From assembly GCA_002269645.1 (NCBI GenBank), contig NIVC01001557.1:186001-250000 (forward strand): a stretch of 64,000 bases of DNA, given 5' to 3'. Position 1 is the stretch's first letter, and the number at the start of each line of letters is the position of its first letter. The notes beneath the pieces are model-generated. The model made no database searches. It was not told the DNA's origin and saw only the letters and a list, made by a program, of their open reading frames with translations. This DNA is from Macrostomum lignano (Eukaryota). Position numbers and translations under genes: made by a program. Shown here piece after piece: positions 1-64,000 of the stretch.

Positions 1-1974
1 GATCAATTATTGACCCACAATGTGTGCCAAAAACATGAGACTGATTCTCACCAACTAAATAATTGATATAATATAACTAAAAAACACTAGCAAAGAAAGC
101 AAAAAAGTAATTATCCTACTAACAAAAGCAAGTAGTGAGGTGAGGTAAATTTACCTAAATGCTGATAAAAATTAAAAAAAAAATTATTACAAATAAAATA
201 ATTAAAAATAATGCTGATTTTTTATAATAAGAGTTGCTAAATTCTATGCTCATTTATCTGTGCTCCTAATATATTCCAATCTTAAACTTTAGGTTCCATT
301 GATGGTATGTCTCCTTTAGTTTAGTGCTAAAATATTTAATCTTTAATCCCTCATAGCCACTATTTTGTGGTCCTTAGTTATTAGACTTGAGTATCAACTT
401 TTTTCTAAAATCTAAAGATTAAAATAAAACTTTATTTAGCTTAGACTATTATAGAAAACCTTTTAACATTAATGATTTAAACATTTGCTACCAACTCTTA
501 CATTCATTGAGATTCATTGCTATAGTATAGAAATTTATATAATATTTAATCAATAATAAAAAAACTGAAGCCTTACTCACTTTCCACCATGAAATAAAGC
601 TTTATGAAATGCAATTTTGGCATCTAGGATCAAAATTTAAAATCCAAAATCAAAGTTCATATGTCATAATACAAACTATTATACAAAATACAACCTAGTT
701 TATTTTTATCATACTCTATTCATACCCTTTCATAATCTCACAAAGTATATCATACATATATACATACATATCTATTCTATATATAGAATAAGAAATGACA
801 GATTTTTAAACAATGAATTCTGCTTTATTCAATAGTAGTCTAAACTAAAAAACTATTGAAGGGACTTGAGAGATATTATACATGCGCAACACCTGGGCAA
901 GCTGAAAGATCTGGCTGGCAGGCAAGTGGCCCAGTCAAGGTACGTTGCAAAAATTCTCACCTGAAAAAAGCAAGCAATCTGCACGTAGTACTAATTAGAT
1001 GACGAGGCATTCAGCCTTGATAATATAGCCTAAATTACTCCTGCCGTTTACCAAAAATTCGAAGTTTGTGAAATTCAAAAACAGAGTTGTGGGTCCTCCA
1101 CCTGTATCATTGTGATACAGTCCATTGTCTATTGTAAGACCTGCCATCACTCTTCAAATTGATCCAGAATTTGCTATGACTTGATGCAATAAACAGTCAG
1201 CAACACTCAAGCAATATGCAAATGAGCAGATTGAAATAAAGATAGCTTACAGATAGCCATAGGCTTCAGCTCCATGTGGGTTATTGCCATAATATATAGA
1301 GACAGTCAGTGTGGACCATGTGGTTGCATTCCAATTACATAGACTTCACTGATTACTTACATCAAAGGTTACAACTGTCACAGTTAAACAAGTTGAATAA
1401 AAAAAATCCAAACAAGCAAATCATCCCATTCTTTGTGTTTTACAGTAGGTATATACATTATTTTTTAGAAAAAAAAACCACTAGATGATTAGGCAACCAA
1501 AATTCACAGGAATTCAAAAGCATTTTTTGTCTCCATATAGGCATGTTTCTATGGCTACAACCATCACACTCACACTGTGTCTCATTTGCTTTCAAATAAA
1601 ACTACAGTTCCAAAAAAATTTTTTAAACTACAATTCAGACTTGTTATTTTAGGATAAAAAACTAATGTTAATGACCTTTTTTCATATTACAACAAGCTGT
1701 TGAAACCCGTGGATTTTGAACCCGTGGAATTCCTATCCCCAGAACTATTTTTTGCATGTATTCTACTATCTGAAGTCACACTCAAACAAAAACTTGTTAA
1801 TAGTTAGTAGGATAGAGGTAAACAAAATGGAGTACATTGGCATAAAATTAGGATTTGAGGCAAACATTGATATTGTTGGCTAGGGTGCTTTTTACTTTAA
1901 ATAGGCAATTAATGTTTGTTGGACTCTAAAATATGTATTAGCAAACTCTGGCCTCTGACTCTCCCTACGTCCCT

Positions 1975-2930
1975 TGAATCCTTTGATACTTCTATCTTCT
2001 CTTCTGTTTCTTCTCTTCTCTCTCGTCCCTCGTCCCTCGTCTCTCCTTTCTGCTCTCTCTCCTCTCCTCTCTTCTCTTTTTCCTCTCTCCTTTCTCCCCT
2101 CTTCTCTCGTATCTTCCCTCATTTCTCTTCTTTTTCATCTCTCTTATCTCATCTCTTCTCTTCTTTTTTCTTTCCTCTTCTCCCACTCTTTTCTCGTCTT
2201 TTCCTTCACCTCTCTTCTTTCTCGTCTTTATTTGCTCTCTGATCTCTCCTTTCTCTTCTCTCTTTTCTCTTTTATCTCTTAATTTTCATTTCTCTTGCCT
2301 CACTCACTTCTCTCCCTTTGTCTCTCCTTTGGTCTCTGTAATCTCTTCTCTCTTATCTCTCCTCTGTTCTCTCTACTCTCCCATCTCTTATCTGTTCATT
2401 TTGGTCTCTGCTCTCAGCTCATCCCCTCTCTTTCAATTGTCATCTTTACTGTCTAATATGTTCTTTCATTCTGTCCTCTGTACTCTTTTCTTTCACCTCT
2501 TTTGTCTCCTCACTTTCCTTTCTCCTTTCTTCTCTTCTTTTTTTCTCTTCTATATACTCTCTCCCTCTTGTCTTGTCTCTTCTCTCTCCACTCTCCTCCT
2601 TTATCTCTCATCTCTCCTTACACCTCTCTCATCTGTACAACCTTATCTCTTCTCTTTTCCATTTACTTTCTCATCTCTCCTTTCTCCTTTTTACTAACTC
2701 CTCTCTGCTCTTCTTTCTGCTCTCCTCTCATCTGCAGCTCTCTTTGCTCTCTACTCACTCCTCTATTCTCTCTTCTCCACTCACTACTCTACTCTTTCCT
2801 TTACTTGCTCCTCTCTACTGTCTCCTCTCATCGTCCTCACTCTCTTATTATATTTTATCTTTTCTCTTATTCTCTCTATCATCTCTCCTCTCTTTTCAAA
2901 TAGTCTATTTCTTTTTCTCTCCACTCTCAA
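1975..2930. repeat. CT-rich low-complexity polypyrimidine tract
   Basis: About 950 bp of almost pure C/T. It yields S/L/F-rich and R/E/K-rich spurious ORFs. Confidence 0.9.
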
Positions 2931-5465
2931 CTGCCCTTCAGCCATAAGCAGGATTCTTTTCTGGCCTTTGAGGTAAAAGTCTGCCTATTCCTGCTTGGAA
3001 AGCCAGTTTGTGGGACGTAGTACTCTCATGGCTGTTCTCATGCTTTGATCATGTCATCTTTCTTGCCAATTTGCAAGCCCTGAAAAGAATTTGTGTATCT
3101 TCAGCTCCACTGCAGTCTGCATCAGTCTAACAACCAAAGAAATACGCATTTCTTAGGCCATTTAAATTTTAAAGTACCTTAAGAGAAACCTTAAATTTCT
3201 ATGGTGTGACTAATTTAATAGGGTTTTATTGCATTGCATTGCCTTTTTATAAATCTTTCACTTTTACAAACCATGCTAGATTACCTTGATTTGCCATCCA
3301 CTGTTAAACTGCTACAGAGTTTGCCTATACAGAGGACAGTGGTTAGAATTTCTCACTAAACTGTTATGGATGGCTAAACGTAGCCTCTCCACAGGGGGTG
3401 CAGAGAAGGCCATAAACAAAGCTATCCCAAAACATTGTACACTGCCATGTACATTCAGCCCTATCACCTGACCCTTGGTCTGGCTCTGGGGGAATGAGTG
3501 AGTGAGTGCCACAAACAACAGAAAAATCAAACAAACTTCACATGCTTAGAGTTTCTTTTTTGGTTGAGTTAGAGTTGAAACTTTACATTTAGATAAAGAA
3601 TGAGTCAATGAAGAATTGTGTCAACTTTAAAGTCAATTGCTTTATGTGGAGCAAACTTATAGCAGCTAAAAGTTAGTCAATTTTGAAACCCATTTTACAC
3701 ATATTGGGCCCAGATTGGGATTGGGAAAGAGAGGCAGGCAGACAGTTAAGGTGGTTGCTACGCTGAAAAAAACAGCCTAACTTTAAAAGTGCACAGCACT
3801 GCTCAGGATTAACTTTGAGACTCGAAATTTTACATGATTGTGCCTAAATAGTTGAAGATTGTCTGTGTTAAATTTGAAGGGAATTGGTAGAAGTAGAGCA
3901 GCGCTATGGAGGGTTTAGTGAAAAAAAATTGTGCATTTTGAGCAGTTTTTTGTACTTTTAGGTAGGAAGACTCAATTTAGGAAATTCAAAGGTAGCCTAA
4001 GACATTCTCCATAGTGAGTTTAGGGTGGGTACAAAATTTGGTGTAATTTGGTTGAGCGGTTTGGGAGTTCATAGCAAACAAAATTGTCTACAAACAGACA
4101 CACATTGAGTTTTTATTTTTATAGGTAGAGATTTAGCATTATATCCTTAAACCTACAACCATCACATTCATAGAATTGCACATTAGCAAAAATGACAATA
4201 CTTCTATTTATATGAAAATTCAAGAAGTGCATATGTGTATTATTATATAGGCCTATGATTCATTGACATTAGTATCAAGTCCCTGCTTGACCATTGGTTA
4301 CTTATATATGAAACTCCCTGATTTATATCAGCCATGCAACTTACTTTTTGACTAAAATATGACTTATCCTTTCCTATAAAAGAAACCTAAATATAATTTT
4401 TGGTAAATGACAAAAGTAATAATGTTAAATGATTATATCATTTAGGCTAAATATTGCATCATCTAATTAGTATTATGTTTCCATTCTTGGGTCAATGTTT
4501 TTGCAATTTATCTTTGCAAGACCTCTTGCCACCTGGCCTAATTGGCCTTTTGGCCATGTCAGCTACAGTGTTAGGCATATGCATATATATAGGCCTATGG
4601 TTAGCTAGTTTTAGTGGAAACTTAAAACATGGCAGAAGGCTATTCAAAAAATAGACTAGTAGACTATAAAATCAATGAAATATGCACAAATCCAAATTTA
4701 GATCTACTAATTCATAAATAGGCATATACAATTATGAATTAAGCATAATGCAACTATAGTGCTGAAAGATAAATATACGATGGAAATTTCTATTCTGCAT
4801 TAAGACTAGCCATTGTGTGTGTTGTACATGTTATACCATTTTACATGTTGGTCATACTCTTGGGTGCTAGTAAACTTGTCAACTTTTTTGTCAAATGGCC
4901 TAGCTATATGGTAAATTCCTTAACACAATACACTGTTGCTAGCTCAGTGTACAGAAAAAAATAATCAGCCAAGCTGTATCATTGTAAGTAATATGCTGGT
5001 TTTTAGGCACAAGAAGACATGACATTGACAATTGTCAATTGTGACAATGCCTACCTTTACTGTTGCCAGATTAGCAGATTATTTATTGCTGCAGAATGTA
5101 TTTTTGCTATATCAACTAGATTAGAAATTTAGCAGTGCATTGCAGCACTTAGCAGTCTGCTATATATAACAAAATTAAAAATAAATTAAACATAAAATAA
5201 CATAAAACATAAAATATGATGAAATTAAAAACAATGAAACCAAGATCTTCTATTTCAACAACTAGCTAATATGGGGATATATGGGCCTACCCTCTCATTT
5301 TGATGATTTATAAAGAACAAAAATATTTTTTGAAAAAAAAATCTAAATAAAACAGATAGGCCTACTATAATTGCCAAAAATTGAAAAATGGCCTGTTTCA
5401 CTTTTAAATTAGGGCCTACTATTAAAATGTTTTAAACAATATTTCCATGAATCCCTAGTTCCTAA

Positions 5466-6231
5466 CCATAGTCAGGAAGGTGGCAGAGTGTGCGCCGGAA
5501 CAAATTTTGGCCTCTCCCAAAATTGTGCGCCGTGCGCCGACACAAAAACCCTCGTGTGCGCCGTTGTGCGCCCGCCACTACCTGCCTTGCGACAATAAAA
5601 GACCTTTTTTTACAACATAGCAACAATTTTTGTGCGCCAATATTTTCAATAAACCCTACCCCTATAATATTTCTTAGAATAAATGAATGAAATAAATAAA
5701 CGTTACACGAGAGTCGAGTCACGAGACAAGAGAATATAATGGTTAATACGGGACGGTTACGGGCTATCTATATTATATTATGAGAAATTGAGATCGTTAA
5801 ACCGAAAATAGAAATTTAAAAAATTTAATTTAATTTTTAATTTTTAAAACAAAACAAACATAAAAAGTAAGCAAATGGCAAAAACAAAGGTGAAAAGGAA
5901 AAGGAAAATATTTTTTTTTATTTTTTATTTTTTGGTAGAATGCAGTGTTACATTAGATAGAACAGTGAATAGTGTAATGTAACAAGTAACGACTTACATC
6001 GTTACATGGGATCGCCACAAGGGTAACGCTGCATGTGGCGCGGCACCCGCCGCGCCGCGCCGCCATGCGCCGGTGTCCTCTGGTGTGCGCCGTTGTGCGC
6101 CGCTGTGCGCCAGTGCGCCGCTGTGCGCTGTTGTGGCGCGCCGCTGTGCGCCGTTGTGCGCCGTTGTGTGCCCAAAAAGGGCTTGTGTGCGCCGGAATTT
6201 TCCGACCAAACTGCCACCTTCCTGACTATGG
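5466..6231. mobile_element. Non-autonomous DNA transposon (MITE), 766 bp, 21-bp TIRs, 8-bp TSD
   Basis: TIRs are ccatagtcaggaaggtggcag (5466-5486) and ctgccaccttcctgactatgg (6211-6231). The direct repeat gttcctaa lies at 5458-5465 and 6232-6239. The mirrored arm has a single copy (ttaggaac, 23790-23797) and no element. Internal (t)gtgcgccg repeats are present. The superfamily is unresolved (8-bp TSDs occur in hAT, P and Merlin). Confidence 0.93.
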
Positions 6232-8652
6232 GTTCCTAAAATAGGCTTAACAAAGTTTTTTGTTCTAATAAACACAGTTTTGGTAGGCTCCTACTTTTTA
6301 AATGCATTTTAACTAGAAAAAATTACAAAAGAACTATTCTATTAGTCTACAATTTTGTTCCTTAAAGTTATCCCCCTTTCGAAATCCTAGCTATGCTATT
6401 GTTTATTTGTATATTGAAATCGATTTGTGTTTCTTTCCTAGAATGTCTATATAGTATATAATAACCATGCCAATGCCTGATTCTATCTTGCTAGTTAATC
6501 AGTATTGCTTGAAAGCACAGTAAACAAACTGATAATACAAAGGTCTTTGCAGCTATGCCTACAACTAGGCCTACTACTACTACTACTACAATACTACTCT
6601 TCAAGACAAAATACCTAGTTTTTGCATAGACCTATTATATACAATTATACCATGCAGCCATATTAGTACGAAAAAATCCATTTTAATAAGAGCAAAATGG
6701 TCGTAAGGCACTAATAAATATCACTTAGCTTAGGCATTTAAGCCATAAAACTATAGAAGTAGGCTAGATGAATAATTTGAACTCGAGACTCTTAGAGGCT
6801 CTTCATATTGCTTGTTCTGGTTCTAAAACCAGAACCAATTTGTAAAGTATAACTTTTTGTCTCGTAAACTAGAGGGATATTAGTGCTTTAAAATTGTGAT
6901 TATCGAATGGCAATACTGCCGCAATAGGCCTAGCCAAGAAGAAAGTGAAAAATTGTGCAAAGTGAGGCTGTTAAGGCAGTCAAACATTCAACAAATTTAA
7001 ATAGTTATAACAGCTTTTTTTCTTGGAAATCCGAACCGATTCTGGTTCTGGAATCGATTGCCGTGAAGAGGCTCAGAGAACGATCGAACGTGATCGATCG
7101 ATCATCTTAAAAACAGTAAACATCAAAGTTAAAATACTCACTACAACTAAAGTGTAGTTATTAGACGCTATAAAATTATCTTACATTGCTTCAAAAATAA
7201 AATAAGTTTTATTCTAAACAAAGCTAACTGTTAAGAAGATTTTTGCGTGTGTTTTATATTTTGTTTAAACTTTTTGAATTCGTTTTTCCGTTGTTTAATG
7301 TGATTTAATTAGATTGAGTAAACCAGCGTGTTAACCAGCTGGACTAGCCTTTTGCGAAATTGCGACATCATTAAATCAAATGTTCTATCTGGGATCTAGG
7401 ACTGTCTGGGATCGATGTGTATTTATGATATTGAGAGATAACGCCCTTTGCGTCCCCCTTATAATAATCGGATAATCGCCCCTTGGTGTTTGGCTCGTCT
7501 TCTATTCATGTACGTCACGACAGAGGCGTCGGCATGGATTTTATGGTAAGGGGACAAAGCCAAGAATTTTAATTGTAAATGTACATGACTCAACTCAAAA
7601 GTCAAAACCAAGACTCAAAAAGTTAAGTACATTATTTTGAGAATTGGTGTTGGCTGCTCATTTTGGCGCTGCAGGCACTCACTTTGGTGCCACAGACAGG
7701 CATTCATTTTGGCGCCACAGACACTCATTTTGGCGCCACATGAACTCATTTTGGTGCCCTGAAACAAAATTACTGATTTCCACATCGGGTCACAAAGGGT
7801 GGGGTGCAGGGCTTAAATTACTGGGCCTGTCCCCGGTGGCGACGCGCTGGCGTCACGACGACCAATCGGTACATCTTAATTAAAAAACAAAATAGTTGCT
7901 GCAAGTTTTCTTTCCAAAAACTCCTTGCTTCCTTTCTTGCTTTGGGCTCCATTCTGGACCTTTAAGTTGACATGAGATCCCCATTTTATCCCCTTTATCC
8001 CCTGGGACCCCAAGGAAGGGACCGGGATGAGATGTCTTGGCGATTCTAGTCACCTGGTCCGACCAGTTATCGATTCCAGTCGGTTTGGTCTGGAGCCTTG
8101 CTTGGCTCCATTCTAGCGCTTAAGTTGACACCCCCTTTCACTGTACACACTCACGTCCTTTTAATTCTCATATGCAACTTCGTAGAGTGCACAGAAATTT
8201 CTTTTTTTTGCTGATCTTTTTTTATGGCGCCATTTTTTCGGGCTTATGTGGGTAATTTTTTTACGATTCAAATCTCTCTCTCACACCGCGTACATCAAAG
8301 GTAAAGAGAGCAGCTGTCATGTTGCCCCATCACTCCCTCAAAAATTTAGTTTTTTTGTTGCATACTTTTCTGAACGTACCGCACAATCCATCCAGAATTG
8401 GCCACGCGTTCGAACTTCAGATAGCTCGTAAGATGTGCACAATTGTTAAAGCAAAGCAAAGACTATCGTCGCTTCTCTTTCTTTTTAAGAGTTTTTCCAC
8501 TCGACAATAGAGACAAGCGAACCATCTTTCCTGAGGCTTGCACACGAGCATTGCTTGGAAAATTAGCATCGTAAGATGGCTGCCTTAGCGTTATAAAACC
8601 ACAAGCAAATGATTAAATTTCCCTAAAATCTTAAAATAAGTTTAATCAAAGC

Positions 8653-11600
8653 ATGCATCGTGCGGCTGCTGCTGGAAACCTTCGGCAACTCCGGCGGCAG
8701 CTTGCCGCATTGCCAGCAGCAAGTCGCCAACGCAACTTGATTGTCTTGGCGGCGGCAGAATCGGCGGCCAACAATGGGCACCTGGACGTTGTGGCTTATC
8801 TTTTGCAAAGCGTTGATGATCCAAGTTCGCGGAACAGTTGGTGCTTCAATCAGTTGAGTACAAAAGCAGAGCTGCTGAGACATCCGGGAGTTGTGATTTG
8901 CCTCGTTAGGACAATTTCTGATCAGAGAAGCAAGGATAGGTGCTGTGCGCGGGTCATTGAGCAAGTACAAGTACATGTCTCAGAACAAACTGATTGGTCA
9001 CTGGTAAACTTCCTAGTGCAGACAATATCAGATGTAACACTGAAAGAAATAGTGTACTCGAAGATTGTTCTGAGTGCTGCAGAACTCAATGCAATGACAG
9101 AAGTTAGAGAATTCTCGACAGCCATATCGGATGAATCACTCAGAGATCGCAGCCAGGTACAGGCGACGAAGGCCGCGGCAAGGGCAGGCAAAATTGAAGC
9201 GGTTGAGTTCCTTTTGCCTCAGATTATAAACAAAGACCTGAGAGATTCTGGTTGCATCGAGGCCGCTGAAGCAGCTGCAAGTGGGGGTCACATGGAAGTC
9301 TGCAAATTTATCGTGAGGACAATTTCTGACGCACATCGTGACCGGTGCTGCATCTTAACCGCAAAACACGCTGCAAAACACGGCGACATAGGCTCTCTAG
9401 AGTTTCTCACTGCCATCGAGAACTTTGCGTTGGAAGACAGTAGAGACGAATGCTGCTTGATGGCGCTACAATACGCAGCCATGTACGGTCAGCTGGAGTC
9501 GACGACTCTCCTAGTAGAACGCAGACTTAGCGAATGCGTCAGGGATGAAGGCTGCGCATCAGCCGTTTGTTTTGCGTCAATTTACAACCACTTAGCAGTC
9601 GTCAAGTATCTAATGCCGCAAATATCCGATCCTGACCTGAAGGAGCGGTGCTGCAAGACCTCGGTGGAGCCGTCCATCAGAAAAGGGCATTTTGCAGTTG
9701 CCGAGTTTCTAATCGGGAGCATTTCCGATGAAGCTACGAAACATCAGTACTGTCGTACCTACGTGGACTGTGCCGTCAATGAAGGCTTCGATCAGGTTCA
9801 AGTGAAGAATTCTTTGTTTACGATTTTTTCACTGGACAAGACCGCTGCTGACTTTCATGAAAAATGCGCGGAAATAACCTCCTTAGTTCAAGGCGCAGCC
9901 TATCAAAACCTTGATTCTGACGAAGACCTCAAAGCTGCTGCCGAGTTGGCAGCTAAAAGAGAAAACTTTTGTAACGCTATTTCCAAAATAAATAAAATCA
10001 CCAAGCCCGTGACAAGAGACCAGTGTTGCAGCCGCGTTATCGATCTCGCTGCTAAATTCTATCAATGGGAGACTGTAAAGAGCCTGGTGAAAGCTATGCA
10101 GAACGAATTCCTTAGAAGCCAATGCAGCATGAAGGCTGTGGAGTCTGCTTCACAATCAGGAAATATCGATACAGTGAGATTTCTGCTGCAGCACGTGGCA
10201 ACAGAAGATCTGACGCCTGAATGCTTGAAGAAGTCTATTCAAACTGCGGCGATACACGGTCATTACGAAGTAGTGGAGTTCCTCGTTGGAAAAATTACCT
10301 GCCAGGAGCTCAAAGATGAGTCCTGCAGAAATGCCGCAATGCACGCTGCAGCTTGGAATCGACTGGCTTTGTTTGACTTCCTGGTTAAGCAAATTTCCAG
10401 CGAAGTGCTTAAAAATGAATGCTGCTTTGATGCAGCAATGGAGGCGGAGGCAATGGAAGCCGAAAGCCGAAGCCGAATTTATTTGGAAGCCGAAATTCTG
10501 TGTTTGCGGGCGGTTACTGATGGCATTCGAAGAGACGAGTATTGCGCAAAGCGCTATGAAACTGCAGACGAAATGAAACTAAACGATGCAGTACGCTTTG
10601 TTGAACTAATCGAGGACAAGGATAAGAGAGACCAGCTCTCCATCAAGCTCGCTAACACCGCCATTTATCGAGGTAAATGGAAAGTTGCCACAAAGTTATT
10701 GCAGGTTGCATCTGAGCCATACAAAATAATTATATGCAGGCGAATAGCTGAATCAGCGGTGAACGAAGGGAGTCAAATTTTTAGCATCGCTGAAAAGATC
10801 CCGGATGCCTGGCTGCGCGATCAGTTCTGGATGACTGCGGCACAGGCAAGTACAGCCAAACCGGAAATGTTGCGTCACATCTTGAAAACAATTCAATCAA
10901 ATTCTTCGAGAGCGGAACCGAACGGCTCCGATGGGCCGAAGCAGCTGGGATCCCCCCTCACTGGCTGGCCGAGAACTCGCCTTTGCTTGGCATGCTGTCG
11001 AATGAGGCGATTTCCGGCGACAACTCGTGGTTAAGTCGCACCCTGGCTGGCATGCAGGCCACTCAGATCATTCAGCTGCTCTTTCTTGCTCTAACCTACG
11101 ACTACGTCGCTCTGGCGCGCGCAGTAATTAACTCAGAGTATTTCAGCAGCGAGTTGGTCAATCAGCAGGACGCGTCTAAAGCCACCGCTCTTATGCTGGC
11201 ATCTGAAAATGGTCATCACGAGCTTATCCAGCTGCTTTTAAATGCCCGTGCATCGGTACACCTCCGAGACAGGCAGGGCAGGACAGCCTTGTCCCGGGCA
11301 TGCGAGGAGGGCCACGTGAGGGCGGTGAAAGCTCTGATCAGCTGGGGAGCTGACATCAATCATTGCGACGGCAGAGGACGAACGTGCAAGCAGCTTGCCG
11401 ATCAGAATCCGCAGCTAATAATATTTCTTGGAAAGAATAAAGAAAGCGCCAAGTGAGTTCTTTCTACAACTGTATTATAGAATTACAAAATCGACATTAA
11501 GCAAAATAAATCAGGGCACACCCTAAGAAGAACAACAAATAGTATAACTGGTAACTTCACGTACATAGCCAATGCATAGATACACGCGTGCCTGATTTCA

Positions 11601-13781
11601 TTTGTGGCTTGGCAGAGCTAATGCAAGCCACAGAAGAATACACAGAGCCTGGAATTTCCATGCCATTGAATACGCTTGAGCACACACTACAGATACAATT
11701 CTTTAACACTTCAGTTAAACAACAGGATTACGTAAGGGAACGGAAAGTCATTTGGCACGCTCGCAAAATCTGCTAGTCTTATAGGAATCCCTGATTATGC
11801 TCCCAGCCAGCTCAAAGTTATTGCAGTTCAAAATTTTCTTTTCAGGATCCCCAATGCAGAGAGAGACAGGCAGCTTAGCGAATCTCTCCACCAGCTGCTT
11901 CGTCTGGCAGGATTCACACGGGAAAGAGCGGTACTGCAGCAGTGCCTGGCTGAGTTGCTCGACGGCGTGGCTCGAGGTTTATCAGTAAATGGTTGCAACA
12001 TCACTGGCAGCTTTGCGGAGGGCTGGGCCAACAGTTTGGCCCAAGTGAATGGCAAGACAGCTGCCGACTCGGACATTGATTGGACTTTCTTGGTTGAGGA
12101 GCCAGTCTTCCATTTGGAGGGTGGATGCAAGTGTAATCGGTCACGAATGGACAGCAGACCTTTGAATGTTGTCCAAGGTCATGCACTTGTCGATTCTGGA
12201 GCAGGTAAATACCAAAAATAATGTTAGTTATTATTGATACGAGTATAATTGAGAATAAGATTTTCAATGTTTAAATATATACCGTTAAATAACTCTATCA
12301 GGCTGTCAGCCAGCAGTATCAGCACCTGCAAGCGGTGCGCGGCCCGCTCAGGACGCATGTCATGCAGTGCAGTGTTGCAGCGTCTACTTCGAAGAGCGAA
12401 TTCGAGTGCTTCTGCCAGCACCGAACCAACTCTTGCCGAACGTCCATCTAGTTAGAGCTACCCGTCCGAATGAGTTCAACGAGCTCAGAGTGAGCTTCAG
12501 CTTCCACGAGAAGCAAATCATGAGGAACCTCAATACAGTCCAGGGACAGCTCTTCGTCATCATTAAATTTATCTTCAAAAGATACTTGCCGCACACTCTG
12601 GCTACACCGGGACTCAAAACTTACCATGCTAAAACTTTGCTCTTCTTCATGCTTGAAAGCATGGAATGCACAATGCCTCCAAATGGGAATTCGTGAACTT
12701 GATCTGCCTACTGAGGGAGTCCATCGGAATGATGCTGGACTTCATTAACTCTCGGGAATCATCCGATGAGTGTATGCCGCATTTTTTTATGCCCGACGCT
12801 GCGGGTCTCTATTTTAAAAACGCAGGAGTCGGTGGGGACTTCCAGGACACTAAGGCTAGGATTCGAGGCCGCCTAGTGCGAGCTCAGAAACGACCTAAGC
12901 GATGTGATTGGGCAAATTCGAACACTTTTAAGGCCACTTCAGTCACGAAACTTTTACTTTCATCCGCGTTTTGCTTGTTGCCCTTGAGACAACTGCGTGA
13001 GTGCACGCATGCTGAAATCTTTGACGGCTGTCCATCAGAGGCCTCAAAACTTCACGCTACTGTCAGGAGCGTACAGTACCGGTGCACCTGTGCCTGGCTG
13101 AGTTGATGTCAGACTGCGGTAACCGACATGCAGTGATGCGCAAGCTCGATTGGCTTAGTCAGCTAGAAGGTGCTGCAGGTGCGCGCATCGAAATGCTTGG
13201 CCATCATGGCGCATTGGAAATTCGATCAGTTTGCCAGAGCAAAGGAAATTGCGATGCAGCTGACAGATCATTGCATTAAGAGAAGCTGGAGGCCAACTGA
13301 AATAGAAAGGATGCGCCTCTTGGAGAAAAACTATATCAACTGGGCAGGCATTCCCATGAACCTGGATTGGGCGTGGAGGTTCTGCTTCGCTTGTGATACC
13401 CAGCCGAGCCTGTCCTACCTGCCTGAGTTCACGCAAAGTCTGTTCACAGCCAGGCTGTCGCAGCCGTCGCTCCTCCCACCTGTACGTGAACTTCCGCTGC
13501 TTGAGCTGGAGTCTCCAAGCTGAGCTGCTCAATGATCTTAAAGAAGCTCTAGTTGAAAGATGGTTAGGACTTCAAGAAGACCCTGACTTGGAAGAACGGT
13601 GTGCACTCTGGCTCACTACAGCGACTGTTACGAGCACCTAAAATTTTGTCTGAAAGAGCTGGAGATTATCAGAAACGAGAGACACATTGCCATAGAGCCC
13701 AAGACATTAAAAAGATCCAGGAAGTTCGAGAGAAGTTGGAGACTCGAAGATCAACAAGAACTTCAAGGATCGACGTGTTGA
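8653..13781 (+). pseudogene. Left copy of the ankyrin-cGLR fusion gene, frameshifted in this assembly (real pseudogene or consensus errors)
   Basis: Mirror of 16251-21375. Exons are 8653-11452, 11846-12204 and 12302-13781. There is a 1-bp G deletion at 10933-10935 (atgggccg vs atggggccg) and many 1-2 bp indels from ~12657 to the gap, which fragment exon 3. Confidence 0.6.
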
Positions 13782-13933
13782 GGAAGTGAAGAAGTTGAAG
13801 CTAATAAGAATTTGACGGCTGATAACAATTTCTTAAGATTTTCTTTGTGAATACTTGACAGTCATTTACTTTCTGAACCACTTATCAAGGACAACTGTAG
13901 AATAATATTAATAATAATAACATAATAATAATA

Positions 13934-14075
13934 NNNNNNNNNNNNNNNNNNNNNNNNNNNNNNNNNNNNNNNNNNNNNNNNNNNNNNNNNNNNNNNNNNN
14001 NNNNNNNNNNNNNNNNNNNNNNNNNNNNNNNNNNNNNNNNNNNNNNNNNNNNNNNNNNNNNNNNNNNNNNNNNNN
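13934..14075. other. Assembly gap (142 N)
   Basis: Run of N that separates the left arm from the spacer and right arm. Confidence 1.
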
Positions 14076-14930
14076 TCCACTCCCGGAATTCCCACGGGTG
14101 GTCCGTACAGCTTCCTGCTTGCTCAGGGCGAGTTGTACAAGAGAGCTGCCTCTTCCCGCCTCGCCGATGGCTCCAGGCTCCAGCTCCATGGGCTCCTCCC
14201 GGATAGTTTCCAGGTTCGAGGGCGGGCTGCCATAGGGCGGCATTCGCATTCTCGGCCCGGTTTTCTGAGTGGGCCGCAGTGGTGATACTGGGCTGGGGGT
14301 TGCTGCGGTTTTGAGCCTTGGCGGTGTCCAGCAGCTGCTTCGCGCGCTGAGTTAGACCAGAGAGGATAGTGTTCCGGGCGGGTTTCCGGCCCTCTTCACG
14401 TCCGCCTGTTGCTGCAGCTTTCGCGGCTTTCCCCTTAACGGGGTCCACGTCCTCGGAGGGGTCGTGGCGACCGGGAGCTTCTTTTCCTGGGCGTTTCCGC
14501 CCGGCAGAGCCCCCGACTGCCCGCTTACGCTTCTCCGGGGGCGGTGGACGGGTGGCGTCAGACTCAAAGCTAAAGAACTGAATCTGCATCAGCCCAACAG
14601 AGATAAGGGACATGTCCGGATAGCGGAGCATCCAGCTATCCGACAGTCCGAGGATTGCCGTGAAACCGTCTCCGCCCAGCTTGGAGATGGTTCCATGAAC
14701 CACGACGCCATTTGCCGGCAGGGCCGGATTGGTTGCCAGCAGCAGGCGGCGCAGCTCGTCGGCGTTGGTGATGGCGCTGCGAGCCGGAATCCAGGTAACC
14801 GGGCTTTCAGCGTCTCAAGGAGCTGCTGCCCAGACTGGCTGTCGGCGGGCTGGATTTGGAGGGCCTGGTCTTCGACATTCGTCTTCAGGACTTGAATGAC
14901 GGTGCCGCTCAAGGCCATCCTGACCAGGTA
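14076..14930 (-). mobile_element. Degenerate gag/ORF1-like fragment of a probable non-LTR retrotransposon
   Basis: GC-rich frameshifted minus-strand reading: ...LETLKARLPGF / AITNADELRRLLLATNPALPANGVVVHGTISKLGGDGFTAILGLSDS...SVGLMQIQFF, followed by a basic low-complexity linker. It loosely resembles the '..EL..LL..QNP.L' ORF1 segments of I/Jockey/R1-type LINEs. It is truncated by the gap, and no RT is seen. Confidence 0.35.
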
Positions 14931-15882
14931 GGAGTCCAACTTCGGCTTAGTGGTATGGCCAGCGTGGAATAGTGTGGAATAATGGCCGCAAAGGTGTGGA
15001 ATAATGACTGCGCGCTGAGTGAAAGTATAAGTACAATGCACTTGTATAGTATGCAACTGAGTTGCTTTAACAGAGCTTTAGCAGAGCGCGTAAGCTTTCT
15101 GCATACGGCCAAAAATGCATATTTCATCCTTGGTTTTCAATTGTATAGGAATCGTGACTTCGAGACTCTTAAAATTTTACTGACAAGATAACCGTAGCTA
15201 GCATTTGTTTATATTTTTATTAATTCTTGGCTAAGATGACGAATCATATCAGTAAAACACTCCAACAAAAGTACATTGCTTGAATATTGTTCGAAGATCG
15301 AGCGATTTTAAAATGTGACAAAAATTTAAAAGTCCTACAAATCTGCAATGCGTCTCGATCCTATAGTATTTTGACTTTCGATACAGACTTCCAACTGTCA
15401 AATATATAAAAGTAAAAATTGCATCGATGTTGTAAGCCACCACAGGCTCCTACCATATTAGTGAATATTTGGATACTGTGGTATCCAACCCTTCTTTTGC
15501 CTAGCTTTCTTCAAAAAGTACGCAGTTTTCCATGCAAAAAGGCAATTGGACCACTTCAAAGATCGTGTAATTTTGGGGGGGACAATTTCCTAAAAAGAAT
15601 ATACACACCGCGGAGAAAGGAAAAATTCATTTTTTTCATCACAAAATCAATGATTGCATTTGATCTGGGGCAACAATTTCATTTCAAATATACTGGGCTT
15701 ATGAAATTAAAAGAAAAAAAGTATAAAAATGAAACTTTCGCTACCCAACTACGAGTATATAAAATAGCTACAACAGCGTAACATACTGTACATGCTAAAT
15801 TAATGAATAGCAATCTTTACTGCCCCAAAATTGACCTAAAATGACACTATCATTGAGTTTTACGTCCTGTTATACTATAATT

Positions 15883-16130
15883 TGTGTCCTTGAGCAAGAC
15901 ACTTAACTCTGCATTGCTTCAGTTCACCCAGCTGTAAAATGGGTCCCAGCATTAGCTGGGGTAATTCAGGGTGTGTGTGGCGACCCCCCAGTCCTTGGAC
16001 TCAGCCGTACGCAGCCTTCAGATGCGCGCGCAATAGCTGCACGGCTGAGCTGTCGGTTGCGCATCTGGCCTAATTGGGGCAGATGTAATCAATTATTATT
16101 ATTATTATTGTTATTATTATTAATATTATT
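15883..16130 (+). mobile_element. SINE with CORE-like domain and (ATT)n tail, apparently 5'-truncated
   Basis: tgtgtccttgagcaagacacttaac...cttcagttcacccagctgtaaaatggg resembles the CORE-SINE/MIR central domain. It ends in an (att)n tail. A second diverged copy lies at ~54878-55120. Confidence 0.7.
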
Positions 16131-16250
16131 CTACAGTTGTCCTTGATAAGTGGTTCAGAAAGTAAATGACTGTCAAGTATTCACAAAGAAAATCTTAAGA
16201 AATTGTTATCAGCCGTCAAATTCTTATTAGCTTCAACTTCTTCAACTTCC

Positions 16251-19200
16251 TCAACACGTCGATCCTTGAAGTTCTTGTTGATCTTCGAGTCTCAACAACT
16301 TCTCTCGAACTTCCTGGATCTTTTTAATGTCTTGGGCCTCTATGGCAATGTGTCTCTCGTTTCTGATAATCTCCAGCTCTTTCAGACAAAATTTTAGGTG
16401 CTCGTAACAGTCGCTGTAGTGAGCCAGAGTGCACAGTTCTTCCAAGTCAGGGTCTTCTTGAAGCTCCTTGAACCATCTTTCAACTAGAGCTTCTTTAAGA
16501 TCATTGAGCAGCTCAGCTTGGAGACTCCAGCTCAAGCAGCGGAAGTTCACGTACAGGTGGGAGGAGCGAGGCTGCGACAGCCTGGCTGTGAACAGACTTT
16601 GCGTGAACTCAGGCAGGTAGGACAGGCTCGGCTGGGTATCACAAGCGAAGCAGAACCTCCACGCCCAATCCAGGTTCATGGGAATGCCTGCCCAGTTGAT
16701 ATAGTTTTTCTCCAAGAGGCGCATCCTTTCTATTTCAGTTGGCCTCCAGCTTCTCTTAATGCAATGATCTGTCAGCTGCATCGCAATTTCCTTTGCTCTG
16801 GCAAACTGATCGAATTTCCAATGCGCCATGATGGCCAAGCATTTCGATGCGCACCTGCAGCACTCTAGCTGACTAAGCCAATCGAGCTTGCGCATCACTG
16901 CATGTCGGTTACCGCAGTCTGACATCAACTCAGCCAGGCACAGGTGCACGGTACTGTACGCTCCTGACAGTAGCGTGAAGTTTTGAGCCTCTGATGGACA
17001 GCCGTCAAAGATTTCAGCATGCGTGCACTCACGCAGTTGTCTCAAGGGCAACAAGCAAAACGGATGAAAGTAAAAGTTTCGTGACTGAAGTGGCCTTAAA
17101 AGTGTTCGAATTTGCCCAATCACATCGCTTAGGTCGTTTCTGAGCTCGCACAGGCGGCCTCGAATCCTAGCCTTAGTGTCCTGGAAGTCCCCACCGACTC
17201 CTGCGTTTTTAAAATAGAGACCCGCAGCGTCGGGCATAAAAAAATGCGGCATACACTCATCGGATGATTCCCGAGAGTTAATGAAGTCCAGCATCATTCC
17301 GATGGACTCCCTCAGTAGGCAGATCAAGTTCACGAATTCCCATTTGGAGGCATTGTGCATTCCATGCTTCTCAAGCATGAAGAAGAGCAAAGTTTTAGCA
17401 TGGTAAGTTTTGAGTCCCGGTGTAGCCAGAGTGTGCGGCAAGTATCTTTTGAAGATAAATTTAATGATGACGAAGAGCTGTCCCTGGACTGTATTGAGGT
17501 TCCTCATGATTTGCTTCTCGTGGAAGCTGAAGCTCACTCTGAGCTCGTTGAACTCATTCGGACGGGTAGCTCTAACTAGATGGACGTTCGGCAAGAGTTG
17601 GTTCGGTGCTGGCAGAAGCACTCGAATTCGCTCTTCGAAGTAGACGCTGCAACACTGCACTGCATGACATGCGTCCTGAGCGGGCCGCGCACCGCTTGCA
17701 GGTGCTGATACTGCTGGCTGACAGCCTGATAGAGTTATTTAACGGTATATATTTAAACATTGAAAATCTTATTCTCAATTATACTCGTATCAATAATAAC
17801 TAACATTATTTTTGGTATTTACCTGCTCCAGAATCGACAAGTGCATGACCTTGGACAACATTCAAAGGTCTGCTGTCCATTCGTGACCGATTACACTTGC
17901 ATCCACCCTCCAAATGGAAGACTGGCTCCTCAACCAAGAAAGTCCAATCAATGTCCGAGTCGGCAGCTGTCTTGCCATTCACTTGGGCCAAACTGTTGGC
18001 CCAGCCCTCCGCAAAGCTGCCAGTGATGTTGCAACCATTTACTGATAAACCTCGAGCCACGCCGTCGAGCAACTCAGCCAGGCACTGCTGCAGTACCGCT
18101 CTTTCCCGTGTGAATCCTGCCAGACGAAGCAGCTGGTGGAGAGATTCGCTAAGCTGCCTGTCTCTCTCTGCATTGGGGATCCTGAAAAGAAAATTTTGAA
18201 CTGCAATAACTTTGAGCTGGCTGGGAGCATAATCAGGGATTCCTATAAGACTAGCAGATTTTGCGAGCGTGCCAAATGACTTTCCGTTCCCTTACGTAAT
18301 CCTGTTGTTTAACTGAAGTGTTAAAGAATTGTATCTGTAGTGTGTGCTCAAGCGTATTCAATGGCATGGAAATTCCAGGCTCTGTGTATTCTTCTGTGGC
18401 TTGCATTAGCTCTGCCAAGCCACAAATGAAATCAGGCACGCGTGTATCTATGCATTGGCTATGTACGTGAAGTTACCAGTTATACTATTTGTTGTTCTTC
18501 TTAGGGTGTGCCCTGATTTATTTTGCTTAATGTCGATTTTGTAATTCTATAATACAGTTGTAGAAAGAACTCACTTGGCGCTTTCTTTATTCTTTCCAAG
18601 AAATATTATTAGCTGCGGATTCTGATCGGCAAGCTGCTTGCACGTTCGTCCTCTGCCGTCGCAATGATTGATGTCAGCTCCCCAGCTGATCAGAGCTTTC
18701 ACCGCCCTCACGTGGCCCTCCTCGCATGCCCGGGACAAGGCTGTCCTGCCCTGCCTGTCTCGGAGGTGTACCGATGCACGGGCATTTAAAAGCAGCTGGA
18801 TAAGCTCGTGATGACCATTTTCAGATGCCAGCATAAGAGCGGTGGCTTTAGACGCGTCCTGCTGATTGACCAACTCGCTGCTGAAATACTCTGAGTTAAT
18901 TACTGCGCGCGCCAGAGCGACGTAGTCGTAGGTTAGAGCAAGAAAGAGCAGCTGAATGATCTGAGTGGCCTGCATGCCAGCCAGGGTGCGACTTAACCAC
19001 GAGTTGTCGCCGGAAATCGCCTCATTCGACAGCATGCCAAGCAAAGGCGAGTTCTCGGCCAGCCAGTGAGGGGGGATCCCAGCTGCTTCGGCCCCATCGG
19101 AGCCGTTCGGTTCCGCTCTCGAAGAATTTGATTGAATTGTTTTCAAGATGTGACGCAACATTTCCGGTTTGGCTGTACTTGCCTGTGCCGCAGTCATCCA

Positions 19201-21375
19201 GAACTGATCGCGCAGCCAGGCATCCGGGATCTTTTCAGCGATGCTAAAAATTTGACTCCCTTCGTTCACCGCTGATTCAGCTATTCGCCTGCATATAATT
19301 ATTTTGTATGGCTCAGATGCAACCTGCAATAACTTTGTGGCAACTTTCCATTTACCTCGATAAATGGCGGTGTTAGCGAGCTTGATGGAGAGCTGGTCTC
19401 TCTTATCCTTGTCCTCGATTAGTTCAACAAAGCGTACTGCATCGTTTAGTTTCATTTCGTCTGCAGTTTCATAGCGCTTTGCGCAATACTCGTCTCTTCG
19501 AATGCCATCAGTAACCGCCCGCAAACACAGAATTTCGGCTTCCAAATAAATTCGGCTTCGGCTTTCGGCTTCCATTGCCTCCGCCTCCATTGCTGCATCA
19601 AAGCAGCATTCATTTTTAAGCACTTCGCTGGAAATTTGCTTAACCAGGAAGTCAAACAAAGCCAGTCGATTCCAAGCTGCAGCGTGCATTGCGGCATTTC
19701 TGCAGGACTCATCTTTGAGCTCCTGGCAGGTAATTTTTCCAACGAGGAACTCCACTACTTCGTAATGACCGTGTATCGCCGCAGTTTGAATAGACTTCTT
19801 CAAGCATTCAGGCGTCAGATCTTCTGTTGCCACGTGCTGCAGCAGAAATCTCACTGTATCGATATTTCCTGATTGTGAAGCAGACTCCACAGCCTTCATG
19901 CTGCATTGGCTTCTAAGGAATTCGTTCTGCATAGCTTTCACCAGGCTCTTTACAGTCTCCCATTGATAGAATTTAGCAGCGAGATCGATAACGCGGCTGC
20001 AACACTGGTCTCTTGTCACGGGCTTGGTGATTTTATTTATTTTGGAAATAGCGTTACAAAAGTTTTCTCTTTTAGCTGCCAACTCGGCAGCAGCTTTGAG
20101 GTCTTCGTCAGAATCAAGGTTTTGATAGGCTGCGCCTTGAACTAAGGAGGTTATTTCCGCGCATTTTTCATGAAAGTCAGCAGCGGTCTTGTCCAGTGAA
20201 AAAATCGTAAACAAAGAATTCTTCACTTGAACCTGATCGAAGCCTTCATTGACGGCACAGTCCACGTAGGTACGACAGTACTGATGTTTCGTAGCTTCAT
20301 CGGAAATGCTCCCGATTAGAAACTCGGCAACTGCAAAATGCCCTTTTCTGATGGACGGCTCCACCGAGGTCTTGCAGCACCGCTCCTTCAGGTCAGGATC
20401 GGATATTTGCGGCATTAGATACTTGACGACTGCTAAGTGGTTGTAAATTGACGCAAAACAAACGGCTGATGCGCAGCCTTCATCCCTGACGCATTCGCTA
20501 AGTCTGCGTTCTACTAGGAGAGTCGTCGACTCCAGCTGACCGTACATGGCTGCGTATTGTAGCGCCATCAAGCAGCATTCGTCTCTACTGTCTTCCAACG
20601 CAAAGTTCTCGATGGCAGTGAGAAACTCTAGAGAGCCTATGTCGCCGTGTTTTGCAGCGTGTTTTGCGGTTAAGATGCAGCACCGGTCACGATGTGCGTC
20701 AGAAATTGTCCTCACGATAAATTTGCAGACTTCCATGTGACCCCCACTTGCAGCTGCTTCAGCGGCCTCGATGCAACCAGAATCTCTCAGGTCTTTGTTT
20801 ATAATCTGAGGCAAAAGGAACTCAACCGCTTCAATTTTGCCTGCCCTTGCCGCGGCCTTCGTCGCCTGTACCTGGCTGCGATCTCTGAGTGATTCATCCG
20901 ATATGGCTGTCGAGAATTCTCTAACTTCTGTCATTGCATTGAGTTCTGCAGCACTCAGAACAATCTTCGAGTACACTATTTCTTTCAGTGTTACATCTGA
21001 TATTGTCTGCACTAGGAAGTTTACCAGTGACCAATCAGTTTGTTCTGAGACATGTACTTGTACTTGCTCAATGACCCGCGCACAGCACCTATCCTTGCTT
21101 CTCTGATCAGAAATTGTCCTAACGAGGCAAATCACAACTCCCGGATGTCTCAGCAGCTCTGCTTTTGTACTCAACTGATTGAAGCACCAACTGTTCCGCG
21201 AACTTGGATCATCAACGCTTTGCAAAAGATAAGCCACAACGTCCAGGTGCCCATTGTTGGCCGCCGATTCTGCCGCCGCCAAGACAATCAAGTTGCGTTG
21301 GCGACTTGCTGCTGGCAATGCGGCAAGCTGCCGCCGGAGTTGCCGAAGGTTTCCAGCAGCAGCCGCACGATGCAT
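16251..21375 (-). CDS. Ankyrin-repeat / cGAS-like (Mab-21 family, cGLR) nucleotidyltransferase fusion, 3 exons, predicted 1544 aa
   Basis: Exons 21375-18575 (2801 nt), 18181-17823 (359 nt) and 17725-16251 (1475 nt) total 4635 nt = 1545 codons. Intron 1 is AA|GTGAGT...TTTTCAG|G (phase 2); intron 2 is GCAG|GTAAAT...TATCAG|GC (phase 1). NTase motifs: GSFAEGWANSL...DSDIDW, a third acidic QDACHA, ELRVSFSFHEKQIM, LKTYHAKTLLF, CMPHFFMP. Canonical ANK repeats (TALMLASENGHHELIQLLL, GRTALSRACEEGHVRAVKALISWGADIN) end exon 1. Confidence 0.88.
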
Positions 21376-24300
21376 GCTTTGATTAAACTTATTTTAAGAT
21401 TTTAGGGAAATTTAATCATTTGCTTGTGGTTTTATAACGCTAAGGCAGCCATCTTACGATGCTAATTTTCCAAGCAATGCTCGTGTGCAAGCCTCAGGAA
21501 AGATGGTTCGCTTGTCTCTATTGTCGAGTGGAAAAACTCTTAAAAAGAAAGAGAAGCGACGATAGTCTTTGCTTTGCTTTAACAATTGTGCACATCTTAC
21601 GAGCTATCTGAAGTTCGAACGCGTGGCCAATTCTGGATGGATTGTGCGGTACGTTCAGAAAAGTATGCAACAAAAAAACTAAATTTTTGAGGGAGTGATG
21701 GGGGCAACATGACAGCTGCTCTCTTTACCTTTGATGTACGCGGTGTGAGAGAGAGATTTGAATCGTAAAAAAATTACCCACATAAGCCCGAAAAAATGGC
21801 GCCATAAAAAAAGATCAGCAAAAAAAAGAAATTTCTGTGCACTCTACGAAGTTGCATATGAGAATTAAAAGGACGTGAGTGTGTACAGTGAAAGGGGGTG
21901 TCAACTTAAGCGCTAGAATGGAGCCAAGCAAGGCTCCAGACCAAACCGACTGGAATCGATAACTGGTCGGACCAGGTGACTAGAATCGCCAAGACATCTC
22001 ATCCCGGTCCCTTCCTTGGGGTCCCAGGGGATAAAGGGGATAAAATGGGGATCTCATGTCAACTTAAAGGTCCAGAATGGAGCCCAAAGCAAGAAAGGAA
22101 GCAAGGAGTTTTTGGAAAGAAAACTTGCAGCAACTATTTTGTTTTTTAATTAAGATGTACCGATTGGTCGTCGTGACGCCAGCGCGTCGCCACCGGGGAC
22201 AGGCCCAGTAATTTAAGCCCTGCACCCCACCCTTTGTGACCCGATGTGGAAATCAGTAATTTTGTTTCAGGGCACCAAAATGAGTTCATGTGGCGCCAAA
22301 ATGAGTGTCTGTGGCGCCAAAATGAATGCCTGTCTGTGGCACCAAAGTGAGTGCCTGCAGCGCCAAAATGAGCAGCCAACACCAATTCTCAAAATAATGT
22401 ACTTAACTTTTTGAGTCTTGGTTTTGACTTTTGAGTTGAGTCATGTACATTTACAATTAAAATTCTTGGCTTTGTCCCCTTACCATAAAATCCATGCCGA
22501 CGCCTCTGTCGTGACGTACATGAATAGAAGACGAGCCAAACACCAAGGGGCGATTATCCGATTATTATAAGGGGGACGCAAAGGGCGTTATCTCTCAATA
22601 TCATAAATACACATCGATCCCAGACAGTCCTAGATCCCAGATAGAACATTTGATTTAATGATGTCGCAATTTCGCAAAAGGCTAGTCCAGCTGGTTAACA
22701 CGCTGGTTTACTCAATCTAATTAAATCACATTAAACAACGGAAAAACGAATTCAAAAAGTTTAAACAAAATATAAAACACACGCAAAAATCTTCTTAACA
22801 GTTAGCTTTGTTTAGAATAAAACTTATTTTATTTTTGAAGCAATGTAAGATAATTTTATAGCGTCTAATAACTACACTTTAGTTGTAGTGAGTATTTTAA
22901 CTTTGATGTTTACTGTTTTTAAGATGATCGATCGATCACGTTCGATCGTTCTCTGAGCCTCTTCACGGCAATCGATTCCAGAACCAGAATCGGTTCGGAT
23001 TTCCAAGAAAAAAAGCTGTTATAACTATTTAAATTTGTTGAATGTTTGACTGCCTTAACAGCCTCACTTTGCACAATTTTTCACTTTCTTCTTGGCTAGG
23101 CCTATTGCGGCAGTATTGCCATTCGATAATCACAATTTTAAAGCACTAATATCCCTCTAGTTTACGAGACAAAAAGTTATACTTTACAAATTGGTTCTGG
23201 TTTTAGAACCAGAACAAGCAATATGAAGAGCCTCTATGAGTCTCGAGTTCAAATTATTCATCTAGCCTACTTCTATAGTTTTATGGCTTAAATGCCTAAG
23301 CTAAGTGATATTTATTAGTGCCTTACGACCATTTTGCTCTTATTAAAATGGATTTTTTCGTACTAATATGGCTGCATGGTATAATTGTATATAATAGGTC
23401 TATGCAAAAACTAGGTATTTTGTCTTGAAGAGTAGTATTGTAGTAGTAGTAGTAGTAGGCCTAGTTGTAGGCATAGCTGCAAAGACCTTTGTATTATCAG
23501 TTTGTTTACTGTGCTTTCAAGCAATACTGATTAACTAGCAAGATAGAATCAGGCATTGGCATGGTTATTATATACTATATAGACATTCTAGGAAAGAAAC
23601 ACAAATCGATTTCAATATACAAATAAACAATAGCATAGCTAGGATTTCGAAAGGGGGATAACTTTAAGGAACAAAATTGTAGACTAATAGAATAGTTCTT
23701 TTGTAATTTTTTCTAGTTAAAATGCATTTAAAAAGTAGGAGCCTACCAAAACTGTGTTTATTAGAACAAAAAACTTTGTTAAGCCTATTTTAGGAACTAG
23801 GGATTCATGGAAATATTGTTTAAAACATTTTAATAGTAGGCCCTAATTTAAAAGTGAAACAGGCCATTTTTCAATTTTTGGCAATTATAGTAGGCCTATC
23901 TGTTTTATTTAGATTTTTTTTCAAAAAATATTTTTGTTCTTTATAAATCATCAAAATGAGAGGGTAGGCCCATATATCCCCATATTAGCTAGTTGTTGAA
24001 ATAGAAGATCTTGGTTTCATTGTTTTTAATTTCATCATATTTTATGTTTTATGTTATTTTATGTTTAATTTATTTTTAATTTTGTTATATATAGCAGACT
24101 GCTAAGTGCTGCAATGCACTGCTAAATTTCTAATCTAGTTGATATAGCAAAAATACATTCTGCAGCAATAAATAATCTGCTAATCTGGCAACAGTAAAGG
24201 TAGGCATTGTCACAATTGACAATTGTCAATGTCATGTCTTCTTGTGCCTAAAAACCAGCATATTACTTACAATGATACAGCTTGGCTGATTATTTTTTTC

Positions 24301-26324
24301 TGTACACTGAGCTAGCAACAGTGTATTGTGTTAAGGAATTTACCATATAGCTAGGCCATTTGACAAAAAAGTTGACAAGTTTACTAGCACCCAAGAGTAT
24401 GACCAACATGTAAAATGGTATAACATGTACAACACACACAATGGCTAGTCTTAATGCAGAATAGAAATTTCCATCGTATATTTATCTTTCAGCACTATAG
24501 TTGCATTATGCTTAATTCATAATTGTATATGCCTATTTATGAATTAGTAGATCTAAATTTGGATTTGTGCATATTTCATTGATTTTATAGTCTACTAGTC
24601 TATTTTTTGAATAGCCTTCTGCCATGTTTTAAGTTTCCACTAAAACTAGCTAACCATAGGCCTATATATATGCATATGCCTAACACTGTAGCTGACATGG
24701 CCAAAAGGCCAATTAGGCCAGGTGGCAAGAGGTCTTGCAAAGATAAATTGCAAAAACATTGACCCAAGAATGGAAACATAATACTAATTAGATGATGCAA
24801 TATTTAGCCTAAATGATATAATCATTTAACATTATTACTTTTGTCATTTACCAAAAATTATATTTAGGTTTCTTTTATAGGAAAGGATAAGTCATATTTT
24901 AGTCAAAAAGTAAGTTGCATGGCTGATATAAATCAGGGAGTTTCATATATAAGTAACCAATGGTCAAGCAGGGACTTGATACTAATGTCAATGAATCATA
25001 GGCCTATATAATAATACACATATGCACTTCTTGAATTTTCATATAAATAGAAGTATTGTCATTTTTGCTAATGTGCAATTCTATGAATGTGATGGTTGTA
25101 GGTTTAAGGATATAATGCTAAATCTCTACCTATAAAAATAAAAACTCAATGTGTGTCTGTTTGTAGACAATTTTGTTTGCTATGAACTCCCAAACCGCTC
25201 AACCAAATTACACCAAATTTTGTACCCACCCTAAACTCACTATGGAGAATGTCTTAGGCTACCTTTGAATTTCCTAAATTGAGTCTTCCTACCTAAAAGT
25301 ACAAAAAACTGCTCAAAATGCACAATTTTTTTTCACTAAACCCTCCATAGCGCTGCTCTACTTCTACCAATTCCCTTCAAATTTAACACAGACAATCTTC
25401 AACTATTTAGGCACAATCATGTAAAATTTCGAGTCTCAAAGTTAATCCTGAGCAGTGCTGTGCACTTTTAAAGTTAGGCTGTTTTTTTCAGCGTAGCAAC
25501 CACCTTAACTGTCTGCCTGCCTCTCTTTCCCAATCCCAATCTGGGCCCAATATGTGTAAAATGGGTTTCAAAATTGACTAACTTTTAGCTGCTATAAGTT
25601 TGCTCCACATAAAGCAATTGACTTTAAAGTTGACACAATTCTTCATTGACTCATTCTTTATCTAAATGTAAAGTTTCAACTCTAACTCAACCAAAAAAGA
25701 AACTCTAAGCATGTGAAGTTTGTTTGATTTTTCTGTTGTTTGTGGCACTCACTCACTCATTCCCCCAGAGCCAGACCAAGGGTCAGGTGATAGGGCTGAA
25801 TGTACATGGCAGTGTACAATGTTTTGGGATAGCTTTGTTTATGGCCTTCTCTGCACCCCCTGTGGAGAGGCTACGTTTAGCCATCCATAACAGTTTAGTG
25901 AGAAATTCTAACCACTGTCCTCTGTATAGGCAAACTCTGTAGCAGTTTAACAGTGGATGGCAAATCAAGGTAATCTAGCATGGTTTGTAAAAGTGAAAGA
26001 TTTATAAAAAGGCAATGCAATGCAATAAAACCCTATTAAATTAGTCACACCATAGAAATTTAAGGTTTCTCTTAAGGTACTTTAAAATTTAAATGGCCTA
26101 AGAAATGCGTATTTCTTTGGTTGTTAGACTGATGCAGACTGCAGTGGAGCTGAAGATACACAAATTCTTTTCAGGGCTTGCAAATTGGCAAGAAAGATGA
26201 CATGATCAAAGCATGAGAACAGCCATGAGAGTACTACGTCCCACAAACTGGCTTTCCAAGCAGGAATAGGCAGACTTTTACCTCAAAGGCCAGAAAAGAA
26301 TCCTGCTTATGGCTGAAGGGCAGT

Positions 26325-27280
26325 TGAGAGTGGAGAGAAAAAGAAATAGACTATTTGAAAAGAGAGGAGAGATGATAGAGAGAATAAGAGAAAAGATAAA
26401 ATATAATAAGAGAGTGAGGACGATGAGAGGAGACAGTAGAGAGGAGCAAGTAAAGGAAAGAGTAGAGTAGTGAGTGGAGAAGAGAGAATAGAGGAGTGAG
26501 TAGAGAGCAAAGAGAGCTGCAGATGAGAGGAGAGCAGAAAGAAGAGCAGAGAGGAGTTAGTAAAAAGGAGAAAGGAGAGATGAGAAAGTAAATGGAAAAG
26601 AGAAGAGATAAGGTTGTACAGATGAGAGAGGTGTAAGGAGAGATGAGAGATAAAGGAGGAGAGTGGAGAGAGAAGAGACAAGACAAGAGGGAGAGAGTAT
26701 ATAGAAGAGAAAAAAAGAAGAGAAGAAAGGAGAAAGGAAAGTGAGGAGACAAAAGAGGTGAAAGAAAAGAGTACAGAGGACAGAATGAAAGAACATATTA
26801 GACAGTAAAGATGACAATTGAAAGAGAGGGGATGAGCTGAGAGCAGAGACCAAAATGAACAGATAAGAGATGGGAGAGTAGAGAGAACAGAGGAGAGATA
26901 AGAGAGAAGAGATTACAGAGACCAAAGGAGAGACAAAGGGAGAGAAGTGAGTGAGGCAAGAGAAATGAAAATTAAGAGATAAAAGAGAAAAGAGAGAAGA
27001 GAAAGGAGAGATCAGAGAGCAAATAAAGACGAGAAAGAAGAGAGGTGAAGGAAAAGACGAGAAAAGAGTGGGAGAAGAGGAAAGAGAAAAGAAGAGAAGA
27101 GATGAGATAAGAGAGATGAAAAAGAAGAGAAATGAGGGAAGATACGAGAGAAGAGGGGAGAAAGGAGAGAGGAAAAAGAGAAGAGAGGAGAGGAGAGAGA
27201 GCAGAAAGGAGAGACGAGGGACGAGGGACGAGAGAGAAGAGAAGAAACAGAAGAGAAGATAGAAGTATCAAAGGATTCAA
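26325..27280. repeat. AG-rich low-complexity tract (mirror of 1975-2930)
   Basis: Reverse complement of the CT-rich tract with a few substitutions. Confidence 0.9.
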
Positions 27281-30200
27281 GGGATGTAGGGAGAGTCAGA
27301 GGCCAGAGTTTGCTAATACATATTTTAGAGTCCAACAAACATTAATTGCCTATTTAAAGTAAAAAGCACCCTAGCCAACAATATCAATGTTTGCCTCAAA
27401 TCCTAATTTTATGCGAATGTACTCCATTTTGTTTACCTCTATCCTACTAACTATTAACAAGCTTTTGTTTGAGTGTGACTTCAGATAGTAGAATACATGC
27501 AAAAATAGTTCCGGGGATGGGAAACCACGGGTTCAAAATCCACAGGTTTCAATAGCTTGTTGTAATATGAAAAAAGGTCATTAACATTAGTTTTTTATCC
27601 TAAAATAACAAGTCTGCATTGTAGTTTTTAAAAAAAATTTTTGGAACTTTAATTTTTTTTGAAAGCAAATGGGACACAGTGTGAGTGTGATGGTTGTAGC
27701 CATAGAAACATGCCTATATGGAGACAAAAAATGCTTTTGAATTCCTGTGAATTTTGGTTGCCTAATCATCTAGTGGTTTTTTTTCTAAAAAATAATGTAT
27801 ATACCTACTGTAAAACACAAAGAATGGGATGATTTGCTTGTTTGGATTTTTTTTATTCAACTTGTTTAACTGTGACAGTTGTAACCTTTGATGTTAGTAA
27901 TCAGTGAAGTCTATGTAATTGGAATGCAACCACATGGTCCACACTGACTGTCTCTATATATTATGGCAATAACCCACATGGAGCTAAAGCCTATGGCTAT
28001 CTGTAAGCTATCTTTATTTTAATCTGCTCATTTGCATATTGCTTGAGTGTTGCTGACTGTTTATTGCATCAAGTCATAGCACATTGCAGGTCTTACAATG
28101 GACAATGGACTGTATCACAATGATATAGGTGGAGGACCCACAACTCTTTGTTTTTGAATTTCACAAACTTCGAATTTTTGGTAAACGGCAGGAGTAATGT
28201 AGGCTATATTATCAAGGCTGAATGCCTCGTCATCTAATCGTCATCTACGTGCAGATTGCTTGCTTTTTTCAGGTGAGCATTTTTGCAATATACCTTGGCT
28301 GGGCCACTTGCCTGCCAGCCAGATCTTTCAGCTTGCCCAGGTGTTGCGCATGTATAATATCTCTCAAGTCCCTTCAATAGTTTTTTTAGTTTAGAGTACT
28401 ATTGAATAAAACAGAATTCATTGTTTAAAAAATCTGTAATTTCTTATTCTGTATATAGAATAGATATGTATGTATGTATATATATATATATATTTTAGAT
28501 TTTTAGCATATGATATAATTTGTGAGATTATGAAAGGGTATGAATAGAGTATGATAAAAATAAACTAGGTTGTATTGTATAATAGTTTGTATTATGACAT
28601 ATCAACTTTGATTTTGGAATTTTGAATTTTGATCCTAGATGCCAAAATTGCATTTCATAAAGCTTTATTTCATGGTGGAAAGTGAGTAGGCTTCAGTTTT
28701 TTATTATTGATTAAATATTATATAAATTTCTATACTATAGCATGAATCTCTTTTAAGCATATTGAACAGTAAGAGTTGGTAGCAAATGTTTAAATCATTA
28801 ATGTTAAAAGGTTTTCTCTAATAGTCTAAGCTAAATAAAGTTTTATTTTAATCTTTAGATTTTAGAAAAAAGTTAAAACTCAAGTATAATAACTAAGGAC
28901 CACAAAATAGTGGCTATGAGGGATTAAATATTTTAGCACTAAACTAAAGGAGACATACCATCAATGGAACCTAAAGTTTAAGATTGGAATATATTAGGAG
29001 CACAGATAAATGAGCATAGAATTTAGCAACTCTTATTATAAAAAAATCAGCATTATTTTACCTCACCTCACTACTTGCTTTTGTTAGTAGGATAATCACA
29101 ATTTTTGCTTTCTTTGCTAGTGTTTTTTGTTATATTATATCAATTATTTAGTTGGTGAGAATCAGTCTCATGTTTTAGGCATGCATTGTGGGTCAATAAT
29201 TGATCTACTTGCATCTGTTTGGGGTAAGTCATAAAATAATAAGAAAATTCCCAAATTGGTAATTTTAGGCCTGTGGCTGTCACGTAAACTTGTTTATAAT
29301 GCCGTTCTAGTTGAATCTATTTGAACTCAACTTTATGTGGACGTTGTTGGCCCAAGTCAGTAGGTAGTTACTGTTTTGAGTCTGAGGATAGTACAAGCAA
29401 GAGAGGGGCAGATGTGGTGGTAAATGAGTTGTTTACACGTGTTCTTAGATGTTAATTTGTCTGGATGTGAAGCTGTGGGCGTGAGTCCGGTCTCTCTCCA
29501 CTCTATTCCCGTGTAGTCCTAGTTGAATTCTAATGGCCCCAGCTGCTTTGCCATTCTCTCTGTGTCTCCTGCCTCTCTCTAGTCCTCACTTTCAATCATT
29601 CAGCAGCTGCCTGTGTTTGGCTAATCAACAATACTCCTCTCCCCTTCGCATCTATATTCGACCTACTCCCGCGCTCTATGGATGTTTTGGCTGGGCAATA
29701 GAGAGAAATATGGAGATTCACTAGGCTAGCAGTCACGTGAAAGCTGGCGCCCAGTCTCAAGGGGAAGAAATTTTCTCTTCCCCAGGAGTTTGTCCTCAGC
29801 AACCCAGTTGTACAGCCGAGCGCACTTGCCGCGCTCCGCTCTCTCTCTGGCTGCCTGTCCATCCCCCATCCCAGTCAGAGTTCTCTTTCAGTAGGAGGGG
29901 ATATTGAGGATGTACTTCTGCGTACCGAATTGGGGAAGGAAAGAAAGGCTTATTTGCTTAGGCACTTCAATCTTGTGCAGCAGAATTGAGCACTAAGCTA
30001 TTGCTAGCTCTGGGAGCAGTCTGGTGTGGCGACTGTTCTTCTTCTGCCTGCTCTCTTCCCTTGCCCTTCCCCGCTCCCTTTCTCCTATAGGCGAGGAGGA
30101 GATCGGGGAGTGGGTCTCTCTATGCGCTCGGCTCGGGGCGTGCCCTCAGCCGGCCGGAGACCAAAGCGAGCCAGACGGAGTGAAAAAGAGGAGGCGGCGA

Positions 30201-31201
30201 AGGCGAGGTCTAGAAATGAAATGAAAGGAAGATACACAAAAATATTTATGTCCTTTTCTTCTATCAGCTCACCAAAATCCCAATTTGGGGGGGGGGTGAG
30301 GGATTTTTTAAAGGAGAGAGCGAGGCGAGAGCGCAGGCGGTGCCGTCTGATTTGCCAGTCTAGAATGTCGGGGCAGGCGGGTTATGGGGTCCAGTAGAGA
30401 CGGAGCTTTCCCATTGGCTGTGGGGGTTTAAGAGTGCGTCTGGACTGTGCCAAATTCCGAACTAGCGATAATTTTTGTTGAAGTCTTATCACACTTCACC
30501 GCTGCACCGCTTTACATAAAACGATTTTGATTCAAGTAAGTTCTAGTAGAGTTTTTATTGCTTTGTATTTTTGCTGTACTGTGCATGTGGACACCTAAAG
30601 CTGTAATTCTGCACAGAGAACAGAATAATACAGTTCTCTAGAGTTTCATAATAAAAACAGACATCCACAGTATCTATGAGAAATGTTAATTCATTCTCGT
30701 GAATAAAGTACATTGTGAACTTGCTTTAACAAAACAAAACTTGCTTTGCAATTGTAATTGGGTAATTAATCCTAACAATCGGCTTTAAGTTGCCAGCTCC
30801 AGAGTGTGTTATTAATTTAGTGCTCTCTGATTCGGGTGCAGAGGTGGTGGCTGCTGTTCTCGAGTGCCCCCAGTGTTGGTTGATAGCCTTTCGTATGAAG
30901 TAGCGGTAGCGGTGTCTTATTTATCAAATATTATTCATGCCCTCATATGCAGTGGGCGGAGCGGCCGCCGAGAGTGGGCTGCTCAGGTCAGGCCCAGTGC
31001 TGAGAGTCCACTCTAATAAACCTGCGCTATTTTCATGTTTTGAGTCTTTTTTTGCACCCCGCCGCTCTGCATCAGGCCAGCCTCCATTGCTCTATGCTGC
31101 TTTCCTATTTTGAATTTGCAGATCTGCAATTTGCTTAAATTTAATTTGACCTCCCGATGCTGCCCGGCCGCTGAGCTGCCAGCCAGCCTCGCCAGTTCGT
31201 G

Positions 31202-34200
31202 ATGGAGGACACCGCCTCGCTCAAGGACAGCTCGATGACCATCGTTCAGGCCGCTGATAGCACCATCGCCTTCGCCTATATCAAGGAGGTCCAAGCCAAG
31301 AAAAAGCGCTTCTTTGTGCTCAAGTCGCAGCCAAGACGCAGCTCGTTAACTAACGAGTTTGAGTCTGGTAAATCCACTCTGAACCTGCCGCCGAGGTACT
31401 TTCTGTACGCCTATAAGAATAAGAAGTGCTACGAGAGAGGCGAGCCAAAGCGAGTTTACGACTTGGCCAACGTCATCCTGCTGTCCAGAAGCACTAAGAA
31501 AGCAAATCAGACTATTCTGGGCGTTTGTCTTCAGGTTTGTCATTTGGGAAATTAATTTCCCTCCCCCCCATGCATATCCTCTGTGTTGCTGGGTTCTTGC
31601 CGGAAGCAGCCGGGTCTTGTGAGAGAAATCGATCTTCTGCTTTTGCTAAACCAAATTAATTTTCCTTTTAGAAGCCCTGACGTCTTCTTTCAGAAACAGC
31701 ATGTCTTTCAGAAACAGCATGTCTTCTTTCAGAAACAGCATGTCTTCTTTCAGAAACAGCATGTATTCTTTCAGAAACAGCATGTCTTCTTTCAGAAACA
31801 GCATGTCTTTTTTCAGAAACAGCATGTCTTCTTTCAGAAACAGCATGTCTTCTTTCAGAAACAGCATGTCTTCTTTCAGAAACAGCATGTCTTTTTTCAG
31901 AAACAGCATGTCTTTTTTCAGAAACAGCATGTCTTCTTTCAGAAACAGCATGTCTTTTTTCAGAAACAGCATGTCTTTTTTCAGAAACAGCATGTCTTCT
32001 TTCAGAAACAGCATGTCTTCTTTCAGAAACAGCATGTCTTCTTTCAGAAACAGCATGTCTTCTTTCAGAAACAGCATGTCTTTTTTCAGAAACAGCATGT
32101 CTTTTTTCAGAAACAGCATGTCTTCTTTCAGAAACAGCAGGTCTTCTTTTCGAAACAGCATGTCTTCTTTTACCCTAAAAACACCATGTCTTCTAAGCAC
32201 CGCTGTCTTCATAAAAAAATTCCCTTCTTGCCCCGGTAAAGCACGTAGTCTTCATTAAAAATTCCCTAGGTTATTATACAAACATCGTGTCTTCTTCAAA
32301 GACTATTTGATATATTTTTTTCGGCAGTTTTTTCTTCCCGTGACAGCGTGTTTTCGTTTAAAAAAACTGTTTCCCAGCTCTCTGTAATTCGAAGTATTTG
32401 TTGCCAACCGCCGCCCAGGATGAGGCACTGTACCTGGAATTCGACACGGAGGACGAGCTCAGCCGCTGGTATTTCCACCTGAACGAGATTTTCTCGGCGC
32501 AGCGCAACTGTCTATGGCCGGAACTGAAGCAGTGCGTCAACGTCACGCTGAAGAACAAAGAGCTAGCCGCCGCCTCTTCTAAGCATGGCAAGCCGAACTT
32601 ACCTGGGCAATATCGATTCTGCCTGACTGACTCGGCGGTGCTGCTAGTGAAAGACGACCTCCTTAATCCCGTGCTAAGCCTGCCGTTCCCTTGCATCCGC
32701 TCCTGTACACATTCTACTGTGTCCAATCTGCTGAAAATCGATTTGGGACGGCTGAGCCCTCTGGGCGAGGGTCTGTTGCACTTTAAGGTGAAGCTTGTTA
32801 TAATGCGCGCTTATCTGGGTAGACTAGTATGATTTTTTACATAAAGTACAAGCTGAATAGCTGCAGGTTACAAGCTGAATAGCTGCAGGTTACAAGCTGA
32901 ATAGCTGCAGGTTACAAGCTGAATAGCTGCAGGTTACAAGCTGAATAGCTGCAGGTTACAAGCTGAATAGCTGCAGGTTACAAGCTGAATAGCTGCAGGT
33001 TACAAGCTGAATAGCTGCAGGTTACAAGCTAAATTGCTACATGTTAAAGTTATAAACCCGATACTGGTGGCAAATGAAACACCCGAGGGCCTCAACTTGT
33101 GCAATTGCGAATTAACTTATTACTAATACTGTTAACAGAGTAACAGTTGCAGTCATCGCCGATATGTATCGTAAATAATTTTTTACTTTGCATTTCAGGC
33201 CGAGCAGAGCTCCCCATTCAAAGAGCTGGTGGAGCACCTGGTCCGCTGTCTGTACGAGACCGGCAGCAGAGACTTGGAGATTGTTAAAAGCAGAAAAAAT
33301 CGGCGCAATTCCCGACAGACTTCGTCGACAGTATCGGGCTCGACAGCGGATGATTATCAGGCCCAGCGACCCGCCTCGGTGCACTGCTTCAACCAGCGTA
33401 CCGCCTGCGCTCACTGCGCTGCCAGGGCGAGTGTGTGAGTGCCGTTTGAGTAGTTCATGCTTTTTTTGTCTGGCACTGAGCTAAATTTCTGTTTGTGTTT
33501 GTAAATATTACCCTCGCTTCTGAACCCTATTCTGAATGGCCCGGTGAATTCTATTGTGAATGGCACTGTGAATTCTATTGTGAATAGCCCTGTGAACCCT
33601 ATTGTGAATGGCCTTGTGAACCCTATTGTGAATAGCCCTGTGAACCCTATTGTGAATAGCCCTGTGAACCCTATTCTGAATGGCCTTGTGAACCCTATTG
33701 TGAATTGCCCTGTGAACCATATTGTGAATAGCCCTGTGAACCCTATTGTGAATGGCCCGGTGAATTCTATTGTGAATGGCACTGTGAATTCTACTTTGAA
33801 TAGCCCTGTGAACCCTATTGTGAATAGCCCTGTGAACCCTATTGTGAATGGCACTGTGAACCCTATTGTGAATAGCCCAGTGGACCCAATTGTGAATGGC
33901 CCTGTGAACCCTATTGTGAATAGCCCTGTAAACCCTATTGTGAATTGCCCTGTGAACCCTATTGTGAATGGCCCTGTGAACCCTATTGTAAATGGCACTG
34001 TGAACCCCATTGGGAATGGCCCTGTGAACCCTACTGGTAATGGCCCTATGAACCCTAATGTGAATAGCCATGTGAACCATATTTTGAATAGCCCCGTGAA
34101 CCATATTGTGAATAGCCCAGTGGACCCAATTGTGAATGGCCCTGTGAACCCTATTGTGAATAGCCCTGTAAACCCTATTGTGAATTGCCCTGTGAACCCT

Positions 34201-37200
34201 ATTGTGAATGGCCCTGTGAACCCTATTGTAAATGGCACTGTGAACCCCATTGGGAATGGCCCTGTGAACCCTACTGGTAATGGCCCTATGAACCCTAATG
34301 TGAATAGCCATGTGAACCATATTTTGAATAGCCCCGTGAACCATATTGTGAATAGCCTTGTGAAGCACATTGTGAATGGCCCTGTGAACCATATTGTGAA
34401 TAGCCCCGTGAACCATATTGTGAATGGTACTGTGAACCATATTGTGATTGGTACTGTGAAATCTCTTGTGAATGGCCCTGTGAACCATATTGTGAATGGT
34501 ACTGTGAAATCTCTTGTGAATGGCCCTGTGAACCATATTGTGAATGGTACTGTGAAATCTCTTGTGAATGGCCCTGTGAACCATATTGTGAATAGCCTTG
34601 TGAAGCACATTGTGAATGGCCCTGTGAACCATATTTTGAATAGCCCCGTGAACCATATTGTGAATGGTACTGTGAACCATATTGTGATTGGTACTGTGAA
34701 ATCTCTTGTGAATGGCCCTGTGAACCATATTGTGAATGGTACTGTGAAATCTCTTGTGAATGGCCCTGTGAACCATATTGTGAATAGCCTTGTGAAGCAC
34801 ATTGTAAATGGCCCTGTGAACCATATTGTGAATAGCCCCGTGAACCATATTGTGAATGGTACTGTGAACCGTATTGTGATTGGTACTGTGAAATCTCTTG
34901 TGAATGGCCCTGTGAACCATATTGTGAATGGTACTGTGAAATCTCTTGTGAATGGCCCTGTGAACCATATTGTGAATAGCCTTGTGAAGCACATTGTAAA
35001 TGGCCCTGTGAACCATATTGTGAATAGCCCTGTGAACCCTATTGGGTATTGCTTAGAACCTTACGAAGAATCGCCCTCTGAATCTGAAACCTTTCAAAAA
35101 CGTCCCCCCTGTAAACCCGCCCTTCTACGCAGTTCGAGTGCTGCTCAGATGAAGCCGAGCCAGTCCAGCAGCGGCCTGGGCTCCGACGGAAGCTGCAGCG
35201 GAAGTCGCGGCCTCAGCCTGCCGCCGCCAGACTGTCAATCGCAGTGTTCGTCTGCCCAGCAACAGCAGCAGCAACAGGAAGATTACTGTCTGATGGAGAT
35301 GTCTACGGGTAGCAACGATGTTGGCGGCACTGGCGGCGTCGCTTTTCGCAGTCGATCGCCGAATTCGTCGATGTCCTTGTCGACTACCAGCGAAGTGACG
35401 GGCGGTGGCGGCGGTGCGGATTCAGAGAGAGGGCCGAGTGGTAAGGAAAAATTTTCGAAGCTGGAGCTGTACATCTTTCTGCTAGGAATTTCAAAACCCT
35501 ACAAAAATCGGCCTTTAAATCACTTATGAGAATCGGCCTTCAAATCCTTGTAAAATCGGCCTTCAAAACATTATCAGAATCGGACTTCAAGACCCTATAA
35601 AAATCGGCCTTTAAAACATTATCAAAATCGATCCTTCAATCGATCGAAGAAGACCCTATGAGAATCGGCCTTCAAAACATTATCAGAATCGGACTTCAAG
35701 ACCCTATAAAAATCGGCCTTTAAAACATTATCAAAATCGATCCTTCAATCGATCGAAGAAGACCCTATGAGAATCGGCCTTCAAAACATTATCAGAATCG
35801 GTTTATGTAACCCTATGAGAATCGGCCTTCAAAAAATTATCAGAATCGGTTTATGTAACCCTATGAGAATCGGCCTTCAAAAAATTATCAGAATCGGTTT
35901 ATGTAACCCTATGAGAATCGGCCTTCAAAAAATTATCAGAATCGGTTTATGTAACCCTATGAGAATCGGCCTTCAAAACATTATCAGAATCGGCCTTTAA
36001 CTATATGAGAATAGACTTCGAAAAACCATAGAGATTAGCCTTCAAAACCCGGCGGCTACGAGAATGCTTAAATGCTTTGTTTAGCGCAAAGATTACTTAT
36101 TGTAAGCTTGTACAGCTGTTTATTATAAACTTAACATTATACAGTGTATTTATACTAAGTCCTATGTACTAATGTTTTTGCGCGCTCAACGTAAGAGGCG
36201 CGTCTGTGTGTTTTCTCTCTCTCTCTCTTTCTCTCTCTTTCTACCCTCTCCTCTCCCCAATCTCTGTGTGGGGCAGAAGCCCCATGTTTTGGCTGGCATT
36301 TCGTCTCAGCGCGCGCGCGACCGCGTGTTTTTCTGCACTTTATTCTTTAGTCCAACTTTCAGCCTGGCCCCGGCAACTAACAGATTTACATTATTATATA
36401 CGCTTAGCTAAATATAGTACTAACGCAGATATAATATAATAATTGGCATAAGCACAAATGCCAGCGTGTGAACAGGCGACCTTTCCAATTTTTTTCCGCC
36501 CTTATTGCCCTTTACTATTTTCTATATTAATTATCCGCCTTATAAAGTAGTTTACGATACATATCGGCTGCGTTTAACTGTCAATGTGCTCTTTAATTGA
36601 AATTGTTTTTATTTTTTATCGTCATGACTTCGAGTTTAACGGAACAGGGTCGGTCTAATGCCTTTATCAGGCGTTGCACTGCAGATGCCCCTTATCTATT
36701 TTCTATTTTCCCCCAAGTGCTTTTCTCACTGTCCTACGCTCCCTTGCCTGACCTAATTAGTCGTGTCTTCTAACTTGGGTGGGGGGTTGCCTTTTTATCT
36801 GCATTTGCAGTGCTAGCAGCGGCTCGGCACAACCAGCTCCTACCTGTTGTGCGGGTTCACCGTAAGCCTTTGCTTGACTCTGTATCCAATATAATATTTC
36901 TGAACCCTCTCTGTATTGTACTTTGACAGCTATTATGCATTTGTATATACCTTAACTATTCGTTAAACATCGATGTTAAATGAGCAGTCTTGTCCTCGTG
37001 TGACCTCTGACCTTTGGCAACGAATCGGTAAAGATATTTGCTTAAAGATTCAAACTGTAAATCCCCTATGCTCCGTGTAATCCAGTCCCAGCAACCTTGC
37101 TGCATCAGCGTAAACCCGCTAGATTTAACCTTTTGACCTCATTTTCAGCCGTGTCAACCGGTCACCGCGGTTTCGGTCCGGCTGACGAGCAGCTGCAGCA

Positions 37201-40200
37201 TCATCAGCACCATCAAGGTGAGCAGCGACTCGTGTGTTTTCTAGAATCTGATTTAGAATCGCGCCCATAAACCAACTCCAGCCATTCCCATAAACCAACT
37301 CCAACCATTCCCATAAACCAACTCCAGCCATCCCCATAAACCAACTCCAGCCATCCCCATAAACCAACTTTACCACCCCCATAAACCAACTTTACCACCC
37401 CCATAAACCAACTTAACCATTCCCATAAACCAACTCCAACCATTCCCATAAACCAACTCCAGCCATCCCCATAAACCAACTCCAGCCATCCCCATAAACC
37501 AACTCCAGCCATTCCCATAAACCAACTCCAACCATTCCCATAAACCAACTCCAACCATTCCCATAAACCAACTCCAACCATTCCCATAAACCAACTCCAG
37601 CCATTCCCATAAACCAACTCCAACCATTCCCATAAACCAACTCCAGCCATCCCCATAAACCAACTCCAGCCATCCCCATAAACCAACTCCAGCCATCCCC
37701 ATAAACCAACTTTACCACCCCCATAAACCAACTTTACCACCCCCATAAACCAACTTAACCATTCCCATAAACCAACTCCAACCATTCCCATAAACCAACT
37801 CCAACCATCCCCATAAACCAACTCCAGCCACCCCCATAAACCAACTCCAGCCACCCCCATAAACCAACTTTACCATCCCCATAACCAACTTTACCATCCC
37901 CATAAACCAACTCCAGCCACCCCCATAAACCAACTCTAGCCACCCCTATAAACCAACTCCAGCCACCCCCATAAACCAACTCCAACCATTCCCATAAACC
38001 AACTCTAGCCACCCCCATAAACCAACTCCAGCCACCCCCATAAACCATCTCCAGCCACCCCCATAAACCAACTCCAGCCACCCCCATAGACCAAGAGCCT
38101 CTTCAACGCTCCCGCAGGCTCGCCCATCAGTCGTGCCAACAGCATCGGATGCCGGCCACAGAGTCGGGGCGGACTATTGTCCCAGTACCCCGTCGTGCAC
38201 CATCCCCATCATTCGCAGCAGCAGCAGCAGCAACAGAGATCGCCGCACATGCAATCTAGGAGTCGATTCCAGCATCAGCACCAGCACCATCATCGCAACT
38301 CATCCAGCCATCAGGTATTCGCTGAGCAGCAGGGTTTCTCAAGGCCGAGAACGACTAGTGATGCGGCTTCGCTTAACGCTTCTTGCGCTAACTGCGGCAC
38401 CAGGTATTCTCCGGGGGAAGTCGTATCAAGGTTGCATGTATTTCCACTGAGGCCATGAGCAGCCCTTTTATGGTTCTGTTTTACGAGTATAATACTACAT
38501 GTGTAGTTATTAGCTTTAAAAATCCATGTTCAAGTCAGAAATCCATATAGGAATAAAGTCCATCTAGGTTTTTAGGTCAGAATGACAGAATCATTAACTA
38601 TCGTATCTAACTAAATTCAAGGCTTTGAGGTCTAAACATTTGTACTTTTAGGTCAAGATCATCAATCAAGGTTTTTAGGTCAGGAATCATTCATCAAGGT
38701 TTTTAGGTCAGGAGTCATTCATCAAAGTTTTTAGGTCAGGAATCATTCATCAAAGTTTTTAGGTCAGGAGTCATTCATCAAAGTTTTTAGGTCAGGAATC
38801 ATTCATCAAGGTTTTTAGGTCAGGAGTCATTCATCAAGGTTTTTAGGTCAGGAATCATTAATCAAAGTTTTTAGGTCAGGAATCATTAATCAAAGTTTTT
38901 AGGTCAGGATCATTAATCAAGGTTTTTAGGTCAAGATAATTCATCAAAGTTTTTAGGTCAGGAATCATTCATCAAAGTTTTTAGGTCAGGAATCATTCAT
39001 CAAAGTTTTTAGGTCAGGAATCATTCATCAAAGTTTTTAGGTCAGGAATCATTCATCAAAGTTTTTAGGTCAGGAATCATTCATCAAAGTTTTTAGGTCA
39101 GGAATCATTCATCAAAAAGTTTTTAGGTCAGGAGTCATTCATCAAGGTTTTTAGGTCAGGAGTCATTCATCAAGGTTTTTAGGTCAGGAATCATTAATCA
39201 AAGTTTTTAGGTCAGGAATCATTAATCAAAGTTTTTAGGTCAAGATCATCAATCAAAGTTTTTAGGTCAGGAATCATTCATCAAAAAGTTTTTAGGTCAG
39301 GAATCATTCATCAAAAAGTTTTTAGGTCAGAAATCATTCATCAAAAAGTTTTTAGGTCAGGATCATTAATCAAGGTTTTTAGGTCAGGAGTCATTCATCA
39401 AGGTTTTTAGGTCAGGAATCATTAATCAAAGTTTTTAGGTCAGGAATCATTAACCAAAGTTTTTAGGTCAAGATCATCAATCAAAGTTTTTAGGTCAAGA
39501 TCATCAATCAAAGTTTTTAGGTCAGGAATCATTCATCAAAAAGTTTTTAGGTCAGGAATCATTCATCAAAAAGTTTTTAGGTCAGAAATCATTCATCAAA
39601 AAGTTTTTAGGTCAGAAATCATTCATCAAAAAGTTTTTAGGTCAGGAATCATTCATTAAAAGGTTTTTAGGTCAAGATCATCAATCAAGGTTTTTAGGTC
39701 AGGAATCATTCATTAAAGTTTTTAGGTCAAGATCACCAATCAAGGTTTTTAGGTCAGGCCCCATAGGCCCCTTGTCAGTCTCAAGCAGAACCTGCTCACT
39801 CCTGCGCCACCCTCTGCTAGCAGCAGCGGCGGCCTGCTCCGCGGTTTCCGTCCCCGGGCGATTTCCTACGGCAACAAGTTCGGTCGGCCAGCCGCTCAAC
39901 CAGCCGACGGAGAAGTCCTCGGCGTGTGCGACATCGCTAGTTCGTCGGGCGCCTCCCCGGCGCCTTCTCTGGCGCTGTCCAGCTGCATGCGGCCGCTGTC
40001 CGAGTCCACGGCCTCATCGTCTGGCGAGCTGGCCGTCCCTGCCGCGGTGTCGCAGCAGCCGTCTCGTCTATCAGCCGACGATGAGGGCAGCTACGTCACG
40101 ATGCTGCTCCGGCCCACACGGAGTTGCCTTCGTCAGAACAGCTATCAGCAGCAGCGGGAGCTGGACGAGCACAAGGGCCTGAACGGTGATGACGACTTCG

Positions 40201-40346
40201 ATCCCTACTGGACACCGCCTGGACGGTTGGACAGCCTGCTGGGTCCCGGCACTTCTGTGGAACCCCCGACAGTTGACAGCGCAGCGTCTCTCGTTGGTGG
40301 ATCTGAGGACTACTTCATGATGGACCTCGGCGGTGCCACCGACTGA
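31202..40346 (+). CDS. IRS: Insulin receptor substrate (IRS/chico)-like adaptor: PH + IRS-type PTB + YxxM tail, ~750 aa
   Basis: Phase-consistent exons: 31202-31534, 32395-32787, 33199-33434, 35133-35440, 36811-36861 (51 nt), 37149-37217, 38118-38403, and 39767 (or 39758)-40346; total 2256 nt. PH: AYIKEVQAKKKRFFVLK...FDTEDELSRWY. PTB: NLPGQYRFCLT...IRSCTHS...IDLGRLSPLGEGLLHF, matching IRS1 NLIGIYRLCLT...IRRCGHS...EVGRSAVTGPGEFW. YxxM motifs YCLM, YVTM, YFMM. The C-terminal exon choices are less certain. Confidence 0.85.
31681..32171. repeat. 21-bp minisatellite (cagaaacagcatgtcttcttt) in IRS intron 1
   Basis: Direct tandem array; source of the FQKQHVF ORFs. Confidence 0.95.
32847..33030. repeat. 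22-bp minisatellite (tacaagctgaatagctgcaggt) in IRS intron 2
   Basis: About 8 near-perfect copies. Confidence 0.95.
33521..35045. repeat. 12-bp-based minisatellite (tgtgaaccctat / tgtgaatggccc) in IRS intron 3
   Basis: Stop-free in several frames (NPIVNGPV ORF). It contains a 240-bp higher-order duplication: the lines at 33901 and 34141 are identical. Confidence 0.95.
35500..36000. repeat. ~48-bp tandem repeat (gagaatcggccttcaaaaaattatcagaatcggtttatgtaaccctat) in IRS intron 4
   Basis: Built from two related ~24-bp halves. Confidence 0.9.
37262..38089. repeat. 23-bp minisatellite (attcccataaaccaactccagcc) in an IRS intron
   Basis: Direct tandem array between exons ending at 37217 and starting at 38118. 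Confidence 0.95.
38645..39757. repeat. 28-bp minisatellite (aaagtttttaggtcaggaatcattcatc) in the last IRS intron
   Basis: Direct tandem array running up to the acceptor of the last exon. Confidence 0.95.
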
Positions 40347-40774
40347 TTTTCAATTTGTTTGCCTCATGCCGCGCCATGCCTGTGGCGAGTGTCACACCTC
40401 AAACCTTGTGCGTTTCATTGCATTCGTTGAATGGCTTGGCAAGAGTTGATTTGTAAATTTCTATTTTCAACTGTGTGTAGAATTTTGATTTGAATATTAT
40501 CCTGCTTATTTATCTTGATGTTAATGATACTTCTTCCCGGGTTATTTATTCCAAAATTTTACCTTCTACTATTTCATTTGCTTGCTGCTCGCTTGTTCAT
40601 GCTCTTTATGATATTTGTATGCATACGAAAATGTCATTGTAACGTTTTGCTCGGATATTGTTCATTGTTGATTCTTTTCATGTCCACGCATTATTAATTT
40701 GTAGCTATTAACCTGCACTGACTACAGCCTTAAAGATTATTTGTTAATAAGATATATAAAAACATAAATGCGGC

Positions 40775-41655
40775 ACAGATAAGCGAGATTTACAGGTGAG
40801 TTGGGCACAGATAAGCGAGATTTACAGGTGAGTGGGGCTCAAATAGGAGAGATTTTCAGGTGAGTGGGGCACAGATAAGAGATACAGGTGAGTGGGGCAC
40901 AGACAAGAGAGATACAGGTGAGTGGGGCACAGATAAGAGAGATACAGGTGAGTGGGGCACAGATAAGAGAGATAAAGTTGAGTGGGGCACAGATAAGAGA
41001 TACAGGTGAGTGGGGCACAGACAAGAGAGATACAGGTGAGTGGGGCACAGATAAGAGAGATAAAGTTGAGTGGGGCACAGATAAGAGAGATACAGGTGAG
41101 TGGGGCACAGACAAGAGAGATACAGGTGAGTGGGGCACAGATAAGAGAGATTTACAGGTGAGTGGGGCACAGATAAGCGAGATTTACAGGTGAGTGGGGC
41201 ACAGATAAGAGAGATACAGGTGAGTGAGGCACAGATAAGAGATACAGGTGAGTTAGGCACAGATAAGAGAGATACAGGTGAGTGAGGCACAGATAAGAGA
41301 TACAGGTGAGTGGGGCACAGATAAGAGATACAGGTGAGTGAGGCACAGATAAGAGATACAGGTGAGTGAGGCACAGATAAGAGATACAGGTGAGTGGGGC
41401 ACAGATAAGAGATACAGGTGAGTGAGGCTCAGATAAGAGATACAGGTGAGTGGGGCACAGATAAGAGAGATACAGGTGAGTGAGGCACAGATAAGAGATA
41501 CAGGTGAGTGGGGCACAGATAAGAGAGACAAAGTTGAGTGGGGCACAGATAAGAGAGACAAAGTTGAGTGGGGCACAGATAAGAGATACAGGTGAGTGGG
41601 GCACAGATAAGCGAGATTTACAGGTGAGTGGGGCACACATAAGAGAGACAGTTAA
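40775..41655. repeat. 28-30-bp minisatellite (acaggtgagtggggcacagataagagagat) downstream of IRS
   Basis: Direct tandem array; most units contain CAGGTGAGT. Confidence 0.95.
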
Positions 41656-42304
41656 GTGGGGCACAGAGACAAAGGTGAGGCTGCTAACCTGTTTGCTTGC
41701 TGCCTGCGGCACCCTGACAGCAGAAATGCGTCATATTGAATTATTGCTTGTCCAGTTTGCACAGCTAGTCACGGTTGTTGCAGGTCTGTCTGTTGTAAAC
41801 ATTTGTGGGTAATCAGCACTATATCGGTCTACAGAAATATTGGACTAGCACACAGCTCATTTTCTCCCATTCGCTTCGTTATTTCTTTCTGCACCTCAAT
41901 TGCTTCAATGCCCAAATCCCTCCGTTTTTACCTGGCTTTTTCCTTTGTTAATATCTAGTCAGTTTATATTTTGATTTCATCGCGCCTGCACAGTGAGGCC
42001 TCTGACAATTGTTCGATCTGTTATAATGAGTAAATATATGCGCGTATTGCGTATTAGTGTGTATTGACAAATATATCGAATCACTTCTCCAGCCCCTGAG
42101 CTCTTCCCGCTTGGTTTCGCTAGGAATTTTGGCTGTTTTTTGTTGTTTTCTTTTTTGTTTTAATTAGTAAGCTTTCTTGCGTGACCTGGTCTGGTAGGTC
42201 TCAGTTGTTAGTTCTCAGTTAATTATTTATTTCAGCCTTTGTCTCGTTTCTCGCTGCCATTTTTTAATTCTTTTTACCCTCTTAGATGGCTTTGAATTCC
42301 TTTG

Positions 42305-42583
42305 CTGACTGACTGACTGACTGACTGACTGACTGACTGACTGACTGACTCACTGACTGACTGACTGACTGACTGACTCACTGACTGACTCACTGACTGA
42401 CTCACTGACTGACTGACTCACTGACTCACTGACTGACTGACTGACTGACTCACTGACTCACTGACTGACTCACTGACTCACTGACTCACTGACTCACTGA
42501 CTCACTGACTCACTGACTGACTGACTGACTGACTGACTGACTGACTGACTGACTGACTGACTGACTGACTGACTGACTGACTG
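42305..42583. repeat. (CTGA)n/(CTCA) microsatellite
   Basis: Tetranucleotide repeat. Confidence 0.97.
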
Positions 42584-43294
42584 TATTAATCTCGGGCATG
42601 AGTTTGCTCTTCCTCTCAGTCTTAACATTGAGTCCTACTCATAAAAGTACAAGTCAACAACAGCAGCGTCTGTGTAGGCCCGTGTGCTCTGTCCCTGGAA
42701 ATCCAGCTGTGCTAACAGATGTGTGGGCAAAACAGTAGCAGGCAGGCAAGCAGCAGAGATGAGAGAGAAGGGCTGGCGATGGCGAACCATATGATGCTGG
42801 GTATCCGACTGATCCCAGATCTTTTATCTGGGCAATGCACGTGCGATTGAGGATATGGTGTGTGTTCTGTGCTCAACACTGTAATACTCTGGCCCTCTCT
42901 ACATCGGTGTCTTTGAACTGAACCCGAAATTTGAGCAGGCTGGATACAGTGGGACGTCTGATTCCCACACTGGGACTACCCGCCCTTCTTGTGACATTGC
43001 GGCTGGCAATTTTGTATCGTTTCGAATATTTCGACCCAGTTCTTGTCTGATGCTATTTGTGTCTGCCCCGGTTGGAATATCTTTTCTGAATCTGTAGCAG
43101 ATTGTTCTTCGTGCGTGGGAATTCTTCCAGAAGATTGTAGGGTTTCGATTGCAGTTGTTGCTGTTTGGGCACCGGAGGTGTGGCATATGTCGTTTGAATG
43201 TCTGGGGACTATTGGGTGCCATCGTACTGGAGTCTAAAGAGTCACTGGTGTGTTAGGACAGTTTGTTGAAAAGGTATAGCATTGTATTTTTAAA

Positions 43295-45625
43295 AGGAAT
43301 CATTGGATAGTCAAGGGGAATCATTGGGTTGTCAATAGAAATGATTGGATTGTAACAGGGGAATTATTGGATTGTCACAGGGAAATTATTGGATTGTGAC
43401 GAGGATAATCATTGGAATTTCACAGGAAAATCATCGGATTGTCACAGGGGAATCATCGGATTGTCAGGGAAATCATTGGATTGTCACAGGGGAATCATTG
43501 GATTGTCACAGGGTAATCATTGGAATTTCACAGGAAAATCATTGGATTGTCACAGGGTAATCATTAGATTGTCACAGGGTAATCATTGGAATTTCACAGG
43601 AAAATCATTGGATTGTCACAGGGTAATCATTGGATTGTCACAGGAAAATCATTGGATTGTCACAGGGTAATCATTGGATTGTCTCAGGGTAATCATTGGA
43701 TTGTCACAGGGGAATCATTGGATTGTCACAGGGGAATCATTGGAATTTCACAGGGTAATCATTGGATTGTCACAGGGGAATCATTGGATTGTCACAGGGG
43801 AATCATTGGAATTTCACAGAAAAATCATTGGATTGTCACAGGGTAATCATTGGATTGTCACAGGAAAATCATTGGATTGTCACAGGGTAATCATTGGATT
43901 GTCACAGAGTAATCATTGGATTGTCACAGGGGAATCATAGAATGTCACAGGGTAATCATTGGATTGTCACAGGGTAATCATTGGATTGTCACAGGGTAAT
44001 CATTGGATTGTCACAGGGGAATCATTGGAATTTCACAGGAAAATCATCGGATTGTCACAGGGGAATCATCGGATTGTCACAGGGGAATCATTGGATTGTC
44101 ACAGGGGAATCATTGGATTGTCACAGGGTAATCATTGGAATTTCACAGGAAAATCATTGGATTGTCACAGGGTAATCATTGGAATTTCACAGGGTAATCA
44201 TTGGAATTTCACAGGAAAATCATTGGATTGTCACAGGGTAATCATTGGATTGTCACAGGAAAATCATTGGATTGTCACAGGGTAATCATTCGATTGTCTC
44301 AGGGTAATCATTGGATTGTCACAGGGGAATCATTGGATTGTCACAGGGGAATCATTGGAATTTCACAGGGTAATCATTGGATTGTCACAGGGGAATCATT
44401 GGATTGTCACAGGGGAATCATTGGAATTTCACAGGAAAATCATTGGATTGTCACAGGGTAATCATTGGATTGTCACAGGAAAATCATTGGATTGTCACAG
44501 GGTAATCATTGGATTGTCACAGAGTAATCATTGGATTGTCACAGGGGAATCATAGAATGTCACAGGGTAATCATTGGATTGTCACAGGGTAATCATTGGA
44601 TTGTCACAGGGTAATCATTGGATTGTCACAGGGGAATCATTGGAATTTCACAGGGTAATCATTGGATTGTCACAGGGTAATCATTGGATTGTCACAGGGG
44701 AATCATTGGATTGTCACAGGGTAATCATTGGATTGTCACAGGGGAATCATTAGAATTTCACAGGAAAATCATTGGATTGTCACAGGGTAATCATTGGATT
44801 GTCACAGGAAAATCATTGGATTGTCACAGGGTAATCATTGTATTGTCACAGAGTAATCATTGGATTGTCACAGGGTAATCATCGGATTGTCACAGGGGAA
44901 TCATCGGATTGTCACAGGGAAATCATTGGATTGTCACAGGGGAATCATTGGATTGTCACAGGGGAATCATTGGATTGTCACAGGGGAATCATCGGATTGT
45001 CACAGGGTAATCATTGGATTGTCAGGCAAATCATTGGATTGTCACAGGGTAATCATTGGATTGTCACAGGGTAATCATTAGATTGTCACAGGGTAATCAT
45101 TGGATTGTCACAGGGGAATCATTGGATTGTCACAGGGGAATCATTGGAATTTCACAGGAAAATCATTGGATTGTCACAGGAAAATCATTGGATTGTCACA
45201 GGGTAATCATTGGATTGTCTCAGGGTAATCATTGGATTGTCTCAGGGTAATCATTGGATTGTCTCAGGGTAATCATTGGATTGTCACAGGGTAATCATTG
45301 GAATTTCACAGGAAAATCATTGGATTGTCACAGGGGAATCATTGGATTGTCACAGGAAAATCATTGGATTGTCACAGGGTAATCATTGGATTGTCACAGG
45401 AAAATCATTGGATTGTCACAGGGTTGTCACAGGGTAATCATTGGATTGTCACAGGGTTGTCACAGGGTAATCATTGGATTGTCACAGAGTAATCATTGGA
45501 ATTTCACAGGGTAATCATTGGATTGTCAGAGGGGAATCATTGGATTGTCACAGGGTAATCATTGGATTGTCACAGGGTAATCATTGGATTGTCACAGGGT
45601 AATCATTGGATTGTCACAGGGGATC
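43295..45625. repeat. 22-bp minisatellite (gggtaatcattggattgtcaca), ~2.3 kb
   Basis: Direct tandem array with an internal ~615-bp block duplication (ORFs at 43586 and 44201 are nearly identical). Confidence 0.95.
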
Positions 45626-46239
45626 CAGTCAGTCAGTCAGGGGAATCATTCGATCCTCGCAGGGAATCATTAGAAGGGCATCAAAGCAGTCAGTCGTGTT
45701 GATTTCACTGGCTGGGTCTCATTAATGATCAGTCGCTAAGCTATGGACGACAGGCTACGCAAGAATGCATGACTGCCTCGCCCCCTTGCACTCGAATCCT
45801 TTTTATGACTAGGAGAAATAAGCCAGCGCAAATATTTTATGCTTTTTCATTGCAAAGGCGCATGCTTTGTAGATTATAGTTTCAATTGTTGACAATACGC
45901 TCCAGCCAGTCTGTCTCCATCTTGTCTATTTAGTTGCTATGTGTGGGCGTGCAGCCTATTATAGCTTTTTTTCTGTCTGCATCTTATATTTATTGCTTGA
46001 ACTTGCACTGCTTGCAGTGTAGAGTTTCTCGTATTTATATTATTAGAATGCCATATTGCTAGTACTGTTATTAGTATATTGCGATTACGACAACTCTAGC
46101 AAGCAGTCCTGAGCGTGTAAAGCAGTTTGAAAATTCGCAGCTGGGGCGCTTTAATCTGGGACATGCCGGCAGCATTGATGTTCGCTAACAATAACAGGAA
46201 GTGGATTTTAATGCAGTAAAATACACAGACAGGGAGAGA

Positions 46240-46474
46240 GGGAGGTAGACAGACAGGCAAGCAGACAGACAGACAGACACTAAGACAGACAGACAGACAG
46301 ACAAACAGGACAGACAGACAGACAGACAGAAAGACAGACACTAAGACAGCCAGACAGACACTAAGACAGCCAGACAGACAGACAGATACTAAGACAGACA
46401 GATAGACAGGCAGACACTAAGACACTAAGACAGACAGCCAGACAGACACTAAGACAAACAGCCAGACAGACACT

Positions 46475-46531
<57 letters not shown>

Positions 46532-46575
46532 GGACAGACAGACAGACAGACAAGCAGACAGACGCACACACAGGC

Positions 46576-46608
<33 letters not shown>
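46240..46608. repeat. (AGAC)n microsatellite immediately upstream of the PHF20-like start
   Basis: Tetranucleotide repeat with actaag interruptions. Confidence 0.95.
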
Positions 46609-46614
<6 letters not shown>

Positions 46615-46673
46615 CATACAAAGCCAACTCACCCTCAGCGAATCGCCCCGTCAGTCGCCAGTCGCAGCCAGTC

Positions 46674-49600
46674 ATGTCCAGCCTTCCCAAGCGCCCTGGC
46701 CTCGTGTGGCAAGTCGGCGAATTTCTGGAAGCCCAGGACGCGTGGGGCAACTGGACGGCCGCCAAGCTGCTGGCGGTGCACGAGGACACGAAGTCCGTGC
46801 TGGTGCACTACCACAAGTGGAGCGCCAAGTTCGACGAGGAGATCGAGATGAGCAGCGAGCGGCTCAGGCCGCTGAATAAACCGACGAAGCAGTCAGCTGA
46901 GTCAGCCGAGGCCGCCGCCTTCCAGCCCGGCGATCTGGTGCTGGCGAGATGGCGCGACACCCTCTGGTATCAGGCCAAGGTCATTTCCGTTGACAGCAAA
47001 GGTCACTACAGTTTGTTCTTCACGTTGGATAGCTGGAAAGCTAAGGGTTACAGGTGAGCGCTTGCTGCCATCGGTTATGCGTGACCAATTTTGCACACTA
47101 TGACCAAACTCAGCATGGCCAATTCACACCATGACCAAACTCAGCATGACCAACTCACATCATGACCAATTCATAGCATGACCAACTCATAGCATGACCA
47201 ATTCAGGGCATGACCAACTCACAGCATGACCAACTCACAGCATGACCAATTCATAGCATGACCAACTCACATCATGACCAATTCATAGCATGACCAATTC
47301 ACACCATGACCAAACTCAGCATGGCCAATTCACACCATGACCAAACTCAGCGTGGCCAATTCACACCATGACCAAACTCAGCGTGGCCAATTCACACCAT
47401 GACCAAACTCAGCGTGGCCAATTCACACCATGACCAAACTCAGCATGACCAACTCACACAATGACCAACTCACATCATGACCAATTCATAGCATGACCAA
47501 CTCACAGCATGACCAACTCACATCATGACCAATTATAGTCAGCATGACCAACTCATAGCATGACCAATTCAGGGCATGACCAACTCACGGCATAACTACC
47601 TCATAGTATGACCAATTATAGTCAGCATGACCAACTCATAGTATGACCAATTATAGTCAGCATGACCAACTCATAGTATGACCAATTATAGTCAGCATGA
47701 CCAATTCACAGCATGACCAATTCACAGCATGACCAATTCACAGCATGACCAACTCAGCATGACCAACTCACAGCATGACCAACTCACTAATCGAAACTTC
47801 GCCCCATTGTCGCCACCCCGCAGGGCCTCCCAGCTGAAGCCGTACGACGCAGCCGAGGCCGAGGCGATCTTCGCCGCCCAGTGGCCGGCCACGGGGCCCA
47901 GCGAGATCAACTATGACCCCATGGTACGCCGCATTCAGGAGAACTCCCGGCGCCGACGGCTGGAGAAACGCGGCGGCGGCGTCGGCGGCGGCGGTGGCGG
48001 CGGTGGCGACGACGCGGATGACCAGCTGATGCTCAACTCCACCTGCCCGGAGTCGCTGCTGTCAGCTGAGCTGGCCTCAGCCTCATCCAGTGATGCTGGC
48101 GGCGCTTCTTCATCACAGCAACAGCAACAGAAGCAAAAGCAGCAACAGAAGCAGCAGCAGCAGAAGCTTTCCCAGTCCTTCAATGCTGCCAGCGAGACCC
48201 GACGAAGCCGTCGGCGAACCGCCGCTCCACAGCCGGCCAAGTCGCAGGCAGCGCCGCAGTCCCCGCCACCGCCTTCGCCGACTCCTCCTCAGGAGGCTCC
48301 AGAGCCGAAGCAGGGCCGGCTGCCGCCATTAAAGATGACGTTGAAAATTCCGACAAATTTGCTACTAAAAGAAGAAAAAGAAGCAGAGGAAGCGGCCGCG
48401 GCAGCTGCAATCAAGCCAGAAAAGCAGCAGTCTGAATACTCGCTGACGTTTGAAGAGTGCCAAGAGGATGCTTCGGTTTCGCCCAAGCAACTGCCGGACC
48501 AGCTCAGTAGGAAGCGACCGGCAGACTCTCCGCCCGCTGAGCTGCCAGCCAGTGAGGAGGCCAGCACCCTGCCGAAACCGTCCGCTGTTGAGCCTGAGCA
48601 CGAACCGCTGGCAAAGCGAGCTCGGCTGGACCCTGAGCTGGAGCAGAACAGCTTCAGCAGCGATCAGAATGTTGTGGCCGAGGCTGGCAGTTCGGCCGCC
48701 ACCACCGCCATGACCACCGCTATGATGAGCGCTGAGGAGACTGTGGAGTCTGCTGCCGATGCCTCAGCAGAACTCCTGCCGCCGCCGCCACCGCCGCCGC
48801 CGCAGCAGCAGGGTTCTCAGCACGAGCAGCGACTGTTGAAAATGCGAGTCCGGCTGCCCAAGCTGTCAACTCCATCGCTGGATCGGTCAGCTTCCGTGTG
48901 CAGCCCCGCCGCTCCGACCTCCGCCGCCGCTGTTGCCGCCGCCGCCACCGCCACTTCGACGCCCGGATCGTCGGCTTGGACGGCCGACAGGCGGCGCTCG
49001 TTCTTCGGCTCGGGCGGCCTCGGCCGCAGCAACAGCAGCGCCACAAGCGTCGGCAGCGGCAGCGGCAAGCGGAAGACTTCAACTGAGCCGACTGTGCCCG
49101 CCCACTGGACCATCGAGACATTCGAATGCGACCAGTGCGGCAAGAGCTTCCGCAAGGAGAAGCTGCTGTCCGACCACATCAGGTTCTACCATCGGCCCAA
49201 AGGTTCCGGCCGCGCTGCGTCCTCGTCCAAGGCTGCGGCAGCCGGCGACAACGCCTCTTCGTCCAGGCGTAGCGAGGCTGCCACCGCCGAGGATCTGGAA
49301 TCTCTGATGTCGTCTAGTCGCGATCAGCACGACTCCGAGCTCGCGTCCCAGCCGGCCACGGTCAGCAAGGCGCATCATAAATCGTCCAGTTCCTCGTTGC
49401 AGTCATCGGCTGCTGCTGCTACCGCTGCAGCAGCCGCCGCCGCAGCGGAGGCTTCGATAGTCGCGCCAGACAAGCGGCGGGTTGTTCACTGCCAGTGCGG
49501 CCGCTCGGGCGAAGACGACATGATCCAGTGCGAGGTCTGCCGCGCCTTCCAGCACGCCCGCTGCGCCTCCAAAGCCGTTGACTTGCGCAGCATACCGGAT

Positions 49601-52600
49601 CTGTACTATGTGTGCAGCTTCTGCCTGCACCCCAGGAAGGAGTTCAAATCCACTAGGCGGGTCTGGCATCACAAATGGCTGCGCCAGCCCAGCTCGGGGG
49701 CGCAGACTTCGCCAATGATGGACGTTGTGCGTCAGGTTATGGAGCTCTACGCTATTGTTCAGAAGGTGAGGCTCTTTGGTTGCGTTGCTCGTCGGAATGC
49801 TTCCGAAAATGGGATTCCTGGGGATCGGGGATCAGATGGACTTATCGGGGATAGAGATCGGGTGGGATTTTAGGCGATGAGGATCGGATGGGATTATAGG
49901 GGATGAGGATCGGATGGGATTATAGGGGATGAGGATCGGATGGGATTATAGGGGATGTGGATCGGATGGGATTTTAGGGGATAGAGATCGGGTGGGATTT
50001 TAGGCGATGAGGATCGGATGGGATTATAGGCGATGAGGATCGGATGAGATTATAGGGGATGAGGATCGGATGGGATTATAGGGGATGAGTTGGGGATCGG
50101 GTGAGATTTTAGGGGATGAGGATCGTATGGGATTTTAGGGGATGAGGATCGGGTGGGATTTTAGGCGATGAGGATCGGATGAGATTATAGCGGATGAGGA
50201 TCGGATGGGATTATAGGGGATGAGTTGGGGATCGGGTGAGATTTTAGGGGATGAGGATCGTATGGGATTTTAGGGGATGAGGATCGGGTGGGATTTTAGG
50301 CGATGAGGATCGGATGAGATTATAGGGGATGAGGATCGGATGGGATTATAGGGGATGAGGATCGGATGGGATTATAGGGGATGAGGATCGGATGGGATTA
50401 TAGGGGATGAGGATCGGATGGGATTATAGGGGATGAGGATCGGATGGGATTATAGGGGATGAGGATCGGATGGGATTTTAGGGGATAGAGATCGGGTGGG
50501 ATTTTAGGCGATGAGGATCGGATGGGATTTTAGGGGATGAGGATCGGGTGGGATTATAGGGGATGAGGATCGGATGGGATTATAGGGGATGAGGATCGGA
50601 TGGGATTATAGGGGATGAGGATCGGATGGGATTTTAGGAGATAGAGATCGGGTGGGATTTTAGGCGATGAGGATCGGATGGGATTTTAGGCGATGAGGAT
50701 CGGGTGGGATTATAGGGGATGAGGATCGGATGGGATTATAGGGGATGAGGATCGGATGGGATTATAGGGGATGAGAATCGGATGGGACTATAGGGGATGA
50801 GGATCGGATGGGATTTTTAGAGTTGGGGATCGGGTGAGATTTTAGGCGATGAGGATCGGATGGGATTTTAGGGGATGAGGATCGGGTGGGATTTTAGGCG
50901 ATGAGGATCGGATGAGATTATAGGGGATGAGGATCGGATGGGATTATAGGGGATGAGGATCGGATGGGATTATAGGGGATGAGGATCGGATGGGATTATA
51001 GGGGATGAGAATCGGATGGGATTATAGGGGATGAGAATCGGATGGGATTATAGGGGATGAGAATCGGATGGGATTATAGGGGATGAGAATCGGATGGGAT
51101 TATAGGGGATGAGGATCGGATGGGATTATAGGGGATGAGGATCGGATGGGATTATAGGGGATGAGTTGGGGATCGGGTGAGATTTTAGGCGATGAGGATC
51201 GGATGGGATTTTAGGGGATGAGGATCGGGTGGGATTTTAGGCGATGAGGATCGGATGAGATTATAGCGGATGAGGATCGGATGGGATTATAGGGGATGAG
51301 TTGGGGATCGGGTGAGATTTTAGGGGATGAGGATCGTATGGGATTTTAGGGGATGAGGATCGGGTGGGATTTTAGGCGATGAGGATCGGATGAGATTATA
51401 GGGGATGAGGATCGGATGGGATTATAGGGGATGAGGATCGGATGGGATTATAGGGGATGAGGATCGGATGGGATTATAGGGGATGAGGATCGGATGGGAT
51501 TATAGGGGATGAGGATCGGATGGGATTATAGGGGATGAGGATCGGATGGGATTTTAGGGGATAGAGATCGGGTGGGATTTTAGGCGATGAGGATCGGATG
51601 GGATTATAGGGGATGAGGATCGGGTGGGATTATAGGGGATGAGGATCGGATGGGATTATAGGGGATGAGGATCGGATGGGATTATAGGGGATGAGGATCG
51701 GATGGGATTTTAGGGGATAGAGATCGGGTGGGATTTTAGGCGATGAGGATCGGATGGGATTTTAGGGGATGAGGATCGGGTGGGATTATAGGGGATGAGG
51801 ATCGGATGGGATTATAGGGGATGAGGATCGGATGGGATTATAGGGGATGAGAATCGGATGGGATTATAGGGGATGAGGATCGGATGGGATTTTTAGAGTT
51901 GGGGATCGGGTGAGATTTTAGGCGATGAGGATCGGATGGGATTTTAGGGGATGAGGATCGGGTGGGATTTTAGGCGATGAGGATCGGATGAGATTATAGG
52001 GGATGAGGATCGGATGGGATTATAGGGGATGAGGATCGGATGGGATTATAGGGGATGAGGATCGGATGGGATTATAGGGGATGAGAATCGGATGGGATTA
52101 TAGGGGATGAGAATCGGATGGGATTATAGGGGATGAGAATCGGATGGAATTATAGGGGATGAGAATCGGATGGGATTATAGGGGATGAGGATCGGATGGG
52201 ATTTTAGGGGATGAGGATCGGATGGGATTCTTAAAGTTGGGGATCGAGTGGGATTTTAGGGGATGAAGATCGGATGGGATTATAGGGGATGAGAATTGGA
52301 TGGGATTATAGGGGATGAGAATCGGATGGGATTATAGGGGATGAGAATCGGATGGGATTATAGGGGATGAGAATCGGATGGGATTATAGGGAATGAGGAT
52401 CGGATGGGATTTTAGGGGATGAGGATCGGATGGGATTCTTAAAGTTGGGGATAGGGTGGGATTTTAGGGGATGAAGATCGGATGGGATTATAGGGGATGA
52501 GGAGCGTATAGGATTTTAGGGAATGAGGATCGGATGGGATTTTAGGGGATGAGGATCGGATGGGATTTTTGGGAATGGGGATCGGATGGGATTTTTGGGA

Positions 52601-53414
52601 ATGGGGATCGGATGGGATTTTTAGTTTGGTAATCAGATGGGATTCCTCAGGAGATGGATCAAGTAGGATTCTTGAGTTGCGTTCATGTAGTAGAGCATCG
52701 TGGAAAAGTCAAGAAAATAATCGATTAATGATCAAAAGATTAAACAGTTCCCAATGCGCATCCCGGACCCCTCGGCCCTCGCAGCTGAAGCGCTTCAACA
52801 CGGACATCCACTCTCGCCTGATCAAACTGGCTCCCGATCTCGCGGAGAAGTCGCCCGACGAGATTCGCCAGCTGCTGCAGTTGCACAGCCAGCGCCAGCA
52901 GCAGCAGCAGCAGCAGCAGCAGGTGGCGTCATCAGCTGCGTCAACGTCTGCAGCAGCGGCCAGTGCAAGCGGCGGCGCCGTCTCAGGCCGAACCCGTCTG
53001 GACTCTGTCGGCGAGCTGGCGGACTTCCTGCCCAGCCTGGAGCTGGACCAGCTCGAGAGTCTGCTGGGTGGCAGCGGCGCCGGTGGCGCCGGCGGCAACG
53101 GCGGCGGCGAGGTCGGTGAAGCTGACGAAATCGGCGGCGTGTTGAGCTTGCCGCCGCCGCCTCCGGTGCCGCCTCCGGTGCCGCCGCCGCCGCCAGGCGC
53201 TGATGCCAATGAGCTCACCGCCCTGCTGTGCACCCAGCAGGCGCTCGGCCACGTGCTGTCCATTGTAGCGGCCAAGATGTCCGAACTGCGTGAACGGCCG
53301 AGTGTCCGGCCGTTGGCCGAACGGACGCCTCGGACGTTGCGACCGCGCCTGCCAGCGCTGAGGAACAATCTGGCTAAGCTGCGCCGGCTGGCCGCACTGC
53401 CTAAAAAGAACTGA
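46674..53414 (+). CDS. PHF20: PHF20/PHF20L1 (MBD-R2)-like chromatin reader: tandem Tudor, C2H2 zinc finger, PHD; predicted 983 aa
   Basis: Exons 46674-47053, 47824-49765 and 52785-53414 total 2952 nt. Tudor1: VGEFLEAQD...LVHYHKWSAKFDE...RLRP. Tudor2: FQPGDLVLARWRDTLWYQAKV. C2H2: FECDQCGKSFRKEKLLSDHIRFYH (PHF20 has FRKAKLLHYH). PHD: VVHCQCG...MIQCEVCRAFQHARC...YVCSFC. Confidence 0.9.
47095..47787. repeat. 16-bp minisatellite (catgaccaactcacag) in PHF20-like intron 1
   Basis: Direct tandem array between donor 47054 and acceptor 47823. Confidence 0.93.
49815..52625. repeat. 26-bp G-rich minisatellite (tataggggatgaggatcggatgggat) in PHF20-like intron 2, ~2.8 kb
   Basis: Direct tandem array with ~1.1-kb-scale block duplication. 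Confidence 0.95.
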
Positions 53415-54877
53415 GTCCCTTGGCCTTAGCAACCGTATCAATCATCTATAGCGTCCCTAGCAACCATTCGTTAAAGTGTAGAAATTGTAGGTTATAGCTT
53501 TTGTACTTTAGAAGCCATGAGCTCGTTCTAACGCTCTCCTAGCAACCATACACCCCTTTGAAGCGTCCTTAGCAACCATATACATTTCTAGCTTTCTTAG
53601 CTAAGCCGTATTTCTGGCGTCCCTAGCAACCATTACTTTAGCGATTTGGCGTTTTTTAAACCACATATATTATATATTTACTCATACCTCTCTCGCAACC
53701 GTTTGTCTCTTTTAAGCGTCCCAAGCAGCCACTGTTTCTTAGCAATTCTTCATCAAGCATATTCCCCGTTTCCTAGTAGCAACAGGCCCCTGTTTCCTGG
53801 TGTCGCCTTTAACAACCATATATTGATCTTTTGCGAAGCTTACAGTAGAAAATTGAGGGGATAATATCTGTCCGGCAAAGTCAACTTGCATTCAGGTGCG
53901 CTCGGCACCTTAATGTTCTCTATGAATCATGACTCGGTGCGTCCGGAAAGTTCTCATTAGCGCGTAGCAGTAAATCATTCATTCTCGCTTGTAATGTTAA
54001 CTTTATGCTCCCTGTATAAAGTCGTTTTGTATTTTATTGCTTCGATTTCTTTATTAATAATGTTTTCGACTTTTGGTCTGGCTTTAAAAAAACATTCGTT
54101 CGAACTGATTTATTTGGTATTTCTTGGCTAGTTGCCGAATTTAGCAAGCAAAATGTTTCTCGTGGAGATTCGTTGATAATTCGTCAATTTTTAGTGCAAT
54201 TAATGGGTACGAGCGTATTGAACCACTTCTACTACTTGTGTGCTTGACTTGTAATGTTTGGTCGCCAGTAAATACAATGGAAAAATCAAGCAAATTTAAC
54301 TTTTGTGCGTTTTTTTGAACATTGAAAAAAAAATAATCAAATTATTTTTGGTTTGTTCATTTCCAAATCTGACTACATGTAACTGCATGAGTGATGAACA
54401 TTGAAGGTGTCAACATTTTTTTAAAAAATATACATATTTTGTAGACATAATTTGTATATTAAATTTGTTAATGCATCTACTATCACTATTGCTGCGAGTA
54501 GGCACTGTGTAATACCGTGGAATTCTGCTTGCTATCCGAATTTACAACTAGACAGATTGATACTGAAATTGAACTTCCGTTTCTGGTTGTGAACATCAGT
54601 TAAGACAACATAGACATTATTTTCAACACTTGGAATGATTAAAAAGAGTTAAAATTTATTAAAAGCTCTACTATCATGGCCTTTTTTCGAAAAAGAGGTG
54701 CGAAATATCTGGTTAATGTCGTAATTCGGTGTTTGCTTTTTAATAATTATACTTTTTGTACCAATATTTCCATCCGATGAAGTGCACGCTACATACCGTA
54801 ACCGAGGATCACTAACAGTAGATACGTAAACATAACTTGTTATTAAGCACTATATGTATAAAAGTATTAATAATAAG

Positions 54878-55120
54878 GTCGGGGGGTTCTCGATTCTCGA
54901 CCCACTCGAAATAATTTTTGTCCTTGAGCAAGACACTTAGCACTGCAGTGCTTCAGTTCACCCCAGCTGTAAAATGAGTAGCAGCATTAGCTGGAGTAAT
55001 TGAGGGCTTGTGGCGACCACCCAGTCCATGGATTGAACAGCCGTACGCAGCCTTCAGATGCGTTGCGGCATTGCTGCGGCTGAGCTGTCGGTTACATCTG
55101 CCCATTAGGACTGGGGTAAT
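54878..55120 (+). mobile_element. Second copy of the CORE-like SINE
   Basis: tgtccttgagcaagacactt...cttcagttcaccccagctgtaaaatg...cagccgtacgcagccttcagatgcg...gctgagctgtcggtt matches 15883-16080. An upstream ggttctcgattc may be a degenerate B-box. Confidence 0.7.
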
Positions 55121-55401
55121 CGTATAACTTTATCCTGTACTTTATTCTTACAGTCAAAAGATATATGGGGCTTTAGCTTTGTCTTTAAAAGTCATGAAAA
55201 GCTAATACTGTTCATGTTTTTTTGTGATAAACCTCTAGGTCTCGTAATCAACGAGTTTTATTTGCTTACTTGGTCGTATAGGTAAGCTAAAAGGCGCGAC
55301 TTCAAATTGTATAAATTTAATTATTTTTTGTGAGACATATTTCCTCGTACAACCAAGTCAAGCAGTCGAAGACTAAACACTAAAGTTTTTGAAGCCTAAA
55401 G

Positions 55402-58230
55402 ATGAAAAAGCTAATTGTGACAGCGCTTTTTGCTGTTCTTCTTGTGGTAGTCTCTGGAGAAGAACACCACAAGAGATGCTGCGGCACTTGCAAGGCCAAC
55501 TATCCTCATGGTCATCACCTGAAACATGTAAGTCAGTCCTATCGCATTTTTATTTGCTAATTTTAAATTACAACTAATCACTCATTATTTATACTTTTAC
55601 CTTGCCTGAATAAAAATATTTACACTTCTCAACGCAAGGCAATTCATAATGAGCTCTGTATATAAATATCCCTAAAAGGGCAAAATAATGACTTAATATT
55701 ATTAAATGTAAAACAGAAAATCTGTTTATCTAACAAAAAAACTCAATATGAATGTGTATGCTTGTATCTTAGTTTAATAATCTAAGGTAGTAGTTCTTGG
55801 CTAAAAACTTTTTTGTGATTTAAAATATCATTTTGAATGTTGTTATAATAATTGTACCAAAATAATAATAGCCTATTATGGAGCAATAATATTAATAATT
55901 TTTTTCTAAATTTAAATATATGGTTTGCTAAATATTTTACCATTGATTTATATTTTATAAAAGGTTAATAGTATTATATTGATTAACGCACAATTAAAAT
56001 AGTACTAATATAATATTATAAACATTAATCATTTTTCTTATTATATAGAATTCAAAAAAGCTAGTTTACAATAAATTGATATATACAAAGAGTGTACCCT
56101 TGTTATTTTTTAAGGTATTATATTATAGAAAATAAACTACTCTTAATAACATAACCATTTTCTTGTCTAAAATATTTTATGAAGATAGAGTTAATATTTA
56201 TTAATAATACTAATAGTGTATTTTATATTTAAGTATATTTTATATATGAGTATACATTGCAAGCCACCTAACCAATGCACTTTTAGTCCTGCCTCCATGG
56301 CTGCCGCCTCTACTCAATGATCTACCTGGCCCACGACAAGAGCATCAAGAATGACGAGCTGTCTAACATGTGCTCCAAGTCCTGCAAGCGTGGCTTCACT
56401 GGTGGTGCCATCACTGATAAAATGGACAAAGCCTGTAATGTTGGGTGCAAGGAGCAGGCCCGGGTGTTCCAAGAGCATGGCATGTCCGACCACGGTGCCA
56501 AGATGTCGGTGATGCATGGCATCGGCCTGGCCCTGCCTGACATGCACTCGCCGTCGCCCTTCCACCAGCGCATCTTCCAGCAGATGCGCCAGATGCACAC
56601 TCGCATGATGGAGGCCATGAAGAACGCCAAGCACGCCATTGTCCAGCGCATCCAGATCCGCATCCACTCCATGCCTCCTGGACCCGATGGCAAGCCGCGC
56701 TACCAGGTTTGTACAGCTGGGGATGGTAGATAACTTCAGTCCAGCTGAAGGTCAAGATAGTAGATAACTTCAGTCCAGCTGAAGGTCTAGATAGTAGATA
56801 ACTTCAGTCCAGCTGAAGGTCAAGATAGTAGATAACTTCAGTCCAGCTGAAGGTCAAGATAGTAGATAACTTCAGTCCAGCTGAAGGTCAAGATAGTAGA
56901 TAACTTCAGTCCAGCTGAAGGTTAAGATAGTAGATAACTTCAGTCCAGCTGAAGGTCAAGATAGTAGATAACTTCAGTCCAGCTGAAGGTCTAGATAGTA
57001 GATAACTTCAGTCCAGCTGAAGGTCTAGATAGTAGATAACTTCAGTCCAGCTGAAGGTCAAGATAGTAGATAACTTCAGTCCAGCTGAAGGTCAAGATAG
57101 TAGATAACTTCAGTCCAGCTGAAGGTCTAGATGGTAGATAACTTCAGTCCAGCTGAAGGTCAAGATAGTAGATAACTTCAGTCCAGCTGAAGGTCTAGAT
57201 GGTAGATAACTTCAGTCCAGCTGAAGGTCAAGATAGTAGATAACTTCAGTCCAGCTGAAGGTCTAGATGGTAGATAACTTCAGTCCAGCTGAAGGTCTAG
57301 ATAGTAGATAACTTCAGTCCAGCTGAAGGTCTAGATGGGATTTTCAATTCACTGTGACAGGTGGAGATCCACCAGCGTCGCATTCCACTGTCCTTCGGCC
57401 ACCCGATGTTCGGCAACAGCAAAGGCAAAGACCAGCCTTCGAAGCCCCCGATCGGCCCCGACGGTCACCGGCCTCTTCTTGGCGGCGACGACCACGACAT
57501 GCTGCCGCACGGACCTCACCACGGACACCACGGACACCATGGCGAGCACCATGGAGATCACGGCGAGCACCACGGTCACCACGGACATCACGGACACCAC
57601 GGCCCGATGTACCGCGTGCGCCACTTTTTCGTTGACATGCCCGATTCCGCCAAGACCTGCCTTCGCTGGTCCCTGTTCGCCCTGCTGCTCGTCTCCTTCA
57701 TGTGCTTCATCTGGGTCTTCTGGCGCGCCTGCCGCAGCCTCGCTGCCGCTTCCGCCCAGCGCCAGCGCCTGTCCATCACCAAGGCCATCGGCAAGAAGAA
57801 GGTTTGCGACTCTTAAACAATACATACATTTGAGATGCCTGATTCAGGCATCCCCAATCAGACTTCTCTGCATCCCTAATGTAGATGAATTTCGATATTA
57901 AAACCCGAAACTCTCCTAACAGAAATCCCGATTTCCCCCATCAAAAAATCCCAATTCCCCTATCAGAAATCCCAATTCCACTCTCAGAAATCACAATTCA
58001 TTAAACAGAAATCCCGATTCCCCTATCAGAAATCCCAATTCCCCTATCAGAAATCCCTATTCCCCCACCGAAATCCCATCACATATTCTGACCGGCCCAA
58101 ACCACCCACCGCGCAGCCGTGCGTGCAGTCGGGCGACATTTTCTATGTCGATGTCGGTGACAAGAAGCCGCTGATCGAAGACGACGCTGTGGACGTGGCC
58201 GCCGCCGAGGCCAAAAAAGAGGAGGCCTGA
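55402..58230 (+). CDS. TMEM59: TMEM59/TMEM59L (BSMAP family)-like type I membrane protein with His-rich luminal insert; predicted 366 aa
   Basis: Exons 55402-55527, 56287-56706, 57361-57801 and 58117-58230 (all phase 0) total 1101 nt. Signal peptide MKKLIVTALFAVLLVVVSG. The Cys pattern CxxxCxxxYP...CLHGCRLYS...CxxxC...ACNVGC matches TMEM59 (CHRACQLTYP...CQRGCRLFS...CESAC...ACHLGC). TM helix WSLFALLLVSFMCFIWVFW, followed by RLSI (TMEM59 KLSI). Confidence 0.8.
56725..57337. repeat. 34-bp minisatellite (gataacttcagtccagctgaaggtcaagatagta) in TMEM59-like intron 2
   Basis: Near-perfect tandem copies filling the intron. Confidence 0.96.
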
Positions 58231-59604
58231 GAACAGTGAGCAGCCTCGAGATGAAGAATAGAAGCTGGACTGGGGAGGAGTCGATTTGAAAAAAAACATT
58301 TTAGCCGGTCATTTTTGTTAAAACTGAACAAGATAAAATTGAAATATTTTTTCTTTTCAAATCTGCAAGAAACTTTTTTCTGTCTTTTTTAAAGGAAATT
58401 GGCAAAACATTGATCAATTAATTATAATTATTAATATCGAAGCCTCCGTGTTTATCATTTCTCCGTGTTTTTATTTTGCTTAATTTTTTCCGATCTCTAC
58501 TCGATCAAAACCTGAGCGTCATCAGCCTGCGTGTAAAAAAACTGTTTGTCAATAATTATCTACTATAATCCCAGTGCCCTTAGTTACTCAAGATCGTTAA
58601 TAATAATTATTATTAATAACTAATCGATCGCCAACATCCTCGCCTCTCTGTGCGCTGCTCTTATCAGCTGATCAGTTTAGCAAGCAACAACTTTTAGATG
58701 TGTGTTTTTTTCTTTTAAATTTTGGTAGCGCTTATGGTTTTTTGTTTCGGAGAGAGAGAGATTGCTAGATTAGCAATCCTTTCAGTTCAGTAAGCGCAGT
58801 TTTATCATTTTAATTTTTTTCTTTGCAAATGATTCCTATTTTTTCAGTTTTTTTTCATAATTCAGTAAAACTGTATAAGTTGCTATTCAGTTCTAGAATT
58901 TTCTTTATTCCCGCGCGTTCTATTTCTCTTTTTTTATGAGGCCATCGTTTTTTTTAATACATTTTCCCTATCTGCGATGCTGCATGCTGGTTGCTAGGGC
59001 TGCTTCTGAGGGTTCATCAACGTGGGCAGAGGTTCTCTGTCTCTCTCGCGACGGAGAGAGCAGAGGCGGGACAACCTGGGGAAGAGGGAGTCAGCGGGGA
59101 TCGATAATCAAGCAGAGGAGGACAGACCCGTGAGATCCCCTGTACAATAACCGGGCCTGCACTACAGGGGGCCTGGGCGTTGCTATGCTTCAAAAACCAT
59201 GCAAGCTTCGATGCAGGGAGGCAAACGAAACTGCTTTTGCGTTTGTCCTAGAAATCCTTTAGTTGGCTTGCTAAAGCAGTCTGCAGCAGTGCGTGCCCGG
59301 GGAGCATCCGCTTTCTAATGATAATATAAAATGTCGTTTTGACTACTTTTATCTCTGTGTGTGGCACTTGTCAAAAAATATTCGAAAATTAACAATATAT
59401 AACAATCAATATCCACTTAATACTAAAGATATGTCCCTACAGTTACTTGTATGCAGCACCTTCTAACATCGCCACCGATATCGCCTGTCCTAATATTCAA
59501 AAATACCGCATGCACCTTTCGTGTGCTGCCGACTCTGACTTATTTTCATTTGCTACTGATTTTAGATTTTTAGCTTTTAGTTTGACTTTTATGAGTGATT
59601 TTGT

Positions 59605-60795
59605 GTTAGGGGTGGGGTTGTGTAGGATATTGCAGTCAGGGTGTGGAATTGTGTAGGATATTGTAGTCAGGGTGTGGGATTGTGTAGGATATTGTAGTCA
59701 TGGTGTGGGATTGTGTAGGATATTGCAGTCATGGTGTGGGATTGTGTAGGATATTGCAGTCAGGGTGTGGGACTGTGTAGGATATTGCAGTCAGGGTGTA
59801 GGACTGTGTAGGATATTGCAGTCAGGGTGTGGGATCGTGTAGGATATTGCTGTCAGGGTGTGGGATTGTTTAGGATATTGCAGTCGCTGTGAGATTGTGT
59901 AGGATATTGCAGTCAGGGTGTGGGATCGTGTAGGATATTGCAGTCAGGGTGTGGGATCGTGTAGGATATTGCAGTCAGGGTGTGGGATCGTGTAGGATAT
60001 TGCAGTCAGGGTGTGGGATCGTGTAGGATATTGCAGTCAGGGTGTGGGATAATGTAGGATATTGCAGTCAGGGTGTGGGATCGTGTAGGATATTGCTGTC
60101 AGGGTGTGGGATTGTGTAGGATATTGCTGTCAGGGTGTGGGATTGTGTAGGATATTGCAGTCGCTGTGAGATTGTGTAGGATATTGCAGTCAGGGTGTGG
60201 GATCGTGTAGGATATTGCTGTCAGGGTGTGGGATTGTGTAGGATATTGCTGTCAGGGTGTGGGATTGTGTAGGATATTGCTGTCAGGGTGTGGGATTGTG
60301 TAGGATATTGCTGTCAGGGTGTGGGATTGTGTAGGATATTGCAGTCGCTGTGAGATTGTGTAGGATATTGCAGTCAGGGTGTGGGATCGTGTAGGATATT
60401 GCAGTCAGGGTGTGGGACTGTGTAGGATATTGCAGTCAGGGTGTGGGATCGTGTAGGATATTGCAGTCAGGGTGTGGGATCGTGTAGGATATTGCAGTCA
60501 GGGTGTGGGATCGTGTAGGATATTGCTGTCAGGGTGTGGGATTGTGTAGGATATTGCAGTCGCTGTGAGATTGTGTAGGATATTGCAGTCAGGGTGTGGG
60601 ATCGTGTAGGATATTGCTGTCAGGGTGTGGGATCGTGTAGGATATTGCAGTCAGGGTGTGGGACTGTGTAGGATATTGCAGTCTGGGTGTGGGACTGTGT
60701 AGGATATTGCAGTCAGGGTGTGGGACTGTGTAGGATATTGCAGTCTGGGTGTGGGACTGTGTAGGATATTGCAGTCAGGGTGTGGGACTGTGTCA
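59605..60795. repeat. 31-bp minisatellite (gtgtaggatattgcagtcagggtgtgggatc) upstream of NUDT2
   Basis: Direct tandem array. Confidence 0.95.
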
Positions 60796-61351
60796 AGATG
60801 TGGCATTCTGTGAAATTCATGAATTCACAGATGTGGAGTTAAATGCTTTTAATTTGGGCTAGCATAAATGTTTTATAAGGTATTTGGTGCGTCATTAAAC
60901 AGCTCAGCATTGCAAATTAGTTTAGCTAAATTCTATATGCAAATTTTAAATCAAGCTTTCCTAAACTGCGCCCGTACGTATGGCGAAGTTTAACTGTAGG
61001 CCACTCGGCTAATATTCTGACCAAGGTGTACAAACCTGACTTGAGTTAGTTAGTACCAAGGACTTCTAGACGAAGTGTTCCTAGTGGTCTTTGGTAGAGT
61101 ACTCGCACCAGTGCATTAGCTCTGCTCCGTGGGTGTCCGCTTACATCTGCGCGTCTGGCCTAACAATTCAACCAAAAGTGCAGGAAAATCACCTGATTAC
61201 AATCTAAACAGCTGGAATTATTCTACCGGTAAATTCACGAGCGCAGGTTTCTACTTAAAGTAGGCAATTAGCGAATATTGTCAATAAGCTGACTTGAGCT
61301 TGTAAAATTGCTTGTACCTATTTCAGCTGTTCCCGAAATTTAGCCAGCGAT

Positions 61352-62033
61352 ATGTCTCCTGCCGTGGCGGCCTCGGGAATCGTGATCTACCGCACAGTGT
61401 CGGCGGGAGTGCAGTACCTGCTGCTGCACGCCACCATCGAGGAGGGACTGTGGACTCCGCCTAAAGGTCACGTGGATCCCGGGGAAGATTTGCGGCAGTG
61501 CGCCATCAGGGAGACTGCGGAGGAGTGCGGCTTGAAAGAGGGGGCGGACTATCGGCTGGTGCCGGACTGGGTTCACGCCGTCAGCTACGTCGCCTTCGGG
61601 TTCGTGCTGGTGCTGGCGAATTGGGGAATCGCTTATGTACATGCACAGACTGCCCTTGTAGAATCCCCCGACTACAATGTTTGAACACCACCCCAAATCA
61701 CCCACCTCCCCAAAACACCACCACCCCAAAAACACCACTACCCCAAAAACACCACCACCCCAAAAACACCACCACCCCAAAAACACCACCACTCCAAAAC
61801 GCCACTACCCCAAAACACCACCACCCCAAAACACTAGCAAGCAGAAGTCGGTGACCTACTACCTCGGCCAGATGTCGAACCCGGACGCTCCGATCCGTCT
61901 GTCGGACGAGCACAAAGACTTCGCCTGGTGCAGCATCGAGCGGGCCAAAGAGCTGGTGAAGTTCAAGGAGAGCATCGAGGTTCTGCAGTCCGCACACCAG
62001 TATATCGCTGACATGACGGCAAAGTCTCGGTAG
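61352..62033 (+). CDS. NUDT2: Bis(5'-nucleosyl)-tetraphosphatase (asymmetrical Ap4A hydrolase), 147 aa
   Basis: Exons 61352-61599 and 61838-62033 (phase-2 intron GG|GTTCGT...ACTAG|C) total 444 nt. WTPPKGHVDPGEDLRQCAIRETAEECGL is a Nudix box with the NUDT2-type WTPPKGH. The C-terminal IRLSDEHKDFAW matches human IRLSHEHQAYRW. Confidence 0.93.
61683..61833. repeat. 17-bp C/A-rich minisatellite (acaccaccaccccaaaa) in the NUDT2 intron
   Basis: Tandem array ending at the acceptor. Confidence 0.9.
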
Positions 62034-62444
62034 TTCTGTCTCTGTCCAATTCCAATTAAGCCAGCAATATAAACTGTAATAATCTTTGACGTTTATTACA
62101 AAGTTTAAATTTAGTTAAACAGCCTGCATTAACCAAAATTCAATCACGCGTCGTTTAACTTGTTTTAAATGATCACTGATAGGAGAAATAGCTGAACATC
62201 ACTATAAACAAGCAATACATTTTGCCGTGATCATCACGTGTTGTTTAGTAACATACTCGCAAAATAAAAATGCAAGCTCATATAGATATTTTGGTTGTCT
62301 AAATCTGTCATTGTGATTCAGCTGCTGTTAAGCAGACTTGCTCGTTTTTCTGAAAAAATGCAGGTAATCAAACCAGAGCGTGCACTACTTGAAAACGCTC
62401 ACCGAAAACTGACCGCCACCTCAAATAACCCTCTAACATATATC

Positions 62445-62955
62445 ACCCACCATCCGAAATTACCCACCACCCCAAATCACCCACCACCCCAAATCACCCA
62501 ACGCACTAAAACACCCACCACCCCAAATCACCCACCACTCCAAATCACTAACCATCCCAAATCACTCAACGCCCCAAAACACCCACCACCCCAAATCACC
62601 CACCACTCCAAATCACTAACCACCCCAAATCACCCAACGCCCTAAAACACCCACCACCCCAAATCACCCACCACTCCAAATCACTAACCACCCCAAATCC
62701 CCCACCACTCCAAATCACCCAACACCCCAAATCACCCACCACCCCAAATCACCCACCACCCCAAATCACCCACCACCCCAAATCACCCACCACCCCAAAT
62801 CACCCAACGCCCTAAAACACCCACCACCCCAAATCACCCACCACCCCAAATCACTAACCACCCCAAATCCCCCACCACTCCAAATCACCCAACACCCCAA
62901 ATCACTCAACGCCCCAAAACACCCAGCACCCCAAATCAGCCAACACCCAAAGTCA
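62445..62955. repeat. 17-bp C/A-rich minisatellite (ccaaatcacccaccacc) downstream of NUDT2
   Basis: Shares the ccaccaccccaaa core with the NUDT2 intronic array. Confidence 0.9.
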
Positions 62956-64000
62956 TCAAACCCAAATCAACCCATTGTCCTTCTCGTACAACACTTCAAA
63001 CCTTTTGTATCCAGTATTTTTACTGGGAAAAGGTTGAAAACGTAATGACCCACGTAACCAAAAGAATCGCATCGATATCGCTCACTCCCCGCCGCGGGCT
63101 GTATGGGGCGATATATCGCCGATTGATATTGGGGCGATGTCACTATACGTTTGTTAAGATTGCATTGTTTTTGTATACTTGTTGGGAAAGAGATTTACAC
63201 TACGTGTTACTGATACGTGCTGCGATGGTGGCGGGATAAACTAAGCAAATCCGACTACCAGACGGAGTACCGCAAGGGCGAGAGACTGGAAATGCAGACA
63301 CACTTAGTCGGCAATCGTGTCAAAAAGGACCTTGCTTGTGCAGTGGCTCTGCGCTCGCTGTTGAGTTCAGTGACGATGAAGAGTTTAAGAGTGGTTGTCA
63401 GTCACTCGAAAACTCCCACTTCTAGACACTGGGGACAAGTGCCTAGGCACATGCAAAATCAAGTAACTCTTACTGCAGCGGATCCTCTTGCGGTCTGTAG
63501 ACGTCTGAGTCTTGTAGATTGTGGGTCTAGCTAGCTAAGCTTCGTTGAGCGGTAGCGGCGGCCGGTTTCGGTGAACAGCTGTTGTCTCCTGGAGACCTTG
63601 ACTTTATCTGTAGGTCGTCCAAAAAACGAGAGCGAATCAGAATTTCTTGCCGGTCCTCGAGCTCGGAATTAACAAATTTAGAACGTGCGCCCTAATAAAC
63701 AATTTAACTCTCTGAGTTTCTGCAAATAGGTCCTCCTGAAGGGCGCGTCTTCTTCGTTACGTCCGAAACGTAACGGATAACTCAAATTAATCAATTAATC
63801 CTCTAGAAATTTATCCTAGGAAACCAGAAGGCCTTTCTCAGATGTGTCGACAATAAACGCGCGGCTCTCGTAAACTCAATTAATCAACAATTGTTAACGC
63901 TGTAGCAAATTAGAACTAAATCGGGTAAACGCTTACCAATCGGTCAGGACTCAGGATTTCTTCTCAGAGACCGCTCCGAGTCTGAAGTTTTGACTCGGAT

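Follow-up and report, generated by a model that had tools for sequence, protein, structure and literature searches.

The gene analysed here lies in a window of 64,000 nucleotides of DNA from the free-living flatworm Macrostomum lignano (the whole stretch that was analysed) and is a single expressed M. lignano gene, its expression being supported through the method by which it was annotated. Within M. lignano it belongs, as one paralogue, to a large ANK-cGLR expansion, and its product is very probably a cytosolic protein built of three modules: an ankyrin solenoid, a cGLR nucleotidyltransferase (NTase) and a family-specific helical extension (Table 1). The gene is an ordinary one; its model was already public and the ANK-cGLR architecture had already been published.

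Table 1. Positions of the features discussed in the text, counted from the first nucleotide of the window.
Feature	Position	Strand	Basis or remark
ANK-cGLR gene, whole coding span	16251..21375	-	3 exons, 1544 aa; GenBank BOX15_Mlig006393
Exon 1, 2801 nt, phase 2 end; ankyrin-type repeat region, aa 1-934	18575..21375	-	Pfam Ank_2
Array of ~16-18 degenerate 36-37-residue Cys-containing ankyrin-like repeats, aa ~30-735	19171..21288	-	Repeat HMM, Ank_2 stretches
Two canonical ankyrin repeats, aa 836-906	18658..18870	-	Best Ank_2, Ank_4, Ank and Ank_3 stretches
Intron 1, 393 nt, GTGAGT...TTTTCAG, phase 2	18182..18574	-	Immediate stop on read-through; intron of paralogue P0019
Exon 2, 359 nt; NTase spine helices, GS motif and DxD motif	17823..18181	-	
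G988-S989 codons, ITGS activation-loop motif	18016..18021	-	Family conservation; aligned with invariant Mab-21 GS
D1010-I-D1012 codons, metal-binding [DE]h[DE]h	17947..17955	-	Aligned with invariant SDxD of lophotrochozoan Mab-21 proteins
Intron 2, 97 nt, GTAAAT...CTATCAG, phase 1	17726..17822	-	Same position and phase in P0019
Exon 3, 1475 nt including stop; third catalytic Asp, Mab-21 C-lobe, C-terminal extension	16251..17725	-	
D1071 codon, third catalytic Asp in PAQDACHA	17673..17675	-	Aligned with invariant D of HGPA...D.V.A.RC
Mab-21 C-terminal HhH/H2TH-like segment, aa 1153-1219, ...GLKTYHAKTLLFFMLEK...	17229..17429	-	PF20266, family profile
Family-specific C-terminal extension, aa ~1280-1544 (~265 aa)	16254..17048	-	Paralogue conservation, AF2
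Inverted second gene copy, frame broken by small indels	8653..13778	+	Arm A
Run of 142 N, scaffold gap directly adjoining the end of arm A	13934..14075		

The approximately 345 residues that follow the ankyrin region (aa 935-1280) are predicted to adopt the cGAS/Mab-21 nucleotidyltransferase fold. When the AF2 model of this part (pLDDT 81.4, pTM 0.85) was compared with the PDB by Foldseek, the best six matches, with E 1.4e-5 to 1.2e-4 and a probability of 1.0, all fell on human cGAS, followed by MB21D2 (E 2.1e-4), MiD51 and DncV (0.17). The TM-scores against cGAS were moderate, 0.52-0.56 by target length, with an rmsd of 7-10 A. The model resembles human cGAS and MB21D2 in its bilobal Mab-21 fold, its spine helix and GS loop, the DxD and third Asp placed on the central sheet, and a helical C-lobe with a YH.KT motif. 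In contrast, sequence identity to the two human proteins was found to be 13-16%, and the window protein differs from them in the 20-residue loop between GS and DxD and in the large domains appended at its N and C termini. The zinc ribbon was not identified in it.

The active-site motif of the window protein reads I-T-G988-S989, 20 residues, D1010-I-D1012-W, 56 residues, Q-D1071-A, in agreement with the motif that Li et al. 2023 give for cGLRs, h[QT]GS [X8-20] [DE]h[DE]h [X50-90] h[DE]h, except that a Gln takes the place of the hydrophobic residue ahead of the third Asp. Li et al. 2023 admitted and cloned paralogues that have the same AQD[TA]C. Judged from its sequence, the NTase is cGAS-like and every active-site residue is kept. 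The two further marks by which Li et al. 2023 recognize a cGLR were also found: homology over the NTase core and over the helix bundle at the C terminus, by hhalign, and predicted structural homology, by the AF2 model and Foldseek. The Mab-21 NTase fold proposed in a first-pass annotation of this DNA is borne out, with an intact catalytic motif and a predicted model that matches human cGAS.

When the family profile was aligned by hhalign with 17 lophotrochozoan proteins, drawn from its distant matches, a probability of 99.8% was obtained (E 8.7e-30, 264 columns). The aligned columns extend over the entire NTase, spine helix to C-lobe, and in them the GS, SDxD and third-Asp positions coincide. 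These proteins, annelid sequences and ENA entries, belong to lophotrochozoan Mab-21 expansions with the motif GS..EG..SDxD..HGPA..D.V.A.RC; positions ~300-584 of the flatworm-specific profile are unmatched by them. Seven of eight sampled were above the Pfam cutoffs for both PF03281 and PF20266, and the eighth for PF20266 only. In contrast, the flatworm family mostly falls below these thresholds, several paralogues passing that of PF20266. Of the two Mab-21 Pfam models that the first-pass annotation named for a check, PF20266 (Mab-21_C) matched the window protein at 23.1 bits (E 8.4e-5), just under the 24.1-bit gathering cutoff, and PF03281 gave no match to the single sequence. The Pfam Mab-21 gathering threshold is not reached, but the profile and structure comparisons still demonstrate remote homology. 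Against PDB sequences, the family profile matched cGLR1 (8gjy) and cGAS at approximately 1e-5 over the C-lobe only, and against the Tribolium cGLR of Li et al. Table S3 it gave no match by hhalign (probability 0.2%), a distance that the alignment of lophotrochozoan Mab-21 proteins served to bridge.

A search for paralogues, as envisaged in the first-pass annotation, revealed a large M. lignano expansion. At E<=1e-3 the family search returned 1243 representative proteins, of which 90 reached E<=1e-30, and six of six matches sampled from the top 50 were from M. lignano. Ankyrin repeat type and number differ between paralogues. Among members covering the respective site, G and S were each kept in 122 of 124, and the third Asp (D1071 column) in 92 of 108.

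On another reading, which we consider unlikely, the Mab-21 domain does not catalyse but serves as a scaffold or sensor in the manner of MAB21L1 or MiD49/MiD51, the protein acting solely by protein-protein contacts of its ankyrin and helical domains and making no nucleotide messenger. MiD51 and MiD49 do occur among the structural matches, but the E-values of cGAS and MB21D2 were approximately 100-1000 times lower than that of MiD51. Catalytic residues are gone in several paralogues (P0015, P0035, P0037 and P0090), whereas all five (the G and S, the metal-binding pair of Asp and the third one) are kept in the window protein and in 90 of 104 family members, and such conservation at roughly 30-57% sequence identity is hard to explain without catalysis. 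Moreover, loss of the site is seen chiefly in paralogues that have acquired a fused kinase or caspase, an indication that it is of importance in the members that retain it. A silent domain would also be in keeping with the data of Li et al. 2023, in which five M. lignano cGLRs were cloned as NTase-only constructs with the ankyrin part absent. None of these clones is among the 15 characterised active cGLRs of that study, activity being reported for none of the M. lignano proteins tested, and the flatworms that its species table lists are entered with 0 cGLR and 0 STING genes. An active nucleotidyltransferase is the reading preferred here.

The three exons of the gene joined to 4635 nt, and the spliced translation gave 1544 aa with one stop, at the end. 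Exon 1 ends in ...GCC AA^GTGAGT at 18575 (the caret marks the splice site), exon 2 runs from TTTTCAG^G ATC CCC at 18181 to ...GCAG^GTAAAT at 17823, exon 3 begins at CTATCAG^GCTGTC at 17725, and both introns are GT..AG. The junctions 18575^18181 and 17823^17725, the 97-nt second intron and the total coding length are exactly as the first-pass annotation had proposed, and the two Mab-21 fragments of its ORF track correspond to exons 2 and 3. The product was found to be identical over 1544/1544 residues to GenBank PAA65972.1/PAA66460.1 (P0228), whose annotated gene span is also 5125 bp; the corresponding locus on NIVC01001557.1 (L003) is 100% identical to the window. Introns were conserved in paralogues. 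In P0019 the counterpart of intron 1 is in phase 2 just ahead of the NTase spine helix, and that of intron 2 is in phase 1 at G^SQPA, an identical position, where P0004 shares the CAG^GCAGCC acceptor. Full identity to the GenBank proteins and conserved paralogue introns show that the splice structure is not due to chance, and the identical GenBank CDS and the paralogue introns likewise uphold the central claim of the earlier annotation, that one gene fuses a long ankyrin-type array to a Mab-21-fold NTase.

That the ankyrin ORF is one gene and the Mab-21 region another, or that they are cistrons of a trans-spliced operon, with the fusion an artefact of the gene model, is highly improbable. An in-frame TGA (18573..18571) does end the ankyrin ORF, and spliced-leader trans-splicing is found in 38.8% of M. 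lignano genes (PMC5730564), but this TGA sits on a consensus GTGAGT donor, an intron of the same phase lies at the equivalent place in P0019, at least 40 paralogue models span both halves, and the transcript-derived GenBank CDS is the fusion. No in-frame ATG for exon 2 was found from the upstream stop at 18294 to the exon 2 start, and the C-terminal part has its first Met at residue 101, past the GS and DxD motifs, so that the Mab-21 part is not translatable alone.

Contrary to the first-pass annotation, the fusion is not hidden. The 2017 Mlig_3_7 annotation, derived from genome-guided RNA-seq transcript assembly by StringTie/TACO plus TransDecoder (PMC5730564), made the identical 1544-aa model public in GenBank and UniProt; transcript support for the gene is second-hand, through this method.

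The gene lies in a 13-kb inverted repeat with arms at 205..13933 (A) and 29059..16097 (B), and the first ORF of arm A (8653..11034) is itself annotated as a 793-aa protein (P0229, equal to the ORF translation). The differences between the arms are nearly all small indels, clustered beside the N run. The independent contig NIVC01001601.1 (L004) follows arm B to 14076 and then diverges, with the inverted copy absent, and the frameshifted partner in arm A is probably an assembly artefact. That the gene is itself an assembly artefact or pseudogene, a part of a giant palindrome adjoining a scaffold gap, is scarcely credible in spite of the inverted arms, the frameshifted partner and the clustered indels, as any artefact would be arm A, the arm B copy keeps an intact 4635-nt frame, and NIVC01001601.1 carries the gene without the palindrome, at 99.7% DNA identity and with an identical protein.

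In the N-terminal module, Pfam detected Ank_2 (E 5.9e-38, seven stretches), Ank_4 (5.4e-34) and Ank (3e-29), and a repeat HMM made from the paralogues gave 20 matches. On sequence grounds, with tandem helix-turn-helix repeats of approximately 33 residues recognized by Ank models, the protein belongs to the ankyrin clan. The majority of the units are the 36-37-residue variant, with the pattern ..ISD...RD.CC..A..AA..G....V.FL.. in the degenerate repeats. The Pfam scan found no NACHT, NB-ARC or other P-loop domain in either half of the protein. The "NLR-like logic" of the first-pass annotation is consequently an analogy only, to the general layout of a repeat sensor with a signalling domain, and NLR was rejected as a family assignment since the STAND NTPase is absent.

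The C-terminal extension was modelled by AF2 as helical repeats and a small three-stranded sheet (pLDDT 86, pTM 0.86), and contains a near-invariant segment, LYVNFRCLSWSLQAELL. When the extension alone was compared with the PDB by Foldseek, nothing significant was found below E 0.2. The TPR/IFIT/APC-like matches were weak (E>=0.2), and for this reason the label of TPR domain was dropped.

The first-pass annotation had also offered the fusion as a candidate new architecture, and here it was overtaken by the literature. ANK-cGLR fusions are a known minor architecture listed by Li et al. 2023 (Fig. 1C/S2A), whose domain table enters the M. lignano paralogue PAA68676.1 with Ank_2 domains, besides the five cGLRs cloned from this species. 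The word "lignano" is absent from the main text of that paper. The accessions of the window protein were not found in the accessible portion of its supplementary text, which does not prove their absence, and no dedicated paper on Macrostomum with cGAS, Mab-21 or STING was found in the literature. The M. lignano cGLRs PAA68676.1 (= BOX15_Mlig016402g1) and PAA93208.1 (= BOX15_Mlig001946g3), of the same family, are about 55-57% identical to the window protein across the NTase and C-terminal extension. They share its layout of ANK repeats, a TGS[YF]AEGW...DSDIDW...PAQD[TA]C NTase and a helical extension, as well as its intron positions. In contrast, the N-terminal repeat array of the window protein is longer and more degenerate, 934 aa compared to about 350 aa in PAA68676.1. 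Ankyrin repeats are likewise combined with a Mab-21 NTase core in the coral Stylophora pistillata, whose cGLRs are fused to ANK and death domains, and in the ANK-cGLR class as such; Li et al. 2023 propose these repeats to be protein- or ligand-interaction modules. The coral proteins are from another phylum, and the flatworm proteins differ from them in the unusual 36-37-residue Cys-containing repeat variant and in the extra C-terminal helical domain without a PDB match.

From the gene structure, domain folds, catalytic-residue conservation and family membership we infer, with high confidence in the explanation as a whole, that the protein works as a cGLR. The enzyme would be inactive at rest. 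A ligand may be sensed at the mildly basic surface of the NTase, in the manner of nucleic-acid-sensing cGLRs; alternatively, the ankyrin solenoid, a type of module that usually binds proteins, may recognize it. Ligand binding would order the GS activation loop. With two metal ions bound by D1010/D1012 and D1071, NTPs would then be linked into a cyclic di- or oligonucleotide, to be read by a downstream receptor.

It is conceivable, though doubtful, that M. lignano has diversified one scaffold (a repeat array variable in number and type, a cGLR domain, and at the C terminus a unique domain for which no structural relative has been solved) as an intracellular receptor repertoire with switchable output, in which intact-site members, the window gene among them, would signal by a nucleotide messenger and decayed-site members through the caspase or kinase fused in the same gene. 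If so, in the decayed-site, effector-fused members a cGLR would have given rise to a sensor by which STING is bypassed. The flatworms have been reported as a phylum mostly without cGLRs. The family is large, its C-terminal domain is without a structural match, and active-site loss goes with the gain of a fused caspase or kinase; on these grounds the transgenesis-competent M. lignano is a reasonable system in which to study the diversification of cGLR sensors.

The G of AAG at the 3′ end of the ankyrin ORF starts a consensus GTGAGT donor, so that exon 1 ends at 18575 in phase 2. When exons 1, 2 and 3 were joined, a frame of 4635 nt encoding 1544 aa was obtained, with its sole stop at the end, and a stop was met almost immediately when either intron was read through. 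The ORFs, donor and acceptor sites, phases, 97-nt intron and 4635-nt frame proposed in the first-pass annotation were thus borne out in every detail in the sequence. No in-frame ATG was present from the upstream stop at 18294 to the first base of exon 2, and in the C-terminal part a Met first occurs at position 101 of that part, beyond the catalytic GS and DxD motifs. These findings show that exon 2 offers no usable ATG and that the Mab-21 part is not a stand-alone protein. The paralogue P0019 has two introns that match in place and phase, the first (phase 2) immediately ahead of the spine helix and the second (phase 1) exactly at G|SQPA, and the relative P0004 has an identical CAG|GCAGCC acceptor at the second intron position. 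At the level of genomic sequence, these introns lend independent support to the predicted splice junctions.

When residues 935-1280 were compared with Pfam as a single sequence, Mab-21_C (PF20266) remained below threshold (23.1 bits compared to a cutoff of 24.1) and no match to PF03281 was found. A family profile made from 16 trimmed paralogues performed much better. Among PDB sequences it matched cGLR1 (8gjy; E 9e-6), many cGAS entries (approximately 1-2e-5) and MAB21L1 (4e-3), and of 1.84 billion library representatives 1243 proteins were matched at E<=1e-3. Eight of the distant matches were sampled from annelid and ENA records; seven carried both PF03281 and PF20266 above the Pfam cutoffs, and one carried PF20266. 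Alignment of the family profile to a 17-protein alignment of such distant homologues with hhalign gave a probability of 99.8% (E 8.7e-30, 264 columns), and the GS, SDxD and third-Asp columns were aligned together. AlphaFold2 modelled the 610-aa C-terminal part confidently (pLDDT 81.4, pTM 0.85), and human cGAS made up the six best Foldseek matches of the model in the PDB (E 1.4e-5 to 1.2e-4, probability 1.0, TM 0.52-0.56 by target length, approximately 390 columns), followed by MB21D2, MiD51 and DncV. The predicted catalytic residues are G988-S989, D1010/D1012 and D1071, with spacings of 20 and 56 residues that fall within the published cGLR rule. All five residues were kept in 90 of the 104 family members that cover the five sites, and this conservation extends to paralogues down to approximately 30% identity. 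The profile matches, the cGAS-like model and the catalytic residues bear out the cGLR nature and the Mab-21 fold that had been proposed.

In the N-terminal 934 aa, Pfam found Ank_2 in seven stretches (E 5.9e-38), with canonical repeats at residues 836-906. A repeat HMM derived from paralogues, whose units are highly regular, recognised within residues 30-735 approximately 16-18 degenerate copies of a 36-37-residue unit (..ISD...RD.CC..A..AA..G....V.FL..). This type of unit is confined to one subfamily; its number per protein ranges from 0 to 11 at a strict threshold and is possibly higher. This variation between paralogues suggests a rapid turnover of the ankyrin-like repeats. In some of the relatives P0008, P0010, P0012 and P0013, the array units are nearly identical within one protein.

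The C-terminal domain of approximately 265 aa (residues ~1280-1544) is conserved in all family members, contains the near-invariant LYVNFRCLSWSLQAELL and includes the stretch in which family conservation is highest; it is modelled with confidence. Foldseek found no PDB structure matching it better than E 0.2, and in the profile comparison it was missing from the distant non-flatworm Mab-21 homologues. A relative of 467 aa, P0039, 45% identical and encoded on a JGI environmental metagenome contig of 3238 bp, comprises the Mab-21 C-lobe and the flatworm-specific extension, and so the family is probably also present in a second Macrostomum-like flatworm.

Other family members carry effectors. In P0015, a cGLR-like domain and a protein kinase lie in one exon, and in P0035 and P0090 a caspase lies within the same gene as the cGLR-like domain, together with ankyrin repeats. 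Effector-fused members have lost catalytic residues, the five positions reading GSDGS, GSDNS or GSDNT; P0037 was also grouped with these paralogues. The UniProt model P0006 (1036 aa) has tandem Mab-21 units (residues 242-793 and 832-1036), which reflect either a fusion of several cGLRs comparable to OAS2/3 or adjacent genes merged into one model.

A working cGLR-type nucleotidyltransferase is favoured by the predicted fold and by a two-metal site that is both intact and conserved. If the enzyme behaves like cGAS and the characterised cGLRs, its GS loop would become ordered upon ligand binding, which would permit it to make a cyclic di- or oligonucleotide. The computed pI is 8.3 for the NTase module (mildly basic) and 5.9 for the repeat array (acidic), values compatible with, though not proof of, nucleic-acid contact on the NTase and protein contact on the repeats. 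The ankyrin array may serve in ligand sensing, in autoinhibition of the enzyme or in localisation. It is possible that the Mab-21 domain is instead a non-catalytic scaffold, given the degeneration of some paralogues and the lack of any reported activity, but the conserved active site of the ANK-cGLR gene speaks against this reading in its case.

A palindrome occupies the first 29 kb of the window. Across the gene-bearing 7.7 kb its arms are separated by a single substitution plus 23 gap columns, and across the outer 5.3 kb they are 97.6% identical; the indels are concentrated at the end of arm A, adjoining the 142-N gap. The first ORF of the second, inverted gene copy (8653..11034) is a separate GenBank entry, the 793-aa ankyrin protein P0229, which is probably a truncated artefact model. 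A further copy on a second contig, L004, is 99.7% identical in DNA to the window across 9.7 kb; L004 tracks arm B to the edge of the N-gap and then continues into unrelated sequence, and the inverted partner of the gene was not found in it. This copy fits both the known redundancy of Mlig_3_7 and the chromosome duplications of the DV1 line. Canu, Pilon and SSPACE scaffolding were used for the assembly, in which 180 Mb of redundant duplicated blocks are known (PMC5730564). Given the lack of the inverted copy in L004, the SSPACE scaffolding and the redundancy, the palindrome is most simply read as a contig end that was mis-joined and poorly polished; a real, very recent inverted duplication is a less simple reading. 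An assembly artefact would accordingly apply to the neighbouring inverted copy and not to the ANK-cGLR gene.

At least 11 unrelated minisatellite arrays (periods 16-34 bp, lengths 0.5-2.8 kb) lie in a chain at 31682..62948 and make up the remainder of the window; several of them show extreme GC skew and give rise to long but spurious ORFs. A 714-aa ORF among the arrays had weak, sub-threshold PHD-finger and C2H2 zinc-finger matches; it may represent a genuine gene or derive from a transposon.

Features of the window, and of related loci where named
Feature	Position	Strand	Details
ANK-cGLR gene	16251..21375	-	3 exons
Ankyrin ORF, 934 aa	21375..18571	-	3′ end reads GCC AAG TGA GTT
Exon 2	18181 to 17823	-	acceptor TTTTCAG|G ATC CCC; donor GCAG|GTAAAT
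Intron 2, 97 nt	between 17823 and 17725	-	exon 3 acceptor CTATCAG|GCTGTC at 17725
Ankyrin-like repeat array	19171..21288	-	unusual 36-37-residue units with conserved RD.CC motif
C-terminal domain, ~265 aa	16254..17048	-	helical repeats and small three-stranded sheet; AlphaFold2 pLDDT 86, pTM 0.86
Arm A	205..13933	+	palindrome arm, matches arm B
Arm B	29059..16097	-	palindrome arm, carries ANK-cGLR gene
Palindrome centre	13934..16096		includes 142-N scaffold gap at 13934..14075
Second ANK-cGLR copy	8653..13778	+	convergent to first; frame broken by small indels
Second-contig gene copy	L004 (NIVC01001601.1:217390-238514), gene at 8001-13125		identical 1544-aa protein
P0035 gene	L005 3001-6651		compact, 3.65 kb, short introns
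P0015	L006 5158-6948		kinase-fused
Minisatellite array	43298..45621		period 22
Minisatellite array	49809..52619		period 26
714-aa ORF	47729..49873	+	GC-rich stretch (up to 62% GC) flanked by satellite arrays

When a 733-aa query crossing the ankyrin/Mab-21 junction was searched, full-length matches were found to Macrostomum lignano proteins only. Over 40 paralogues in the annotation, at 47-57% identity, covered 98-99% of the query and therefore contain both parts. Two partial public models of the same locus already carry ...KNKESAK|IPNAERD... and ...DSGAG|CQPAVS..., and the cluster of one of them holds a 1544-aa GenBank protein (PAA65972.1/PAA66460.1, BOX15_Mlig006393g1/g3, UniRef100_A0A267EY65) identical to the spliced window protein at 1544/1544 residues. 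The annotated gene span of 5125 bp has the same length as the gene in the window, and the window is 100% identical to the locus on NIVC01001557.1 (GCA_002269645.1). The annotation was built by genome-guided RNA-seq transcript assembly with STAR, StringTie, TACO and TransDecoder (Wudarski et al. 2017, PMC5730564), and the junctions are thus transcript-supported at second hand, via the annotation method. The fusion is upheld by this identical transcript-derived model and by the paralogues that span both parts, whereas the description of the gene as hidden fails, the same protein being already annotated. That the ankyrin and Mab-21 parts are two genes or an operon can in practice be ruled out: the Mab-21 part lacks a start codon, intron phases are conserved and the public model comes from transcripts.

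The proposal of a new architecture did not hold either. Approximately 3,000 animal cGLRs have been catalogued (Li et al. 2023, bioRxiv 10.1101/2023.02.22.529553; PMC9980059), of which 87% consist of a single domain; tetratricopeptide or ankyrin repeats occur in some (Fig. 1C, S2A, Table S2), and Stylophora has cGLRs fused to ANK and death domains. In the domain table, the M. lignano protein PAA68676.1 (P0004) is tabulated with Ank_2 domains, and in Table S3 five M. lignano cGLRs are cloned as NTase-only constructs, two of them belonging to the same subfamily as the window gene. The word 'lignano' is absent from the main text, indicating that no M. lignano enzyme is among the 15 characterised active cGLRs, and PAA65972.1/PAA66460.1 were not found in the part of the supplementary text covered. 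These listings show that the architecture, and the M. lignano family in particular, were already catalogued; the window gene thus belongs to a known kind and was itself annotated before. The sole part that could carry wider interest is a family-level reading of rather low probability, that of a receptor repertoire in which variable repeats would be joined to a cGLR and the C-terminal domain, with a nucleotide messenger or a fused caspase or kinase as the output.
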